A DNA stretch of 50,423 nt from an uncultured Rhodobiaceae bacterium (GCA_937911445.1 CALDQY010000297.1:1-50423); one strand, 5' to 3'. Counted from the first letter of the stretch, positions 1 through 50,423 are shown. Notes: generated by a model not told the origin, from the letters alone. Numbers and translations are program-made.

Positions 1-3000
1 TCTGAACCTTGGAATTCAACATAGATGGACGTCAAATCGTTGGATGGAGATACATCGATAACGTTCAATGGAGCCATTCGACGAACAACACGAGGTGCAG
101 CATCGTCGACAATGACTCGAAGAGTCGTTGAAACAAGAGTTCCTGTCATATCTTCTCCACGACCGGGGATGTTGGTGATCGATATCAAACAGGTACGTGT
201 CGGGGAGGACTGCAGGGATTTGGCTGAATCGAGTGGTACCTCGATGAGGTATTCACCATCATCGGTCAGTGAACCATCGCTCCATAGTTTCTCACCATCG
301 AAGACTTCGACTAAGATTCCAACGTCTCGTGGAGCAGGTACGTTGCTGCCTTCGTAAACAACTCGACCACTGAATGCGAGTCGGTCGTCCTTGCGGACAC
401 GTGTGCCATCAGCGACAGGTCCTGTACGAGGTTCACTCACATCCTCCACAACATAATCGGTTGGAGAGAGTGTGAAATCGTTCTCAACACGGAAGGTATG
501 TTCCAAGATGAGCAATTCCCTGTCCTCGGGGGAACCACGTTCCTTGAACAACAAGGCAAGGTCGCCCATCTCTTCATCTGGCCAGTCCCATGCAAAGACG
601 AAGTTGTAGGTGACGATGATCCATGGTAGGCCCGATTCGTTCGTAGTTTCTCGCATCGAGCTGCTCGGTAGGAGATGGATGTAGTTGCTCTCGCTCCAGA
701 ACGAGTTGTTCAGACCGGAGTAGGAAATTCGCTGTGCGTCTCGGCTCGGGTTTGGTCCTTCAAAGTCGAAAACGAGCGAAATATGTTCGAAATCAATGGC
801 CGTATTCGCATCAATGAATCCAACGGTAATCGATTGCTCAAGACCTGCAAAGACTGGGGCATCATCGGTGTGTCCAACCCACTCCAGTCCAGTAAAGATG
901 GCTTCTGAATCCTTACGAGTTTGGAAGGTTGCATCATCAAAACTGAACCCTGGGCCGGAATTGAGGTTGTAGAGGACACCCTCATCATCGTATTGGGTGT
1001 AAAAGACAGGGTTACCTGCTTGGTCTCCACCCGACCAGTAATAGGACACACGTCCCATGTTTGGATTCCGTGAGTGGTCAATGGTCGTCATGAACCACTT
1101 GCTCTTACTCTCACTCATGTTGGTGACGCGCTTGCTTGCATATTCGTGGTCATCGGCAATACCGTTTCGGTTGAGGTCATGATCGGCTTCAACCCAGTAC
1201 ATGAGGGTCAATTCCATCGGAACACCGATCTCATCGTGAACGAGGATTCGAACGTCTTGCTGGTTCACGCCAGCCTCGTACGAACCATCGGCAGGGAAGA
1301 CGGCTCGACGTTCGGGTGGTGTTGCATCGACACGGTAGGTTCGACTCCAATCAGAGTTTGGTGCCATAACGTGTGTTGGATTGCGTTCGTTGTAGGTCTG
1401 AACTTCGTAGTTCAAGCCATCAGGTACGTCGATGTTCGGTGTGACGACACTAATGAAGAACGAGCCGTTGATGTTGGTGGTATCCCTTGCTGTTGACTCG
1501 ACCCATCCGTTGCGGGAAACACGGACGTCAAAGGCGCTGTCAAGTGGTGCATCATCGGAATCCATGAACCACATTGCGCCCTGAAAGTGCAGTGTTTCAC
1601 CAGCAGCAACCCAAGCATTGTTGGGCACATCATCTCGAACAAGGTCACCCTCATTGTCACGTACCTTCATCCATCCAAGGCCAAAGGTTCGATTGACGCG
1701 GAGACCTTCTTCACTGATGAGATCAAGCGGTGAGAAGCCAGCCGAACCGCTGTCATCCAAACACCCCGTCTTGAATCGAACATTGCTTTGGTCCGGGAAT
1801 TCGCTTGTAATTCGGAAAATCCAGTGGATTTCAAGGATGCTGTTGTTAAGAATAGAGTAGGAGTTCCCATCCATGACCACAAACCCATCTGGGTCGTTTG
1901 GTGATGGGAAGATGTCACCATCTTGCCAGAACATGGTCGGATTTGACGCAGATGACGTGGTCATGAGAGTTAACGTCGCTTCGCGAATCTTTGTTGCACT
2001 CTCACCCACGATGTGGCGAGTAACCACTTCGTATGGTTCCGTCCGCTCGTGCAAAATTTCTCCTTCAGGAATTTCAATTCCGAGGTTAACGGTCTGAATC
2101 GTGTAGGTGACACTGAACGAGGTAAGGGTGAGAATTCCGCTGCTATCAGAAACCAAATCGATCGGAATATCCACGTAACCAAGGCCGGAGCCTGGAATTC
2201 TATCATTGAACCCCTTGATCACGGTGTTCATTTGACCAACGGCATCGATGGTCTTGGTTCCAACCAAAGGACCGTTTTCTTTCCAACCCTGTGTTTTTGC
2301 TGTAGGTGGACTGAATCCTTCAGGAATGTCCCATTTTGATTCGTCGATGTAAGGGTGGTCGATTTCAAATCCTGGGTTTTCTGGAGCGTTGCTGTGCAAT
2401 GCGACTTGGATGTCCTCCAGCACGGGTGTGAGCGCAGAATTACTTGTTGAGAAAGACACTCGAAGGCACAAATACCCATAACTCGGTGTTGTGAACGCCT
2501 TGGTCAATCCTGATTGTCCAAAGGAGGTCAAACCGCTGCTGCAGAGGCTTGAGGTACTGCCTCCAAGTTGGACAGAAATGGAAGTGCTCGCCGGAATGGT
2601 CGCATTGTAATGGACGGTCGCAGCGACATAGGAAGGGAACGGGTTGTTGTAATTTGAACGAACGTAGAAGTTTCCGCTGCTGTAGTAATTCGTAGTGTAC
2701 TGGACGATGACTTGGTCGAGTATCGGCGTTGCGCTGGATGTTCCATTGAGCGTTGCTCGCCAAGTGATTTTGTTGCCACTGTTGGCGAAGGTCTTCGTAG
2801 AGCCAACGCTAATCGGCTTCCAAGTGACGCCATCGTCATTGGAAACGTCGATGTCGATGGATGTTCCAGTCGGCATGTATCCAATCGCACTTTCGAGCTT
2901 GATTTGGTCAACAGCTCGTGTTGCAGTCGTGGTTTGGCCATAGACTGTAGTAGAGGTTGAAGTTGGTGTGCGGCTGTCCGTGACACTTCCATCGCCCCAC

Positions 3001-4259
3001 ATGTGGATCTTTCGAGCCACAGTGTTGCAGTACGATGTGTGATAGCAAGAGAAGTAGATCTTGCCTTCATCATCAATCTGTGTGATTCCGTAATGCCCGC
3101 CGTTCGGCATCTCTTGCATACCCATCTTGGTGAGACTGAATCCGTTCATACTGAAGTGATGGTGACGTGAACCTTGGATGTTGTACTCGTTGAGAATAAT
3201 ACGGGGGAGATCAACAACCAAACCGGAGTTCTGGTTTCCTGCTGTCGAAGTCGTCTTGTAGTTGTAATCTGCTGCAGTACCGAGTGACCATGTTGAGTTG
3301 ATCGACCTTGGGTTGCTAGGATTAACCTCCATGAGGTATCGGTTGTAGGTTGGAAAGGTTGAGGAATCATAGTAACTGACAAACATCTTGCCCGTGTCGT
3401 CATCGAAGTCAACTCCGGTGAGGTAGTAGGGGTATCCATAGTTGTAGTAGGTGGAACATTGCCACTGTGTCTTTGCTGCATTGAGCGTCCACTTGGTCAG
3501 GTAATAGTACGAGTAAGAGACGGTCCAAATGTTTCCGTTCGGGTCAACGGCTGCATCGTACCAATAACTCGATACAGAGGAGGTACAACCAGAGGTGCTG
3601 ATGCTTGCGGAACCGAGCAGTGCGCCGGTTGTTGCGTTGATTCGCTGAATGCTCGGTGCAGTGTACATCGATGTACTCGAGTAACGAGTTGTATGAATTT
3701 CGTGCTCGGATACTGGTACCACGATACCTCGATAATTCCAACTTGCACTGGATGAAACCGAGAGATCTGTAAATTGCTTTGTGACGCTGGTGTAACCTTG
3801 GTCACCTAGGGCAACGAATTGACCGGTTGTGTTGATGGTCGCTGAGTTCGCTGTAGTGAGATCGGTGCTTCTGCGGAAATTAACGACGTTGTTGGTTGGA
3901 TTACCGCGCAGCGATATCTCATCGTTGGCCGTTTCCATATTGGTGCGTGAACCGTACTGGAACGATCCTGTTTGCTTGCTCGACCATTGACCTGTACCGA
4001 CGCCACCGAAGTCGTTGTTGTTGGTGAAGTTGCTCCATGTCGTGGTGCTCGCCTCACCAAGGAAGTTGAATTGGGCCGAGGTTACCTCAGCGCCGAATGG
4101 GAACGTGATGACACCAGCAGATCCGTTTCCTTGGCCATTGAAGGTGTGCGTATACGAGGTTGCACCACCTTTGAACTGTGTTTCAGTCGTGGCAGACGAG
4201 GCGAGTGGTGCCATCACTGAAATGAAAAAGATAAGAACGAGAAATACCGCTTTACGCAT
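1..4259 (-). CDS. Giant secreted/cell-surface protein, N-terminal 1,419 codons only (3' end lies beyond the left window edge)
   Basis: Absent from the supplied ORF track. In the reverse frame whose plus-strand codon starts are 0 mod 3, an ATG sits at 4259-4257 and I read no stop down to position 3. N-terminus MRKAVFLVLIFFISVMAPLASSATTETQFKGG looks like a signal peptide. The protein is S/T/N/Y-rich with many N-x-S/T sequons. No listed minus-strand ORF here lies in this frame, and the listed ORFs in 1..4300 are short pieces (182 aa or less). Confidence 0.8.
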   Translation of the reverse strand, partial: MRKAVFLVLIFFISVMAPLASSATTETQFKGGATSYTHTFNGQGNGSAGVITFPFGAEVTSAQFNFLGEASTTTWSNFTNNNDFGGVGTGQWSSKQTGSFQYGSRTNMETANDEISLRGNPTNNVVNFRRSTDLTTANSATINTTGQFVALGDQGYTSVTKQFTDLSVSSSASWNYRGIVVPVSEHEIHTTRYSSTSMYTAPSIQRINATTGALLGSASISTSGCTSSVSSYWYDAAVDPNGNIWTVSYSYYYLTKWTLNAAKTQWQCSTYYNYGYPYYLTGVDFDDDTGKMFVSYYDSSTFPTYNRYLMEVNPSNPRSINSTWSLGTAADYNYKTTSTAGNQNSGLVVDLPRIILNEYNIQGSRHHHFSMNGFSLTKMGMQEMPNGGHYGITQIDDEGKIYFSCYHTSYCNTVARKIHMWGDGSVTDSRTPTSTSTTVYGQTTTATRAVDQIKLESAIGYMPTGTSIDIDVSNDDGVTWKPISVGSTKTFANSGNKITWRATLNGTSSATPILDQVIVQYTTNYYSSGNFYVRSNYNNPFPSYVAATVHYNATIPASTSISVQLGGSTSSLCSSGLTSFGQSGLTKAFTTPSYGYLCLRVSFSTSNSALTPVLEDIQVALHSNAPENPGFEIDHPYIDESKWDIPEGFSPPTAKTQGWKENGPLVGTKTIDAVGQMNTVIKGFNDRIPGSGLGYVDIPIDLVSDSSGILTLTSFSVTYTIQTVNLGIEIPEGEILHERTEPYEVVTRHIVGESATKIREATLTLMTTSSASNPTMFWQDGDIFPSPNDPDGFVVMDGNSYSILNNSILEIHWIFRITSEFPDQSNVRFKTGCLDDSGSAGFSPLDLISEEGLRVNRTFGLGWMKVRDNEGDLVRDDVPNNAWVAAGETLHFQGAMWFMDSDDAPLDSAFDVRVSRNGWVESTARDTTNINGSFFISVVTPNIDVPDGLNYEVQTYNERNPTHVMAPNSDWSRTYRVDATPPERRAVFPADGSYEAGVNQQDVRILVHDEIGVPMELTLMYWVEADHDLNRNGIADDHEYASKRVTNMSESKSKWFMTTIDHSRNPNMGRVSYYWSGGDQAGNPVFYTQYDDEGVLYNLNSGPGFSFDDATFQTRKDSEAIFTGLEWVGHTDDAPVFAGLEQSITVGFIDANTAIDFEHISLVFDFEGPNPSRDAQRISYSGLNNSFWSESNYIHLLPSSSMRETTNESGLPWIIVTYNFVFAWDWPDEEMGDLALLFKERGSPEDRELLILEHTFRVENDFTLSPTDYVVEDVSEPRTGPVADGTRVRKDDRLAFSGRVVYEGSNVPAPRDVGILVEVFDGEKLWSDGSLTDDGEYLIEVPLDSAKSLQSSPTRTCLISITNIPGRGEDMTGTLVSTTLRVIVDDAAPRVVRRMAPLNVIDVSPSNDLTSIYVEFQGS

Positions 4260-4385
4260 AGTGTACACACCCACTGCCGCAAACTATCTCACCTAAGCAT
4301 ATCAACGCATCGGCTCGTGGTCACAACACAGTTTTCCGTAACCGTCTTGAAGAACAGTGTTCGTAGGTAACATTGAGGGGCGAAC

Positions 4386-4769
4386 ATGGCAGGTGTATTT
4401 TCTCGGTGGTGGACGGCTCAGCATGGACGCCAATACTCGATTCTTACAACTCTTTTTGGAGCGTTTTTGATCCTGTTTTTGGCAGGTCTATCTCAGCTGT
4501 TGTTCCTCCAAGAATCTGCTACATGGGGAGAATACACCGGAGCAGCGATTGGCCTACTCGTCGCTGCTGCAACCGGGTTAATCTTTGTTACACCTGAGTT
4601 CTTGGTGTTCAAGGGTCACGTTAGCACATTGGATGAGCTCTACGAGATTCGAAGCACGGCAGAGTTGAAGCGACGACGATCTGAAGGCGATCGTTCTGCT
4701 GCTGCCCTAGGTGCAGGGTACGAGGAGCGTTGGAATGCGTTTCTCCAAGAACGTGGCTTGCGACGATGA
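4386..4769 (+). CDS. Small membrane protein (two hydrophobic helices plus charged helical tail), function unknown
   Basis: ATG at 4386 with GAGGGG 7 nt upstream. Hydrophobic segments are ILTTLFGAFLILFLAGLSQLLFL and AAIGLLVAAATGLIFV. I recognise no family motif. Confidence 0.5.
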   Translation: MAGVFSRWWTAQHGRQYSILTTLFGAFLILFLAGLSQLLFLQESATWGEYTGAAIGLLVAAATGLIFVTPEFLVFKGHVSTLDELYEIRSTAELKRRRSEGDRSAAALGAGYEERWNAFLQERGLRR

Positions 4770-4784
4770 CGTGGTGGCGATTCT

Positions 4785-5780
4785 TTGCAACCCTCCGACT
4801 CGACAAAACTCTTGTTTCGAGAGATTTTGCTTGCTGGAGGCATGATTGTTGTTCTCATTGCTGCCTTGTATGCACACACCGGATCTATGCCTCCGTTGGT
4901 CGTTGTCGAGTCCTCGAGCATGGTTCATGATGCAGATGGTGAGGTAGGAAGCATCGATGCTGGAGACCTCGTCTTGGTTCACAAGTCCACGTTTGAAAAT
5001 ATCGTAACGTTTGCAGAAGCGACCGACCCATCGAATCCATATTTTGGGCATGAGGCTCATGGTATGGAAGGCGATGTCGTCATTTACAAGAAAAACGGTG
5101 AAACCTCAACACCGATCATTCACCGTGCTATTCTTCGGGTTATACCCCACGAAGCGTATGCTGCTACATCCACAGCAAATCCGTGCCCGACTGGAGGTGC
5201 CTATGATGCTGAGTGGAGCATTGAAGGAAGCAAAGGAGCGTGTGTGCTTACGTGGGATGTGCCAGGAACCAACGTCGTGAATCAAGAAAGTATCAACATC
5301 TCGTTTGATGGAATCGATGCTGGCTTCTACGATTGCGAACGCTACGTACACGCTGGTGTTGAAGCCCATTTGGTTGTCCATGATTGGGTTCCGAAGCATT
5401 CTGGCCTTCTTACGCTTGGAGATGCCAACAAGTGCTCCGTCGATCAAGGTGCAGATGCAGTGAATGGATCATCAGGCCTTCGCACACTCGATGGTTCCGT
5501 GTTAGGACCTGTTCAGGAGAGTTGGCTTGTTGGTCGTGCTGGTGGTGAGATCCCTTGGCTTGGGGCTGTGAAGCTCATGGTGAGTGGCACAGGCCCTGGA
5601 CTGGAATATGTCCCGGGCTCATCGCTCATGTACCTCTTTGCATGCATTGGCGGCATACTCGTCTTCCCTATGGTTGCCGACCCATTGATTCGTCGTATTT
5701 TCTCAACATCGCCTGACCATATCCAAGCGCAACAAGAAAAGGCATTCCTAATCGCTCTCGGCGTTGATGAAGAGGAATAA
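4785..5780 (+). CDS. sec11: Signal peptidase I, archaeal/eukaryal Sec11 (S26B) type
   Basis: N-terminal TM helix, then the catalytic-Ser box VVVESSSM, GDLVLV, the His box TPIIHRAI and the Asp box TLGDANKCSVDQG, followed by a C-terminal TM helix. The start is TTG at 4785. The first in-frame ATG (codon 20) would truncate the TM helix. Confidence 0.8.
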   Translation: MQPSDSTKLLFREILLAGGMIVVLIAALYAHTGSMPPLVVVESSSMVHDADGEVGSIDAGDLVLVHKSTFENIVTFAEATDPSNPYFGHEAHGMEGDVVIYKKNGETSTPIIHRAILRVIPHEAYAATSTANPCPTGGAYDAEWSIEGSKGACVLTWDVPGTNVVNQESINISFDGIDAGFYDCERYVHAGVEAHLVVHDWVPKHSGLLTLGDANKCSVDQGADAVNGSSGLRTLDGSVLGPVQESWLVGRAGGEIPWLGAVKLMVSGTGPGLEYVPGSSLMYLFACIGGILVFPMVADPLIRRIFSTSPDHIQAQQEKAFLIALGVDEEE

Positions 5781-6323
5781 TCACTCTTCACTTTCAGCAA
5801 TGGCTCGGTTTCGACCCAATTCACGTGCAGCATTGTCGAGGCTGCTCTTGGTCATGGCGAGCAGTTCCGAGGCATAATCGAGATTCGATTGCTCAAGATA
5901 GCGTTCAATGCTCGCTTTTGATCGTCGAATGGTGGCCAAACGTTGCTCTGAGCTTTTTGGTCGAGTTTCCTCACCACGTTGGGCCATCAACCACTCTTCG
6001 AGCAAGGCTTGGCCCCATTCAGGAGCACGGAATCGAGCGGAGAGAACGATCTCTGCATGTCTGTGACGGAAGCGAACGCGAGAATCGCGTGTTCGGTTGG
6101 CTTGGATTGAACCAGGATTCCATTGGTCGAATGGAATGTGAAGGTGATCTTTGCAGCGCAAATGACCCGTTTCATCGATGCTTGCATCGATGATCAATGC
6201 TCCTCGCTGGAGACGAATGAAGGCTTGAACGATGTTGTCTTCAATCAACCATTCAGCAATCTGAACCGATGGTTGCCCCCACTTATCGTTCGTCCATGAT
6301 TCGATGGCGGCTCGATGCAACAT
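5781..6323 (-). CDS. Hypothetical protein (180 aa, soluble, helical C-terminus)
   Basis: ORF only, with no motif recognised. Its stop codon abuts the sec11 stop (TAATCA at 5778-5783). Confidence 0.5.
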   Translation of the reverse strand: MLHRAAIESWTNDKWGQPSVQIAEWLIEDNIVQAFIRLQRGALIIDASIDETGHLRCKDHLHIPFDQWNPGSIQANRTRDSRVRFRHRHAEIVLSARFRAPEWGQALLEEWLMAQRGEETRPKSSEQRLATIRRSKASIERYLEQSNLDYASELLAMTKSSLDNAARELGRNRAIAESEE

Positions 6324-6376
6324 GATTCAACTTTCAACTCCCCATTCATGAACCTTCACATCCATGAGTTGGTGCA

Positions 6377-7867
6377 TTGATTGATATGGAAGCGAGCACT
6401 CACGCAACCATGGCAGCATCATGGGGCGCAGTCGAATTCGACTGGCGCATCATTCCTCTCCTTATCTTTGGGTGGTATTTGTTGCTCAAGCGGTGGGAAC
6501 GAGACGGTGTTCTTGACCGATGGAACGCCACCCGAGTCTTCGGATTCGTGCTTATGGTTCGGACGAAGAAAGGACTGGACCTTCTCGAAAAGGTCGCCAA
6601 ACCGCGCAAGTTCTGGCGGATTTATGGCGAGATTTCGCTCTGGGTTTGCACCTTTGCCATGTTCATGGTGGCTCTCGTCGTGTTGCTCGCATTTGTAGGA
6701 GCGCTTCTCTCGCCCCCAGACGTACCGCCACCGACTGCAAGTGAATTGGTCGCTATTCCTGGAATCAATCCAATGATTCCACTTTGGTGGGGCTTGATTG
6801 GATTCATCGTTGCTTTGGTGATTCACGAATTCGGGCACGGGTTGCTCGCTCGAGGACACGGCATGCGTATCCGTTCGTTTGGCCTGTTGCAACTTGGGCC
6901 TTTGCCGCTCGGTGCTTTCGCAGAGCCAGAGGGTGAAGAGTTGTTCAAAGCTCCAAGACGAGAACGACAGCGTATGTTTGCCGCAGGTCCTGCTACGAAT
7001 CTCTTTGCTGCCTTTGTTCTGTTGCTATTGCTCGGAGGCATTGCGGGCCAGTTTGCATCCGACGACCAATCCATTCACGTCACAGGCATTGTCAAAGGTG
7101 AAGGAGCGGATGAAGCAGGTATGTTGCCTTGGGATACGATTGAAACGATTCAAGGCGAGGACGTTGTTGGACTCGATGGATTCCGCAACATTGTGGAACA
7201 ATACAATGCGGGCGATTCTGTGCTCATTGGTGTTCTCCATCAAGACGGTACGAGGGAGACGGTTAATGCGACCTTTTCGGACAAATACACGTACTATCAG
7301 AACCTCGGTTTTTCAGAAGAACAATTGGAATCGTTTTCAATTGAACAAGGCGACCCATTCTTGGGTGTTGAGGGACTTTCTTCGAATACAGCAGGCATCG
7401 ATCGCCTCGCAGGTCCGCTCTCTCCGAATGTGGAATACACCACCCTGCAAAGGACGCTCATCGCTCCTCTGCACGTTGTAACGATCATGATCATCCCATT
7501 CGAATTCCAGGGTGTAGCGATGCATCCAAACGAGGAAGCAATGCTGCAAGCGGATGATACGTTGCTTGGAAACTTCCTCGGAAAAGAAGGTTTATTGGTC
7601 CTCGTCAATCTGTTGTTTTGGATGATGTGGGTCAACGTTCTGCTTGGATTTACCAACTTGATTCCGATGGTTCCATTCGATGGAGGTCACATGTTCAAGG
7701 ACATGGTTCATGCAGGACTTTCACGAGTTCGCGCCTTTGGACGCAAACTCAAACTGTGGAATTTCCATCCGCTCTGGGTGGATCAAATTTCAAGGAAAGC
7801 CAGCAATCTCTCCTCACTCGGACTGCTGTTTATTCTCTTGTTCATCTTGATTATTCCTTACTTCTGA
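6377..7867 (+). CDS. Site-2 protease family (M50) intramembrane zinc metalloprotease with PDZ domain
   Basis: HExxH motif (VIHEFGHGLLARGHG) in a TM helix, a central PDZ-like segment (GIVKGEGADEAGMLPWDTIETIQGEDV) and the C-terminal NLIPMVPFDGGHM motif. It is multi-pass. The track start is TTG at 6377, and an ATG at 6386 is an equally good start. Confidence 0.85.
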   Translation: MIDMEASTHATMAASWGAVEFDWRIIPLLIFGWYLLLKRWERDGVLDRWNATRVFGFVLMVRTKKGLDLLEKVAKPRKFWRIYGEISLWVCTFAMFMVALVVLLAFVGALLSPPDVPPPTASELVAIPGINPMIPLWWGLIGFIVALVIHEFGHGLLARGHGMRIRSFGLLQLGPLPLGAFAEPEGEELFKAPRRERQRMFAAGPATNLFAAFVLLLLLGGIAGQFASDDQSIHVTGIVKGEGADEAGMLPWDTIETIQGEDVVGLDGFRNIVEQYNAGDSVLIGVLHQDGTRETVNATFSDKYTYYQNLGFSEEQLESFSIEQGDPFLGVEGLSSNTAGIDRLAGPLSPNVEYTTLQRTLIAPLHVVTIMIIPFEFQGVAMHPNEEAMLQADDTLLGNFLGKEGLLVLVNLLFWMMWVNVLLGFTNLIPMVPFDGGHMFKDMVHAGLSRVRAFGRKLKLWNFHPLWVDQISRKASNLSSLGLLFILLFILIIPYF

Positions 7868-8506
7868 TTATCGAATGATGGTTCTTCGACGTTGGAGTTC
7901 ATCGAGAATTGAGGCCTTAATCGGAGCGTTCACCTTCTCTTCTTCGTCAACGGCACTCCGCTTCTGAATGTAATCCAGTGTTGGCGAGTTTTCGTTGTGC
8001 TGGCAAACGATGTGGATGAATTCGTTGAGTGGCATGCCTTGGTCCCAATCAATGAATGCCCGTCCTTTCCGAGTTCGGGGTAAGGCAGGAATGCGACGAG
8101 CCAAAACACGTAGTCGTCCTTCGAGTGTTGATGTCTCAACACGGAAGATTCGCCATGAGTCACCTCGAGTTCCCTTCAATCGATGAGCGTACAGAGGCAT
8201 GAGTCCACAACGCTCTCCTTCGTATGCAAGAGCGTTGTACTGGTCGAGCGTTCGGCCACTGAGATAGATCTTCTTTCCTTTGGTGGTTTTGACTTCAATA
8301 GGGAAGGAAATGTCGCCTCGCAAAGCGAGCAGATCTCCACTGCCTTCGATTCCTGAACCAGCAGCTCGGACCACGAGAAACGGGCGATTAAGGACCAATC
8401 GCATACGTTCCTTTTCTTCAACTGAGCACGATTTGATCACGGCTTCGACGCCTGCAGGAATTCCAGCGAGAACGTGGCGTAGTTCTCGCTCGTACTGGCT
8501 TGTCAT
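7868..8506 (-). CDS. hjc: Holliday junction resolvase Hjc with ~70-aa C-terminal extension
   Basis: Archaeal Hjc signature: YERELRHVL ... VVRAAGSG ... GDLLALRGD ... FPIEVKTTKGKKIYL (E, D, ExK catalytic set). ATG at 8506. At 212 aa it is longer than the ~120-145 aa typical of Hjc. Confidence 0.8.
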   Translation of the reverse strand: MTSQYERELRHVLAGIPAGVEAVIKSCSVEEKERMRLVLNRPFLVVRAAGSGIEGSGDLLALRGDISFPIEVKTTKGKKIYLSGRTLDQYNALAYEGERCGLMPLYAHRLKGTRGDSWRIFRVETSTLEGRLRVLARRIPALPRTRKGRAFIDWDQGMPLNEFIHIVCQHNENSPTLDYIQKRSAVDEEEKVNAPIKASILDELQRRRTIIR

Positions 8507-8517
8507 GTGTTGAGATT

Positions 8518-8542
8518 GATGTCAGCCGCTTTTATTGACATC
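8518..8542 (-). promoter_or_regulatory. Putative hjc promoter: TATA-like ATAAAAG (minus strand, 8535-8529) inside a 7-bp inverted repeat GATGTCA/TGACATC
   Basis: The AT-rich box is centred ~26 nt upstream of the hjc ATG, which fits a leaderless archaeal mRNA. The inverted repeat arms are 8518-8524 and 8536-8542. Confidence 0.3.
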
Positions 8543-8638
8543 GGTGGTTTTGCGACAAACCATCATCGTTCAGACGAACATTCTGCATGCCAGTGGAATC
8601 CGTCGATGAATTTCCACAAACAGCGATGAGGCGATACA

Positions 8639-9511
8639 TCATGCTGTTTCCACATAACCCCACGAATGCGTGATGATGGAGCTGTAGTTTTCACCCCAGT
8701 AGTATGTTTGCGTGACTAAATCACCTTTTTCGTTGTAGATGTACGTCGTGGGATTATCATCGTATGTCGATGTTGCAAGGAGCCCATCAGCATACGTGTA
8801 ATTGGTGTATGTCGGTTCATACCAATTTCCGTTGTATCCATACGTGTCCGTCATTTGTATCAATTGACCCACATCATCGTATGTGTAATTGATGAATGTC
8901 GTTGAATTGCCGTAACCAGTTTCCTTAGTATAGCTGAGTAATCCATCCGAATTGTAAAACGATTCTTTGGTTTCATACTCGGTTTCTTCGACTATTTCAC
9001 GACCATCTGCATCGTAGGTATAGTTCCAAAACTCTTCACCAACCTCGCCTTCGTAATACGATCTTAGTTGCATAAGTAAACCATTCTCATAGTGATATTC
9101 CTCAAATTCAATCCAGAGATCCTCTGTTAGCGTTGCCGTCTCATTGTCCCATTCTCCAGATGCGGATTCAATGAGGACAGGCTCTCCCGCTTCGTTGTAA
9201 GAAATCTTGGTGTAACCACCGTATCCGTCTCCACCCCACCACGATGAGTAAATCATGTTGCATGAGTCATCGTAGGTCAGGTTGGTCATTGTGTAGTGGA
9301 AATTTCGCATCATTTCACTTTCATGTTCCATGGTGGTTATTGTTTGAAGGATAGCCCAACATCGTTCTGTACCATCTTCTGAAGTTTCGGTTCTTGATGT
9401 GGAATCATCACTTAGACATCCAGACAATGGTAAGAGAATGAACAAAAGTATCAAAAAAATCGCAGTCGAGTTTGTATTTCGCATGTTTATTCTTAACATT
9501 CTATTGGACAT
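8639..9511 (-). CDS. YD-repeat (Rhs-type repeat) putative lipoprotein
   Basis: Signal peptide with lipobox (AIFLILLFILLPLSGC). The mature part is made of YxYDxxGxL-type repeats (NYTYDADGREIV, FYNSDGLLSY, NYTYDDVGQLIQ, NYTYADGLLAT, YIYNEKGDLVT). Alternative ATG starts lie at 9499 and 9484. Confidence 0.7.
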   Translation of the reverse strand: MSNRMLRINMRNTNSTAIFLILLFILLPLSGCLSDDSTSRTETSEDGTERCWAILQTITTMEHESEMMRNFHYTMTNLTYDDSCNMIYSSWWGGDGYGGYTKISYNEAGEPVLIESASGEWDNETATLTEDLWIEFEEYHYENGLLMQLRSYYEGEVGEEFWNYTYDADGREIVEETEYETKESFYNSDGLLSYTKETGYGNSTTFINYTYDDVGQLIQMTDTYGYNGNWYEPTYTNYTYADGLLATSTYDDNPTTYIYNEKGDLVTQTYYWGENYSSIITHSWGYVETA

Positions 9512-9535
9512 AAAACATCCGTTCGAGGAAGTCGT

Positions 9536-10408
9536 TTGAACCAGAAATCAACAATTGCTTCTGAAAAAAGGCCCCTGATTGAAGGTTCGAATGAAGCTTT
9601 GAGCCTGGATTTCAATCTTGAACCGAGACGGATGATTATAGGGCAGCACAGCATGGATTCATTCGTGCAAAAAATCGTGGTTCGAACCGATGATTTCCAA
9701 CTTGCTTATCGCATTATGCACATGCTCCGTTCACGAAACATCGATGTTGAACAGCGTTCCTTGAGTGAAGCATTGCCTACCAAGGATGCGATTTGGATTG
9801 GAACTGTGGATGAGATTGCAAAGAAATCATCTGAAGGTCGACCGATTGCTGCCGATCTTGAATCGATTGATCTTGCTGTAGAAGCAGCCATTTTTGCCTT
9901 GAAAGGTTCATCCAAAACGCACCGATTGACCATCGGTATCGATACTGGGCCTCGTCCTGGTATCGCTTGGTTTACCGATGGCGTTCTCATCGATACGAAA
10001 CAAACTGAATCCATCGAACAATGCATCAAAACGATTGATTCCTTGATTGAACATCATGACTTCCAACATCTTTTGATTCGGATGGGCAAAGGATCTCCAT
10101 CGCATCGCAACCGGCTGCTCAATGCCATGCTTCAACAAGGATATGTTGTTGAACTGGTCGATGAGCGAAAGACCTCCCGAGGACTCAATCGAAATCAACA
10201 CAGCGTTTCTGCCATCAGAATTGCGACCTTAGCAGGTGAGCGAATATGGGAAATGGTTGAATTGCAACCAACGGAAGGTGAAGTAAAGGAACTTCAACGT
10301 CGAAGCCGAATCAAAAGTCAAGGACGTGTCACCATTTCATCGGATCTCGCTCGCAAGGTTGCTTTGGGTGAATTAACCTTAGCGGAAGCGATTGACAAGA
10401 TCACTTGA
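9536..10408 (+). CDS. RNase H-fold (YqgF/RuvX- or RuvC-like) putative nuclease with N-terminal extension
   Basis: The central LTIGIDTGPRPGIAW ... HLLIRMGKGSP ... VELVDERKTS ... SAIRIA resembles the YqgF/RuvX pattern (GxDxG...DERxT[ST]). The track start is TTG at 9536, and the first ATG is at 9632. The assignment rests on motifs only. Confidence 0.45.
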   Translation: MNQKSTIASEKRPLIEGSNEALSLDFNLEPRRMIIGQHSMDSFVQKIVVRTDDFQLAYRIMHMLRSRNIDVEQRSLSEALPTKDAIWIGTVDEIAKKSSEGRPIAADLESIDLAVEAAIFALKGSSKTHRLTIGIDTGPRPGIAWFTDGVLIDTKQTESIEQCIKTIDSLIEHHDFQHLLIRMGKGSPSHRNRLLNAMLQQGYVVELVDERKTSRGLNRNQHSVSAIRIATLAGERIWEMVELQPTEGEVKELQRRSRIKSQGRVTISSDLARKVALGELTLAEAIDKIT

Positions 10409-11246
10409 TGCGTACACGATAGCGTTCACGTCCATTCGCATACAAGACGATGCTGCCTGTGGAGGAAACGGCAACTGCTACACCCTCTGTCAATTGTGAA
10501 ATGGCACGAGCAGCGAGGTGTCGTCCACCTTCACCAGACTTTGGTGTCAAACCAGAGGGGACCTGGATGTAACGACCTGCATCGCTTGCAATCCCTTCAC
10601 GATTGAATAGAATGGCTCCATCCAACCAAGCGAATTCTGCAAGTGTCTCATGATTCTCCTTGTTTCGAACATCCCGTTTTGCTTCGCTGTGTCCTTTGAA
10701 TGGGTTCAAGACCATGGCTGTTGAATGTCCACGCATTTTCTGGATGTTGCCGATGGCGAACAAAGCGCCAATGGCTGTCCCTTCACGTCCGCGTGTTCCA
10801 ATGGCACGTGAGAGCTCGATCATTCGAATCAAGACCTCCAATTCGATGCTTTGTTCTTCAGCAATGGCCGTTAAACGTTCAGCACCGAGCATCTTCGTAT
10901 CGACCATGATGACACCATCGATTGGCTCAGCAAGGACGATGAGCAAGCGCCCTCCCTTGGCAATCCAACGCTCGCCCATCCCTTGCAAAACAAGATCGTA
11001 GAGCTCATTGAGAATGGACAGTCCTTTGGAAGACAGTCCTTCTTCAAGCACCTGTGCCTCAATGTTGATATCCACCAATGCATCTCGGACTCGACTCAAA
11101 CTTGTCATCACTCGTAATGGCAGGTTTGATGGAACGATTTCTGCGATTGAACGCACTTTCCGGCTATCGTTGGAAACCATTAGAACGGCATCGAACGACG
11201 AAGATGATTGAAGGGCGACGCTCACCATGTGAGGGAGGTCGCTCAT
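10401..11246 (-). CDS. dacZ: Diadenylate cyclase, archaeal DacZ type (c-di-AMP synthase)
   Basis: C-terminal DAC domain motifs: REGTAIGALFAIGN, LNPFKGHSEAKRDV, ETLAEFAWLDGAILFNREG, GGRHLAARAIS, AVAVSSTGSIVLY. It has an N-terminal regulatory domain, as in DacZ. ATG at 11246. Confidence 0.8.
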   Translation of the reverse strand: MSDLPHMVSVALQSSSSFDAVLMVSNDSRKVRSIAEIVPSNLPLRVMTSLSRVRDALVDINIEAQVLEEGLSSKGLSILNELYDLVLQGMGERWIAKGGRLLIVLAEPIDGVIMVDTKMLGAERLTAIAEEQSIELEVLIRMIELSRAIGTRGREGTAIGALFAIGNIQKMRGHSTAMVLNPFKGHSEAKRDVRNKENHETLAEFAWLDGAILFNREGIASDAGRYIQVPSGLTPKSGEGGRHLAARAISQLTEGVAVAVSSTGSIVLYANGRERYRVRIK

Positions 11247-11255
11247 GTGAAGACC

Positions 11256-11903
11256 TCAGTCGTTTGTGGTGTCAATACCTGGCAACAAATCGTTGATTTC
11301 GCGGTACACAGTACGCATGTTGGAGATGAAGTTCTTTTCTTTGACGACGATGGTGAAGGTCTTGACACTAGGGTCTTCTTCTCCATCGAGAATTCCGAGC
11401 AAGGTCTCGAGCGTCAGTCGTGCTCCTTCACGGTGAGGATAGGCGAATACGCCCATACTAAGAGGAGGTGAGATCACGTTTTCCATAACTCCAAGTTCCT
11501 TGAGCGTTGCAAAGAGGTTACGATATGTTTCAGGCAACAGGTCACGTCGGTTTTCGTCTTGATTGGGTCGTCGACAGTCTGGCCCAACGACGTGAATGAT
11601 GTGCTTGAATCGGTCGCTCAATGCAAACGGTTCTGTGACAACGTTGTGCGTTACAGCACACGGTGGAGCGTTGATTTTACGCATCTCGAGGCAGATGTTT
11701 CGAGTTGCTTGAGTCAACTCTTGACCTGCCTTTTGATGAATCATGTTGTCGAGACCTTCTCGTCCAGAGAGTCGATTGTTCGCCGGTGTGATGAGGACAT
11801 CACCAGAGTGATTCCAGACGTCTCCGCCGACGACGCGGAGTGTGCCCCATTTGCACGTTCGAGCCATGTACAACTCTGCCATCAAATGCTCAGAGGAGGC
11901 CAC
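11256..11903 (-). CDS. Macro domain protein (ADP-ribose / O-acetyl-ADP-ribose binding or hydrolase family)
   Basis: Motifs GDVLITPANNRLSGREGLDNMIHQKAG, IIHVVGP and PPLSMGVFAYP match the macrodomain core. The stop is 9 nt upstream of the dacZ ATG (TGAGGTCTTCACATG). Confidence 0.8.
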   Translation of the reverse strand: MASSEHLMAELYMARTCKWGTLRVVGGDVWNHSGDVLITPANNRLSGREGLDNMIHQKAGQELTQATRNICLEMRKINAPPCAVTHNVVTEPFALSDRFKHIIHVVGPDCRRPNQDENRRDLLPETYRNLFATLKELGVMENVISPPLSMGVFAYPHREGARLTLETLLGILDGEEDPSVKTFTIVVKEKNFISNMRTVYREINDLLPGIDTTND

Positions 11904-12009
11904 CCTTCATATTCTTTCAGTGCTTTTTGTATGAAAACAGCATAATTTGATACCATGGCTGTGACCATTCAATCAATACTGCTAAACTGCAATTTGGTAT
12001 CGACAGGAC

Positions 12010-15000
12010 ATGGCAGGTCGAGGAACAAGTTTGTTTCTTGTCTCCCTCATGCTGCTTTCATTGTTGACAGCATTGCCTCCAGCACCTTTAACTTCGCAGC
12101 CATCCAATGGCCTCGAAGAGAAAGAAGCTCTCTTCCGAGGCTTTATTACCGGTGATAATTGGCTTCATCTGAACAATCAAACGGTCGCTGTGCCTGATGG
12201 TTTCAATGCGATCGATCTGTACGATTACAGCGATGTTGGTGTCTTGATCAACAACAAATCCGAATCGAGTAAGACCATAGGTTGGGCTTTTGTTGAAGCC
12301 CGCAACATCAGCCACGAACGAGTCTTCATCTTCGATCTTGATGGAACACCAACAGCAGAAACCATCAATCGTGATCAATTCAATACGTACTTTGCTTATC
12401 CTTACTTGGAGATGCTGAACAACCGCAGCAATGTATCGGACATAAATTATCTTGTAACGAGTAAAGGGATGCCGCTACGAGTGAACGGAGGCCAAAACAA
12501 AGCCTCCTTCGATCAGGAATTCGCATTGCTTGGAGGCTCCTACAACAGCTCCATTGGCGGTGATTATTGGGCTACACATTCGTATGGCCCATTGTCTGGA
12601 GGTGAATTCGAATCCTTTTCAAGGCAGAAACATGGTTTCTATCTCGTCACAAGATTGACTGGATACACAGTCGATACAGCCCTGGAATTGATTGAAAAAG
12701 CGAACAACAGTTTGGGTCAAAGCGGCACCTACGTCTTGGATTTGGCCACCAACAGAAATGGTTCAGGATACAAGTTCTGGAACGACGACCTCTATACTAC
12801 GAACACGACGCTTTCTGAGGTGTACAACCAAACGGTCATCTTCGATGAAGAAACCAATTTTGTGACCAATGTCAGCAATGTCATGGGGTACGCTTCTTGG
12901 GGTTCAAACGACGGAAATTGGGGTAAAAATTGGGGCCTAAATACGGGCTTTGAAACCGAAGATGCAGCGTGGTCGAGTGGTGTTCGTCACTGGAATGCTT
13001 CAATTCCAACCTTGTCCTCTGGTGATTCTTTTGCGTGGCAGTTTCAAACAGACGTCAAGAACGCTGGAAGCGCATCCTTGGAAGCCACGATCTCTGCTTC
13101 TTGCACCGATGAATCGAGCAACGGCACACAAGGTATCTTCGCAGAGTACTTTGACAACGAAGGTGTAAGCTTCAACACAGGCTCTATGCCTTCTCTTATC
13201 GATCGTGTTCCTGAGCATACGAGGATTGAATCATCGTTGCAATACGGGTCGATGTATTCGGCCTATCCAGGGCTTGATGATCGCTTCAAGAACAATTGGG
13301 GTGCTCGATTTAGTGGCCTTATCGACATTCCTGACGCGGGAAACTGGACCTTCTATCTCACGAGCGATGATGGAAGTGAATTGTGGATTGATGGGACCAG
13401 TCTTGTCACCAATTACGGCTCACACGGTATGCGAGAAAGGTCAGGAATGAGAAACCTCACCTCAGGCTTGCACGATTTCAAAATTGAATTCTTCCAAGGA
13501 GGAGGTCCGCACGGATTGCACCTGAAATGGGAAGGGCCGAATCAATCCAAAGCCATGGTTCCTGCATCTGCGTTCGTCGTTTCAGATGGAACGCCTCCAT
13601 CGCCTTCGACATTGATTCACGCTTGGAATTTTGATGAAGGTGTTGGTACAGAGTCAAACGATTCTGCTGCGAACGGTTCGAGCATGACCTTGTACAACAT
13701 GGATGCCTCCAACTGGCGTACTTGCGCCGATGGAGGGTGCCTGTGGTACGATGGCGTTGACGATTACGTAGAGGTTGATGTGGACGATTGGGTTGGGAAT
13801 TTTACGGTCAGTCAATGGGTCTGGGCTAATGCAACAACCCTTCCAAATTATGCTTCAGTCCTCGCCGTTTCCGACAATGCTGGTTCGAATACATCCTTCC
13901 AGCATGCTATTTTCAGTGGAGAATGGCGATTGCACAACAACCAAACGCACACCTTTGGGGACATTGAAGCACAACAATGGATGCACCTTGTCACCGTGTT
14001 TGACAACGGCGCAGCACGGCAGTTTCTCGATGGCGTTCACGTTCGAACCACCTCCTTTCCGACAGGATCGCTAAACAACATTGATCTCTACAAACTCGGT
14101 GTCAACCGAGCTGGCTCGACGTACTTTGAGGGTATGATTGACAAGGTCATGGTTTGGGAAAGTGCCCTATCCGATGATGAAATCACCATCTTGAGCCGAG
14201 ACATCTATCAGGACTGTCAGGCGTATTCAGGTTCTGGCGCATCTGGGGCTTCGTTGGAACAGTTCGTTACCATCGATCCTGACTTGAAGGAGCATGCGTG
14301 GATTGTATCGCTAGCAGGAAAGCGTGATGGCGATGTGTTTGGAAGTTACACCCTCGTTGTCGAGGGAATCGACGCGCAAGGCAACATCGTATCGACAAAT
14401 ACATCCGATTCCAAGACGTTTGAGAACAACTGGGGAAGTGCAGTTATGCGTTTCAGACCACATGAGGATGCAACTTCGCTCCGAATCCAAGTACCACTGA
14501 GCGTTGTTGCCACATCGACCAGTGGTTCGGTGTACATTGACAGTTTCATACTTCGTGCAATTCGACCTCACATGTCCTGGGTCAATGGTTCGATTGCAGA
14601 AACGGCCGTATCAACGGGTGGACGATCGTTCACATTGGGTACAACGTACGGACAATCGCTCGTTGCTGATTTGTTGGAAGATGGCGTAAGCGGTGTCAAA
14701 GGTTACGTGTATGAACCATATCTTACTGCGGTTGGTCAACCCAGTGTCTTGTTCTCAATGTATGCACAAGGGTACAATTTCGCTGAAGCGAATGCAGCTG
14801 CAAACGATTACATCTCTTGGATGGGGGTTGTTGTCGGTGACCCGAAAATGGCACCCTACGTGAGCACGTTGCACGATGTGGAGCTTTTGGATACACGAAC
14901 ATTGAACAACTTTTCAGTTGGTCAAACAGGTCAAATCGAAGTCGGGCTTCAGAACGTAGGTATGTCTGCGGGTCAAGGACAAATTGACATCATCAATTTG

Positions 15001-17286
15001 CAAGGCTCAGTCTTGATGTCCTCGACCAATCTGAGTGTCGTCGCGGGCGACCAACCAGGTTCTCGTACGTCCATTAGCATCCCAATAACGCCAACTGAAG
15101 CGGGCTGGTTGGACGTTCGTGTTCGCTATGCGCACAACAATTCGAGTTCGTTCGAACGCAACACACTCAACAATTTCATCATCATGCGGATTTGGGTGAA
15201 CGATTCGCCTGTGATTGAATCTGTTGGTTGCGATCAAGAAGAGTATGCTCGTGGTGATTCTTTCCTCTGTGCTGTTACTACGTCTGACGATGAGCGAGTT
15301 GAATTGGTCGATATGGGTTGGGCCGTACTTTGCCCAAGTTGTTCCGTTGCAAATGCAACATGGAACATGGGCAGTATGGGAACGAACGATAATGGAACAA
15401 CATGGGAAGCTATGATCACGCTTCCAATCAATGTCACAATAGGGCATCTCGCCTTGCATGTGACTGCCACGGATGGTCTCTCGATACAAACGAGTGTCGT
15501 GGTTGAGAACGTCTCAACCATCGTTGATGCACCAGCATCGTGGTTCGGTCCTCACGTGTCCAACGCAGACATTGCATGGCTTGGTGTCACGCAATTGCCT
15601 CCTATGACGCCAATGGGTATTCAACGAGGTATACAACAAACGTTGACCGGCTGTGTCCTCGATGTCGACCACAATCCTGCCCTAGAACAGCCGCAGTTCA
15701 TCGTCCCTCGAGGTGCACTGGGAGATCTTGCTTACGTGAATATGAGCGATGCCAATCACCATTGTTACGAAGCATCTTACATGGTTGAGAATGGATCGTC
15801 TGTCGATAGCATCGACATCGAGATGCGAAAGGACGACGGCAGTTTGGTTGCCCGACGTTCCGTAAAAATTGTGGATGCAGCACCTCAAATCCAGTTGTTC
15901 TTCGAGAACGAATCCAACGAAAGCATCGACCGCATCGTTGACAATGGTGATGAATTCCTGCGCATAGTGGTATCTGATGTGGATGATTTCGTGAATGACT
16001 ATCTTGCAGACATTGAAATCGATTGGCCAGGCTTTGGTTTACAGGTTCTCTCGATAGAAGGGGTGGTCAATGATGGTGAAGCCATCATCGATCTAAACCC
16101 GCCGGAAAATCTCCTTGAGGCGGGCGACATCAATGTCATTGTCCGTCTTCAGGATTCACGAGGTGTTGAATCCACGGCGTCCTCGACCGTTCCACTTGTA
16201 CTAAATGCCCCGAGAATCGTTGAGATGATTCCTTGCAACCAGCAAGGTTCCATTACGGAATTGATGTTTGGCCACCCTGCCGTTCTAGGAGCGGTTATTG
16301 AAAGCGACAGACCGCTCGAGAACATTCAACTTTCACTACGGCAGCTAGGATGGTCGGTCAATGCGCCTCTCATTGAGCAACCCTCTTGGGTTTCCTCCAA
16401 CGATGCTTGCCTTCAGCAAGAAGGAGATGATGTCTATTGGTTCCGTCTCCAATTGGATGGTTCATTTGCTTCGGATGAGGGTTCAATTCAACTCATCGCT
16501 TCGACCATTGACGGCTATCCAGCATCAATGCAGATGCCGATGTTGTTCCGTCACGCTCCACCGAACATTAATGCAACAACACCACAATCCGTCGAGGCTG
16601 GAAGCGATCTTTCCTTCCAAATTTCCATTACGGATCTCGATGGTTTGGACGATGTGTCGTGTTCACTATCAGTTCTTGATGACAACAGTTCCGCTGTTTG
16701 GGCAAAGGAATTCCGCCCTATGGAAACACTTGATGCAAATGGCTTCAATCAAATGCGCTGGCCAGTTCCTCGAAACTTAAACGAGACAACGGATCAATTA
16801 CGGATCGAAGTTGGTTGTGAAGATTCAGACGGAGAAACAGGCTTTTGGCAAAGCACAGAGAACATTAGCGTTGAGCCATATGTATGCCGAATCAATTGCA
16901 ACGTAACAGAAGAAGGAGAGATTGCAACGGCCTCACAATCCTCTCCGGTGCCATGGATTACCATAGGTCTTGCATTGGTGATCCTCGTAGTCACAACTGC
17001 GCTTGTTCTCCGACGTCGAGGAACAGAAAACAAGTGGGCTTCCAATGAATCCCTCGATGACTTTGAACAGTTAACATCGGATTCCATTGCTCAAGCGGAG
17101 GCATCTCTGCTGAGTATGTCAACAACGCCTCCAATTCCGGATGGATGGACAGAGGAAGCGTTTGTTGCATGGCTGGAAGGTGAGAAACCGGAGGACTGGA
17201 GCGATGAACAATGGGAAACCATTCGATTGGAGCATGCTTCTCGATTGGCGCTTCGAGACAATGAGACCGATGAGATATTATTCTGA
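12010..17286 (+). CDS. Giant (1,758 aa) type-I membrane-anchored surface protein with PA14, LamG/concanavalin-like and CARDB/Ig-like domains
   Basis: Signal peptide MAGRGTSLFLVSLMLLSLLTALPPA. PA14-like block at ~13130-13580 (GIFAEYFDNEG...WGARFSGLIDIPDAGNWTFYLTSDDGSELWIDG...FFQGGGPHGLHLKWEGP). LamG-like block at ~13618-14190 (LWYDGVDDYVEV...FEGMIDKVMVWESALSDDEI). GYVYEPYLTAVGQPS...VVVGDPKMAPY resembles the TIGR03790 family, from memory. CARDB-like repeats follow. A TM helix PWITIGLALVILVVTTALVL sits at ~16951-17010, then RRRG and an acidic W-rich tail. It carries dozens of N-x-S/T sequons. Confidence 0.85.
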   Translation: MAGRGTSLFLVSLMLLSLLTALPPAPLTSQPSNGLEEKEALFRGFITGDNWLHLNNQTVAVPDGFNAIDLYDYSDVGVLINNKSESSKTIGWAFVEARNISHERVFIFDLDGTPTAETINRDQFNTYFAYPYLEMLNNRSNVSDINYLVTSKGMPLRVNGGQNKASFDQEFALLGGSYNSSIGGDYWATHSYGPLSGGEFESFSRQKHGFYLVTRLTGYTVDTALELIEKANNSLGQSGTYVLDLATNRNGSGYKFWNDDLYTTNTTLSEVYNQTVIFDEETNFVTNVSNVMGYASWGSNDGNWGKNWGLNTGFETEDAAWSSGVRHWNASIPTLSSGDSFAWQFQTDVKNAGSASLEATISASCTDESSNGTQGIFAEYFDNEGVSFNTGSMPSLIDRVPEHTRIESSLQYGSMYSAYPGLDDRFKNNWGARFSGLIDIPDAGNWTFYLTSDDGSELWIDGTSLVTNYGSHGMRERSGMRNLTSGLHDFKIEFFQGGGPHGLHLKWEGPNQSKAMVPASAFVVSDGTPPSPSTLIHAWNFDEGVGTESNDSAANGSSMTLYNMDASNWRTCADGGCLWYDGVDDYVEVDVDDWVGNFTVSQWVWANATTLPNYASVLAVSDNAGSNTSFQHAIFSGEWRLHNNQTHTFGDIEAQQWMHLVTVFDNGAARQFLDGVHVRTTSFPTGSLNNIDLYKLGVNRAGSTYFEGMIDKVMVWESALSDDEITILSRDIYQDCQAYSGSGASGASLEQFVTIDPDLKEHAWIVSLAGKRDGDVFGSYTLVVEGIDAQGNIVSTNTSDSKTFENNWGSAVMRFRPHEDATSLRIQVPLSVVATSTSGSVYIDSFILRAIRPHMSWVNGSIAETAVSTGGRSFTLGTTYGQSLVADLLEDGVSGVKGYVYEPYLTAVGQPSVLFSMYAQGYNFAEANAAANDYISWMGVVVGDPKMAPYVSTLHDVELLDTRTLNNFSVGQTGQIEVGLQNVGMSAGQGQIDIINLQGSVLMSSTNLSVVAGDQPGSRTSISIPITPTEAGWLDVRVRYAHNNSSSFERNTLNNFIIMRIWVNDSPVIESVGCDQEEYARGDSFLCAVTTSDDERVELVDMGWAVLCPSCSVANATWNMGSMGTNDNGTTWEAMITLPINVTIGHLALHVTATDGLSIQTSVVVENVSTIVDAPASWFGPHVSNADIAWLGVTQLPPMTPMGIQRGIQQTLTGCVLDVDHNPALEQPQFIVPRGALGDLAYVNMSDANHHCYEASYMVENGSSVDSIDIEMRKDDGSLVARRSVKIVDAAPQIQLFFENESNESIDRIVDNGDEFLRIVVSDVDDFVNDYLADIEIDWPGFGLQVLSIEGVVNDGEAIIDLNPPENLLEAGDINVIVRLQDSRGVESTASSTVPLVLNAPRIVEMIPCNQQGSITELMFGHPAVLGAVIESDRPLENIQLSLRQLGWSVNAPLIEQPSWVSSNDACLQQEGDDVYWFRLQLDGSFASDEGSIQLIASTIDGYPASMQMPMLFRHAPPNINATTPQSVEAGSDLSFQISITDLDGLDDVSCSLSVLDDNSSAVWAKEFRPMETLDANGFNQMRWPVPRNLNETTDQLRIEVGCEDSDGETGFWQSTENISVEPYVCRINCNVTEEGEIATASQSSPVPWITIGLALVILVVTTALVLRRRGTENKWASNESLDDFEQLTSDSIAQAEASLLSMSTTPPIPDGWTEEAFVAWLEGEKPEDWSDEQWETIRLEHASRLALRDNETDEILF

Positions 17287-17544
17287 ATGAGGAAGGGTGG
17301 TTTGGTCGCCATGGCAGTAGGGTATGTTTTGCTGAACGTTGTTCCGGGTAAAGAACACGACGTCTATCTTCATTTGAAAGATCAAGACAACGTCGCTGAT
17401 GTTACTGTCTTGTTTGGGGACTACGATTTGATTGTCAAGTTGGTTGCAGATGATCTGCCTTCCATTGCAACAACTGTCGTTGAGTCCATTCGACAAATTC
17501 CTGGCATACTCGATTCGAAGACACTGGCAGGTGCAGAATTCTAG
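17287..17544 (+). CDS. Stand-alone Lrp/AsnC-type ligand-binding (RAM) domain protein
   Basis: MAVGYVLLNVVPGKEHDVYLHLKDQDNVADVTVLFGDYDLIVKLVADDLPSIATTVVESIRQIPGILDSKTL matches the ~75-aa RAM/AsnC_trans_reg pattern. The likely true start is the ATG at 17311. The track start at 17287 abuts the upstream stop (TGAATG). Confidence 0.7.
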   Translation: MRKGGLVAMAVGYVLLNVVPGKEHDVYLHLKDQDNVADVTVLFGDYDLIVKLVADDLPSIATTVVESIRQIPGILDSKTLAGAEF

Positions 17545-17635
17545 CCTTTCAGTGGCCCTTTTTGCTGATTTAACCCCTCTGGAAAGGACTACTGAGAGCC
17601 ATATGAGGCGCAGTATTGCCTTTTTTCGGCACAAA

Positions 17636-17644
17636 TTATAATAA
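17636..17644 (+). promoter_or_regulatory. TATA-box-like element (TTATAATAA) of the MC1 gene, with a GGAGG Shine-Dalgarno at 17667-17671
   Basis: The AT-rich box is ~40 nt upstream of the ATG at 17680. GGAGG lies 8 nt upstream of the ATG. Confidence 0.45.
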
Positions 17645-17679
17645 CTAGAAGTTGTGATTAAGTTTCGGAGGTAATCCAA

Positions 17680-17943
17680 ATGTCAGACAAGAAATATTTC
17701 GTTCTCATGGAGAACGGTAAAGACACGAGCCAAGTATTTGCGAGCAAGCAACCACGAGGAGCAGCCCTCAAAGCTGCAACCCGTGGACACACGAACATCC
17801 GCCTACGAGAGCGTGGCACCAAGCGTGTACACGTCTTCACAGGCTCCATCAGCATGGTCGACAAGCCTGCTGGCGGCCCAGCTTGGCTCCCAGACAAGAT
17901 CAAGAAGGCCAACGTCAAGAAGGTCGGAATTGAGCACCTCTGA
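17680..17943 (+). CDS. mc1: Chromatin protein MC1 (non-histone archaeal chromosomal protein)
   Basis: Near-identical blocks to Methanosarcina MC1 as I remember it: KQPRGAALKAATRG, IRLRERGTKRVHVF, PAWLPDKIKKANVKK. It is 87 aa and basic. Confidence 0.85.
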   Translation: MSDKKYFVLMENGKDTSQVFASKQPRGAALKAATRGHTNIRLRERGTKRVHVFTGSISMVDKPAGGPAWLPDKIKKANVKKVGIEHL

Positions 17944-18008
17944 GGTTCTCAACTTCTCTTGATTTTGCTGACTCGTTCGACGAGTGTTGCCACAAAAGTG
18001 GCTTTCCG

Positions 18009-18052
18009 CCCCATCAAGGATTCAGGTCCTTGGTGGGGCTTTTTTCATTTTT
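18009..18052 (+). terminator. Intrinsic-terminator-like hairpin plus T-tract downstream of MC1
   Basis: 12-bp stem CCCCATCAAGGA (18009-18020) / TCCTTGGTGGGG (18027-18038) with one G-U pair and loop TTCAGG, followed by CTTTTTTCATTTTT. A second 6-bp hairpin ACTCGT-TCG-ACGAGT sits at 17971-17985. Confidence 0.6.
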
Positions 18053-18055
18053 GAG

Positions 18056-18511
18056 TCATTTTCCATTGAGTGAAGGTGGGCGCGAAGACCATATGGCCCA
18101 CGTTCCAGTTGCAGTTGCGATCAATCGGTCACCAACTTTGACCTCACCTGCGAGGTGGGCAACATGTTTGCCTCTTCGAACGACCCTTCCTTCAGCAACC
18201 AATCGTTCGCCTGGTCGAGCAGGTGCGAGAAAACTTGTCGATAACTGCGTTGTTGCACACCATTCCTCGACTTTCAAGGATGCAACCAATGCGCTACCCA
18301 ATGCTGAGTCCAGCAGGACCATGTGAATGCCTCCGTGTGCAACACCACCTTTGTTGAGATGCTCGTCTGCTAACGTCAGTTCCAATCGAGAGTGACCTGG
18401 TTTCCAAACGGTGCGTTCAATGCCGAGATCGGCCATGAATCCAGATGGGTCTGGCGGTGATGACAACGTCATAGTGCATTGGTAGAGCATCAACCCAATG
18501 AACCATACCAT
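18056..18511 (-). CDS. PaaI/hotdog-fold acyl-CoA thioesterase
   Basis: Pattern LELTLADEHLNKGGVAHGGIHMVLLDSALGSA ... GERLVAEGRVVRRGKHVAHLAGEV ... ATATGTW is typical of the PaaI family. The true start is probably an internal ATG (MTLSS...). Confidence 0.8.
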   Translation of the reverse strand: MVWFIGLMLYQCTMTLSSPPDPSGFMADLGIERTVWKPGHSRLELTLADEHLNKGGVAHGGIHMVLLDSALGSALVASLKVEEWCATTQLSTSFLAPARPGERLVAEGRVVRRGKHVAHLAGEVKVGDRLIATATGTWAIWSSRPPSLNGK

Positions 18512-18541
18512 TGATGTTGAAACAGTTACAAAAAACTATGA

Positions 18542-18805
18542 TTGATATATTTGGACCGAATTCTATCACATATGAGTCAGGACTCGGAAGCAGGAGAATT
18601 TATTGTTGAACCACAAGAATTGCTGGACGCTCTTCGCGTCGCACGGGCCCAATCCTACTGGCTCGATTCGAGTACAACGTATCGCCAGAGCATCATCTCC
18701 TGGATTGAGAAAACCAAGCGAAGAGGTGCCAAGATGAAGCGTATCGAATCGGTTGTTGATCACTGTGTGCGTGGAGAGCAGCTCCCAAATCATCGGTCCT
18801 CCTGA
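18542..18805 (+). CDS. YdeI/OmpD-associated (OmdA-like) family small protein
   Basis: PQELLDALRVARAQSYWLDSSTTYRQSIISWIEKTKRRGAKMKRIESVVDHCVRGE resembles the YdeI/OmdA C-terminal pattern. The track start is TTG, and the ATG at 18572 is the more likely start. Confidence 0.45.
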   Translation: MIYLDRILSHMSQDSEAGEFIVEPQELLDALRVARAQSYWLDSSTTYRQSIISWIEKTKRRGAKMKRIESVVDHCVRGEQLPNHRSS

Positions 18806-18932
18806 AGCGGTAGAGGATAAGTACTGCCTTCATGAGGCGTAGACATGTACCCTTCTTACACCCAGCGATATAGAGGGGCCCCTTTGCAAAATTCATTGCT
18901 TCCGTTGATTAAATAATTTCAGACTCTTAAAT

Positions 18933-19166
18933 TTATGAACGTATCAGTATCAGTACAAATACTGTAAACAGAAACATCACTCCACCTATTGTTATCATTG
19001 ATCCAACAATCAATTCTACGGGCGAGGGCACCAGGTAGCCACGGTCAGAGCTTGCCATTGTGTGATCTAGAACCAAACCAATGACAATAAGTACGACTGA
19101 AAAAATTAACATAAATTCTATCCAACCTTCTCCAGCAATATTGTCCTGCGAATCATTGGATTCCAT
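18933..19166 (-). CDS. Small (77 aa) two-TM membrane protein, unknown function
   Basis: ORF with two hydrophobic helices (WIEFMLIFSVVLIVIGLVL, VGSMITIGGVMFLFTVFVLILI). Locally low GC (30-35% in hand-counted 60-nt lines). Confidence 0.45.
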   Translation of the reverse strand: MESNDSQDNIAGEGWIEFMLIFSVVLIVIGLVLDHTMASSDRGYLVPSPVELIVGSMITIGGVMFLFTVFVLILIRS

Positions 19167-19284
19167 ACCTGTGGCTTACTGGGATTGTTAATTGTGTTTT
19201 CTCAGCAAATAGTCAAGTTGGACTCCTCTTTTATGTTGAGCGAATATTAATCAATCAACTAACTGGTTAGTTCAGATAAGTTGT

Positions 19285-19320
19285 AAGGGGTTATCCGAAA
19301 CCCCTTTACATTTTATTTTG
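19285..19320 (+). other. Hairpin AAGGGGT-(8 nt)-ACCCCTT followed by TACATTTTATTTTG (terminator-like or structured RNA element)
   Basis: Stem arms at 19285-19291 and 19300-19306. A related hairpin AAAGGG...CCCTTT lies at 19328-19364. A 16-nt near-palindrome AACTAACTGGTTAGTT lies at 19257-19272. All sit in a 250-nt non-coding gap. Confidence 0.4.
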
Positions 19321-19416
19321 CGATACGAAAGGGGTTCAGTGGGTCGATACAGGCACTACCCTTTACCAATGAGGAGTGGGAGTGGGGACCCTTTGAAAAT
19401 ACGGTGATGTTGATTG

Positions 19417-19623
19417 TCAAGAGAAATCTGCATTGGGAGTCCATTCTTCACCGGATGAAAAGGCGGTGCCTGAAAGCAACATGAGAAAGATGAATCCGAT
19501 GAATAAAATCAAAATCAACAGAATAGCCTTTTCTAAGATTTTCAATCCTCGATAAGGGTCTTCAGCATCCAGATCGGTATTTTGATCCATATCCTGCTTG
19601 GGAATATCTGTTCTGTTCATCAT
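19417..19623 (-). CDS. Small (68 aa) single-TM membrane protein, unknown function
   Basis: ORF with one hydrophobic helix (AILLILILFIGFIFLMLL). It overlaps the upstream gene's stop by 4 nt (19620-19623), which suggests co-translation. Confidence 0.4.
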   Translation of the reverse strand: MMNRTDIPKQDMDQNTDLDAEDPYRGLKILEKAILLILILFIGFIFLMLLSGTAFSSGEEWTPNADFS

Positions 19624-20168
19624 GCGGATACATCCTCTGATTTTTCTTTATTTTGCGTAACCTGAGTTTTGTAGATGCCTGTGAGTAAGGCGATTTCAGA
19701 GAGTTTTGTAGTGATACCTAGGTAGTCCTCGAGCACGTAGTGTAGGTCGTGGTTTGATACAAAATAACCGATGAACATCGTGATGGTTACTCCGCCGAGG
19801 GCGAGCCGAGAGATTTTTGTTTTCTTTTGATCCATCCAAGATGAAATCGACAGGAACAATATTGCCAGTACGCTGACTCCTCCTATAAGCAGAATTCTGT
19901 CGTTTATTCCGAGAAGAACATGAACCATGCCTGTGAAGACAGCAAAGGAAAAAACAGCAGGAGTAAACACGGAATTATCTGTGTAGAATTTACTCGCAAA
20001 AAGAGGAAATGCAAGTACTGCAGTTGCCATTGCAATTCCAAGAACTTGATAGTTTGCCAGCCCAGATGATGCTTCATCACCATGCGCTGATACGAAAGGT
20101 AGCAGAAACACTAGACTCGTAGCCATCACAAGGACCCGAGCTTGTCGCAAACCCAGCATCAGTATCAC
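19620..20168 (-). CDS. Polytopic membrane protein (about 5 TM), unknown function
   Basis: ORF with repeated hydrophobic helices. The track start is GTG at 20168, and there is an ATG at 20159. Confidence 0.55.
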   Translation of the reverse strand: MILMLGLRQARVLVMATSLVFLLPFVSAHGDEASSGLANYQVLGIAMATAVLAFPLFASKFYTDNSVFTPAVFSFAVFTGMVHVLLGINDRILLIGGVSVLAILFLSISSWMDQKKTKISRLALGGVTITMFIGYFVSNHDLHYVLEDYLGITTKLSEIALLTGIYKTQVTQNKEKSEDVSA

Positions 20169-20235
20169 TACTAACTTAATGGAAGTGCAATTATTAAATG
20201 TTGGCTAGGCCGTCTGTTTCAACAAAGAACATACA

Positions 20236-21006
20236 TCAATATCGAACTTTTTGTCGTGTGATGGTTCTCCAAATACGTTGCAATGGATCGTAGTATCGAT
20301 CGACAACACGTTCTTTCAACTGGATGATAGCATCATCGGTGATTTGGATTCCCGCAGGACAGACTTCAGTACAGCAACGTGTAATGTTGCAGTATTCGAT
20401 TCCGAATTCTTTCTTGATTTCAGGAATGCGATCTTCGGTATCGAGTGGATGCATTTCGTATTGTGCAAGACGTACAAGGTTTCGAGGCCCTGCAAATCCA
20501 TCGAACATCTCATGATCACGTAGAACGTGACAGGTGTTGACACAAAGGAAACACTCGATGCACTCACGGAAGTGCTGCACACGGTCGGCTTCCATTTGGT
20601 TGAATTCCCAATCCATGGTTTCTGGACCGTTAATTGGAGCAATGCGTTGAGCAACATCGTAGTTCCATGAAACATCCGTGACCAAGTCTTTGATGTGTGG
20701 GAAGGTCTTCATCGGGCGAATCTCGATTGGCTTGCCTTCTGGTGTTTCTGCAACAACATCGCTCATTCGAGTCATGCACATCAAGCGTGGACGACCGTTG
20801 ATTTCTGCTGAACAGGAACCACACTTACCAGCCTTACAGTTCCAACGAACGGCCATGTCTGGTTCTTGTTCGTGTTGAATACGATGCATACAATCGAGAA
20901 CGACCATCCCTTCATCGAGTGTGATTTCGTATTCCTCAAGATTGGTTTCTCCATCTTCTCCACGAGCGACTTTGAACGCCTGCTTTCTTCCTTTCAATGA
21001 CATCAC
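20236..21006 (-). CDS. sdhB: Succinate dehydrogenase/fumarate reductase iron-sulfur subunit
   Basis: Three Cys clusters: CKAGKCGSCSAEINGRPRLMC, CIECFLCVNTC and CNITRCCTEVCP. 4-nt overlap with sdhA. Confidence 0.9.
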   Translation of the reverse strand: MMSLKGRKQAFKVARGEDGETNLEEYEITLDEGMVVLDCMHRIQHEQEPDMAVRWNCKAGKCGSCSAEINGRPRLMCMTRMSDVVAETPEGKPIEIRPMKTFPHIKDLVTDVSWNYDVAQRIAPINGPETMDWEFNQMEADRVQHFRECIECFLCVNTCHVLRDHEMFDGFAGPRNLVRLAQYEMHPLDTEDRIPEIKKEFGIEYCNITRCCTEVCPAGIQITDDAIIQLKERVVDRYYDPLQRIWRTITRQKVRY

Positions 21007-22865
21007 TTGCCACCTCCTTGTTCCTTGGCACGCTCAGCAATCATGGCTTTGACCTCCTTGATTGCATCTTGAAGATCGTCTCGCATTTCTTCAACAGGTT
21101 CCTGTCGAATCTTGATTTCACCATCTTCCATCCAGATGATGTTAAGGGTCTTGCCCCAGTATTCATCCTCGGGTGTTGGCATATCTTCACGAGTGTGGCC
21201 TCCACGGCTTTCTTCTCGAGTAAGAGCAGCGAGTGCACAAGCACGAGAAACATCGGCCATGTTGATCAGATCGAGTGCTTGGTGCCATCCCGAGTTGTAG
21301 CGTCGACTTGTACCTGGGAAGGATTCCATTGCACGTTCTTTGAAGGCTGTGAGGTCATCCAATGCTTCCTCTAGTTCGTTCTTGGTCCGGATGATTCCAA
21401 CCTTGTGTTGCATCATTTCACGCATTTCATCGTAAATGAGCCCGGGGTTCTCGCCACCTTCTCGTGCAAGCGGTGCCATCATGTCTTCGATCGCCTTCAT
21501 CACTTGAGCATCATCGATGCCTGGTTGTGCGAGGTCAGTAGCTCGCTTTGCAGCATATTCACCAGCACGTTTTCCAAACGTAATCAAATCAGAGAGTGAG
21601 TTGCCACCAAGTCGGTTGGCCCCGTGAAGTCCAGATGCGGCTTCACCGCATGCGTAGAGACCAGGTACAGTTGTTTCTTGCGATTCAGCATCTACGCGAA
21701 TACCGCCCATGATGTAGTGCGCTGTCGGACCAACTTCCATAGCATCCTTGGTGATGTCAACACCAGCTAATTCCATGAATTGGTGGTACATCGATGGAAG
21801 TTTCTTCTTGATGGCTTCCTCACCACGGTGTGAGATGTCGAGGAAAGCTCCACCGTGAGGTGAGCCTCGACCAGCCTCAACTTCAGCCTTAATCGCCTTG
21901 GCAACAACGTCACGTGTCAAGAGTTCAGGAGGTCGTCGAACGGTTGCAAGTTTTCCACTCACGACTTCTTCGACCCATTGGTCGGCTTCTTCAATGGTCT
22001 CAGCGTGATCGCCTTGGAACATCTCAGGGACGTAGTTGAACATGAAGCGGTCGCCATCGCTGTTTGTCAATCGGCCCCCTTCACCACGAACACCCTCTGT
22101 AACGAGAATACCACGGACGGATGGAGGCCATACCATCCCAGTAGGATGGAATTGAACGAATTCCATGTCACGAAGTTCAGCACCTGCCCACAGAGCGAGA
22201 GCATGACCATCGCCTGTGTATTCCCAAGAACCGGAACAAACGCTCCAGCATCGTGTGCTACCGCCAGTTGCAAGAACAACCGACTTCGCAGAGAAAGCGT
22301 GGAAGTCACCATCGACGCGAGTGTAGGCAACACAGCCAGTGACACGGTCGCCTTCCTTCAGGAGATGACGAACGGTGTATTCCATGAAGATGTCAATGCC
22401 TTCGTGTATGCCTCGTTCTTGAAGTGTACGTATGATTTCGAGACCAGTAGCATCACCGACGTGAGCAAGACGTGGGAAGGTGTGACCACCGAAGTTGCGC
22501 TGATTGATCAGGAGTTTGGGTGTTCGATCGAAGACAGCACCCCATTGTTCGAGTTCTCGAACACGATCAGGTGCTTCCTTGGCATGGAATTCAGCCATGC
22601 GCCAGTCAGCAAGCCACTTGCTTCCCTTCATGGTATCATGGAAGTGAACCTTCCAACTGTCACGAGGATCAGCGTTTTGCAGAGCTGCAGCACAGCCACC
22701 TTCGGCCATGACGGTGTGTGCTTTGCCAAGGAGCGACTTGGTGATGATAGCGGTCTTAGCACCGCTGCGAGCGGCTTCGATCGCAGCACGTAGGCCAGCG
22801 CCACCAGCGCCGATAACAACAACATCGTATTCGTGTTTGGTGTATGTTTCACTCATCTTGTTCAC
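21003..22865 (-). CDS. sdhA: Succinate dehydrogenase/fumarate reductase flavoprotein subunit
   Basis: FAD-binding YDVVVIGAGGAGLRAAIEA, HTVMAEGG, FHPTG and the GLYACGEAA..GLHGANRLGGNSL motifs. Confidence 0.95.
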   Translation of the reverse strand: MNKMSETYTKHEYDVVVIGAGGAGLRAAIEAARSGAKTAIITKSLLGKAHTVMAEGGCAAALQNADPRDSWKVHFHDTMKGSKWLADWRMAEFHAKEAPDRVRELEQWGAVFDRTPKLLINQRNFGGHTFPRLAHVGDATGLEIIRTLQERGIHEGIDIFMEYTVRHLLKEGDRVTGCVAYTRVDGDFHAFSAKSVVLATGGSTRCWSVCSGSWEYTGDGHALALWAGAELRDMEFVQFHPTGMVWPPSVRGILVTEGVRGEGGRLTNSDGDRFMFNYVPEMFQGDHAETIEEADQWVEEVVSGKLATVRRPPELLTRDVVAKAIKAEVEAGRGSPHGGAFLDISHRGEEAIKKKLPSMYHQFMELAGVDITKDAMEVGPTAHYIMGGIRVDAESQETTVPGLYACGEAASGLHGANRLGGNSLSDLITFGKRAGEYAAKRATDLAQPGIDDAQVMKAIEDMMAPLAREGGENPGLIYDEMREMMQHKVGIIRTKNELEEALDDLTAFKERAMESFPGTSRRYNSGWHQALDLINMADVSRACALAALTREESRGGHTREDMPTPEDEYWGKTLNIIWMEDGEIKIRQEPVEEMRDDLQDAIKEVKAMIAERAKEQGGGK

Positions 22866-23671
22866 CCCACCAAAACAAAGGCCATGTCACTGATATGTCC
22901 TTCTGCGACGGCAATGGTCCATAGGTCGCCAAGGAAGACAAAGCCGAGACTTGTCCAGAACCAGAATCCATGTGAACGATTGAACACACTAATTCGCTTG
23001 AAGAGACGACCACGGAAAGCAGAGATTCCACTGACCCAGCGGTCCAAACTACCACCAGCAAGGTGGCGAAGCGCGTGACATGAGGTCACGTACATGGTCA
23101 AGAGGAACGCCTCAGTCGCCATGATGAACGTTCCAAAGGAGAAGCCCCACCCTGCATCGAAGTGCAGCGTGTGCGTTACATCCCACCATTTGATGACAAT
23201 GATGATCATAGCAGCGTACAGGAAGTAACGGTGAAGGTTGTTGAAGATGAACAAGCGCTTCTCGCCACCGTATCCGATTCTCTTGTTAATCTCAGGCTCA
23301 TCGACCCAGCAACCGGTTGGTGATTGGAAGAAGGTTCGGTAGTAAACACGTCGCATGTAGTAGCAGGTTCCACGGAATCCGAATGGAATCCATAGAACCA
23401 GAATAGCTGCGTTGACCCAACTTGGGTGGTCCCATTCGTTGAGTCCGAACAAACTCCATTCGAGGATATTCGGTGAGAAGATTGGAGAGACAACCGTCGA
23501 ACCTTCGAGTTTGTAGGAGATGCTTTCTGGAAACAGAATCAATCGCCATGCAGTGTAGACGAGGGCAGCGGTGAGAGCAACTCCCATCCAGAAGGGTTGT
23601 GCCCACCAATTGTCGATTCGATCGGTACGCCCAAGCCCGTTAATCACGGGGAGTTTGATGCCTTCTCCCAT
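22862..23671 (-). CDS. sdhC: Succinate dehydrogenase membrane anchor, single large cytochrome-b subunit (b558-like, about 5 TM)
   Basis: First gene of the sdh cluster, with a 4-nt overlap with sdhA. It is 269 aa, polytopic, and has conserved His in its TM helices. Assigned by position, topology and resemblance to the b558 family. Confidence 0.65.
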   Translation of the reverse strand: MGEGIKLPVINGLGRTDRIDNWWAQPFWMGVALTAALVYTAWRLILFPESISYKLEGSTVVSPIFSPNILEWSLFGLNEWDHPSWVNAAILVLWIPFGFRGTCYYMRRVYYRTFFQSPTGCWVDEPEINKRIGYGGEKRLFIFNNLHRYFLYAAMIIIVIKWWDVTHTLHFDAGWGFSFGTFIMATEAFLLTMYVTSCHALRHLAGGSLDRWVSGISAFRGRLFKRISVFNRSHGFWFWTSLGFVFLGDLWTIAVAEGHISDMAFVLVG

Positions 23672-23785
23672 AGGTTCACCCTTGCCCTCATCGGGGCTTA
23701 TTCCTACCCAACAACTAGGGGTCTTTGAGGTTGGCCCTTCGTCCCCTTGCAGCGTTTGAAAGAAAATAAAACGCGATTTGAACGA

Positions 23786-25441
23786 TTAGACCAATTCGTC
23801 CCATCGAACTTCTGCTTCAACCATCTCGATTTCGTCAACATCCATCTGAGCAAGTTGGAGTTTTCCAGAGAGTTCGTCGTTGACAGCATGCCAATAAGAA
23901 TACGCTTCAATGACCCAAATTCCAGATTCTCGAGTCCCATTACCGCTTCCCTTAACCCCACCGAATGGAAGATGAGCCTCTGCGCCGGTTGTGGAATTGT
24001 TAATTCCAGTCATTCCTGCTTTGATTCCGGTCTTGAAGCGGTACGCCTCGAGACGATCGTTGGTGTAGATGGCTGAAGACAATCCGTACGGGCTTGCGTT
24101 GGCCAAGTGAAGTCCGTGTTCAAAATTATCAGCTTTGACCAATGTGATGGCAGGGCCGAACATTTCCTCGTGGAAGCAACGCATCTCTTCGGTGACGCCT
24201 GCATAGACGTGGGGCCACATGAAGACGCCATCCTCAGGCGTACCCACAAATCCAGATGGTTTGTTATCGGAGGTGATTCTTCCTTCTCCGTAGAGTTTTG
24301 TTGCTCCATCCTGCTCGCACATTTGGATGACTTCGAGGAAGTCCTTTGCGTACTTTTCAGAGAGCATCGAGCCATACAGAACACCCTCATGTTCTAGGGA
24401 ATCCCCGATGCGCGTCGAGCGGACCTTGTCCATCAATTTCGCAACGAACTCGTCGTAAATGTCCTTGTGAATGATGAGGTTTCCAAGCGAAGTACAACGT
24501 TGACCAGCGGTTCCGAAACCTGCCCAATACGCTCCTTCAACAGCGTTCTCGAGGTTCGCAGATGGCATGATTACGAGTGGATTCTTTCCACCGAGTTCGA
24601 GTGAACAAGAGACGAGGTTTCGTCCACAAACTTCGCCAATCATCTTTCCAACAGCTGTTGAACCGGTAAAGGAAATCTTGTTGACACGGCCTTCATCGAC
24701 AGCATTGATGAGGTGTTGACCTGCACCGCTTCCCTTACCATGGACGAGATTGATGACGCCATCCGGTAGGCCCGATTGATGCATGATTCGGGCGAGTGCA
24801 AACGAAAGCAGTGGAGAATCTTGAGGCGACTTCCAGACGCAGGTGTTTCCGCACATGATGGCTGGAATCATCTTCCAGAACGGTACAGCGGATGGGAAGT
24901 TGCAAGCGTTGATGATTCCACAAACACCGAGCGGTCGTCGATAGGTGAACAACTCCTTGTCAGGTAGCTCAGAATTCACCGTTTGACCGTACAATCGTCG
25001 ACCTTCGGATTGGAAGAAGAGACAGGTGTCGATTGCTTCTTGAATTTCTCCTCCACATTCTTTCAATGTCTTCCCAATTTCTCGAGCTTGCAAGCGAACA
25101 AGATCGTCCTTGTGCTCCATCAACAATCGGCCCATGTTTCCAATGATTTGTCCACGGGTTGGTGCTGGTGTAGCAGACCATGCAGGGAACGCAGCGTGAG
25201 CTGCGTCAAGTGCAGCATCAACGTCTGCTTTTGTCGACAGAGGAAACGCTCCAAGAACGTCGTTCAGCAATGCAGGATTGCGTGATTCAAATGTTGCACC
25301 ATCGCTTGATTCAGCCAATTGGCCGTTGATGATGTTGAACCCTTTGACGCTCGGGCGATTCTTTGGATTGTTGGCTTCGAGGAACGTTAAACCTGCTTCA
25401 AGTACGTGGACCATGATGCAATCGAGTCCGATTCCCTCCAT
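23786..25441 (-). CDS. NAD(P)-dependent aldehyde dehydrogenase family protein
   Basis: ALDH motifs FTGSTAVGKMI, ELGGKNP, GQRCTS and EEMFGP. Alternative ATG at 25414. A T-rich run TTTTATTTTCTTT follows the stop. Confidence 0.9.
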   Translation of the reverse strand: MEGIGLDCIMVHVLEAGLTFLEANNPKNRPSVKGFNIINGQLAESSDGATFESRNPALLNDVLGAFPLSTKADVDAALDAAHAAFPAWSATPAPTRGQIIGNMGRLLMEHKDDLVRLQAREIGKTLKECGGEIQEAIDTCLFFQSEGRRLYGQTVNSELPDKELFTYRRPLGVCGIINACNFPSAVPFWKMIPAIMCGNTCVWKSPQDSPLLSFALARIMHQSGLPDGVINLVHGKGSGAGQHLINAVDEGRVNKISFTGSTAVGKMIGEVCGRNLVSCSLELGGKNPLVIMPSANLENAVEGAYWAGFGTAGQRCTSLGNLIIHKDIYDEFVAKLMDKVRSTRIGDSLEHEGVLYGSMLSEKYAKDFLEVIQMCEQDGATKLYGEGRITSDNKPSGFVGTPEDGVFMWPHVYAGVTEEMRCFHEEMFGPAITLVKADNFEHGLHLANASPYGLSSAIYTNDRLEAYRFKTGIKAGMTGINNSTTGAEAHLPFGGVKGSGNGTRESGIWVIEAYSYWHAVNDELSGKLQLAQMDVDEIEMVEAEVRWDELV

Positions 25442-25523
25442 GAAGGCTGCGATTCAATCGCATGACAATTCATCGGGATTTTCGTAACTCATGGTTTTAG
25501 TACTCTCGGGACTTGGAAGAGGT

Positions 25524-27749
25524 ATGTCCGGCGAAGAAAACGAAGTATCCTTACGTGTTGCAAAAGCCATCCCATCTGATGTAGGCCATGGTCGAGCCCG
25601 AATTTCCGGTGAGCATGGTCTTGACCTCAAGCCAGGCGATATTGTCGAAATCAAAGGTGAGAAGCGCTCAACAGCAGCCATTTACTGGCGAAGCCGCCCT
25701 GAAGATTCCAAAATGGACATTGTCCGGATTGACGGCATCATTCGAAAGAATGCAGGTGTGAGTCTGGGCGATCGTGTCACAATTGCAAAGGCTGAGGCAA
25801 AGGAGTGCACCAAACTGACACTCTCTCCAGTCATGGCCAACAAGCAGAAAGTCAAGTTTGGTCCCGGCATCGAAGGCTTTGCTCGTCGAGGTCTCTCCAA
25901 GCGCCCAGTCATGGCCGGAGACCGTATCTTCATTCCAGGCATGACGCTGTTTGCTGAAGCGTTGCCGTTCGCTGTGGTTCAAACAACGCCCAAAGGGATT
26001 GTCAAGGTCACGAGCGATACGGACATCATCATCAAGGACGAAGCGATTGACGACGAAGACATTGGTCAATCGGAAGGAATCACCTACGAGGACGTTGGTG
26101 GCATTGGTCAGCAACTGCAAAAGGTTCGCGAAATGATTGAACTGCCACTGAAGCATCCAGAACTGTTCCGACGCTTGGGTATTGATCCGCCAAAAGGAGT
26201 TCTTCTCCATGGGCCACCAGGTACAGGAAAAACCATGATTGCTAAGGCGGTTGCAACCGAGGTCAACGCACACTTCAAGGCCATCAACGGCCCTGAAATC
26301 ATCTCCAAGTACTACGGAGAGTCCGAGAAACAACTCCGTGAAATCTTCGATGAAGCCAGCGAAAAGGCCCCTGCTATCATTTTCATTGACGAAATTGATT
26401 CAATCTGTCCGAAGCGAGAAGACGTCAGTGGCGAAGTCGAGCGACGTGTTGTTGCTCAAATGTTGACACTGCTCGATGGAATGCAAGGAAGGGACAACGT
26501 CGTTGTTATCGGTGCAACCAACCGTCGAGATGCACTCGACCCGGCACTGCGACGTGGTGGCCGTTTCGATCGAGAAATCGAGATTGGTGTCCCAGACCGT
26601 GAGGGTCGAAAGGAAATCATGGAAGTGCACACACGTCAGATGCCAATTGCGGACGACTTTGAAGTCAATTGGGTGCTTGACAACACGTACGGATTTGTTG
26701 GAGCTGACCTTGCCGCACTGGTCCGAGAAGCTGCCATGAAGGCACTTCGACGATACTTGCCAGAAATCGACCTCGATGAGGAGACCATCCCTCCTGAAGT
26801 CCTCGAGAAAATGGAAGTCAGGATGACCGATTTCCGTGACGCAATCAAGGACGTTGAGCCATCTGCTTTGCGTGAAATCTACGTCGAAGTTCCGGAAATT
26901 GCTTGGGACGAAGTCGGTGGACTTGACGAAGTCAAAGACCGACTCAAGGAATCGGTCGAGTGGCCGCTTACCAAGCCTGAGATTTTCGAGCACTTCAACA
27001 TCAAACCGCCACGAGGCATTGTTCTGTTCGGAGCACCTGGTACTGGTAAGACGCTCCTTGCCAAGGCCATTGCCAACGAAGCGCAAGCCAACTTCATCTC
27101 CATCAAGGGTCCAGAGATGATTTCCAAGTGGGTCGGTGAATCGGAGCGTGGTATTCGAGAGATTTTCAAGAAGGCCAAGCAATCCTCACCATCCATCATC
27201 TTCCTTGATGAGTTTGAGTCCATTGCAAGTATGCGAAACGCATCCAGCGGCGAGGGAAGTGACGTCGGCAACCGTGTTGTCAACCAACTTCTCGCCAGCA
27301 TGGATGGTGTAGAATCGCTCGACGGCGTCATCGTTGTTGCTGCAACCAATCGTCCAGAGATGATCGACCCTGCTCTGTTGCGCAGCGGCCGATTTGAGCG
27401 TGTTCTGCACGTGCCTCCGCCAGATGCTGCTGCTCGAGAGGCGATTTTCGACATCCACTCAACTGGCATGCCTCTTTCCAAATTCTCGTTGAAGGATCTC
27501 CTTTCCAGCATGGACGGATTTACCGGTGCGGACATCGAAGCAGTGTGTCGAGAGGCCGCCCTTATCGCTATGCGAGAAGACAAGAAGAAGGTCGCTAAGA
27601 AACACTTCGACGAGGCCATCACGCGAGTTCGTCCGACGGTGACGCCGGAGATGTTGGAGTACTACCAGAAGATGGAAACCCGATTAACATCGGGACTCTC
27701 CAACATCAAGCGAACACGTGATTACGGATTCGGCATGGAAACGATGTGA
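25524..27749 (+). CDS. cdc48: AAA+ ATPase Cdc48/VAT (CDC48 N-domain plus two AAA modules)
   Basis: N-domain [18 protein letters not shown]...[17 protein letters not shown]. Walker A motifs GPPGTGKT (D1) and GAPGTGKT (D2), with Walker B motifs IIFIDEID and IIFLDEFE. An upstream in-frame ATG at 25491 is the track start. The C-terminus is ...[10 protein letters not shown]. Confidence 0.95.
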
Positions 27750-28045
27750 GCACGGAAACGGTCAAGTCCTTTCTGTACCGACCAATCGTCAAGGCGAAAC
27801 CTATGACATCCAGTTTTGGACAGGAAATGCTCGGACGCGTTGTCCAAGATAAGAAAGGAAAAGAGCTTGGAAAACTCGCTGATTTGGTCATCGATGTTGC
27901 CAATGGAGAAATATCTGAACTTTTGATCCGTTGTGCAGAAAACATCGATGCAAGCCGCCTCCCATTTCCCTCGAAAGACGGGTCCATCGCCATTCCAAGC
28001 ACAGAAGTGTCCTCGTTTGGTCACGTCATTATGCTCAAAATCTGA
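27746..28045 (+). CDS. PRC-barrel domain protein (possible CdpB-type)
   Basis: MLGRVVQDKKGKELGKLADLVIDVANGEISELLI fits the PRC-barrel core pattern. The start is either GTG at 27746 (GTGA overlap with the cdc48 stop) or ATG at 27803 (80 aa). Confidence 0.65.
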   Translation: MSTETVKSFLYRPIVKAKPMTSSFGQEMLGRVVQDKKGKELGKLADLVIDVANGEISELLIRCAENIDASRLPFPSKDGSIAIPSTEVSSFGHVIMLKI

Positions 28046-28131
28046 TGAGCATTTTTGCATCAGAGTTGGACAACCTTCTAAACCGATGTGAAACCGTGTG
28101 TGTATGAACGGTGTACTAGGGAGGTGATGAA

Positions 28132-29748
28132 ATGGCGGCCGAGCGGAGCAGAAATCTCAAGCGAATTGGACTCCAATTTGCGTTCTGGGCCGTTCTGGGC
28201 ATCCTCCTCCTCACCATTCTTCAGAACTTCATCAACATTAGCCAAACCGACCAACTCTCTGCCTACGATGATGGTTGGGATGACATGTCTGCGTTCCGTG
28301 AGGACATCAAGGCTATGGGCGTTGAAACGAAATCCTTGGTCAGCAGCCCGCTCCTTCTTGCCGACATTGAAGATCCTCGAAACACAACGTTCGTTATCGC
28401 TGGTGTTGAACGGGACACGCTCTCTTTCCCTCAATTTGATGAGGATGGATTCATCACCATAGCGACCGAGGACGGTTATTCACCTTCTGAAGTCGATGCG
28501 ATTGTCGAATTCGTCGATAATGGGGGGACAGTCATCGTTCTGGAAGACTTTGGTTATGCTGGAAGCATTGGTGAAGCCTATGGCGTACGCTACTCTGGCT
28601 ACCAATTGTACGATACGAACTATGTTTCTGAATTGGATTACAACTACATCTGGATGTGTGTCCAAGCAAGCCCATGTGGAATGAACGGAACTGAACTCGA
28701 CCCGGCGACCATTGCGGAACACGAGCGTTGGTCTTCTGACGTTGGTGAGCATCCATGCGCAGAACTTGACGGTCAATCGATGACGCGCAGCGAAGCAGGC
28801 GTCTGTTCGCACCATTGGGTGAAGAGTGCAGGTGACCTTGGCCGAATCGAATACAATGCTACCTACACAATGCTCCTCAACAACGTAACTGGGCTCGAAA
28901 TCGTACCAGGCGTTCGGGGAGCTCTCAAAGACGTCAATGTCCGAGCCATCACCAGCAACCAAGCCACCGTTGACGTCAATGGAGATGGGGAACTATGGGT
29001 CAGTAACGAACAAACCAGTGAAACGCCTGATTTGTGGGGACAATTCAACCTCTCCATCGAAGCGTGCGCGTCAACAAGCTGCGATCCCGAAGAAGGTGGA
29101 CGTGTGTTCTTCATAGCCGATGGAAGTGCGTTGATCAATGCCATTTACGACTACGAAGGTTTCAATGCTGGTGAATATGGAAAGACGGACAAGTTCATTC
29201 CTGCCAACGACAATCGAAAGTGGGCACTCGATGTTATTGCTGAATCGCTCATGAGCACATTGGAAGGGGAGGAAGGCCAACCTGCTGAGAATGCTATGGT
29301 GATTTTTGACGAAAGTCGCCACCCACAAAACGCAATCCTTGCAGATTCGTACAACACGGTTTACTTCCTTCTTGTCTACTTCACAGGAGAAGGTCTGGCT
29401 ATGCTTGCCCTCTTCGTTGTTCTCTTCATCACATTTGAAGCCGTACTTCTCAAGAAGCGAGACCCTGAACCATGGCGGCACGTGTTTAGCATCATCTATT
29501 ACGGATTTGGCGATGCCAATCGTTACACCTACTACGCCAAAACGGAGAAGATACGGCAGGTATTTTTGTCGAAAGTTCGCAATCAAAATGGATTGACGGT
29601 TGAAGAATTCCATGCAATGTCGGCGAAGGAATTGGTCGGCCTCATCCAAGATCCGGTGTTGGCAAAATTCGCCATTGAGCCCGGAAAATATTCTCTTGAA
29701 CAATCGGTCGCCTTGGTCAAACGAATTAAGGCATGGGGGCGAAGGTGA
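28132..29748 (+). CDS. DUF4350-like membrane protein (N-terminal TM, large extracytoplasmic domain, C-terminal TM plus cytoplasmic tail)
   Basis: ATG at 28132 preceded by GGAGGTGA (28120-28127). VEFVDNGGTVIVLEDFGYAGSIGEAYGV resembles the DUF4350 core. TM helices lie at both ends. It sits immediately upstream of a DUF58 gene, as in MoxR/DUF58 clusters. Confidence 0.55.
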   Translation: MAAERSRNLKRIGLQFAFWAVLGILLLTILQNFINISQTDQLSAYDDGWDDMSAFREDIKAMGVETKSLVSSPLLLADIEDPRNTTFVIAGVERDTLSFPQFDEDGFITIATEDGYSPSEVDAIVEFVDNGGTVIVLEDFGYAGSIGEAYGVRYSGYQLYDTNYVSELDYNYIWMCVQASPCGMNGTELDPATIAEHERWSSDVGEHPCAELDGQSMTRSEAGVCSHHWVKSAGDLGRIEYNATYTMLLNNVTGLEIVPGVRGALKDVNVRAITSNQATVDVNGDGELWVSNEQTSETPDLWGQFNLSIEACASTSCDPEEGGRVFFIADGSALINAIYDYEGFNAGEYGKTDKFIPANDNRKWALDVIAESLMSTLEGEEGQPAENAMVIFDESRHPQNAILADSYNTVYFLLVYFTGEGLAMLALFVVLFITFEAVLLKKRDPEPWRHVFSIIYYGFGDANRYTYYAKTEKIRQVFLSKVRNQNGLTVEEFHAMSAKELVGLIQDPVLAKFAIEPGKYSLEQSVALVKRIKAWGRR

Positions 29749-31007
29749 GCATTATGTGGACACGTAAAGCATCCTTTACCTTCACTGGCGGTATTGCACT
29801 CATCCTCATTGGAATGATGATCACCAACAATCAAATGATGATTCTTGGATTGACCCTTATCACCTTCATCGTTGTCAACTCATGGGTCTCTGGACATGGT
29901 GATATCGAAGTACAACGTACACTCTCGGCAGACAACTTGTACAAAGGAGACGACCTGTACGTTGAACTCCTCGTTACAAATCGTTCAAATCGAAGAACTC
30001 AACTCTTGGATGTTTACGACAACATCCCACACGAGATGAAACTTCGAAGTGGTTTGAACCAAATGCGCCTGAACCTTCGTCCTGGAGAAAGCGCTCGAAT
30101 TCGCTACGTTCTCCGCTGTCCTCTGCGTGGACACTATTCGATTGGTCCCGTATCGCTGCGCGTGCGAAACACGTTCAATCTTGGTGTGGAAGACATGTAC
30201 GTTGACCACCATTCCGATATCGTGATTTTCCCACAGATCAAAGAGGTTGAGGAAGCCTTCCTTCGCTCCCGTACACCGAAAATGTACACAGGTGCTACAA
30301 CGCTTCGAACACCTGGTCAAGGGTCTGAATTCTACTCACTACGAGAATATGTGCCCGGTGATCCATTCAAGAACATCAACTGGAAGGCGTTTGCCCGCAC
30401 AGGTGATTTGATGGTTAACGAGAAATGTCGTGATGCTGTTACCGACTTGTACATCCTCCTCGATTCGAGGGATGTGGCTCGAATTGGAACGGTTCTGAAG
30501 AATCCACTGGAGATGGGTACGGTCAGTGCTGCGAGTCTTGCAGCTTTTTTCCTTAAGCGTAGAGACAGTGTAGCACTTGGAATCTATGGGGATGGATTGG
30601 CTTATCTTCCACCAGATACTGGAGACAAGCAGTACTTCAAAATCCTCAGTTCCCTTGCTGGCGTCAAGCCTGAAGGAAGCATGCCTCTCCAAGCGGTTAC
30701 CAATTCACTCAGTGGTCGATTCAGCCGTGGAAGCCCTGTGTTCGTCATTTCCTCATGTGAGGGTGACGGTACCGTTCCAGCAGCCGTTCGTGACCTCGTT
30801 GGACGTGGCCACGAAGTGACCGTGCTCTCACCATCGAGCATCGACTTCGAGCGACTCGTCTCTCGTATCCCTCGAATGTCCTATGAAGTTCTCAAACTTG
30901 AACGGCAGAACCGACTGACAACGCTGGCAGGTTCTGGAGCACAAGTCATCGACTGGATGCCTGACATGGATTTGTCGCAGGCGATCATGCAGGTGAGGGG
31001 GTATTAG
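29733..31007 (+). CDS. DUF58 domain protein (vWA-like, MoxR-associated family)
   Basis: Two N-terminal TM helices. Signature EFYSLREYVPGDPFKNINWKAFARTGDLMVNEK followed by DLYILLDSRD. Possible starts are ATG 29733, GTG 29745 (GTGA overlap with the upstream stop) or ATG 29754. Confidence 0.8.
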   Translation: MGAKVSIMWTRKASFTFTGGIALILIGMMITNNQMMILGLTLITFIVVNSWVSGHGDIEVQRTLSADNLYKGDDLYVELLVTNRSNRRTQLLDVYDNIPHEMKLRSGLNQMRLNLRPGESARIRYVLRCPLRGHYSIGPVSLRVRNTFNLGVEDMYVDHHSDIVIFPQIKEVEEAFLRSRTPKMYTGATTLRTPGQGSEFYSLREYVPGDPFKNINWKAFARTGDLMVNEKCRDAVTDLYILLDSRDVARIGTVLKNPLEMGTVSAASLAAFFLKRRDSVALGIYGDGLAYLPPDTGDKQYFKILSSLAGVKPEGSMPLQAVTNSLSGRFSRGSPVFVISSCEGDGTVPAAVRDLVGRGHEVTVLSPSSIDFERLVSRIPRMSYEVLKLERQNRLTTLAGSGAQVIDWMPDMDLSQAIMQVRGY

Positions 31008-32210
31008 ATGGCAGGAGAAGTCGACCCACAGAGCGATGTTTCTCTCATGGGAGGGCGTGCTCGTACGCTTCACCTCAAAGCGTTGAGGAAACAGTGGCAA
31101 ATCATTACGCTGCAAATTGTTTCCACAATCGCTCTTGTGTGGATGTATCTTGAGGTTGTTTCAACATACGTTGTCAATAGCATCGACCATACGATGCTTT
31201 TCGCTTCCCTTGAACAGCTCGTTGGTGAAGTGCCGATTGGCGACTGGCTCATTGGTTCAGGTCGAACTGGACTGGCACGATTTTACGTTCCAATCGTCTT
31301 AGGGTTGGGTCTTGGTGGCTCCATGGCGCTCCTGGCGTTCCAATCACCCCGTGTTCAGCAACGGATCAAACTTGGATTCATCATCACACTCATGGTTCTC
31401 CTCGTCGGACGACTTGTCTTGACTTGGATTCCTTCCATGCTCTTCTCCTGGGACCTTCGCCCACCATCTGAGAGTGAGCTAAAAACGTTAGAATGGCCAT
31501 TATTGATGATTCTCTCACTTGTTATTCTCTTCATCTATCTCTTGCCTGTTATCATGGGTACTCGAGGTATCTGGGGCCTCTCACGCCGCTCCATCGGCTG
31601 GGCGATTGGATTCACCCTCCTCTTCTTGGCCATCCACGCCATCTTGACCTTCCCTCTCATCAAATCACAACTTGGCGACTGGGGTTCGAACCTCATCTCA
31701 CTTGAGTCTCAAGTGAGTGATCCAACGGTTGGATTCCTTGGATTTGATTTGGTCACACCAGAGCAATTCTCACTCATCATGATCGCCGTTCTCATCATGG
31801 TCTTCCAAGAATCAGGATTCGGCGTTATTCGTTATCTTGAGTATGCATATCGGCTCCCAGAATCGTGCAAGCGAGACCCAGAATACGTTCGACAAATGGA
31901 CAACGTTCTCAATGGTCATCTGCGACATACCGCTGGCTTCCTGACTGTAACAGGCCTCGTTACGATGATTGCTCTCGGGTTCCACAGTGTATTGCTTGAA
32001 GTGGTTCGAAATTCCACAGGAAGTCAATGGGCTGCTCAAGTCTCAGAATCGATTGAACTATCGCTAACCTACGGGTTGGTCATTTCTGCACTTCTGTTCC
32101 TCAGTTTGGTCGCAATCCTTCGATTCTTTGTACCATGGCAACGTGTATGGGGCCTGATTGAATCGATGACCAACAATCAGCCTGAACCGGTCAAAGAAAA
32201 GGAATTCTGA
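31008..32210 (+). CDS. Polytopic membrane protein (about 9-10 TM), unknown function, last gene of the DUF4350/DUF58 cluster
   Basis: The ATG directly abuts the DUF58 stop (TAGATG at 31005-31010). Hydrophobic helices run throughout, and I recognise no motif. Confidence 0.6.
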   Translation: MAGEVDPQSDVSLMGGRARTLHLKALRKQWQIITLQIVSTIALVWMYLEVVSTYVVNSIDHTMLFASLEQLVGEVPIGDWLIGSGRTGLARFYVPIVLGLGLGGSMALLAFQSPRVQQRIKLGFIITLMVLLVGRLVLTWIPSMLFSWDLRPPSESELKTLEWPLLMILSLVILFIYLLPVIMGTRGIWGLSRRSIGWAIGFTLLFLAIHAILTFPLIKSQLGDWGSNLISLESQVSDPTVGFLGFDLVTPEQFSLIMIAVLIMVFQESGFGVIRYLEYAYRLPESCKRDPEYVRQMDNVLNGHLRHTAGFLTVTGLVTMIALGFHSVLLEVVRNSTGSQWAAQVSESIELSLTYGLVISALLFLSLVAILRFFVPWQRVWGLIESMTNNQPEPVKEKEF

Positions 32211-32447
32211 TTATCTATCGGCACGCATCACCTGAATTGTGCGGCCAATTATTTCATTGAGAATCAGCATGCTTAATGCAAGTCCAACCGATGCAAGCCA
32301 TTGGTACCACATCACATCAATGGACGACCATAGAATTTGATTGAGGAAAACGAAACCGACAATCGATGCAAGGAAAATCAGTTTTTCTAGGTACAATGGA
32401 TAAGCAGAACCCTTGGATTCATTTCTGCGAAGGAGTGTCTCAGACAT
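32211..32447 (-). CDS. Small (78 aa) two-TM membrane protein coupled to the upstream coiled-coil gene
   Basis: The ATG at 32447 lies 9 nt after the upstream stop. On the minus strand this reads TTGAGGTGAGGGGATG, so a GAGGTGA Shine-Dalgarno overlaps that stop. There are two hydrophobic helices. Confidence 0.5.
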   Translation of the reverse strand: MSETLLRRNESKGSAYPLYLEKLIFLASIVGFVFLNQILWSSIDVMWYQWLASVGLALSMLILNEIIGRTIQVMRADR

Positions 32448-32456
32448 CCCCTCACC

Positions 32457-35400
32457 TCAAAAGTCCAATTCAGAGAGTTGGTCATGAAGTGCGTCCAAAC
32501 GAGGGTCGCTCTTGGGCTCCTCTACCTTTGGGGTGCGAAGTTGTCGCTCTGCATCAAGGCGTGCGAGTTCTGCCTCGAGGTCGGCTCGATCCTCCTGAAT
32601 TGGGATACTAGGTGTTTCCACAACGCCCTCTGTCGTGGTTTCAGATTCAACAGGTGCTGGCATTTCTTCCCATTCATCGGACAGCTCGACGATCGGTTCA
32701 GCATCCAACGATACGCTTTCTTCAATGACGAGTGTAGGCTGAATGTTTTCCATCATATCGTCCATCACCGGTGTTCGCTGGCCAACTGGGATGGCTGTGC
32801 GTTCGAATGGAAGGAAGCCATCCCTTTGGAAATCCCACATAGCACCACGTGGAACGCCTTTTGTCAATCCTGACGCATCGATTTGTGTCAATAACTCCTC
32901 GAGTACCTGTGCCGTTTGCTCAAGGGCAATGGCTTCACCAGCATCACGCTGGTCAGCTTCGAGATAGATATCATCGAGGGCAACTCGAATCAAACGTCGT
33001 GTTTCAACTGCAACACTTGGCAAAGCTTCGGGACGCATACAGTTCATGCGCAGTGCTTCGATTTCTTCTGGTGGTGCTCCAAGATTTCCAAGTTGATCCA
33101 GGACATTCCGCATGCGTCGAAGCATGGTGATGGAGCGATCGTAATCCTCCAAGATACCTTCGAGGTCAAGAATCAAGTGGCCTACAGTTTCACCGAGTTG
33201 ATTCTCCAATCGCTGTTGAACCGACCATCGAGCAAGACCACGTACTGCTCCAGCAGTTTGAGGAACTTGTCGTTCGAGGAGGGTCATGACCTCACTGCTC
33301 AACAGATGTCGAGGTGTTGCTGCAATGTGATCGACCGTTGATTGCACAACTTGAAGCGCACGTTCAACGGCTCGGTCAAGAAGCACAACGGAGTAGCCCA
33401 AAGTACGTGCGTGCTCAAGCCGATCGAGTACAGGGCCAAGGCCACGGAATGTAGCATCATCGTTGAGCAGTGCCTGTGCAAGCGGTTCCTCGTTAAGCCG
33501 TGCACGCAGTCGTTCCGCTTCAGCAATATCAGCAACGGCTTCTTCGTGAGCATCTGTTAATGCTTCAGCACGTGCAATCAAACCAGAGAGCTCAGTCTCA
33601 GCATTTCCACGGCGAGCTCCTAGATTACCAAGTTCAGTAAGCAGTTCTTTTCGTTCTCCCATCAATTCCCGCATTTCAGAATGGAGTTGCATTCGACGTG
33701 CTTCATCCTCAGCAAGTCGTTGCCGCTCTTCCTCTGCTCTACGTCGACTGGCGAGTGTTTCGGCTTCGATTTGATCTAAGCGTGCTTGAGCAGATCGAAT
33801 CTTTTCTTCAGAAGCGTTGCTCTTCGATTGAGCACTTGCTTGTCGATCTCTAAGAGTCGTGATTTGTTCCTCAAGGGAACGCAATCGACGCTCTTCAAGC
33901 TCGATTTGTTCGCGGATTGAGGAAAGTTGTTGGGCATTGGATTCCAAATCTGCTCGAGTGGTCGCCTCTTTGTTGGAGAGCGTTTCAAGTTCATCACGCA
34001 ACGCTGCGCTACTTTCCGTATCACCGAGTGCTTTTGCCAACTCAGCAGCACGTTCACTGAGTTGATGTTCAAGTTCACCAACTCTTCGAAGAAGGCGATC
34101 TGCACGTTCTTCTGCCTGTTCCATGCGAGTTCTCGATTCTGATACAGTGACCTGAACGCGATTCAATTCATCGTTCTTGGACTGAATAGCATCGCTTTGC
34201 TCGCCCGATGATTGTTTGATGGCATCAAGACGAACCAATGCTTCAGTACGCTCCTTTTCAGCATCCTGGAGTTGACTCGTCAGACTTGCATTGGTTCGCA
34301 TGAGTGTATCTGCTCGTCGCTCGGATTCTTCGAGTCGTCGGCGTAAACCAGCATCGACACCTGCAAGTGGTGCCGCAGTTGGTAGCGCTTGTACAGCCTC
34401 TTGTCCACCTACGTGGATGCTTAATTTCGACCGAATAACTCGTACCTCGTCGAGACCAATTTCAAAACCATACATGCTCATCAATCGATGCATCATGGAT
34501 TCACGACGCTTTTCTGAACGGGTTCGAACCGTTGAAAGCGACTCAACAAACTGCTTGAGCGTGAATTCAGAAACATCCCCTGTTGACGATGAAACCATGG
34601 TACCTGATGCAAGTCGATGCAATTTGAGGACACGCTTGCTTTCTGTAAGTCCCTGCATAGCCTCTTCAAACGACTGGCCGTTCGCAGCCATGGCAACTGG
34701 AAGTCCATTGTTGAGAGCGAGTGATACCGCTTTGTCGCTTACTCCTGCCTTGAGATGCCCTGTAACCCGCTCTTCAAGCGCAGCAGAAAGCATGGACATG
34801 ACCGCATCTGCACCACCCTTCCCTTCGCGTAGCACAAATCCATCAGGGAGCGTAGCAGAACCTTCGGCATAGGTTCCAATCTCACCATCGAGTTTGGCCG
34901 CAACATCCGTCAATAACCGTGTGTGGTTGGCATCGATTTCGGTCCAGATGGCCAACACGATGGTGGAGCTGGATGCAATGAGCAGTGAGGCATCGCCCAT
35001 GGAGAGGGATGCATAGCCATTGACATTTCCACCAAGCTTTGCTTGTTGAGCATTCATGGAATCGGAGAGTGTAGCAACGGTTGCAGAAAGCTCCTCCGCA
35101 GTTCCTGGCAAATCGCCCATACTATCGATGAGAATTCCTTGATCTGCTGCAAGCGCACCTCGAACGTGCTCGTAATCGGAAAGTGCTTGAAGAACAGCAG
35201 AAATGTTTCTGGCGAACAATCGGTCTGTCAATGAGCTGCTCGCCCCTAAACCCTGCGTATCGGCTTGGAATTCAAACGCCTCTGGAAGAAGAGCAGCAAG
35301 TTCTGCAAGCCCATGCATCGAACATGTTGATGCAACAAGTCGATGTTGGTTCTTTTCCGCTTCTTCCAACGCATCTCGGGCATCAGCACCGCCGAGGAGT

Positions 35401-35588
35401 TTGGTGGCACTGGAGCCTTCGCAGATCCAACCTACAACACGTCCAGCCCGTACCAAACGATGGCCAAACGGTGTCTTCCTGCGACCCACCCAGGTCGTGA
35501 TGAATCCATGTTCGAAGGGTTGGATAGCTCCTGTGGCTACATCCACTTCGTCGTCAAATCGTTCAATATGCGGTAAATCAAACATCAT
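32457..35588 (-). CDS. Large (~1,043 aa) Roadblock/LC7-like plus long coiled-coil protein with acidic C-terminus
   Basis: Probable start at ATGATG (35588-35583), overlapping the upstream TGA and with GGTGA just upstream. The track start is an ATG at 35615. Track aa ~135-232 are Roadblock-like (VLQALSDYEHVRGALAADQGILIDSMGDL...LLIASSSTIVLAIWTEIDAN). Track aa ~422-712 (nt ~33480-34352) are continuous E/R/L/Q/A-rich coiled coil. I found no P-loop. Confidence 0.7.
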   Translation of the reverse strand: MMFDLPHIERFDDEVDVATGAIQPFEHGFITTWVGRRKTPFGHRLVRAGRVVGWICEGSSATKLLGGADARDALEEAEKNQHRLVASTCSMHGLAELAALLPEAFEFQADTQGLGASSSLTDRLFARNISAVLQALSDYEHVRGALAADQGILIDSMGDLPGTAEELSATVATLSDSMNAQQAKLGGNVNGYASLSMGDASLLIASSSTIVLAIWTEIDANHTRLLTDVAAKLDGEIGTYAEGSATLPDGFVLREGKGGADAVMSMLSAALEERVTGHLKAGVSDKAVSLALNNGLPVAMAANGQSFEEAMQGLTESKRVLKLHRLASGTMVSSSTGDVSEFTLKQFVESLSTVRTRSEKRRESMMHRLMSMYGFEIGLDEVRVIRSKLSIHVGGQEAVQALPTAAPLAGVDAGLRRRLEESERRADTLMRTNASLTSQLQDAEKERTEALVRLDAIKQSSGEQSDAIQSKNDELNRVQVTVSESRTRMEQAEERADRLLRRVGELEHQLSERAAELAKALGDTESSAALRDELETLSNKEATTRADLESNAQQLSSIREQIELEERRLRSLEEQITTLRDRQASAQSKSNASEEKIRSAQARLDQIEAETLASRRRAEEERQRLAEDEARRMQLHSEMRELMGERKELLTELGNLGARRGNAETELSGLIARAEALTDAHEEAVADIAEAERLRARLNEEPLAQALLNDDATFRGLGPVLDRLEHARTLGYSVVLLDRAVERALQVVQSTVDHIAATPRHLLSSEVMTLLERQVPQTAGAVRGLARWSVQQRLENQLGETVGHLILDLEGILEDYDRSITMLRRMRNVLDQLGNLGAPPEEIEALRMNCMRPEALPSVAVETRRLIRVALDDIYLEADQRDAGEAIALEQTAQVLEELLTQIDASGLTKGVPRGAMWDFQRDGFLPFERTAIPVGQRTPVMDDMMENIQPTLVIEESVSLDAEPIVELSDEWEEMPAPVESETTTEGVVETPSIPIQEDRADLEAELARLDAERQLRTPKVEEPKSDPRLDALHDQLSELDF

Positions 35589-35959
35589 ATCACCTTGGTT
35601 TGCTGTGCATTCCATTCTCGTCGCAGGCGTTCAAGTTCGTACTTCCAAACGCCTTTCCTGCCGTCTTTTCCTGAGAGGTAAACGAACAAATCGCTATCGA
35701 AGTGGTCGACAAGTGTCAGCCTCCGTCCTTCCATCCAAACCTCAAACAGTGGGCCAAGGTCGAGTTGTTCAGCGATTGAACAACATGTTGCCCATTCACT
35801 GCGTTGTTCTTCAACGGATTCTGGCCACTTTTTCGTGGTTTGGAGCATGCTTCCAAATTGATCCATCAAACGAACATGACGTACGCCGTCGAGTTCGCAA
35901 AGTTGAGGAAACAACGTGTTTAGCATGCTAGCCCAAACCCTTTGACAGCAACGTACCAT
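35585..35959 (-). CDS. Small Roadblock/LC7 (MglB-like) domain protein
   Basis: LCELDGVRHVRLMDQFGSMLQTT...LDLGPLFEVWMEGRRLTLVDHFDSDLFVYLSGKDGRKG fits the Roadblock/LC7 pattern. ATGs lie at 35959 and 35926 (113 aa). The stop overlaps the start of the next gene. Confidence 0.5.
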   Translation of the reverse strand: MVRCCQRVWASMLNTLFPQLCELDGVRHVRLMDQFGSMLQTTKKWPESVEEQRSEWATCCSIAEQLDLGPLFEVWMEGRRLTLVDHFDSDLFVYLSGKDGRKGVWKYELERLRREWNAQQTKVI

Positions 35960-35981
35960 TCAAGAACTTTGCCGAAACTCT

Positions 35982-35996
35982 TCCCCCGTAGGGGGA
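35982..35996. repeat. Perfect 6-3-6 palindrome TCCCCC-GTA-GGGGGA
   Basis: Read directly from the divergent intergenic region between the Roadblock operon and the tRNA thiolase gene. Confidence 0.6.
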
Positions 35997-36005
35997 TTTG
36001 GCGAC

Positions 36006-36145
36006 GAAATTCAAAATTCCAACTGCGAATTTTCAAAATGATGTGCGCGGAGATGTTTACGTAATGCTTTTTCCGCGTTCTGGGTGAGGCTAGCGGAATC
36101 AATGGTTGTAGAAAATTCCAATTGTAATTTTGAAAATTCAATTGA
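36006..36145. repeat. Nested repeat array: motif AAAATTC(C)AAYTG x3 and a ~20-nt inverted repeat pair about 100 nt apart
   Basis: Motif copies lie at 36013-36025 (AAAATTCCAACTG), 36112-36124 (AAAATTCCAATTG) and 36133-36144 (AAAATTCAATTG). GAATTTTCAAAAT (36027-36039) is the exact reverse complement of ATTTTGAAAATTC (36127-36139). Each arm is itself palindromic (AAAATTC..GAATTTT). Confidence 0.7.
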
Positions 36146-36207
36146 GATTTTACTTCGTGATTAGGCCCAATCGGAGGCGTTTAATGCAGGTGTTGTGAGG
36201 AATCAAC

Positions 36208-37203
36208 ATGGCCGAGTCATCCCAGAGTCCATTCCAAGCCCCGGCTTGTGATGTCTGTGGAAAGGATGCGGTGGTCGAACAAGCCTACTCGGGGCGTATC
36301 CTGTGTGGCTACCATCTTGAAAAATCGATTCGAAAGAAGGTGGCCAAGGAGCTTCGCAAGCAACTGCATCTCGACAAATCAAAACCAACAACGGTCTTTG
36401 TGGCCATCTCTGGTGGTAAGGACTCGGCAGTTCTGCTAACATTGCTCGTCGAATTGATCGGAATGCGGCGAGACGTTCGAATCGTCGCTGGTTGTGTCGA
36501 TGAAGGCATTGATGGATACCGCCCACCTTCGATGCAGTGTGCTATCGATTTGTGCGAAACACTCGGCGTTGAATTCATCTCAACAAGCTACGAACAGCTC
36601 GACTTCCATCAAATGGATGAGGTTGTGAAACGCCTACCTGTTGTTTCTGAATCGAACGAAGGTGTCTCGATGATGCCTTGTTCCTACTGTGGCGTGTTCC
36701 GTCGACAAGGCATCAACGCATTGGCTCGACAGGTTGGAGCAGACGTCGTCGCTCTCGGCCACAACTTGGACGATATGGCTCAGACCGTTTTGATGAACAT
36801 GACCAATGGGGACATCGATCGAACGTTGCGACTTGCCCCTCACACGGATGCTCCAGTTGATGGCCTACCACCGAGAATCGTTCCATTACGATGGATTCCT
36901 GAACAAGAGATTCATCTACTTGCGATGCACAAGCAATTGCCACTTCATCATGAGGAGTGTCCTTACGCACAAGGTGCACTGCGCTGGCGTTATCGTGACA
37001 TCGTTGCTCAACTCGAACAAGATGTACCTGGTACGAGGCATAGTTTGGTACGGATGTCGGACAACATCAAGCAAGTTGCTCGAGAAGGCACGCCTTCTGT
37101 CCATTCACACCCAACAAAGTGTCAGCGTTGTGGCTCGCCAACCTCTGGAACTACATGCAAAGCATGCGATATGCGAGACCTTCTCGATGTTGACTTAGAG
37201 TAG
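36208..37203 (+). CDS. tRNA 2-thiolation PP-loop ATPase, TtuA/Ncs6(Ctu1) family
   Basis: N-terminal CxxC zinc finger (CDVCGKD...CGYH), PP-loop SGGKDS, catalytic PCSYCGVFRR and ECPY cysteines, and a C-terminal zinc finger CQRCGSPTSGTTCKAC. Confidence 0.85.
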   Translation: MAESSQSPFQAPACDVCGKDAVVEQAYSGRILCGYHLEKSIRKKVAKELRKQLHLDKSKPTTVFVAISGGKDSAVLLTLLVELIGMRRDVRIVAGCVDEGIDGYRPPSMQCAIDLCETLGVEFISTSYEQLDFHQMDEVVKRLPVVSESNEGVSMMPCSYCGVFRRQGINALARQVGADVVALGHNLDDMAQTVLMNMTNGDIDRTLRLAPHTDAPVDGLPPRIVPLRWIPEQEIHLLAMHKQLPLHHEECPYAQGALRWRYRDIVAQLEQDVPGTRHSLVRMSDNIKQVAREGTPSVHSHPTKCQRCGSPTSGTTCKACDMRDLLDVDLE

Positions 37204-37671
37204 GTTGTGAATCAACTCGTCCAAATCTTGTGGGCGCTGGCAGTAATGACAACGTAGCGTCAATGGGTCCGTCTTCGTCACCTTCAGTCGATGTGGAAGA
37301 GGCTCTCTTGGGTTCTGCGTAATGCAGTTTGAGAACGTACATCGAACAACGTTTCGCACTTCTTCACCAAGGTTCACATTCAACTTCTCTGCTACAGAAT
37401 ATGCACGGATAATCGCGATGCTGCAGTCGGGAGCAACCAATGCCAAGCGGTCGAGTTCAGATTGGGTTAGCTCGCGGTCTTCAACCTTGATAATGTCCTT
37501 TGATCCCATCTTCTTGGATGGGACATTCATCACCAGAGATACAGGAACAGATGTATCACCAGAAAGGCTGAGCAATTCCAAGACTTTCAGTGCTTGTCCG
37601 GATGGAATGTGATCAATGACCGTTCCATTCTTGATTGCAGTGACGCGTCGCATGTTGTGTTCATCAGCCAT
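37195..37671 (-). CDS. pyrI: Aspartate carbamoyltransferase regulatory subunit
   Basis: VTAIKNGTVIDHIPSGQALKVLELL plus a C-terminal zinc cluster (CTFSNC...CHYC). The start overlaps the pyrB stop by 1 nt (TGATG). Confidence 0.9.
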   Translation of the reverse strand: MADEHNMRRVTAIKNGTVIDHIPSGQALKVLELLSLSGDTSVPVSLVMNVPSKKMGSKDIIKVEDRELTQSELDRLALVAPDCSIAIIRAYSVAEKLNVNLGEEVRNVVRCTFSNCITQNPREPLPHRLKVTKTDPLTLRCHYCQRPQDLDELIHNLL

Positions 37672-38615
37672 CAGGCATCACCTCCCGCAATCTCAGCAGG
37701 GACTTCGATGTTCAGTAGTCGACATAGGAGAGCCATTCGAGCGACAACACCGTTGAAGGCTTGCTCAAAGTAGCGTGCATGTCGAGTTGAATCGACGCTT
37801 GGATGGATTTCGTCGACACGTGGAAGAGGGTGAAGAATGACCATTTCCGACTTGGCGTTGTCAAGGTCTCGTGCATGCAATTTGTAGGCGCCTGCAACCT
37901 TGGCATATTCATCCTCATCAGCAAACCGTTCCTTTTGGATTCGAGTCATGTAGACAACGTCGGCTTGGTTGATGTTACCAAGGAGGTCTTCGGTTTCAGT
38001 GACGTCTGCACCGTGCTCACGCAGATCTTCAACAATCTCTGGTGGCATTCGCAGCAGTTCAGGAGATGCAAAGATCAAGCGGCAACCAAAGCGAACGAGC
38101 GCATGGGAGAGGCTGTGGACGGTACGACCGTATCGGAGATCCCCCGCAAGAATGACTGTCAGCCCTTCAAGCGTTCCATGGGACTGCTGAATGGTGAACA
38201 AATCGAGCATGGTTTGTGTGGGGTGATGTCCTGCACCGTCTCCACCGTTGAGAATAGGCACACGTGCAGCATCTTGTGCGTATCGAGCAGCACCTTGTCG
38301 AGGGTGCCGCATAGCGATAATGTCGGTATACCCATCGACCATTTGGATGGTGTCAAACAGTGTTTCGCCTTTCACAACAGAGGACGTTTTGACATCACCA
38401 AGGTTGACAACATCGCCACCGAGTCGCTTCATAGCGGTCTCAAAAGACATCCGAGTTCGCGTGCTTGGTTCAAAGAACAGGTTGCCTAGAATCTTTCCTT
38501 GCAAGAGTGGAAGGTAGGTCTCTCCACGTGCAACAGGCAAAAGCCGCTCAGCATCGTCAAGAATGCTGTGTATGTCGTCGTTGGTCAAATCGTCCATCGT
38601 GATGAGTCCTTTCAT
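37671..38615 (-). CDS. pyrB: Aspartate carbamoyltransferase catalytic subunit
   Basis: Motifs FFEPSTRTRMSFE, HPTQ and HPLPR. Confidence 0.95.
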   Translation of the reverse strand: MKGLITMDDLTNDDIHSILDDAERLLPVARGETYLPLLQGKILGNLFFEPSTRTRMSFETAMKRLGGDVVNLGDVKTSSVVKGETLFDTIQMVDGYTDIIAMRHPRQGAARYAQDAARVPILNGGDGAGHHPTQTMLDLFTIQQSHGTLEGLTVILAGDLRYGRTVHSLSHALVRFGCRLIFASPELLRMPPEIVEDLREHGADVTETEDLLGNINQADVVYMTRIQKERFADEDEYAKVAGAYKLHARDLDNAKSEMVILHPLPRVDEIHPSVDSTRHARYFEQAFNGVVARMALLCRLLNIEVPAEIAGGDA

Positions 38616-38660
38616 AGAATGTCCCCTTCTTCACCAACCATCCAAGCACACCCATGAACA

Positions 38661-40487
38661 TTGTTGCCAAAGAGTATGCAAAGAGTCGGTGGTTTCTTCA
38701 TCAAAACCATGTGTGCTCAATTCATGCTCTGGGGGGATGTCGATGAAGCGATTAAGGCTGAACGACTTCTTAGAGTCCAGAGAATCGAGCGATTAAGCAC
38801 CATTTGTGCCTTGTTTTGTTTGAGTGGAGCCATCTGGTTGGCTTGGCCGGTTCTCAAGGATGCTTTTGTTGGCGACGCGAGTCTGCTCACAGGACTCGGT
38901 ATGCCCGTCTTGGTGCTGTTGTGGGGTATCGTCATTCAGGATTTGATCCTCGACGATCCTCGTGCGCGGACACGAATTGGAGCAGCTACAAGCATTGTTT
39001 GGCCAGTGTTGCTGATGTTCTCGCTCCGTGCATACTCATCGAGCATGGCTGACATTGCAGCGACCATTCTCTTCGCATCGTTGGGATTGGCTATGTACCA
39101 ATCCTCAGCAAACACACTACGTGGTGGCATTGATGTGATGCGTTTCCGGGCGATGATGACGAGCCTTGGTGCATTAACTGTGGTGGGAATGCTTGTCGGT
39201 GATCGTGCAGGTGAAACATGGATTGACGAGCCAAAAGATTGGGCGCATCCTCTTCTCAGCCTCTTCGTTGTAGGACACGTGGTCTACCTCTGGTTCATCG
39301 GTGATGATATGCGTGAAGAACGGAAAGCCTTCCGTCAAGAATTGGATGCCATCGAGAACCGTCTTCTTGTCTTGCGTTCCGAAGGGGCAGCTGTTGACCA
39401 AGCCAGCAGCCTTGTCATGACAGCGAAGGAGGAAGGACACATCGATCCTGCCTTTGGTATGCGTTTGCTTCGAGAGGCGGCTGAGGACATTGAACGCTCT
39501 CTTTCGCTTGCAACCGATGTGGATGTTGTGCGAAGTGAAGCCCTACTCGTTATCCAACATGCTGAAGAATTGGCGCCACTGGCAAAGCGTCCCCGTAAAT
39601 CCTACGAAATGGGTGAGCGCGAAGCGAGCCTTGGTTCGCTACGAGAAGCGGAAGGGTTGTTCCGTCAAGCCAAGCGCCGTGCTCAAGAAATCGTTACCTG
39701 GTGGGAACAAGCAGAGGAAGCCATACGCACGGCAGAAGAACTGCTCACAGGCCAATCTGGTGCAACCATTGACAACCTGCGTCAAATTGTACGTGATGCG
39801 AAGAAACAACTCGATCGTGAAGCGCCCAAGAAAGCCTTCGAACTTGCTTGTGTGATTCCTATTCAACTTCAAGCCGATGGTGACGCAAAAGAACGTGCTG
39901 TCGAAGTTCTCGGTGATGCTGCAAAGGCGCTCAAGGCTGCAGATGGATTCGATACATCCGAACTTGAACACCGACTCGAACAAGCCGAGGCTGCTCTTGA
40001 AGCAGGTGATACCGGTCAATCCATCGGTCTGGCCGAAGGTGTCATTCGTGTGATTCAGGTCGAACGTGAGGCCATGGAAACCGTTCGAAGGGCTCTTCGA
40101 CAACGCAAGAAAATCACTGAACGGTTCGGTGGTTTCGCCGATGAGAAGGAATGGATGACACGATTCAAGCAGGTTCAGTCAGCGGCTGATGATCGTCAAT
40201 GGAGTCATGCTGCAACACTGCTTGAACGCCTCACCGTCGATCTCGATGCCCTTGGTAATGAGCAAGGTGAGGCACAGACTCTGCTCGATTTCCTTCGTCA
40301 GGAATGGTCTGTTTTGAGAAATCAGTGCACGGCATCGAGCATTCCTGTGACAGATGAAGACATGAAACAAACCGAGGCTTCTATTGCACTTGCCGAAGAG
40401 CGACTCATTGGAGGCCAAGTAGAGGCTGCTTTGGAACAACTTGGACAAGCAGATGCATCCATGGAGCGTTTGCGACGACGTGTTTGA
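38661..40487 (+). CDS. Membrane protein (about 6 TM) with ~380-aa charged all-helical C-terminal domain, unknown function
   Basis: ORF only. The track start is TTG at 38661, with in-frame ATGs at 38676 and 38709 (and a further one at 38724). The N-terminal half is hydrophobic. The C-terminal half is E/A/R/L-rich with repeated AEEA/LEQAEAALEAG-type helices. Confidence 0.6.
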   Translation: MLPKSMQRVGGFFIKTMCAQFMLWGDVDEAIKAERLLRVQRIERLSTICALFCLSGAIWLAWPVLKDAFVGDASLLTGLGMPVLVLLWGIVIQDLILDDPRARTRIGAATSIVWPVLLMFSLRAYSSSMADIAATILFASLGLAMYQSSANTLRGGIDVMRFRAMMTSLGALTVVGMLVGDRAGETWIDEPKDWAHPLLSLFVVGHVVYLWFIGDDMREERKAFRQELDAIENRLLVLRSEGAAVDQASSLVMTAKEEGHIDPAFGMRLLREAAEDIERSLSLATDVDVVRSEALLVIQHAEELAPLAKRPRKSYEMGEREASLGSLREAEGLFRQAKRRAQEIVTWWEQAEEAIRTAEELLTGQSGATIDNLRQIVRDAKKQLDREAPKKAFELACVIPIQLQADGDAKERAVEVLGDAAKALKAADGFDTSELEHRLEQAEAALEAGDTGQSIGLAEGVIRVIQVEREAMETVRRALRQRKKITERFGGFADEKEWMTRFKQVQSAADDRQWSHAATLLERLTVDLDALGNEQGEAQTLLDFLRQEWSVLRNQCTASSIPVTDEDMKQTEASIALAEERLIGGQVEAALEQLGQADASMERLRRRV

Positions 40488-43046
40488 TCAGACAAGGTCT
40501 CGTTGAACCAAATCACTGTGATTGATACCGCTCGGCAATCCAAGATCGACAGGCATACCAGCGATGGTCGTGATGACACCATAGAGGTGCAAGTAGAGTC
40601 CATGTGGAGGCTCACGTTCTCCGTTGTATGGAATCTTTTTCCAAAGATTGGATTTCATCCAGTACTTCGATACGGATTGATCCTTTGAGTGAACTATCCA
40701 GGCATTGGCTCGCCCTGCATGCTTTCTGGCTTGTGTTGAACCGAGTCGTGGTGAGATGTGAACTGTATGCAAAATAGGCCACTCTCGCATCCAATCGCCT
40801 GCAGAGTCGATGAGCATGGTCATCTTGGTCGGTTCTGTAGCCATTGCATCAAGCAGTCCCAATTCATTCAGAATTCGAGCCAATGAACGAACGTGTGGAT
40901 GACGTGGCTCCTGTTTCCTCAATTCACGTGCAATACGAACAGCCGTGTTTGGTCGACCTGCATCAAGGTGCAACAGGGCTGTAACTACTCGCCCTTGTGA
41001 CCACGTCGATGTTGGCAATTCAGCGTGTTCCTCATGCTTCTTCATGAAGGCTTCAAGCATCGACAAGGCTTCTTCGCTCCGTCCACTGAGACGCATTCGA
41101 GCACAATCGCCGAGCAGCATCAATCGATCAGCTGGCTTGTTTCGATAGGTGGTATTGGCTCGAGGCTCTCCGTTCGCCGTTCTGTTGAGCAAATCGATGT
41201 TTCGACGCATGAGCGGATCAACACCGAGAACGGGTTGTGAGGCACTCGGAACACTTCGTTTTGAATCAAGCACGGCAGCAAACCATTGCAATCGAGCTGC
41301 TTCGATGTCGCTCTTGTTCAAGAGTGCAAGTCGAGGCGCAGCCTCTGGGAGATCTCGTTGACAGAGACTTGCAGCTGCAAGAATCAATCGTGCAACTTGT
41401 GCATCCCGACCTGTTTGTAATGCAAGCAATGAGACTGCGTTTTCCTCCGCTTCCTCCCATCGATTCAACCCAGCAAACAACTGCATTTTCGCTCCCGTTT
41501 GCCGCAACAAGTCCAATCCTTGCGTTGATGATTCAGTCGGATTCAGGATTTCATCGTAATGTTCGATGGCTCGCGTCCATTTGTCTTGAGCAATCAATTC
41601 CGTAAATGGTCGCTGTTTTAGATAGATCATGTCTTCCATCTGTGTCAACATTTGGCGCTGCTCACTGATGCTTGCATCAAAGGTGATATCATCGAGTTTG
41701 GAGCCGACCTGAAGCGATGTAAGCCAGATGAGAAGAAAACAAATTTGACCCCCAGATGCCAACATCCAGGTCAATTCTTCCATCGCATCCTTCTCGACAT
41801 AGGTGCACAGCGTGTTTTCCCAATCACCACAAGCACCGCCTTGTGGAAGGAACGAGGAATCCCAGAATGTGATCATGGCGAGAGCGAGAAGGAGCATCGA
41901 CTGTCCCGCAAATCCTGTGAAACAGAAGTTGAGTACTTTGGCTTGTTGAGAGCGTTCTGCACGAAGCAATCGACTGTCTGCTAAACGAATACCTCCTCGA
42001 CCCGAAACATCTTGAACATCGAGGAAAAGAATCCTTGCAACTTCGTAAACGAACAGGAAGCCAACCAAGGCAACGTTGAGGAGAAGGAACAACAGAATTG
42101 ACGTGACCAGTGGGACACGTAATCCTGGATCTGGAATGTTGGAAAACAACTCGATAAGGAAGAATCCAAGGATTCCACCTTCTTCCATGATGGTTGCTTG
42201 TTCTCGGTATTCTGGAAGTTCGAGAACTCGTTCAGAATGCGTGAACAATTCAGGCGCAACAAGGATGGCGATCAACGAGAGCAGCGTGTTGATGGCGACC
42301 ACAGGCATGGCCAATGTGTTGAGATGAACAATTCGTGCGATCACTTGCTGACGCGCATTTGGTGCATGATTGTGGAATGGAGAAGGATTGCCTTTCGCAA
42401 TCTGAGCAGATGATTGACGAAGCGCTTGCCATGACGTCCCCATGACTCGGCCATATGCAACGATAGAAGGCGAAAAGGCAAGGAGCAACGATGCGCTAAG
42501 TCGATGCGTAAATGGAACGCCCCACGAGCCGAGAAGTGAGTAAAACAGGCCTACACCAAGGAACCAGAAGATTGTCAGGGCGATGTAAGCGGTGTTGCGT
42601 GCACTGCTGGATTCCTGCAACTTTGCTTTCCCATGTCCAATTGGTTTGATAATTTGGGCGCCCAGAGAAGAACCCGATGAAATGATTGCAGGAAGGATAA
42701 TCAGAATCAATGCGAGTGAAATGTTTGGAGCGTGAAAACCGTCGCTCTTACCTTGTGCATAGATGATGTATTCAAAGAAGAGAAGCAATGCACCTGTCAG
42801 TGCAAAAAGGTAGGTTGCGACTCCGAAACGCATGCCGCGTGAACGAAGCAAATCACGTGCTTCACCAAACGATTCTGTTACTGTATGGACCTCGTATCGC
42901 ATAGGCCCTGTCTCGAATGCAACTTGCAATCCACGCAATTGTCGTGGAACAACCGTTCGCCAAAACAACAGGGCGATGACGGCTGCTAAGATCAATGGAA
43001 CAACGGCGATGGAGGCAAACCCCTCAACTATCACCGGTCCAGTCAT
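40488..43046 (-). CDS. Large (852 aa) polytopic membrane protein with TPR-like helical-repeat C-terminal domain, unknown function
   Basis: ORF with at least 10 hydrophobic helices in the first ~470 aa, then an A/L/R-rich helical-repeat region. I recognise no catalytic motif. Its stop abuts the convergent gene's stop (TGATCA). Confidence 0.6.
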   Translation of the reverse strand: MTGPVIVEGFASIAVVPLILAAVIALLFWRTVVPRQLRGLQVAFETGPMRYEVHTVTESFGEARDLLRSRGMRFGVATYLFALTGALLLFFEYIIYAQGKSDGFHAPNISLALILIILPAIISSGSSLGAQIIKPIGHGKAKLQESSSARNTAYIALTIFWFLGVGLFYSLLGSWGVPFTHRLSASLLLAFSPSIVAYGRVMGTSWQALRQSSAQIAKGNPSPFHNHAPNARQQVIARIVHLNTLAMPVVAINTLLSLIAILVAPELFTHSERVLELPEYREQATIMEEGGILGFFLIELFSNIPDPGLRVPLVTSILLFLLLNVALVGFLFVYEVARILFLDVQDVSGRGGIRLADSRLLRAERSQQAKVLNFCFTGFAGQSMLLLALAMITFWDSSFLPQGGACGDWENTLCTYVEKDAMEELTWMLASGGQICFLLIWLTSLQVGSKLDDITFDASISEQRQMLTQMEDMIYLKQRPFTELIAQDKWTRAIEHYDEILNPTESSTQGLDLLRQTGAKMQLFAGLNRWEEAEENAVSLLALQTGRDAQVARLILAAASLCQRDLPEAAPRLALLNKSDIEAARLQWFAAVLDSKRSVPSASQPVLGVDPLMRRNIDLLNRTANGEPRANTTYRNKPADRLMLLGDCARMRLSGRSEEALSMLEAFMKKHEEHAELPTSTWSQGRVVTALLHLDAGRPNTAVRIARELRKQEPRHPHVRSLARILNELGLLDAMATEPTKMTMLIDSAGDWMREWPILHTVHISPRLGSTQARKHAGRANAWIVHSKDQSVSKYWMKSNLWKKIPYNGEREPPHGLYLHLYGVITTIAGMPVDLGLPSGINHSDLVQRDLV

Positions 43047-43102
43047 GGATTTGCCACACCCTGCTTCCTTTTATGGAGTGCGAATTGATGCAGTGATTCT
43101 GT

Positions 43103-45130
43103 TCAGTTTTCCTGTGGTTTTGGGACCAAGGAGGGTTCTGAAATTTTGTTGTCAATTTCATCTTTGAGATCGGAGAGGAATTGGTCAACAGGGATATCTG
43201 CGATTTGGTCGCCTGTTCGTGATCGCAACGAGACGCAGTTGTTGTTCATTTCACCATCGCCAAGAATCATGAGATAGGCAGGGCGCATCTTGCGATGGGT
43301 TCGGATCTTCTTTCCAATCGTATCGTCACCATCATCGATTTTGACTCGAACGCCAACATCCTTCAATCTCTGAGCAACTTCGGATGCATATTGCTTGTGC
43401 TTCTCAGAAATGGTGAGGATGTGGACCTGTGTTGGCGACAACCAGGTAGGGAATTTTCCAGCAAAGTGCTCGATGAGCACACCACAGAAACGCTCCATTG
43501 ACCCAAATGGTGCACGATGAATCATCACAGGGCGATGGTTTTCACCGTCGCTACCCTTGTACCACAAATCGAAACGCTCAGGAAGGTTGTAATCGACTTG
43601 AACGGTTCCAAGTTGCCATTCTCGCCCAATGACGTCTTTGACAACGAAATCGATCTTTGGTCCGTAGAAGGCTGCCTCGCCTTCCTCCTCGGACCAGTTG
43701 ACACCGAGTTGGGCCGCTGCAGAGCGACATGCTTCTTCGGCCCGATCCCACCGGTCGGATTCACCAACGTACTTGTCGCTGTTCGGGTCACGCAAACCGA
43801 CTCGCACGCGGTAATCGTGCATACCTAGAACGTCAAAGATAGTTTGAACGAGTTCGATGCATCCCATGACCTCGTCAGCAATTTGGTCTTCAGTAACGAA
43901 GAGATGTGCATCGTCTTGTGTAAATCCACGAACACGAGTCATTCCAGAGATTTCACCGGATTGCTCCCAGCGGTAGACCGTTCCAAACTCTGCAAGCCGG
44001 AGTGGAAGGTCTCGATAGGAACGAGCTTGTGATGCATAGATCTTGACGTGATGTGGACAGTTCATCGGTTTGAGCATGTATCCATCAATGTCTCCGGTGC
44101 TCATCAGGTTGGACAATTCGGAGCATGAGCATCCCTCGTCGGCGAGTTTCTTCATCAGGTCACGTTCAACGAGTGGAGGATATTGACTGTCCTGGTAGTA
44201 GGGGAAGTGTCCAGATGTACGGTACAAATCCAGTTTTCCGATATGGGGCGTGAACACTTGGTCGTATCCTTGTCGGCGCAAATGATGTGAGATGAAATCT
44301 TGCAATTGCTGTCGAACAATAGCACCGCGCGGTGTCCAGAGAATGAGTCCTTGACCGACTTCTTCGTCAACATGGAACAGTTGCAAATCCTTGCCAAGTT
44401 TTCGATGGTCGCGTAGTTTCGCTTGTTCCATTCGATGCAATGTTGCTTTCAGTGCTTCTTTTGTTGGCTCAACAATGCCGTAAATTCGCACCAACTGTTC
44501 ACGAGATTGATCGCCACGCCAGTATGCAGAGGAGACCGAAGTAAGACGACTGAACATCAATTTCGCTGTACTTGGAACGTGTGGGCCTAAACAAAGGTCG
44601 TACCACTCACCTTGCTTGTAGATGGTCGAGCCATCTCCGTCTTCCAATTTGTCATCGATGATTTCAATCTTGTACGGATTCGATGTAAAGTGCTCACGGA
44701 GTTCTTGGTCGTCCAATTCCACACGCTCAACCTTGAGATTTCGTCGAGCAATCTCGTGCATTTTTTTCTCGATAGGTTTCAAATCGCCTTCGCCAATAGG
44801 TTCCATTGCAAAGTCGTAGTAGAATCCACGATCGATGGCGGGACCAATGGTCGGCTTTGCATCAGGATAGAGTTCCATGACCGCTTGCGCCAACAAGTGC
44901 GCAGCACTGTGGCGAAGAATGTGAATGCCTTCATCGCTCTCAGCAAGAATACCTTCAACATCGCAATCATCTGTTAGTGGTGTGGAGAGGTCGCGTTCAA
45001 CATTGTTGATGCGTGCTGCGAGGCATCCATGCTTCTTTCCAAGTGCATCGGTCACGACTTCGCCAGCAGTTACGCCTGCTGCGTATTCGTTGACAGTACC
45101 ATCAGGAAGGGTAACGTTGACCATCGACAT
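43103..45130 (-). CDS. thrS: Threonyl-tRNA synthetase (TGS domain, editing domain, class II core, anticodon-binding domain)
   Basis: TGS start MSMVNVTLPDGT, editing-domain HILRHSAAHLLAQAV, and class II motifs (MNCPHH, FRWEQSGE-like YRWEQSGEISGMTRVRGFTQDDAH). The track start at 45193 is TTG, and ATG 45130 fits the TGS N-terminus. Confidence 0.95.
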   Translation of the reverse strand: MSMVNVTLPDGTVNEYAAGVTAGEVVTDALGKKHGCLAARINNVERDLSTPLTDDCDVEGILAESDEGIHILRHSAAHLLAQAVMELYPDAKPTIGPAIDRGFYYDFAMEPIGEGDLKPIEKKMHEIARRNLKVERVELDDQELREHFTSNPYKIEIIDDKLEDGDGSTIYKQGEWYDLCLGPHVPSTAKLMFSRLTSVSSAYWRGDQSREQLVRIYGIVEPTKEALKATLHRMEQAKLRDHRKLGKDLQLFHVDEEVGQGLILWTPRGAIVRQQLQDFISHHLRRQGYDQVFTPHIGKLDLYRTSGHFPYYQDSQYPPLVERDLMKKLADEGCSCSELSNLMSTGDIDGYMLKPMNCPHHVKIYASQARSYRDLPLRLAEFGTVYRWEQSGEISGMTRVRGFTQDDAHLFVTEDQIADEVMGCIELVQTIFDVLGMHDYRVRVGLRDPNSDKYVGESDRWDRAEEACRSAAAQLGVNWSEEEGEAAFYGPKIDFVVKDVIGREWQLGTVQVDYNLPERFDLWYKGSDGENHRPVMIHRAPFGSMERFCGVLIEHFAGKFPTWLSPTQVHILTISEKHKQYASEVAQRLKDVGVRVKIDDGDDTIGKKIRTHRKMRPAYLMILGDGEMNNNCVSLRSRTGDQIADIPVDQFLSDLKDEIDNKISEPSLVPKPQEN

Positions 45131-45186
45131 GGGGACGCCTCTTGCCTTACCCTCGACGGTCCCATTCATCAATGCGACGCTTGAAA

Positions 45187-45483
45187 TCACCAATCAACGA
45201 TGATGTCATCATCCAAACCCTGACTCGGTTTCTCAAGAATGACTTGTTGTTTGGCCTCCTCTTCCTGCTCCCTCTTTGGTGTTGAAACAACAAAGGAATC
45301 CGGCGTTTGTGCACCACCGAGTTTGAATCCGAATTGTGGCTTTGTTTCCTCAACCGTTGGTGATTCTGTTTGAGGTTCAGGGACGACGTCTCCGTGTGTT
45401 GCCTCACCCTTGCCCATTTCTTTCATGCTCTCTTTCATGATGTCATCGAGGGCAATCTCGTCCGGTTCGGATTGTTTGACCAT
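45187..45483 (-). CDS. Small acidic, probably disordered protein (98 aa), unknown function
   Basis: ORF with an ATG start, E/D/P/K/Q-rich, ending DDDIIVDW. No motif recognised, so coding status is uncertain. Confidence 0.35.
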   Translation of the reverse strand: MVKQSEPDEIALDDIMKESMKEMGKGEATHGDVVPEPQTESPTVEETKPQFGFKLGGAQTPDSFVVSTPKREQEEEAKQQVILEKPSQGLDDDIIVDW

Positions 45484-45579
45484 GGAACGCCATCATCCGT
45501 AGCAACATGAAAACATCGGTTGATTGATTCCATACGGTTGAGAGCAATGATTGAAAACAAAACGAATAAACGTCAAATT

Positions 45580-46716
45580 ATGCGAATCGGCGTCGTTGTC
45601 AATCCTGATGCCGGTCTGGGTGGAAGATTGGGATTCAAAGGAAGCGATGGACGCGCCAAAGAAGCACGTGAAGCTGGTGCAGTCGACCGTTCAGGCCCAC
45701 GAATGCAACAATGCATATCCAGATTTCTTGACCTGCAACAATCGAGTTTGAATCGAATAGGTGTTGATCCAACGTTCGTTGCTTGGACCGGTCGAATGGG
45801 AGGAGACTGGCTCGATGGCGTCGATTACGAACAGCGCCAACCATCACCATCTGAATCAACGGCTGATGATACCGCCGCACTCGTTTTGGATTTGGTTTCA
45901 GCCAACGTTGATGCCATCCTCTATGCCGGCGGTGATGGGACAACCAGAGACATCGTCAATGCTCTTGATGGTCATGAAACGCCACTGATTGGCGTTCCAG
46001 CTGGGGTTAAGATGCATTCAGGTTGTTTTGCTACTACACCAAATGCCGCTGCTGAGGTCCTTCTCGCATTCCTACAAGGCGATCTGATGGTTGCCATCAC
46101 AGAAGTCATGGATTTGGATGAAGAAATCTACCAGCGTGGCGAGTGGAAAGTTCGCATGTATGGTGAGGCATGGACACCATCGAGTCCACGATTCATGCAA
46201 GGTGCGAAAGAACAGGTCGAGCGTGCGAGCGAAGCCGAGACCATTGAAGGTCTTGCCAACCACATCGGGAACCTCATCGAAGCAGACCCTGAACTGATGG
46301 TCATATGGGGAAGCGGTGGAACGTTACGCAGAATGGGAGAACATCTCGATGTGGAACTTACACTCCTTGGTATCGATATTCAACACAAAGGGACTGTTTA
46401 CGGAGATTTGAACGAGAAGGCTCTGCTTGAACACTTGAAGGATTACGAAGGACCTCGTTTGCTGCTTCTCTCACCAATGGGAGGTCAAGGCTTCCTCATC
46501 GGGCGAGGCAACCTCCAACTTTCCCCAGATGTATTGCGAGCGATAGGTTTGGATTCGATTCTCGGTGTTGCAACACCATCGAAGCTGTTGGGTCTTTCGA
46601 GTGTGCGAATCGACACAGGCGATGTTGCTTTGGATGAGGAATTCCAACAACGACGTTTCGTCAAATTGTTGCAAGGCTATCGAACAACTCGAGTGATTCG
46701 AGTGTTGGATGCTTAA
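45580..46716 (+). CDS. ATP-NAD kinase-like family protein (COG3199 / AcoX-like)
   Basis: [24 protein letters not shown] and [14 protein letters not shown] ... [14 protein letters not shown] match the COG3199 pattern. The track start at 45520 is TTG, with other ATGs at 45547 and 45580. Confidence 0.7.
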
Positions 46717-48341
46717 GGGAGCGACTGCCCGCTTGAAGCGAGAAGCAAACCGAGGAACGGTGGGCTTGGACGACCTGGGCGAGACTTGAACTCTGGATGA
46801 TACTGGACGCCAACGTAGTACGGATGTCCATCGAGTTCAAAGATTTCACAACGCTGTCCGCTTTCGTCCTTACCAACGAATTTCAAACCAGCGGCTTCTA
46901 TTTGGTCAACCAGATCGGGATTGATTTCGTAACGGTGACGATGGCGTTCATCGACCGAATCATGGCCTCCATAGAGTCGCTTTGTAACGCAGTCCTCAAC
47001 TTGGAAGATGGTCGGCCGGGAACCAAGACGCATCGTTCCACCGAGGTGCGTCTTCGATATTTCAGGCATGAAAATCACTGCAGGATTGGCGGCATCGGCA
47101 TCAAATTCAGTGGATGTTGCATCTTCAATTCCTAACACGTTGCGACAGAATTCGATGGTCGCAACCTGCAATCCGAGACAAATGCCAAGGTACGGGACAT
47201 TGTTTTCGCGAGCATATTGTGCAGCGAGGACCTTTCCTTCGATGCCACGGTCACCGAAGCCACCAGGGACCAAGATGCCGTTAGCATTGCGGAGAAGCCC
47301 CCACGCCTCAGCGTTGTTTGCATCTTCCAAGTCGCTTGCTTCAATCCAATCGATGTTGAGTTTACGCTCAACGGCAAGAGCAGCATGTTGGAGAGATTTG
47401 ATGACGGAGAGATAAGCATCGGAAAGATCGGTGTACTTTCCAACCATAGCGATGTTGACCTCTTCAGTGAGTTCATCGAGGCGGTGAGCCATAGCTCTCC
47501 ATTCAGCAAGAAGACCCGTCTTGTCGCAGTCAATGTCCAGAATATCGCAGAATCCTTGTTCTTCGAGCATCAATGGAACGTGGTAGATGTTGGGAACGTC
47601 ATGTGTCGAGAAGACAGCTTCAGGACGCACATGACAGAAGGCTGATAGTTTCTGACGCGTTTCATCATTCAAAGGTTTACTCGAACGACAAACGAGGACG
47701 TCTGGGGTGATGCCGAGTCCCATGAGTTCCTTGACCGTATGTTGTGTTGGCTTGGTTTTCTGCTCCCCAACTGGTCCCATGACAGGAACGAGAGAGACGT
47801 GAACAAAGGTGACGTTTTTCCTTCCAACCCGGAACTGGAATTGACGGAGCGCTTCCAAGTATGGTGCACTTTCGATGTCGCCAACTGTACCACCAAGTTC
47901 GATGATGCAGACATCGGGTGTTTCATCGCTCCCATCAGCAGGTCGCTTAGCAACATCGATGATCCAATCTTGAACAGCATCGGTAATGTGCGGAATCACT
48001 TGAACCGTTTTTCCAAGATAGTCGCCACGGCGTTCAGCTTCGAGGACTTTGGAATAGATCTTACCGGTTGTGAGGTTGTTGTCTCGAGCAAGGTTGAGAT
48101 CAAGGAAGCGCTCGTAATTGCCGAGGTCAAGGTCGACTTCACCACCATCGTCCAGAACGAAGACTTCACCATGTTCGAACGGACTCATGGTTCCAGCATC
48201 GCTGTTCAGATAGGGATCTATTTTGATCGATGTGACACGCAAGCCGGCACTTTTCAGAAGAACACCGATGCTACTTGCAGTAACACCCTTGCCCAGTCCG
48301 CTGAGCACGCCCCCGCTGACAATTACGTACCTCAAACCCAT
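46713..48341 (-). CDS. pyrG: CTP synthase
   Basis: [27 protein letters not shown]-terminus and a GATase domain with GICLGLQ and HRHRYE. The track start at 48377 is TTG, and ATG 48341 matches the canonical N-terminus. Confidence 0.95.
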
Positions 48342-48443
48342 CAACGGGATTTCTAGCCGTCGCGCATACCATATCAATATTGGCTAAGACAATTGACTAT
48401 GGTTCATCTCTACGTTCAAGTATCGTCAGATTAAGCCGAGTGT

Positions 48444-49400
48444 ATGTCGGGGCCATCTGGCGACAAGATACTGGTCACAGGGGCCCTTGGTCAGATTGGA
48501 ACCGAACTCGTTGAAGCATTGCGCAAGCAACATGGTTCTTCATCTGTCATCGCATCAGACCTTCGTCCGGTCGAACAGGTTGACCTCAGTCAAGGTCCTT
48601 ATCTTACGCTTGATGTTCTCGATACTGAAGCGGTCATCGATGCGTGTAAGAAAGAAGGCGTTGGTACAGTCTATCACTTAGCGGCACTGCTCTCCGCAAC
48701 CGGTGAGAAGAATCCAGAGTTGTGTCGAAAGGTCAACGTTGGTGGAACCATCTCCGTGTTTGAAGCAGCGCGAGCGTGTTCAATGCGCGTCTTTACCCCT
48801 TCATCCATTGCAGTGTATGGGCCAGATGCGCCAAAACATGCCCCGCAAATCACACCACTTAACCCAACGACTGTGTACGGTGAAACCAAAGTCGAAGGCG
48901 AAAAACTCGCCAAAGAGTACGAAGAGAAATACGGATTGGACATACGCGGCATTCGCTATCCCGGTTTGATTTCGTACAAAGCACCAGCAGGGGGTGGCAC
49001 GACCGATTATGCAGTGGAAATATTCGATGCCGCACTGAATGATGGGCATTATGATTGCTTTGTCCGTGCAGATACACGATTGCCCATGCTCTACATGGAC
49101 GATGCTATCCGAGCAACTCTGATGTTGATGGATGAGCAAAGTGAACATCTTGGTGAATCGAAAGCTGGTTACAACATCGATTGTTTTTCGTTTACTGCAG
49201 AAGAATTAGCGATAGCCATCGCCAACGAAGTAGATGGATTTACGTTTGATTTCAAACCTGATGTACGCCAGAATTATGCAGATTCATGGCCAGATTCAAT
49301 CGATGGGTCAGTCGCTAAGGAAGAATGGAACTGGTCGCCACAATTCGATCTCGATGCAATGGTCAAAGCCATGCTGGATGGGCTCTCAAAGAGTCAGTAA
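48444..49400 (+). CDS. NAD-dependent epimerase/dehydratase-fold L-threonine 3-dehydrogenase-like protein (extended SDR)
   Basis: KILVTGALGQIGTELVEALR Rossmann motif, YGETK catalytic YxxxK, and a C-terminal YADSWPDSIDGSVAKEEWNWSPQFDLDAMVKAML resembling SDR-type TDH. Confidence 0.75.
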   Translation: MSGPSGDKILVTGALGQIGTELVEALRKQHGSSSVIASDLRPVEQVDLSQGPYLTLDVLDTEAVIDACKKEGVGTVYHLAALLSATGEKNPELCRKVNVGGTISVFEAARACSMRVFTPSSIAVYGPDAPKHAPQITPLNPTTVYGETKVEGEKLAKEYEEKYGLDIRGIRYPGLISYKAPAGGGTTDYAVEIFDAALNDGHYDCFVRADTRLPMLYMDDAIRATLMLMDEQSEHLGESKAGYNIDCFSFTAEELAIAIANEVDGFTFDFKPDVRQNYADSWPDSIDGSVAKEEWNWSPQFDLDAMVKAMLDGLSKSQ

Positions 49401-49416
49401 TCTCTTCCCAGTGCAA

Positions 49417-50423
49417 TCATTGTGAAATCCACTTGTAGGTACGGGCACCTTCGTTGGCTCCATCTTCACCGATTTCAACAAGAGCAAATTCACCACGAGG
49501 AGAGACAACGCTCTCTTCTTGCAATCCCTTGTGGAGATTTTCGTAGGTGATCTGATCGATGGCGACACGACCTGCAAGGCGCTCAAACAATTGCCAGCCT
49601 GCAACGACTTCGCGCCATCGTGGAGCAACCTTGCCTTCGAACACCTTCGCTTTCGCACCAGAACCGTAACCACAGAGGCCAAACAGTTCACCTTCAAGTT
49701 TTGAGTTGTCCTCCAAATCCGATTCAAAGGTGGACATGAGTGCCAAGAAAATGGAACCCGTGTATTGATTTCCAATTAGACTTGAGGCACGTTGTCCCTT
49801 CTCGATGCGCTCCTTGTGGAACTCCATGTACTCTGGAGTCTTCGAAATGGCTCGACGGTATCCATCCATTTCCTTTTCCCAAGCCATGATGGCTTCAGGG
49901 TCATCGGATTCGGGTTTTTCTGGTTGTTCGCCAATCTGTTCGATGACGCTTGGCCACATTGACGTGTTCATTCGATCGTGACGGAATACATCAGGGAACA
50001 TTCTCTTTGCTTGGAATGCATAAGGAAGGTGCATGATGATACGAGACCATTGTTCTGTGAACTGCGTATCGAGTTCAGGGTCCCATCGCTTTTGCTTGAT
50101 GGCTCGCTGGCTGAAATTGTAGAATGCTTGCCGAACAGCTTGCTGGTAACATCGATTCGAAAATTGGCCGTCAAAAACAGGTTCATCTCGGTGAACACTG
50201 ACGGATTCTTCGCCATGTGCAAAGATTCCGAGACGTCGTACTGTCGACTCCGGGAGGTGCTTGACCATGCGCTCAACGATTCCCTTCTTGACCGATTGAC
50301 CAGCCTCTTGTGCCAGTGTCATGACATTGGAAATTACGGAGCGAATGCTGACGTTTCGTCGTGGCTTGAAGAAATCGTGGACGGGCGTTGTTGACACACC
50401 CCAGCAATCTGGCACTTCCAGAA
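49417..50423 (-). CDS. Hydroxymethylglutaryl-CoA synthase, C-terminal ~335 codons (5' end beyond right window edge)
   Basis: HDFFKPRR, GNQYTGSIFLAL and LCGYGSGAKA motifs. The frame stays open to position 50423. The track start M at 50415 is a GTG inside the gene. Confidence 0.85.
   Translation of the reverse strand, partial: LEVPDCWGVSTTPVHDFFKPRRNVSIRSVISNVMTLAQEAGQSVKKGIVERMVKHLPESTVRRLGIFAHGEESVSVHRDEPVFDGQFSNRCYQQAVRQAFYNFSQRAIKQKRWDPELDTQFTEQWSRIIMHLPYAFQAKRMFPDVFRHDRMNTSMWPSVIEQIGEQPEKPESDDPEAIMAWEKEMDGYRRAISKTPEYMEFHKERIEKGQRASSLIGNQYTGSIFLALMSTFESDLEDNSKLEGELFGLCGYGSGAKAKVFEGKVAPRWREVVAGWQLFERLAGRVAIDQITYENLHKGLQEESVVSPRGEFALVEIGEDGANEGARTYKWISQ

Follow-up and report, generated by a model that had tools for sequence, protein, structure and literature searches.

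A conserved three-gene locus of Marine Group II archaea encoding two predicted Roadblock/LC7 units, a long coiled coil and a candidate membrane anchor

Roadblock proteins are dimeric platforms, and in the Ragulator complex Roadblock heterodimers are assembled and anchored to a membrane (PMC10933270). A preliminary description of the window (the whole stretch of 50,423 nucleotides analysed here) pointed to a Roadblock/LC7 gene followed by genes for a giant Roadblock and coiled-coil protein and for a small membrane protein, with no GTPase gene nearby. The locus thus raises the question of whether these three genes form one module and what its function could be; a scaffold, cytoskeletal or polarity system may be envisaged.

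Gene organization and conservation of the locus

The host of the window is a Candidatus Poseidoniaceae (Marine Group II) archaeon. Poseidoniales are abundant, uncultured archaea of the ocean. As illustrated in Table 1, ORF analysis placed all three genes on the minus strand, neighbours being separated by a stop/start overlap or by 9 nt, in agreement with the translational coupling described earlier. The stop codon of gene 1, TGA at 35587-35585, shares nucleotides with the first ATG of the gene 2 ATGATG start (35588-35586) with GGTGA immediately 5' of it, and gene 3 starts 9 nt past the gene 2 TGA, within GAGGTGAGGGG; both junctions could be read in the sequence as previously reported.

Table 1. 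Features of the three-gene locus and of the adjoining intergenic region (positions in the window)
Feature	Position	Strand	Remarks
Gene 1 ORF	35585-35959	-	124 aa; 113 aa if the ATG at 35926 is used
Gene 1, predicted small divergent Roadblock/LC7 protein	35585-35926	-	113 aa; in-frame ATG upstream at 35959 gives 124 aa
Gene 2 ORF	32457-35615	-	1052 aa; 1043 aa if the ATGATG at 35588 is used
Gene 2, 1043-aa multidomain protein	32457-35588	-	Start overlaps gene 1 stop
Gene 2 D1, residues 1-118	35235-35588	-	Beta-rich, with conserved motif
Gene 2 D2, residues 119-238	34875-35234	-	Predicted Roadblock/LC7 fold
Gene 2 D3, residues 245-335	34584-34856	-	Alpha/beta domain
Gene 2 predicted coiled-coil-type helical region, residues 411-685	33534-34358	-	Composition, local SMC/Rad50 similarity
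Gene 2 all-helical C-terminal domain, residues 686-945	32754-33533	-	Highest conservation in the protein
Gene 2 acidic tail, residues 946-1043	32460-32753	-	Net charge -21
Gene 3, predicted two-helix membrane protein	32211-32447	-	78 aa
Divergent intergenic region, gene 1 / TtuA-like gene	35960-36207		Two copies of a 25-nt AT-rich element

The three ORFs are real genes and not chance ORFs, because the databases contain 319 relatives of gene 2 with lengths of 1040-1065 aa, named hypothetical and found only in marine Poseidoniaceae or Euryarchaeota MAGs, and because the flanking ORFs recur. The relatives were located in 209 species-level genomes, from which the best 80 loci were fetched. When flanking ORFs were counted in 84 loci (these 80 and four fetched earlier), 80 had a full large ORF and were scored by a simple ORF rule: an upstream ORF of about 113 aa was present in 73 of them and a downstream ORF of about 80 aa in 78, the misses being mostly over-extended start calls. 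The triplet therefore occurs in essentially all of the best 80 species-level genomes fetched (of 209), and is also kept around gene 2 homologues with 32-33% identity; both the 4-nt overlap and the spacer of 9 nt are preserved across clades, along with Shine-Dalgarno-like sequences. In an exhaustive HMMER search of 1.84 billion proteins with gene 2 residues 1-405, no more than 72 representatives were recovered; about 12 of these are full-length (32-54% identity). The triplet, for which a synteny test had been suggested, is syntenic in each genome examined; it is real, conserved group-wide and unstudied.

The surrounding region is syntenic family-wide as well, on the CDC48 side in 71/71 loci and on the side of the TtuA-like gene, pyrI and pyrB in 74/74. 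Linkage by itself is therefore no proof of shared function, and the co-occurrence of the triplet is a weaker argument for an operon than it appears at first sight. In the intergenic region upstream of gene 1, the AT-rich element is found at 36013-36037 and 36112-36136. A 13-mer of it lies at a constant offset in 15 loci, with three matches across the window versus 0.36 expected by chance. The operon promoter probably sits in this putative regulatory region.

Two Roadblock units and the other parts of the three proteins

Homologues of gene 1 are mostly called at 113 aa. The window copy itself had no Pfam match at E<=10, but it aligned with the positional orthologues of other clades by hhalign with a probability of 98.7% (E 2.4e-16, 106 columns), and PF03259 (Robl_LC7) was matched by 14 of the 19 family members scanned, which include 15 more typical orthologues (best E 4e-6). 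Seven out of 10 members scanned singly matched Robl_LC7; one passed its curated cutoff of 23 bits (26.9 bits) and the other six scored 13.6-21.9 bits. Three of the five top matches of a profile search against the PDB were Roadblock-family proteins (7f8m, 9jue and MglC 7ct3, E 0.2-0.6), and the gene 1 profile aligned in register with D2 of gene 2 over 68-70 columns (hhalign E 0.001-0.004). By these profile comparisons gene 1 is predicted to encode a divergent Roadblock/LC7 protein, as first proposed.

A second Roadblock-like segment had been noticed at about residues 135-232 of the gene 2 product. In the AlphaFold2 (AF2) model, residues 129-234 have the topology a-b-b-a-b-b-b-a with a core pLDDT of about 80-89. 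A Foldseek search against the PDB, the check proposed at the outset, gave only Roadblock, MglB, LAMTOR or dynein LC7 structures among the 50 top matches listed (50/50; target-normalised TM 0.59-0.77). The best match was 9jue (E 1.9e-6, TM 0.74), and 98 matches had E<=1e-3. The D2 profile also matched PDB sequences, namely CvnB5 (3leq, E 5.4e-5, 93 of 120 positions) followed by 7f8m, LAMTOR4 and 7yh1. In Pfam scans, Robl_LC7 was absent at the D2 position in 16 close homologues and present below threshold in four of nine distant ones (best E 6e-4). The modelled structure thus assigns residues ~120-235 to the Roadblock fold, and D2 has detectable sequence similarity to known Roadblock members.

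D2 is flanked by two further domains. D1 bears the conserved motif GRRKTPxGHRLVRxGRxVGW and is modelled with strands at residues 27-34, 42-47, 50-57, 63-66 and 82-88 and helices at 67-77 and 91-100 (pLDDT 72-88), while D3 has the order b-a-b-b-b-a-b (pLDDT 83-90). No consistent Pfam match was found for D1 in 14 members, nor any for D3 in 15. The possible DUF4388/PATAN-like N-terminal segment of the preliminary description was not borne out. PF14332 (DUF4388) had no match in scans of 25 members at full length, of 14 D1 segments and of 15 D3 segments. Compared by hhalign with 120 real DUF4388 proteins, D1 reached an E of 0.042 and D3 one of 0.078, no better than the Roadblock control (0.018). 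A stray match to DUF2226, which is related to DUF4388, was seen in one D1 member (E 0.098).

The long uninterrupted coiled coil reported at nt ~33480-34352 was recovered. Residues 411-685 are rich in E, A, R and L (16, 14, 13 and 13%), and residues 415-643 contain no proline and three glycines. From its composition this region is predicted to be a coiled-coil-type helix of about 275 residues, which would span about 40 nm if continuous. Residues 416-700 show local similarity to the arms of SMC and Rad50 proteins (E 2e-9), with comparable helix length. Membership in that family was rejected, since the protein has no ATPase head, Walker A motif or hinge, and its SMC/Rad50 NCBIfam matches are confined to the coiled-coil arm (15-35 bits versus cutoffs of 567-1087).

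The helical domain that follows is the best-conserved part of the protein. Its identity is 75-81% at a whole-protein identity of 53%, and 47-63% in the remotest homologues. Its AF2 model has a pLDDT of 78.7 (core >90) and a pTM of 0.72. No relative was found in the PDB or Pfam: the best Foldseek E against the PDB was 0.7 (TM<=0.27 for the top matches and <=0.41 anywhere among those listed), and the PDB sequence profile search gave no match below E 0.8. The protein ends in the acidic tail, at whose end two short helix-like motifs are conserved (RAxLEAELARLDA ... DPALAALExxLSxLD[FLM] as the consensus of 72 distinct tails), consistent with the terminal helix noted before. No match of the large protein to any characterised family was found.

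The product of gene 3, described as a 78-aa protein with two transmembrane segments, indeed has two Kyte-Doolittle maxima (1.97 and 1.68, at residues ~17-41 and ~45-68). The motifs R-x-E-xx-G-xx-YP-xxx-ER and E-xx-GR-xx-Q lie on either side of the helices in 72 sequences. The gene 3 protein is therefore predicted to be a membrane hairpin of two helices, bordered at either end by conserved polar motifs. The gene is present in a lineage with 33% identity (L085), and an FG-GAP protein occupies its place at two other loci (L087 and L088). The absence of the membrane gene from one lineage counts against a scaffold reading.

Possible working of the module and competing explanations

The window proteins scanned included no member of a small GTPase family, and Walker A motifs occurred in these 50 kb only in CDC48 (two) and in an antisense frame (one). 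The annotated flanks (up to 10 kb) of eight related loci (L001-L004 and L085-L088) also contained no small GTPase. The local absence of a GTPase remarked on earlier holds. Its use as a distinguishing feature does not, since 328 of 749 MglB homologues in one survey were not encoded beside MglA (PMC4316618), so that a Roadblock protein with no adjacent GTPase is not remarkable in itself.

We tentatively propose, at somewhat less than even confidence and with a function that is inferred, that the three genes are one operon for a Roadblock scaffold that is attached to the membrane and confined to Poseidoniales archaea. To our knowledge, all solved Roadblock proteins form a two-subunit platform. 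The gene 1 protein would pair with D2 of gene 2 in such a platform, as in MglB-MglC and LAMTOR2-LAMTOR3. The coiled coil would dimerise and lengthen the large subunit, and the gene 3 hairpin would tether the complex to the inside of the cell membrane, the conserved helices of the tail perhaps serving as contact. Partners whose genes lie elsewhere, possibly an NTPase among them, could then be recruited or regulated by the platform together with the conserved C-terminal domain. In the window's clade, gene 1 is only ~27% identical to other clades, D2 39-44%, D1 48-56% and D3 56-66%, and beta-3 of D2 has changed from HWTLHT to YASLSM. Because gene 1 is strongly diverged and D2 is the most diverged of the N-terminal domains, the two possibly co-diverged. 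In mirror-tree (distance-matrix) tests D2 did not stand out as the gene 1 partner, and gene 3 versus the tail gave a partial r of 0.47, falling to 0.31 in a sub-clade, no better than for the coiled coil.

Alternatively, the triplet might be a classical GTPase regulator, the Roadblock pair serving an unlinked small GTPase (MglA-, Arf- or Rag-like) as GAP or GEF and the coiled coil and anchor merely positioning it. We consider this unlikely, though it deserves attention: the nearest structural matches include the MglB-MglA complex and Ragulator subunits, the best sequence match comes from a GTPase-containing Streptomyces conservon (PMC4316618), JGI pipelines label two homologues 'predicted regulator of Ras-like GTPase activity', and small GTPases are present in some Thermoplasmatota relatives (PMC4915359). 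Against it stands the lack of a small GTPase in the 50 kb and in the eight flanks; moreover, MglB contributes no catalytic residue, so that this activity has no diagnostic sequence signature. It is less probable again that the large protein forms filaments or acts in cell shape like crescentin or intermediate filaments, its coiled coil polymerising under the membrane and its Roadblock units serving just in assembly or capping. The rod is long and free of proline and a dedicated membrane partner exists, but the weak crescentin-rod and tropomyosin Pfam matches of family members (E 0.07-0.15) are compositional, and the globular C-terminal domain is better conserved than the rod.

The adjoining convergent cluster encoding CDC48, PRC-barrel, DUF4350, DUF58 and 400-aa membrane proteins could also be involved, with the triplet working, for instance, as adaptor or regulator of this AAA+ ATPase system. 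No spacer separates the two clusters (32210/32211), their adjacency is kept in all 71 loci and around the homologues of 32-33% identity, and such a role would fit the older idea of Roadblock proteins as general NTPase regulators, a proposal of Koonin and Aravind as cited in PMC4316618. However, the equal conservation of the opposite flank looks like general synteny, convergent clusters are not co-transcribed, and the rates of evolution differ sharply (for an identity of 53% in the large protein and ~27% in the small one, DUF58 has 91-99%), which makes this explanation quite improbable. The idea that the genes are neighbours by descent alone, with unrelated functions, agrees with the synteny of the whole region; it appears the least credible of all, given the coupled gene junctions kept across clades and two Roadblock units in neighbouring genes, which match the known pairing habit of these proteins.

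Comparison with known systems

The best structural matches of D2 are the Asgard archaeal Roadblock proteins (9jue, 7yh1 and 7f8m), stand-alone dimers of ~115-120 aa that resemble gene 1 in size. They are single-domain homodimers studied for their link to Rag/Rab-like GTPases, and have neither a coiled-coil fusion nor a membrane partner. CvnB5, the closest sequence match of D2, belongs to a conservon that further comprises genes for a histidine kinase, a DUF742 protein and a GTPase (PMC4316618), none of which was found among the neighbours of the triplet scanned.

In the Myxococcus polarity module, MglB and MglC share the fold of D2 (Foldseek E 2e-5 to 1e-4, TM 0.6-0.7), and two paralogous Roadblock units are likewise encoded together and expected to pair. 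The triplet differs in having no MglA-type GTPase or RomR/RomX nearby, in carrying one Roadblock unit inside a protein of 1043 aa that also has a coiled coil and a novel domain, and in its dedicated membrane protein and archaeal host. In the eukaryotic Ragulator (LAMTOR1-5), a small anchor subunit keeps Roadblock heterodimers on the membrane as a docking platform (PMC10933270), and LAMTOR2/3/4 are among the structural or sequence matches of D2. Its anchor is lipidated and wraps the dimers, whereas the candidate anchor of the triplet is a two-TM hairpin. Rag GTPases, a coiled coil and a C-terminal helical domain are all absent from Ragulator. The likeness of the triplet to Ragulator would be no more than a functional analogy.

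Gene layout and conservation of the triplet

The preliminary description had proposed three adjacent ORFs on the minus strand, and all three were present at exactly those positions (see table). They encode a small putative Roadblock/LC7 protein (gene 1), a large protein (gene 2) and a small membrane protein (gene 3). The first ATG of gene 2 shares the sequence ATGA with the TGA stop codon of gene 1 and is preceded by GGTGA, while gene 3 starts 9 nt past the gene 2 stop, within GAGGTGAGGGG. G+C content is about 50% along the whole window, which also carries the housekeeping genes pyrB, pyrI and those for a TtuA-like PP-loop enzyme, ThrRS, CDC48, succinate dehydrogenase, Hjc and NAD kinase.

Coordinates of the triplet, of the predicted domains of the gene 2 protein and of other features in the window
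Feature	Position	Strand	Remarks
Gene 1 ORF	35585-35959	minus	124 aa; 113 aa from the ATG at 35926
Gene 2 ORF	32457-35615	minus	1052 aa; 1043 aa from the ATGATG at 35588
Gene 3 ORF	32211-32447	minus	78 aa
D1 of gene 2	residues ~9-100		beta-rich, two helices (AlphaFold2)
D2 of gene 2	residues 129-234		helix-strand-strand-helix-strand-strand-strand-helix, i.e. Roadblock topology (AlphaFold2)
D3 of gene 2	residues 251-325		strand-helix-three strands-helix-strand (AlphaFold2)
CDC48	25491-27749	plus	
PRC-barrel protein	27746-28045	plus	99 aa
DUF4350	28132-29748	plus	
DUF58	29733-31007	plus	
Multi-TM protein	31008-32210	plus	400 aa, no Pfam match
DisA-type cyclase and Macro-domain genes	10401-11903	minus	281 aa (DAC domain) and 215 aa
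PA14/Laminin_G_3 protein	12010-17286	plus	1758 aa
Uncharacterized protein	38661-40487	plus	608 aa, no Pfam family
Uncharacterized protein	40488-43046	minus	852 aa, no Pfam family
Gene 1 extension	35927-35959	minus	MVRCCQRVWAS
GC hairpin	35986-35998		CCCCCTACGGGGG
25-nt element	36013-36037 and 36112-36136		AAAATTCCAAYTGYRAATTTTSAAA, two copies

Most gene 1 homologues are 113 aa long. In the window, starting at an in-frame ATG further upstream would lengthen the protein by 11 residues; this open frame is retained in the window's own clade only, and the 113-aa form is the one called in most databases. A GC hairpin lies just upstream of the extended start, and the divergent intergenic region that separates gene 1 from the TtuA-like gene carries a 25-nt element, AT-rich and partly palindromic, in two copies. 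The 13-mer core of this element occurs three times in the window (0.36 expected) and stands at the same offset in 15 related loci. The element may be a promoter or operator element. A scan for bacterial promoters and terminators was uninformative on this archaeal DNA.

Relatives of gene 2 were found in 209 genomes in a scan using one genome per species. Conservation was counted over the best 80 of these 209 loci (53-98% identity) and four loci fetched earlier, and 80 of the resulting 84 carried a full large ORF. According to a mechanical ORF rule, 73 of these 80 had an ORF of about 113 aa upstream and 78 had one of about 80 aa downstream, most of the misses being due to over-long start calls; the triplet recurs in other genomes. 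An exhaustive HMMER search with gene 2 residues 1-405 against 1.84 billion representative proteins gave 72 matches, none of them outside the gene 2 family; about 12 were full-length (1020-1089 aa, 32-54% identity) and the remainder were fragments. The homologues bear names such as Candidatus Poseidoniaceae archaeon or Poseidonia sp., and Poseidoniaceae is placed in Poseidoniales, Thermoplasmatota. The most distant ones have the same architecture and the same neighbourhood. Judged from these names, the scope of the search and the architecture of the distant homologues, the family is order-restricted and of a single architecture. It is annotated as hypothetical everywhere except in two JGI entries, which are named 'predicted regulator of Ras-like GTPase activity (Roadblock/LC7/MglB family)'. 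In the literature searched, Poseidoniales and Roadblock proteins are linked in passing mentions only.

In L085, from a distant lineage, the large gene is followed by an 83-aa two-TM gene; the contig breaks off shortly before the large gene, so that of an upstream ORF no more than the C-terminal 33 codons are present. In L087/L088, which represent the most distant lineage (large protein 32% identical), a 100-aa gene lies upstream, and an FG-GAP protein is found instead of a small two-TM protein. This 448-aa FG-GAP repeat protein (positions 11221-12567 of both loci) has a hydrophobic segment at the N-terminus and a TM helix at the C-terminus, and its gene overlaps the end of the large gene by 50 nt.

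Predicted domains of the three proteins

Pfam and NCBIfam searches with the three window proteins returned coiled-coil noise only, and the gene 1 protein of the window had no match in either. It belongs to a sub-clade with a strongly diverged small protein (23-31% identity to the others). PF03259 (Robl_LC7) was matched by 14 of the 19 gene 1 family members scanned (best E 4e-6). Among ten members scanned individually, seven matched, one above the curated cutoff of 23 bits and six below it, at 13.6-21.9 bits. In other clades, the orthologues at this position resemble typical Roadblock proteins, and their profile aligned with that of the window's clade over 106 columns (hhalign probability 98.7%, E 2.4e-16). 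When the family profile was compared with PDB sequences, 7f8m, 9jue and MglC (7ct3) were in the top five, at E 0.2-0.6. Gene 1 therefore very probably encodes a divergent Roadblock/LC7 protein, in agreement with the preliminary description.

The N-terminal 405 residues of the gene 2 protein were modelled with AlphaFold2 from 16 homologues (mean pLDDT 78.7). The model contains three domains, followed by a long helix at residues 359-386. When it was compared with the PDB by Foldseek, 98 matches were obtained at E<=1e-3, and all 50 among the matches listed were to the Roadblock family. Those to D2 included the Asgard Roadblock 9jue (E 1.9e-6, TM 0.74), 7yh1, 3kye, MglB, LAMTOR2/3/4/5 and dynein LC7. 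A D2 profile including distant homologues matched CvnB5 (3leq) at E 5.4e-5, followed by 7f8m, LAMTOR4 and 7yh1, and sub-threshold Robl_LC7 signals occurred at the D2 position in four of nine distant homologues. The gene 1 and D2 profiles were also in register over 68-70 columns (E 0.001-0.004, hhalign). By model topology, structural matches and profiles, D2 is thus predicted to be a Roadblock domain, and the second Roadblock-like segment that had been placed at residues ~135-232 was correctly recognized.

No signal of internal duplication (D1/D3, D1/D2 or D2/D3) was detected by hhalign, and comparison of the model with viral structures by Foldseek gave weak longin- or profilin-like matches and none for D1 or D3. 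The PATAN/DUF4388 assignment suggested earlier for the N-terminus was not supported. PF14332 was matched neither by 25 full-length gene 2 members nor by the isolated D1 and D3 domains. Six synthetic DUF4388 baits, built from a consensus and matching PF14332 at 1e-25, were used to fetch 120 real DUF4388 proteins; when these were compared by hhalign, E was 0.04 for D1 and 0.08 for D3, neither significant nor better than the 0.018 of a Roadblock control. With E 5e-4, a synthetic bait also matched PF09987 (DUF2226, 'conserved in archaea'), which makes DUF2226 look like a PATAN relative from archaea; a single D1 sequence gave a stray DUF2226 match (E 0.098), too weak to use.

Residues 411-685 are rich in E, A, R and L, with no proline and three glycines in residues 415-643, and are predicted to form a coiled-coil-type rod of about 40 nm if continuous. 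Their sole database similarity, far under family cutoffs, is to SMC and Rad50 arms; membership of these families was ruled out because the protein, which contains no Walker A motif, has no ATPase head. Residues 686-945 are the most conserved part of gene 2 (75-81% identity, against 53% for the whole protein, and still 47-63% in the most distant homologues). Their model is all-helical with a confident core (pLDDT >90, pTM 0.72). No relative was found by PDB sequence profile, and the best Foldseek match in the PDB had E 0.7 (TM <=0.27 for the top matches and <=0.41 among the matches listed). The last ~100 residues form an acidic stretch (net charge -21) that varies apart from two short conserved motifs, RAxLEAELARLDA and DPALAALExxLSxLD[FLM].

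The gene 3 protein has hydrophobic stretches at residues ~17-41 and ~45-68. Two polar motifs are kept in 72 sequences, R-x-E-xx-G-xx-YP-xxx-ER before the first stretch and E-xx-GR-xx-Q after the second. Since basic residues are present at both ends, the positive-inside rule suggests that both termini are probably cytoplasmic. Coiled coil, helical domain, acidic tail and two-TM partner all accord with the preliminary description, whose anatomy of the triplet was largely right.

Genomic neighbourhood

The stops and starts of the CDC48-to-multi-TM cluster (25491-32210) overlap or abut, and these five genes look like one operon. The multi-TM gene stop at 32210 abuts the gene 3 stop at 32211, with no spacer. 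DUF58 and DUF4350 are usual companions of MoxR-type ATPases; the sole AAA+ protein in this cluster is CDC48. The 400-aa membrane protein and DUF58 genes were kept in all 71 loci with enough downstream sequence, and the TtuA-like gene in all 74 with enough upstream sequence. Between clades, identity is about 27% for gene 1, 29-40% for gene 3 and 53% for gene 2, against 91-94% for DUF58 and 85-90% for CDC48, so that the triplet evolves much faster than its neighbours. Over all clades with 53% identity in gene 2, DUF58 stands at 91-99%.

The 608-aa protein has hydrophobic segments in its N-terminal part and a long helical region rich in E, A and R; ORFs of 588 and 851 aa in the related locus L001 match it and the 852-aa gene in length and position, indicating that the region holds several lineage-specific conserved unknowns. 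The DisA-type diadenylate cyclase gene lies directly downstream of the Macro-domain gene on the same strand, with a 10-nt gap, pairing cyclic-di-AMP synthesis with ADP-ribose binding. The 1758-aa protein is probably a giant surface adhesin, of a kind common in Marine Group II genomes.

A putative membrane-fixed Roadblock scaffold

To our knowledge, all solved Roadblock proteins are dimers forming a platform for partners. Here, the gene 1 protein would pair with D2, the rod would dimerise and extend the large subunit, the gene 3 protein would fix the complex to the membrane, and the platform and the conserved C-terminal domain would bind partners encoded elsewhere. Such a membrane-fixed scaffold is the most economical reading, and we favour it tentatively, with a little less than even confidence. 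In the window's clade, divergence is unusually high in both the gene 1 protein and D2, and it extends to the beta-3 strand, which is the dimer seam in known Roadblock dimers; this joint divergence hints at pairing. Mirror-tree results were uninformative: the gene 3 protein and the tail were linked in the full set (partial r 0.47, permutation p 0.001) but not robustly in a 44-sequence sub-clade, and comparison of gene 1 with each gene 2 domain did not single out D2.

The same complex could serve a small GTPase encoded elsewhere, which we regard as rather unlikely. Pfam scans found no GTPase among the window proteins, the 50 kb contain just three Walker A motifs, two of them within CDC48 and the third in an antisense frame, and the annotated flanks of eight related loci contain no GTPase either. 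The local absence noted in the preliminary description is therefore real, yet it is not exceptional: in 2014, Wuichet and Sogaard-Andersen surveyed 749 MglB homologues and counted 328 'orphans', so that close to half of the Roadblock genes of prokaryotes were found apart from a GTPase gene, and none of these orphans had been characterised (PMC4316618). We consider it unlikely that the triplet is a cell-organisation system found in Poseidoniales alone, self-contained and independent of GTPases, in which a Roadblock heterodimer on a ~40-nm coiled-coil stalk has its own membrane anchor and the novel, highly conserved C-terminal domain is the working part that marks or builds a specific membrane site (such as a pole, a division site or an envelope structure). 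If true, no 'orphan' Roadblock platform of prokaryotes would have had a function assigned before it.

The predicted rod would also suit a filament or shape protein, an identity of the large protein that we consider distinctly improbable. A role of the triplet as partner of the adjacent CDC48/DUF4350/DUF58 cluster would fit their constant proximity; against it stand the very different rates of the two groups, and we judge this role very unlikely. Since synteny extends over the entire region, the conserved triplet is weaker evidence of functional coupling than it looks, and the three genes might be mere neighbours. Stronger arguments for coupling are the stop/start packing across clades and the two Roadblock units in adjacent genes, and mere proximity appears the most improbable of these explanations.

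The defining domain of the system, Roadblock/LC7, is already known; its new elements are the architecture, the C-terminal domain with its conservation and a membrane partner of its own. The family is unstudied and limited to a single order of archaea. Among the archaea of the surface ocean, Poseidoniales (Marine Group II) rank with the most abundant. We know of none in culture, so their cell biology is known from genomes only. The triplet by itself opens no long-standing question, and its host is hard to work with. Its operon, without a named function, is kept among housekeeping genes across the family-level diversity fetched and in relatives of 32% identity. The Ragulator, TRAPP and dynein-light-chain platforms of eukaryotes descend from archaeal Roadblock platforms, and a Roadblock pair combined with a coiled coil, a new domain and a membrane anchor would offer a defined case for the function of orphan platforms. 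In Ragulator, Roadblock dimers are fixed at the membrane by a small anchor subunit (PMC10933270), the part that the gene 3 protein would play here.
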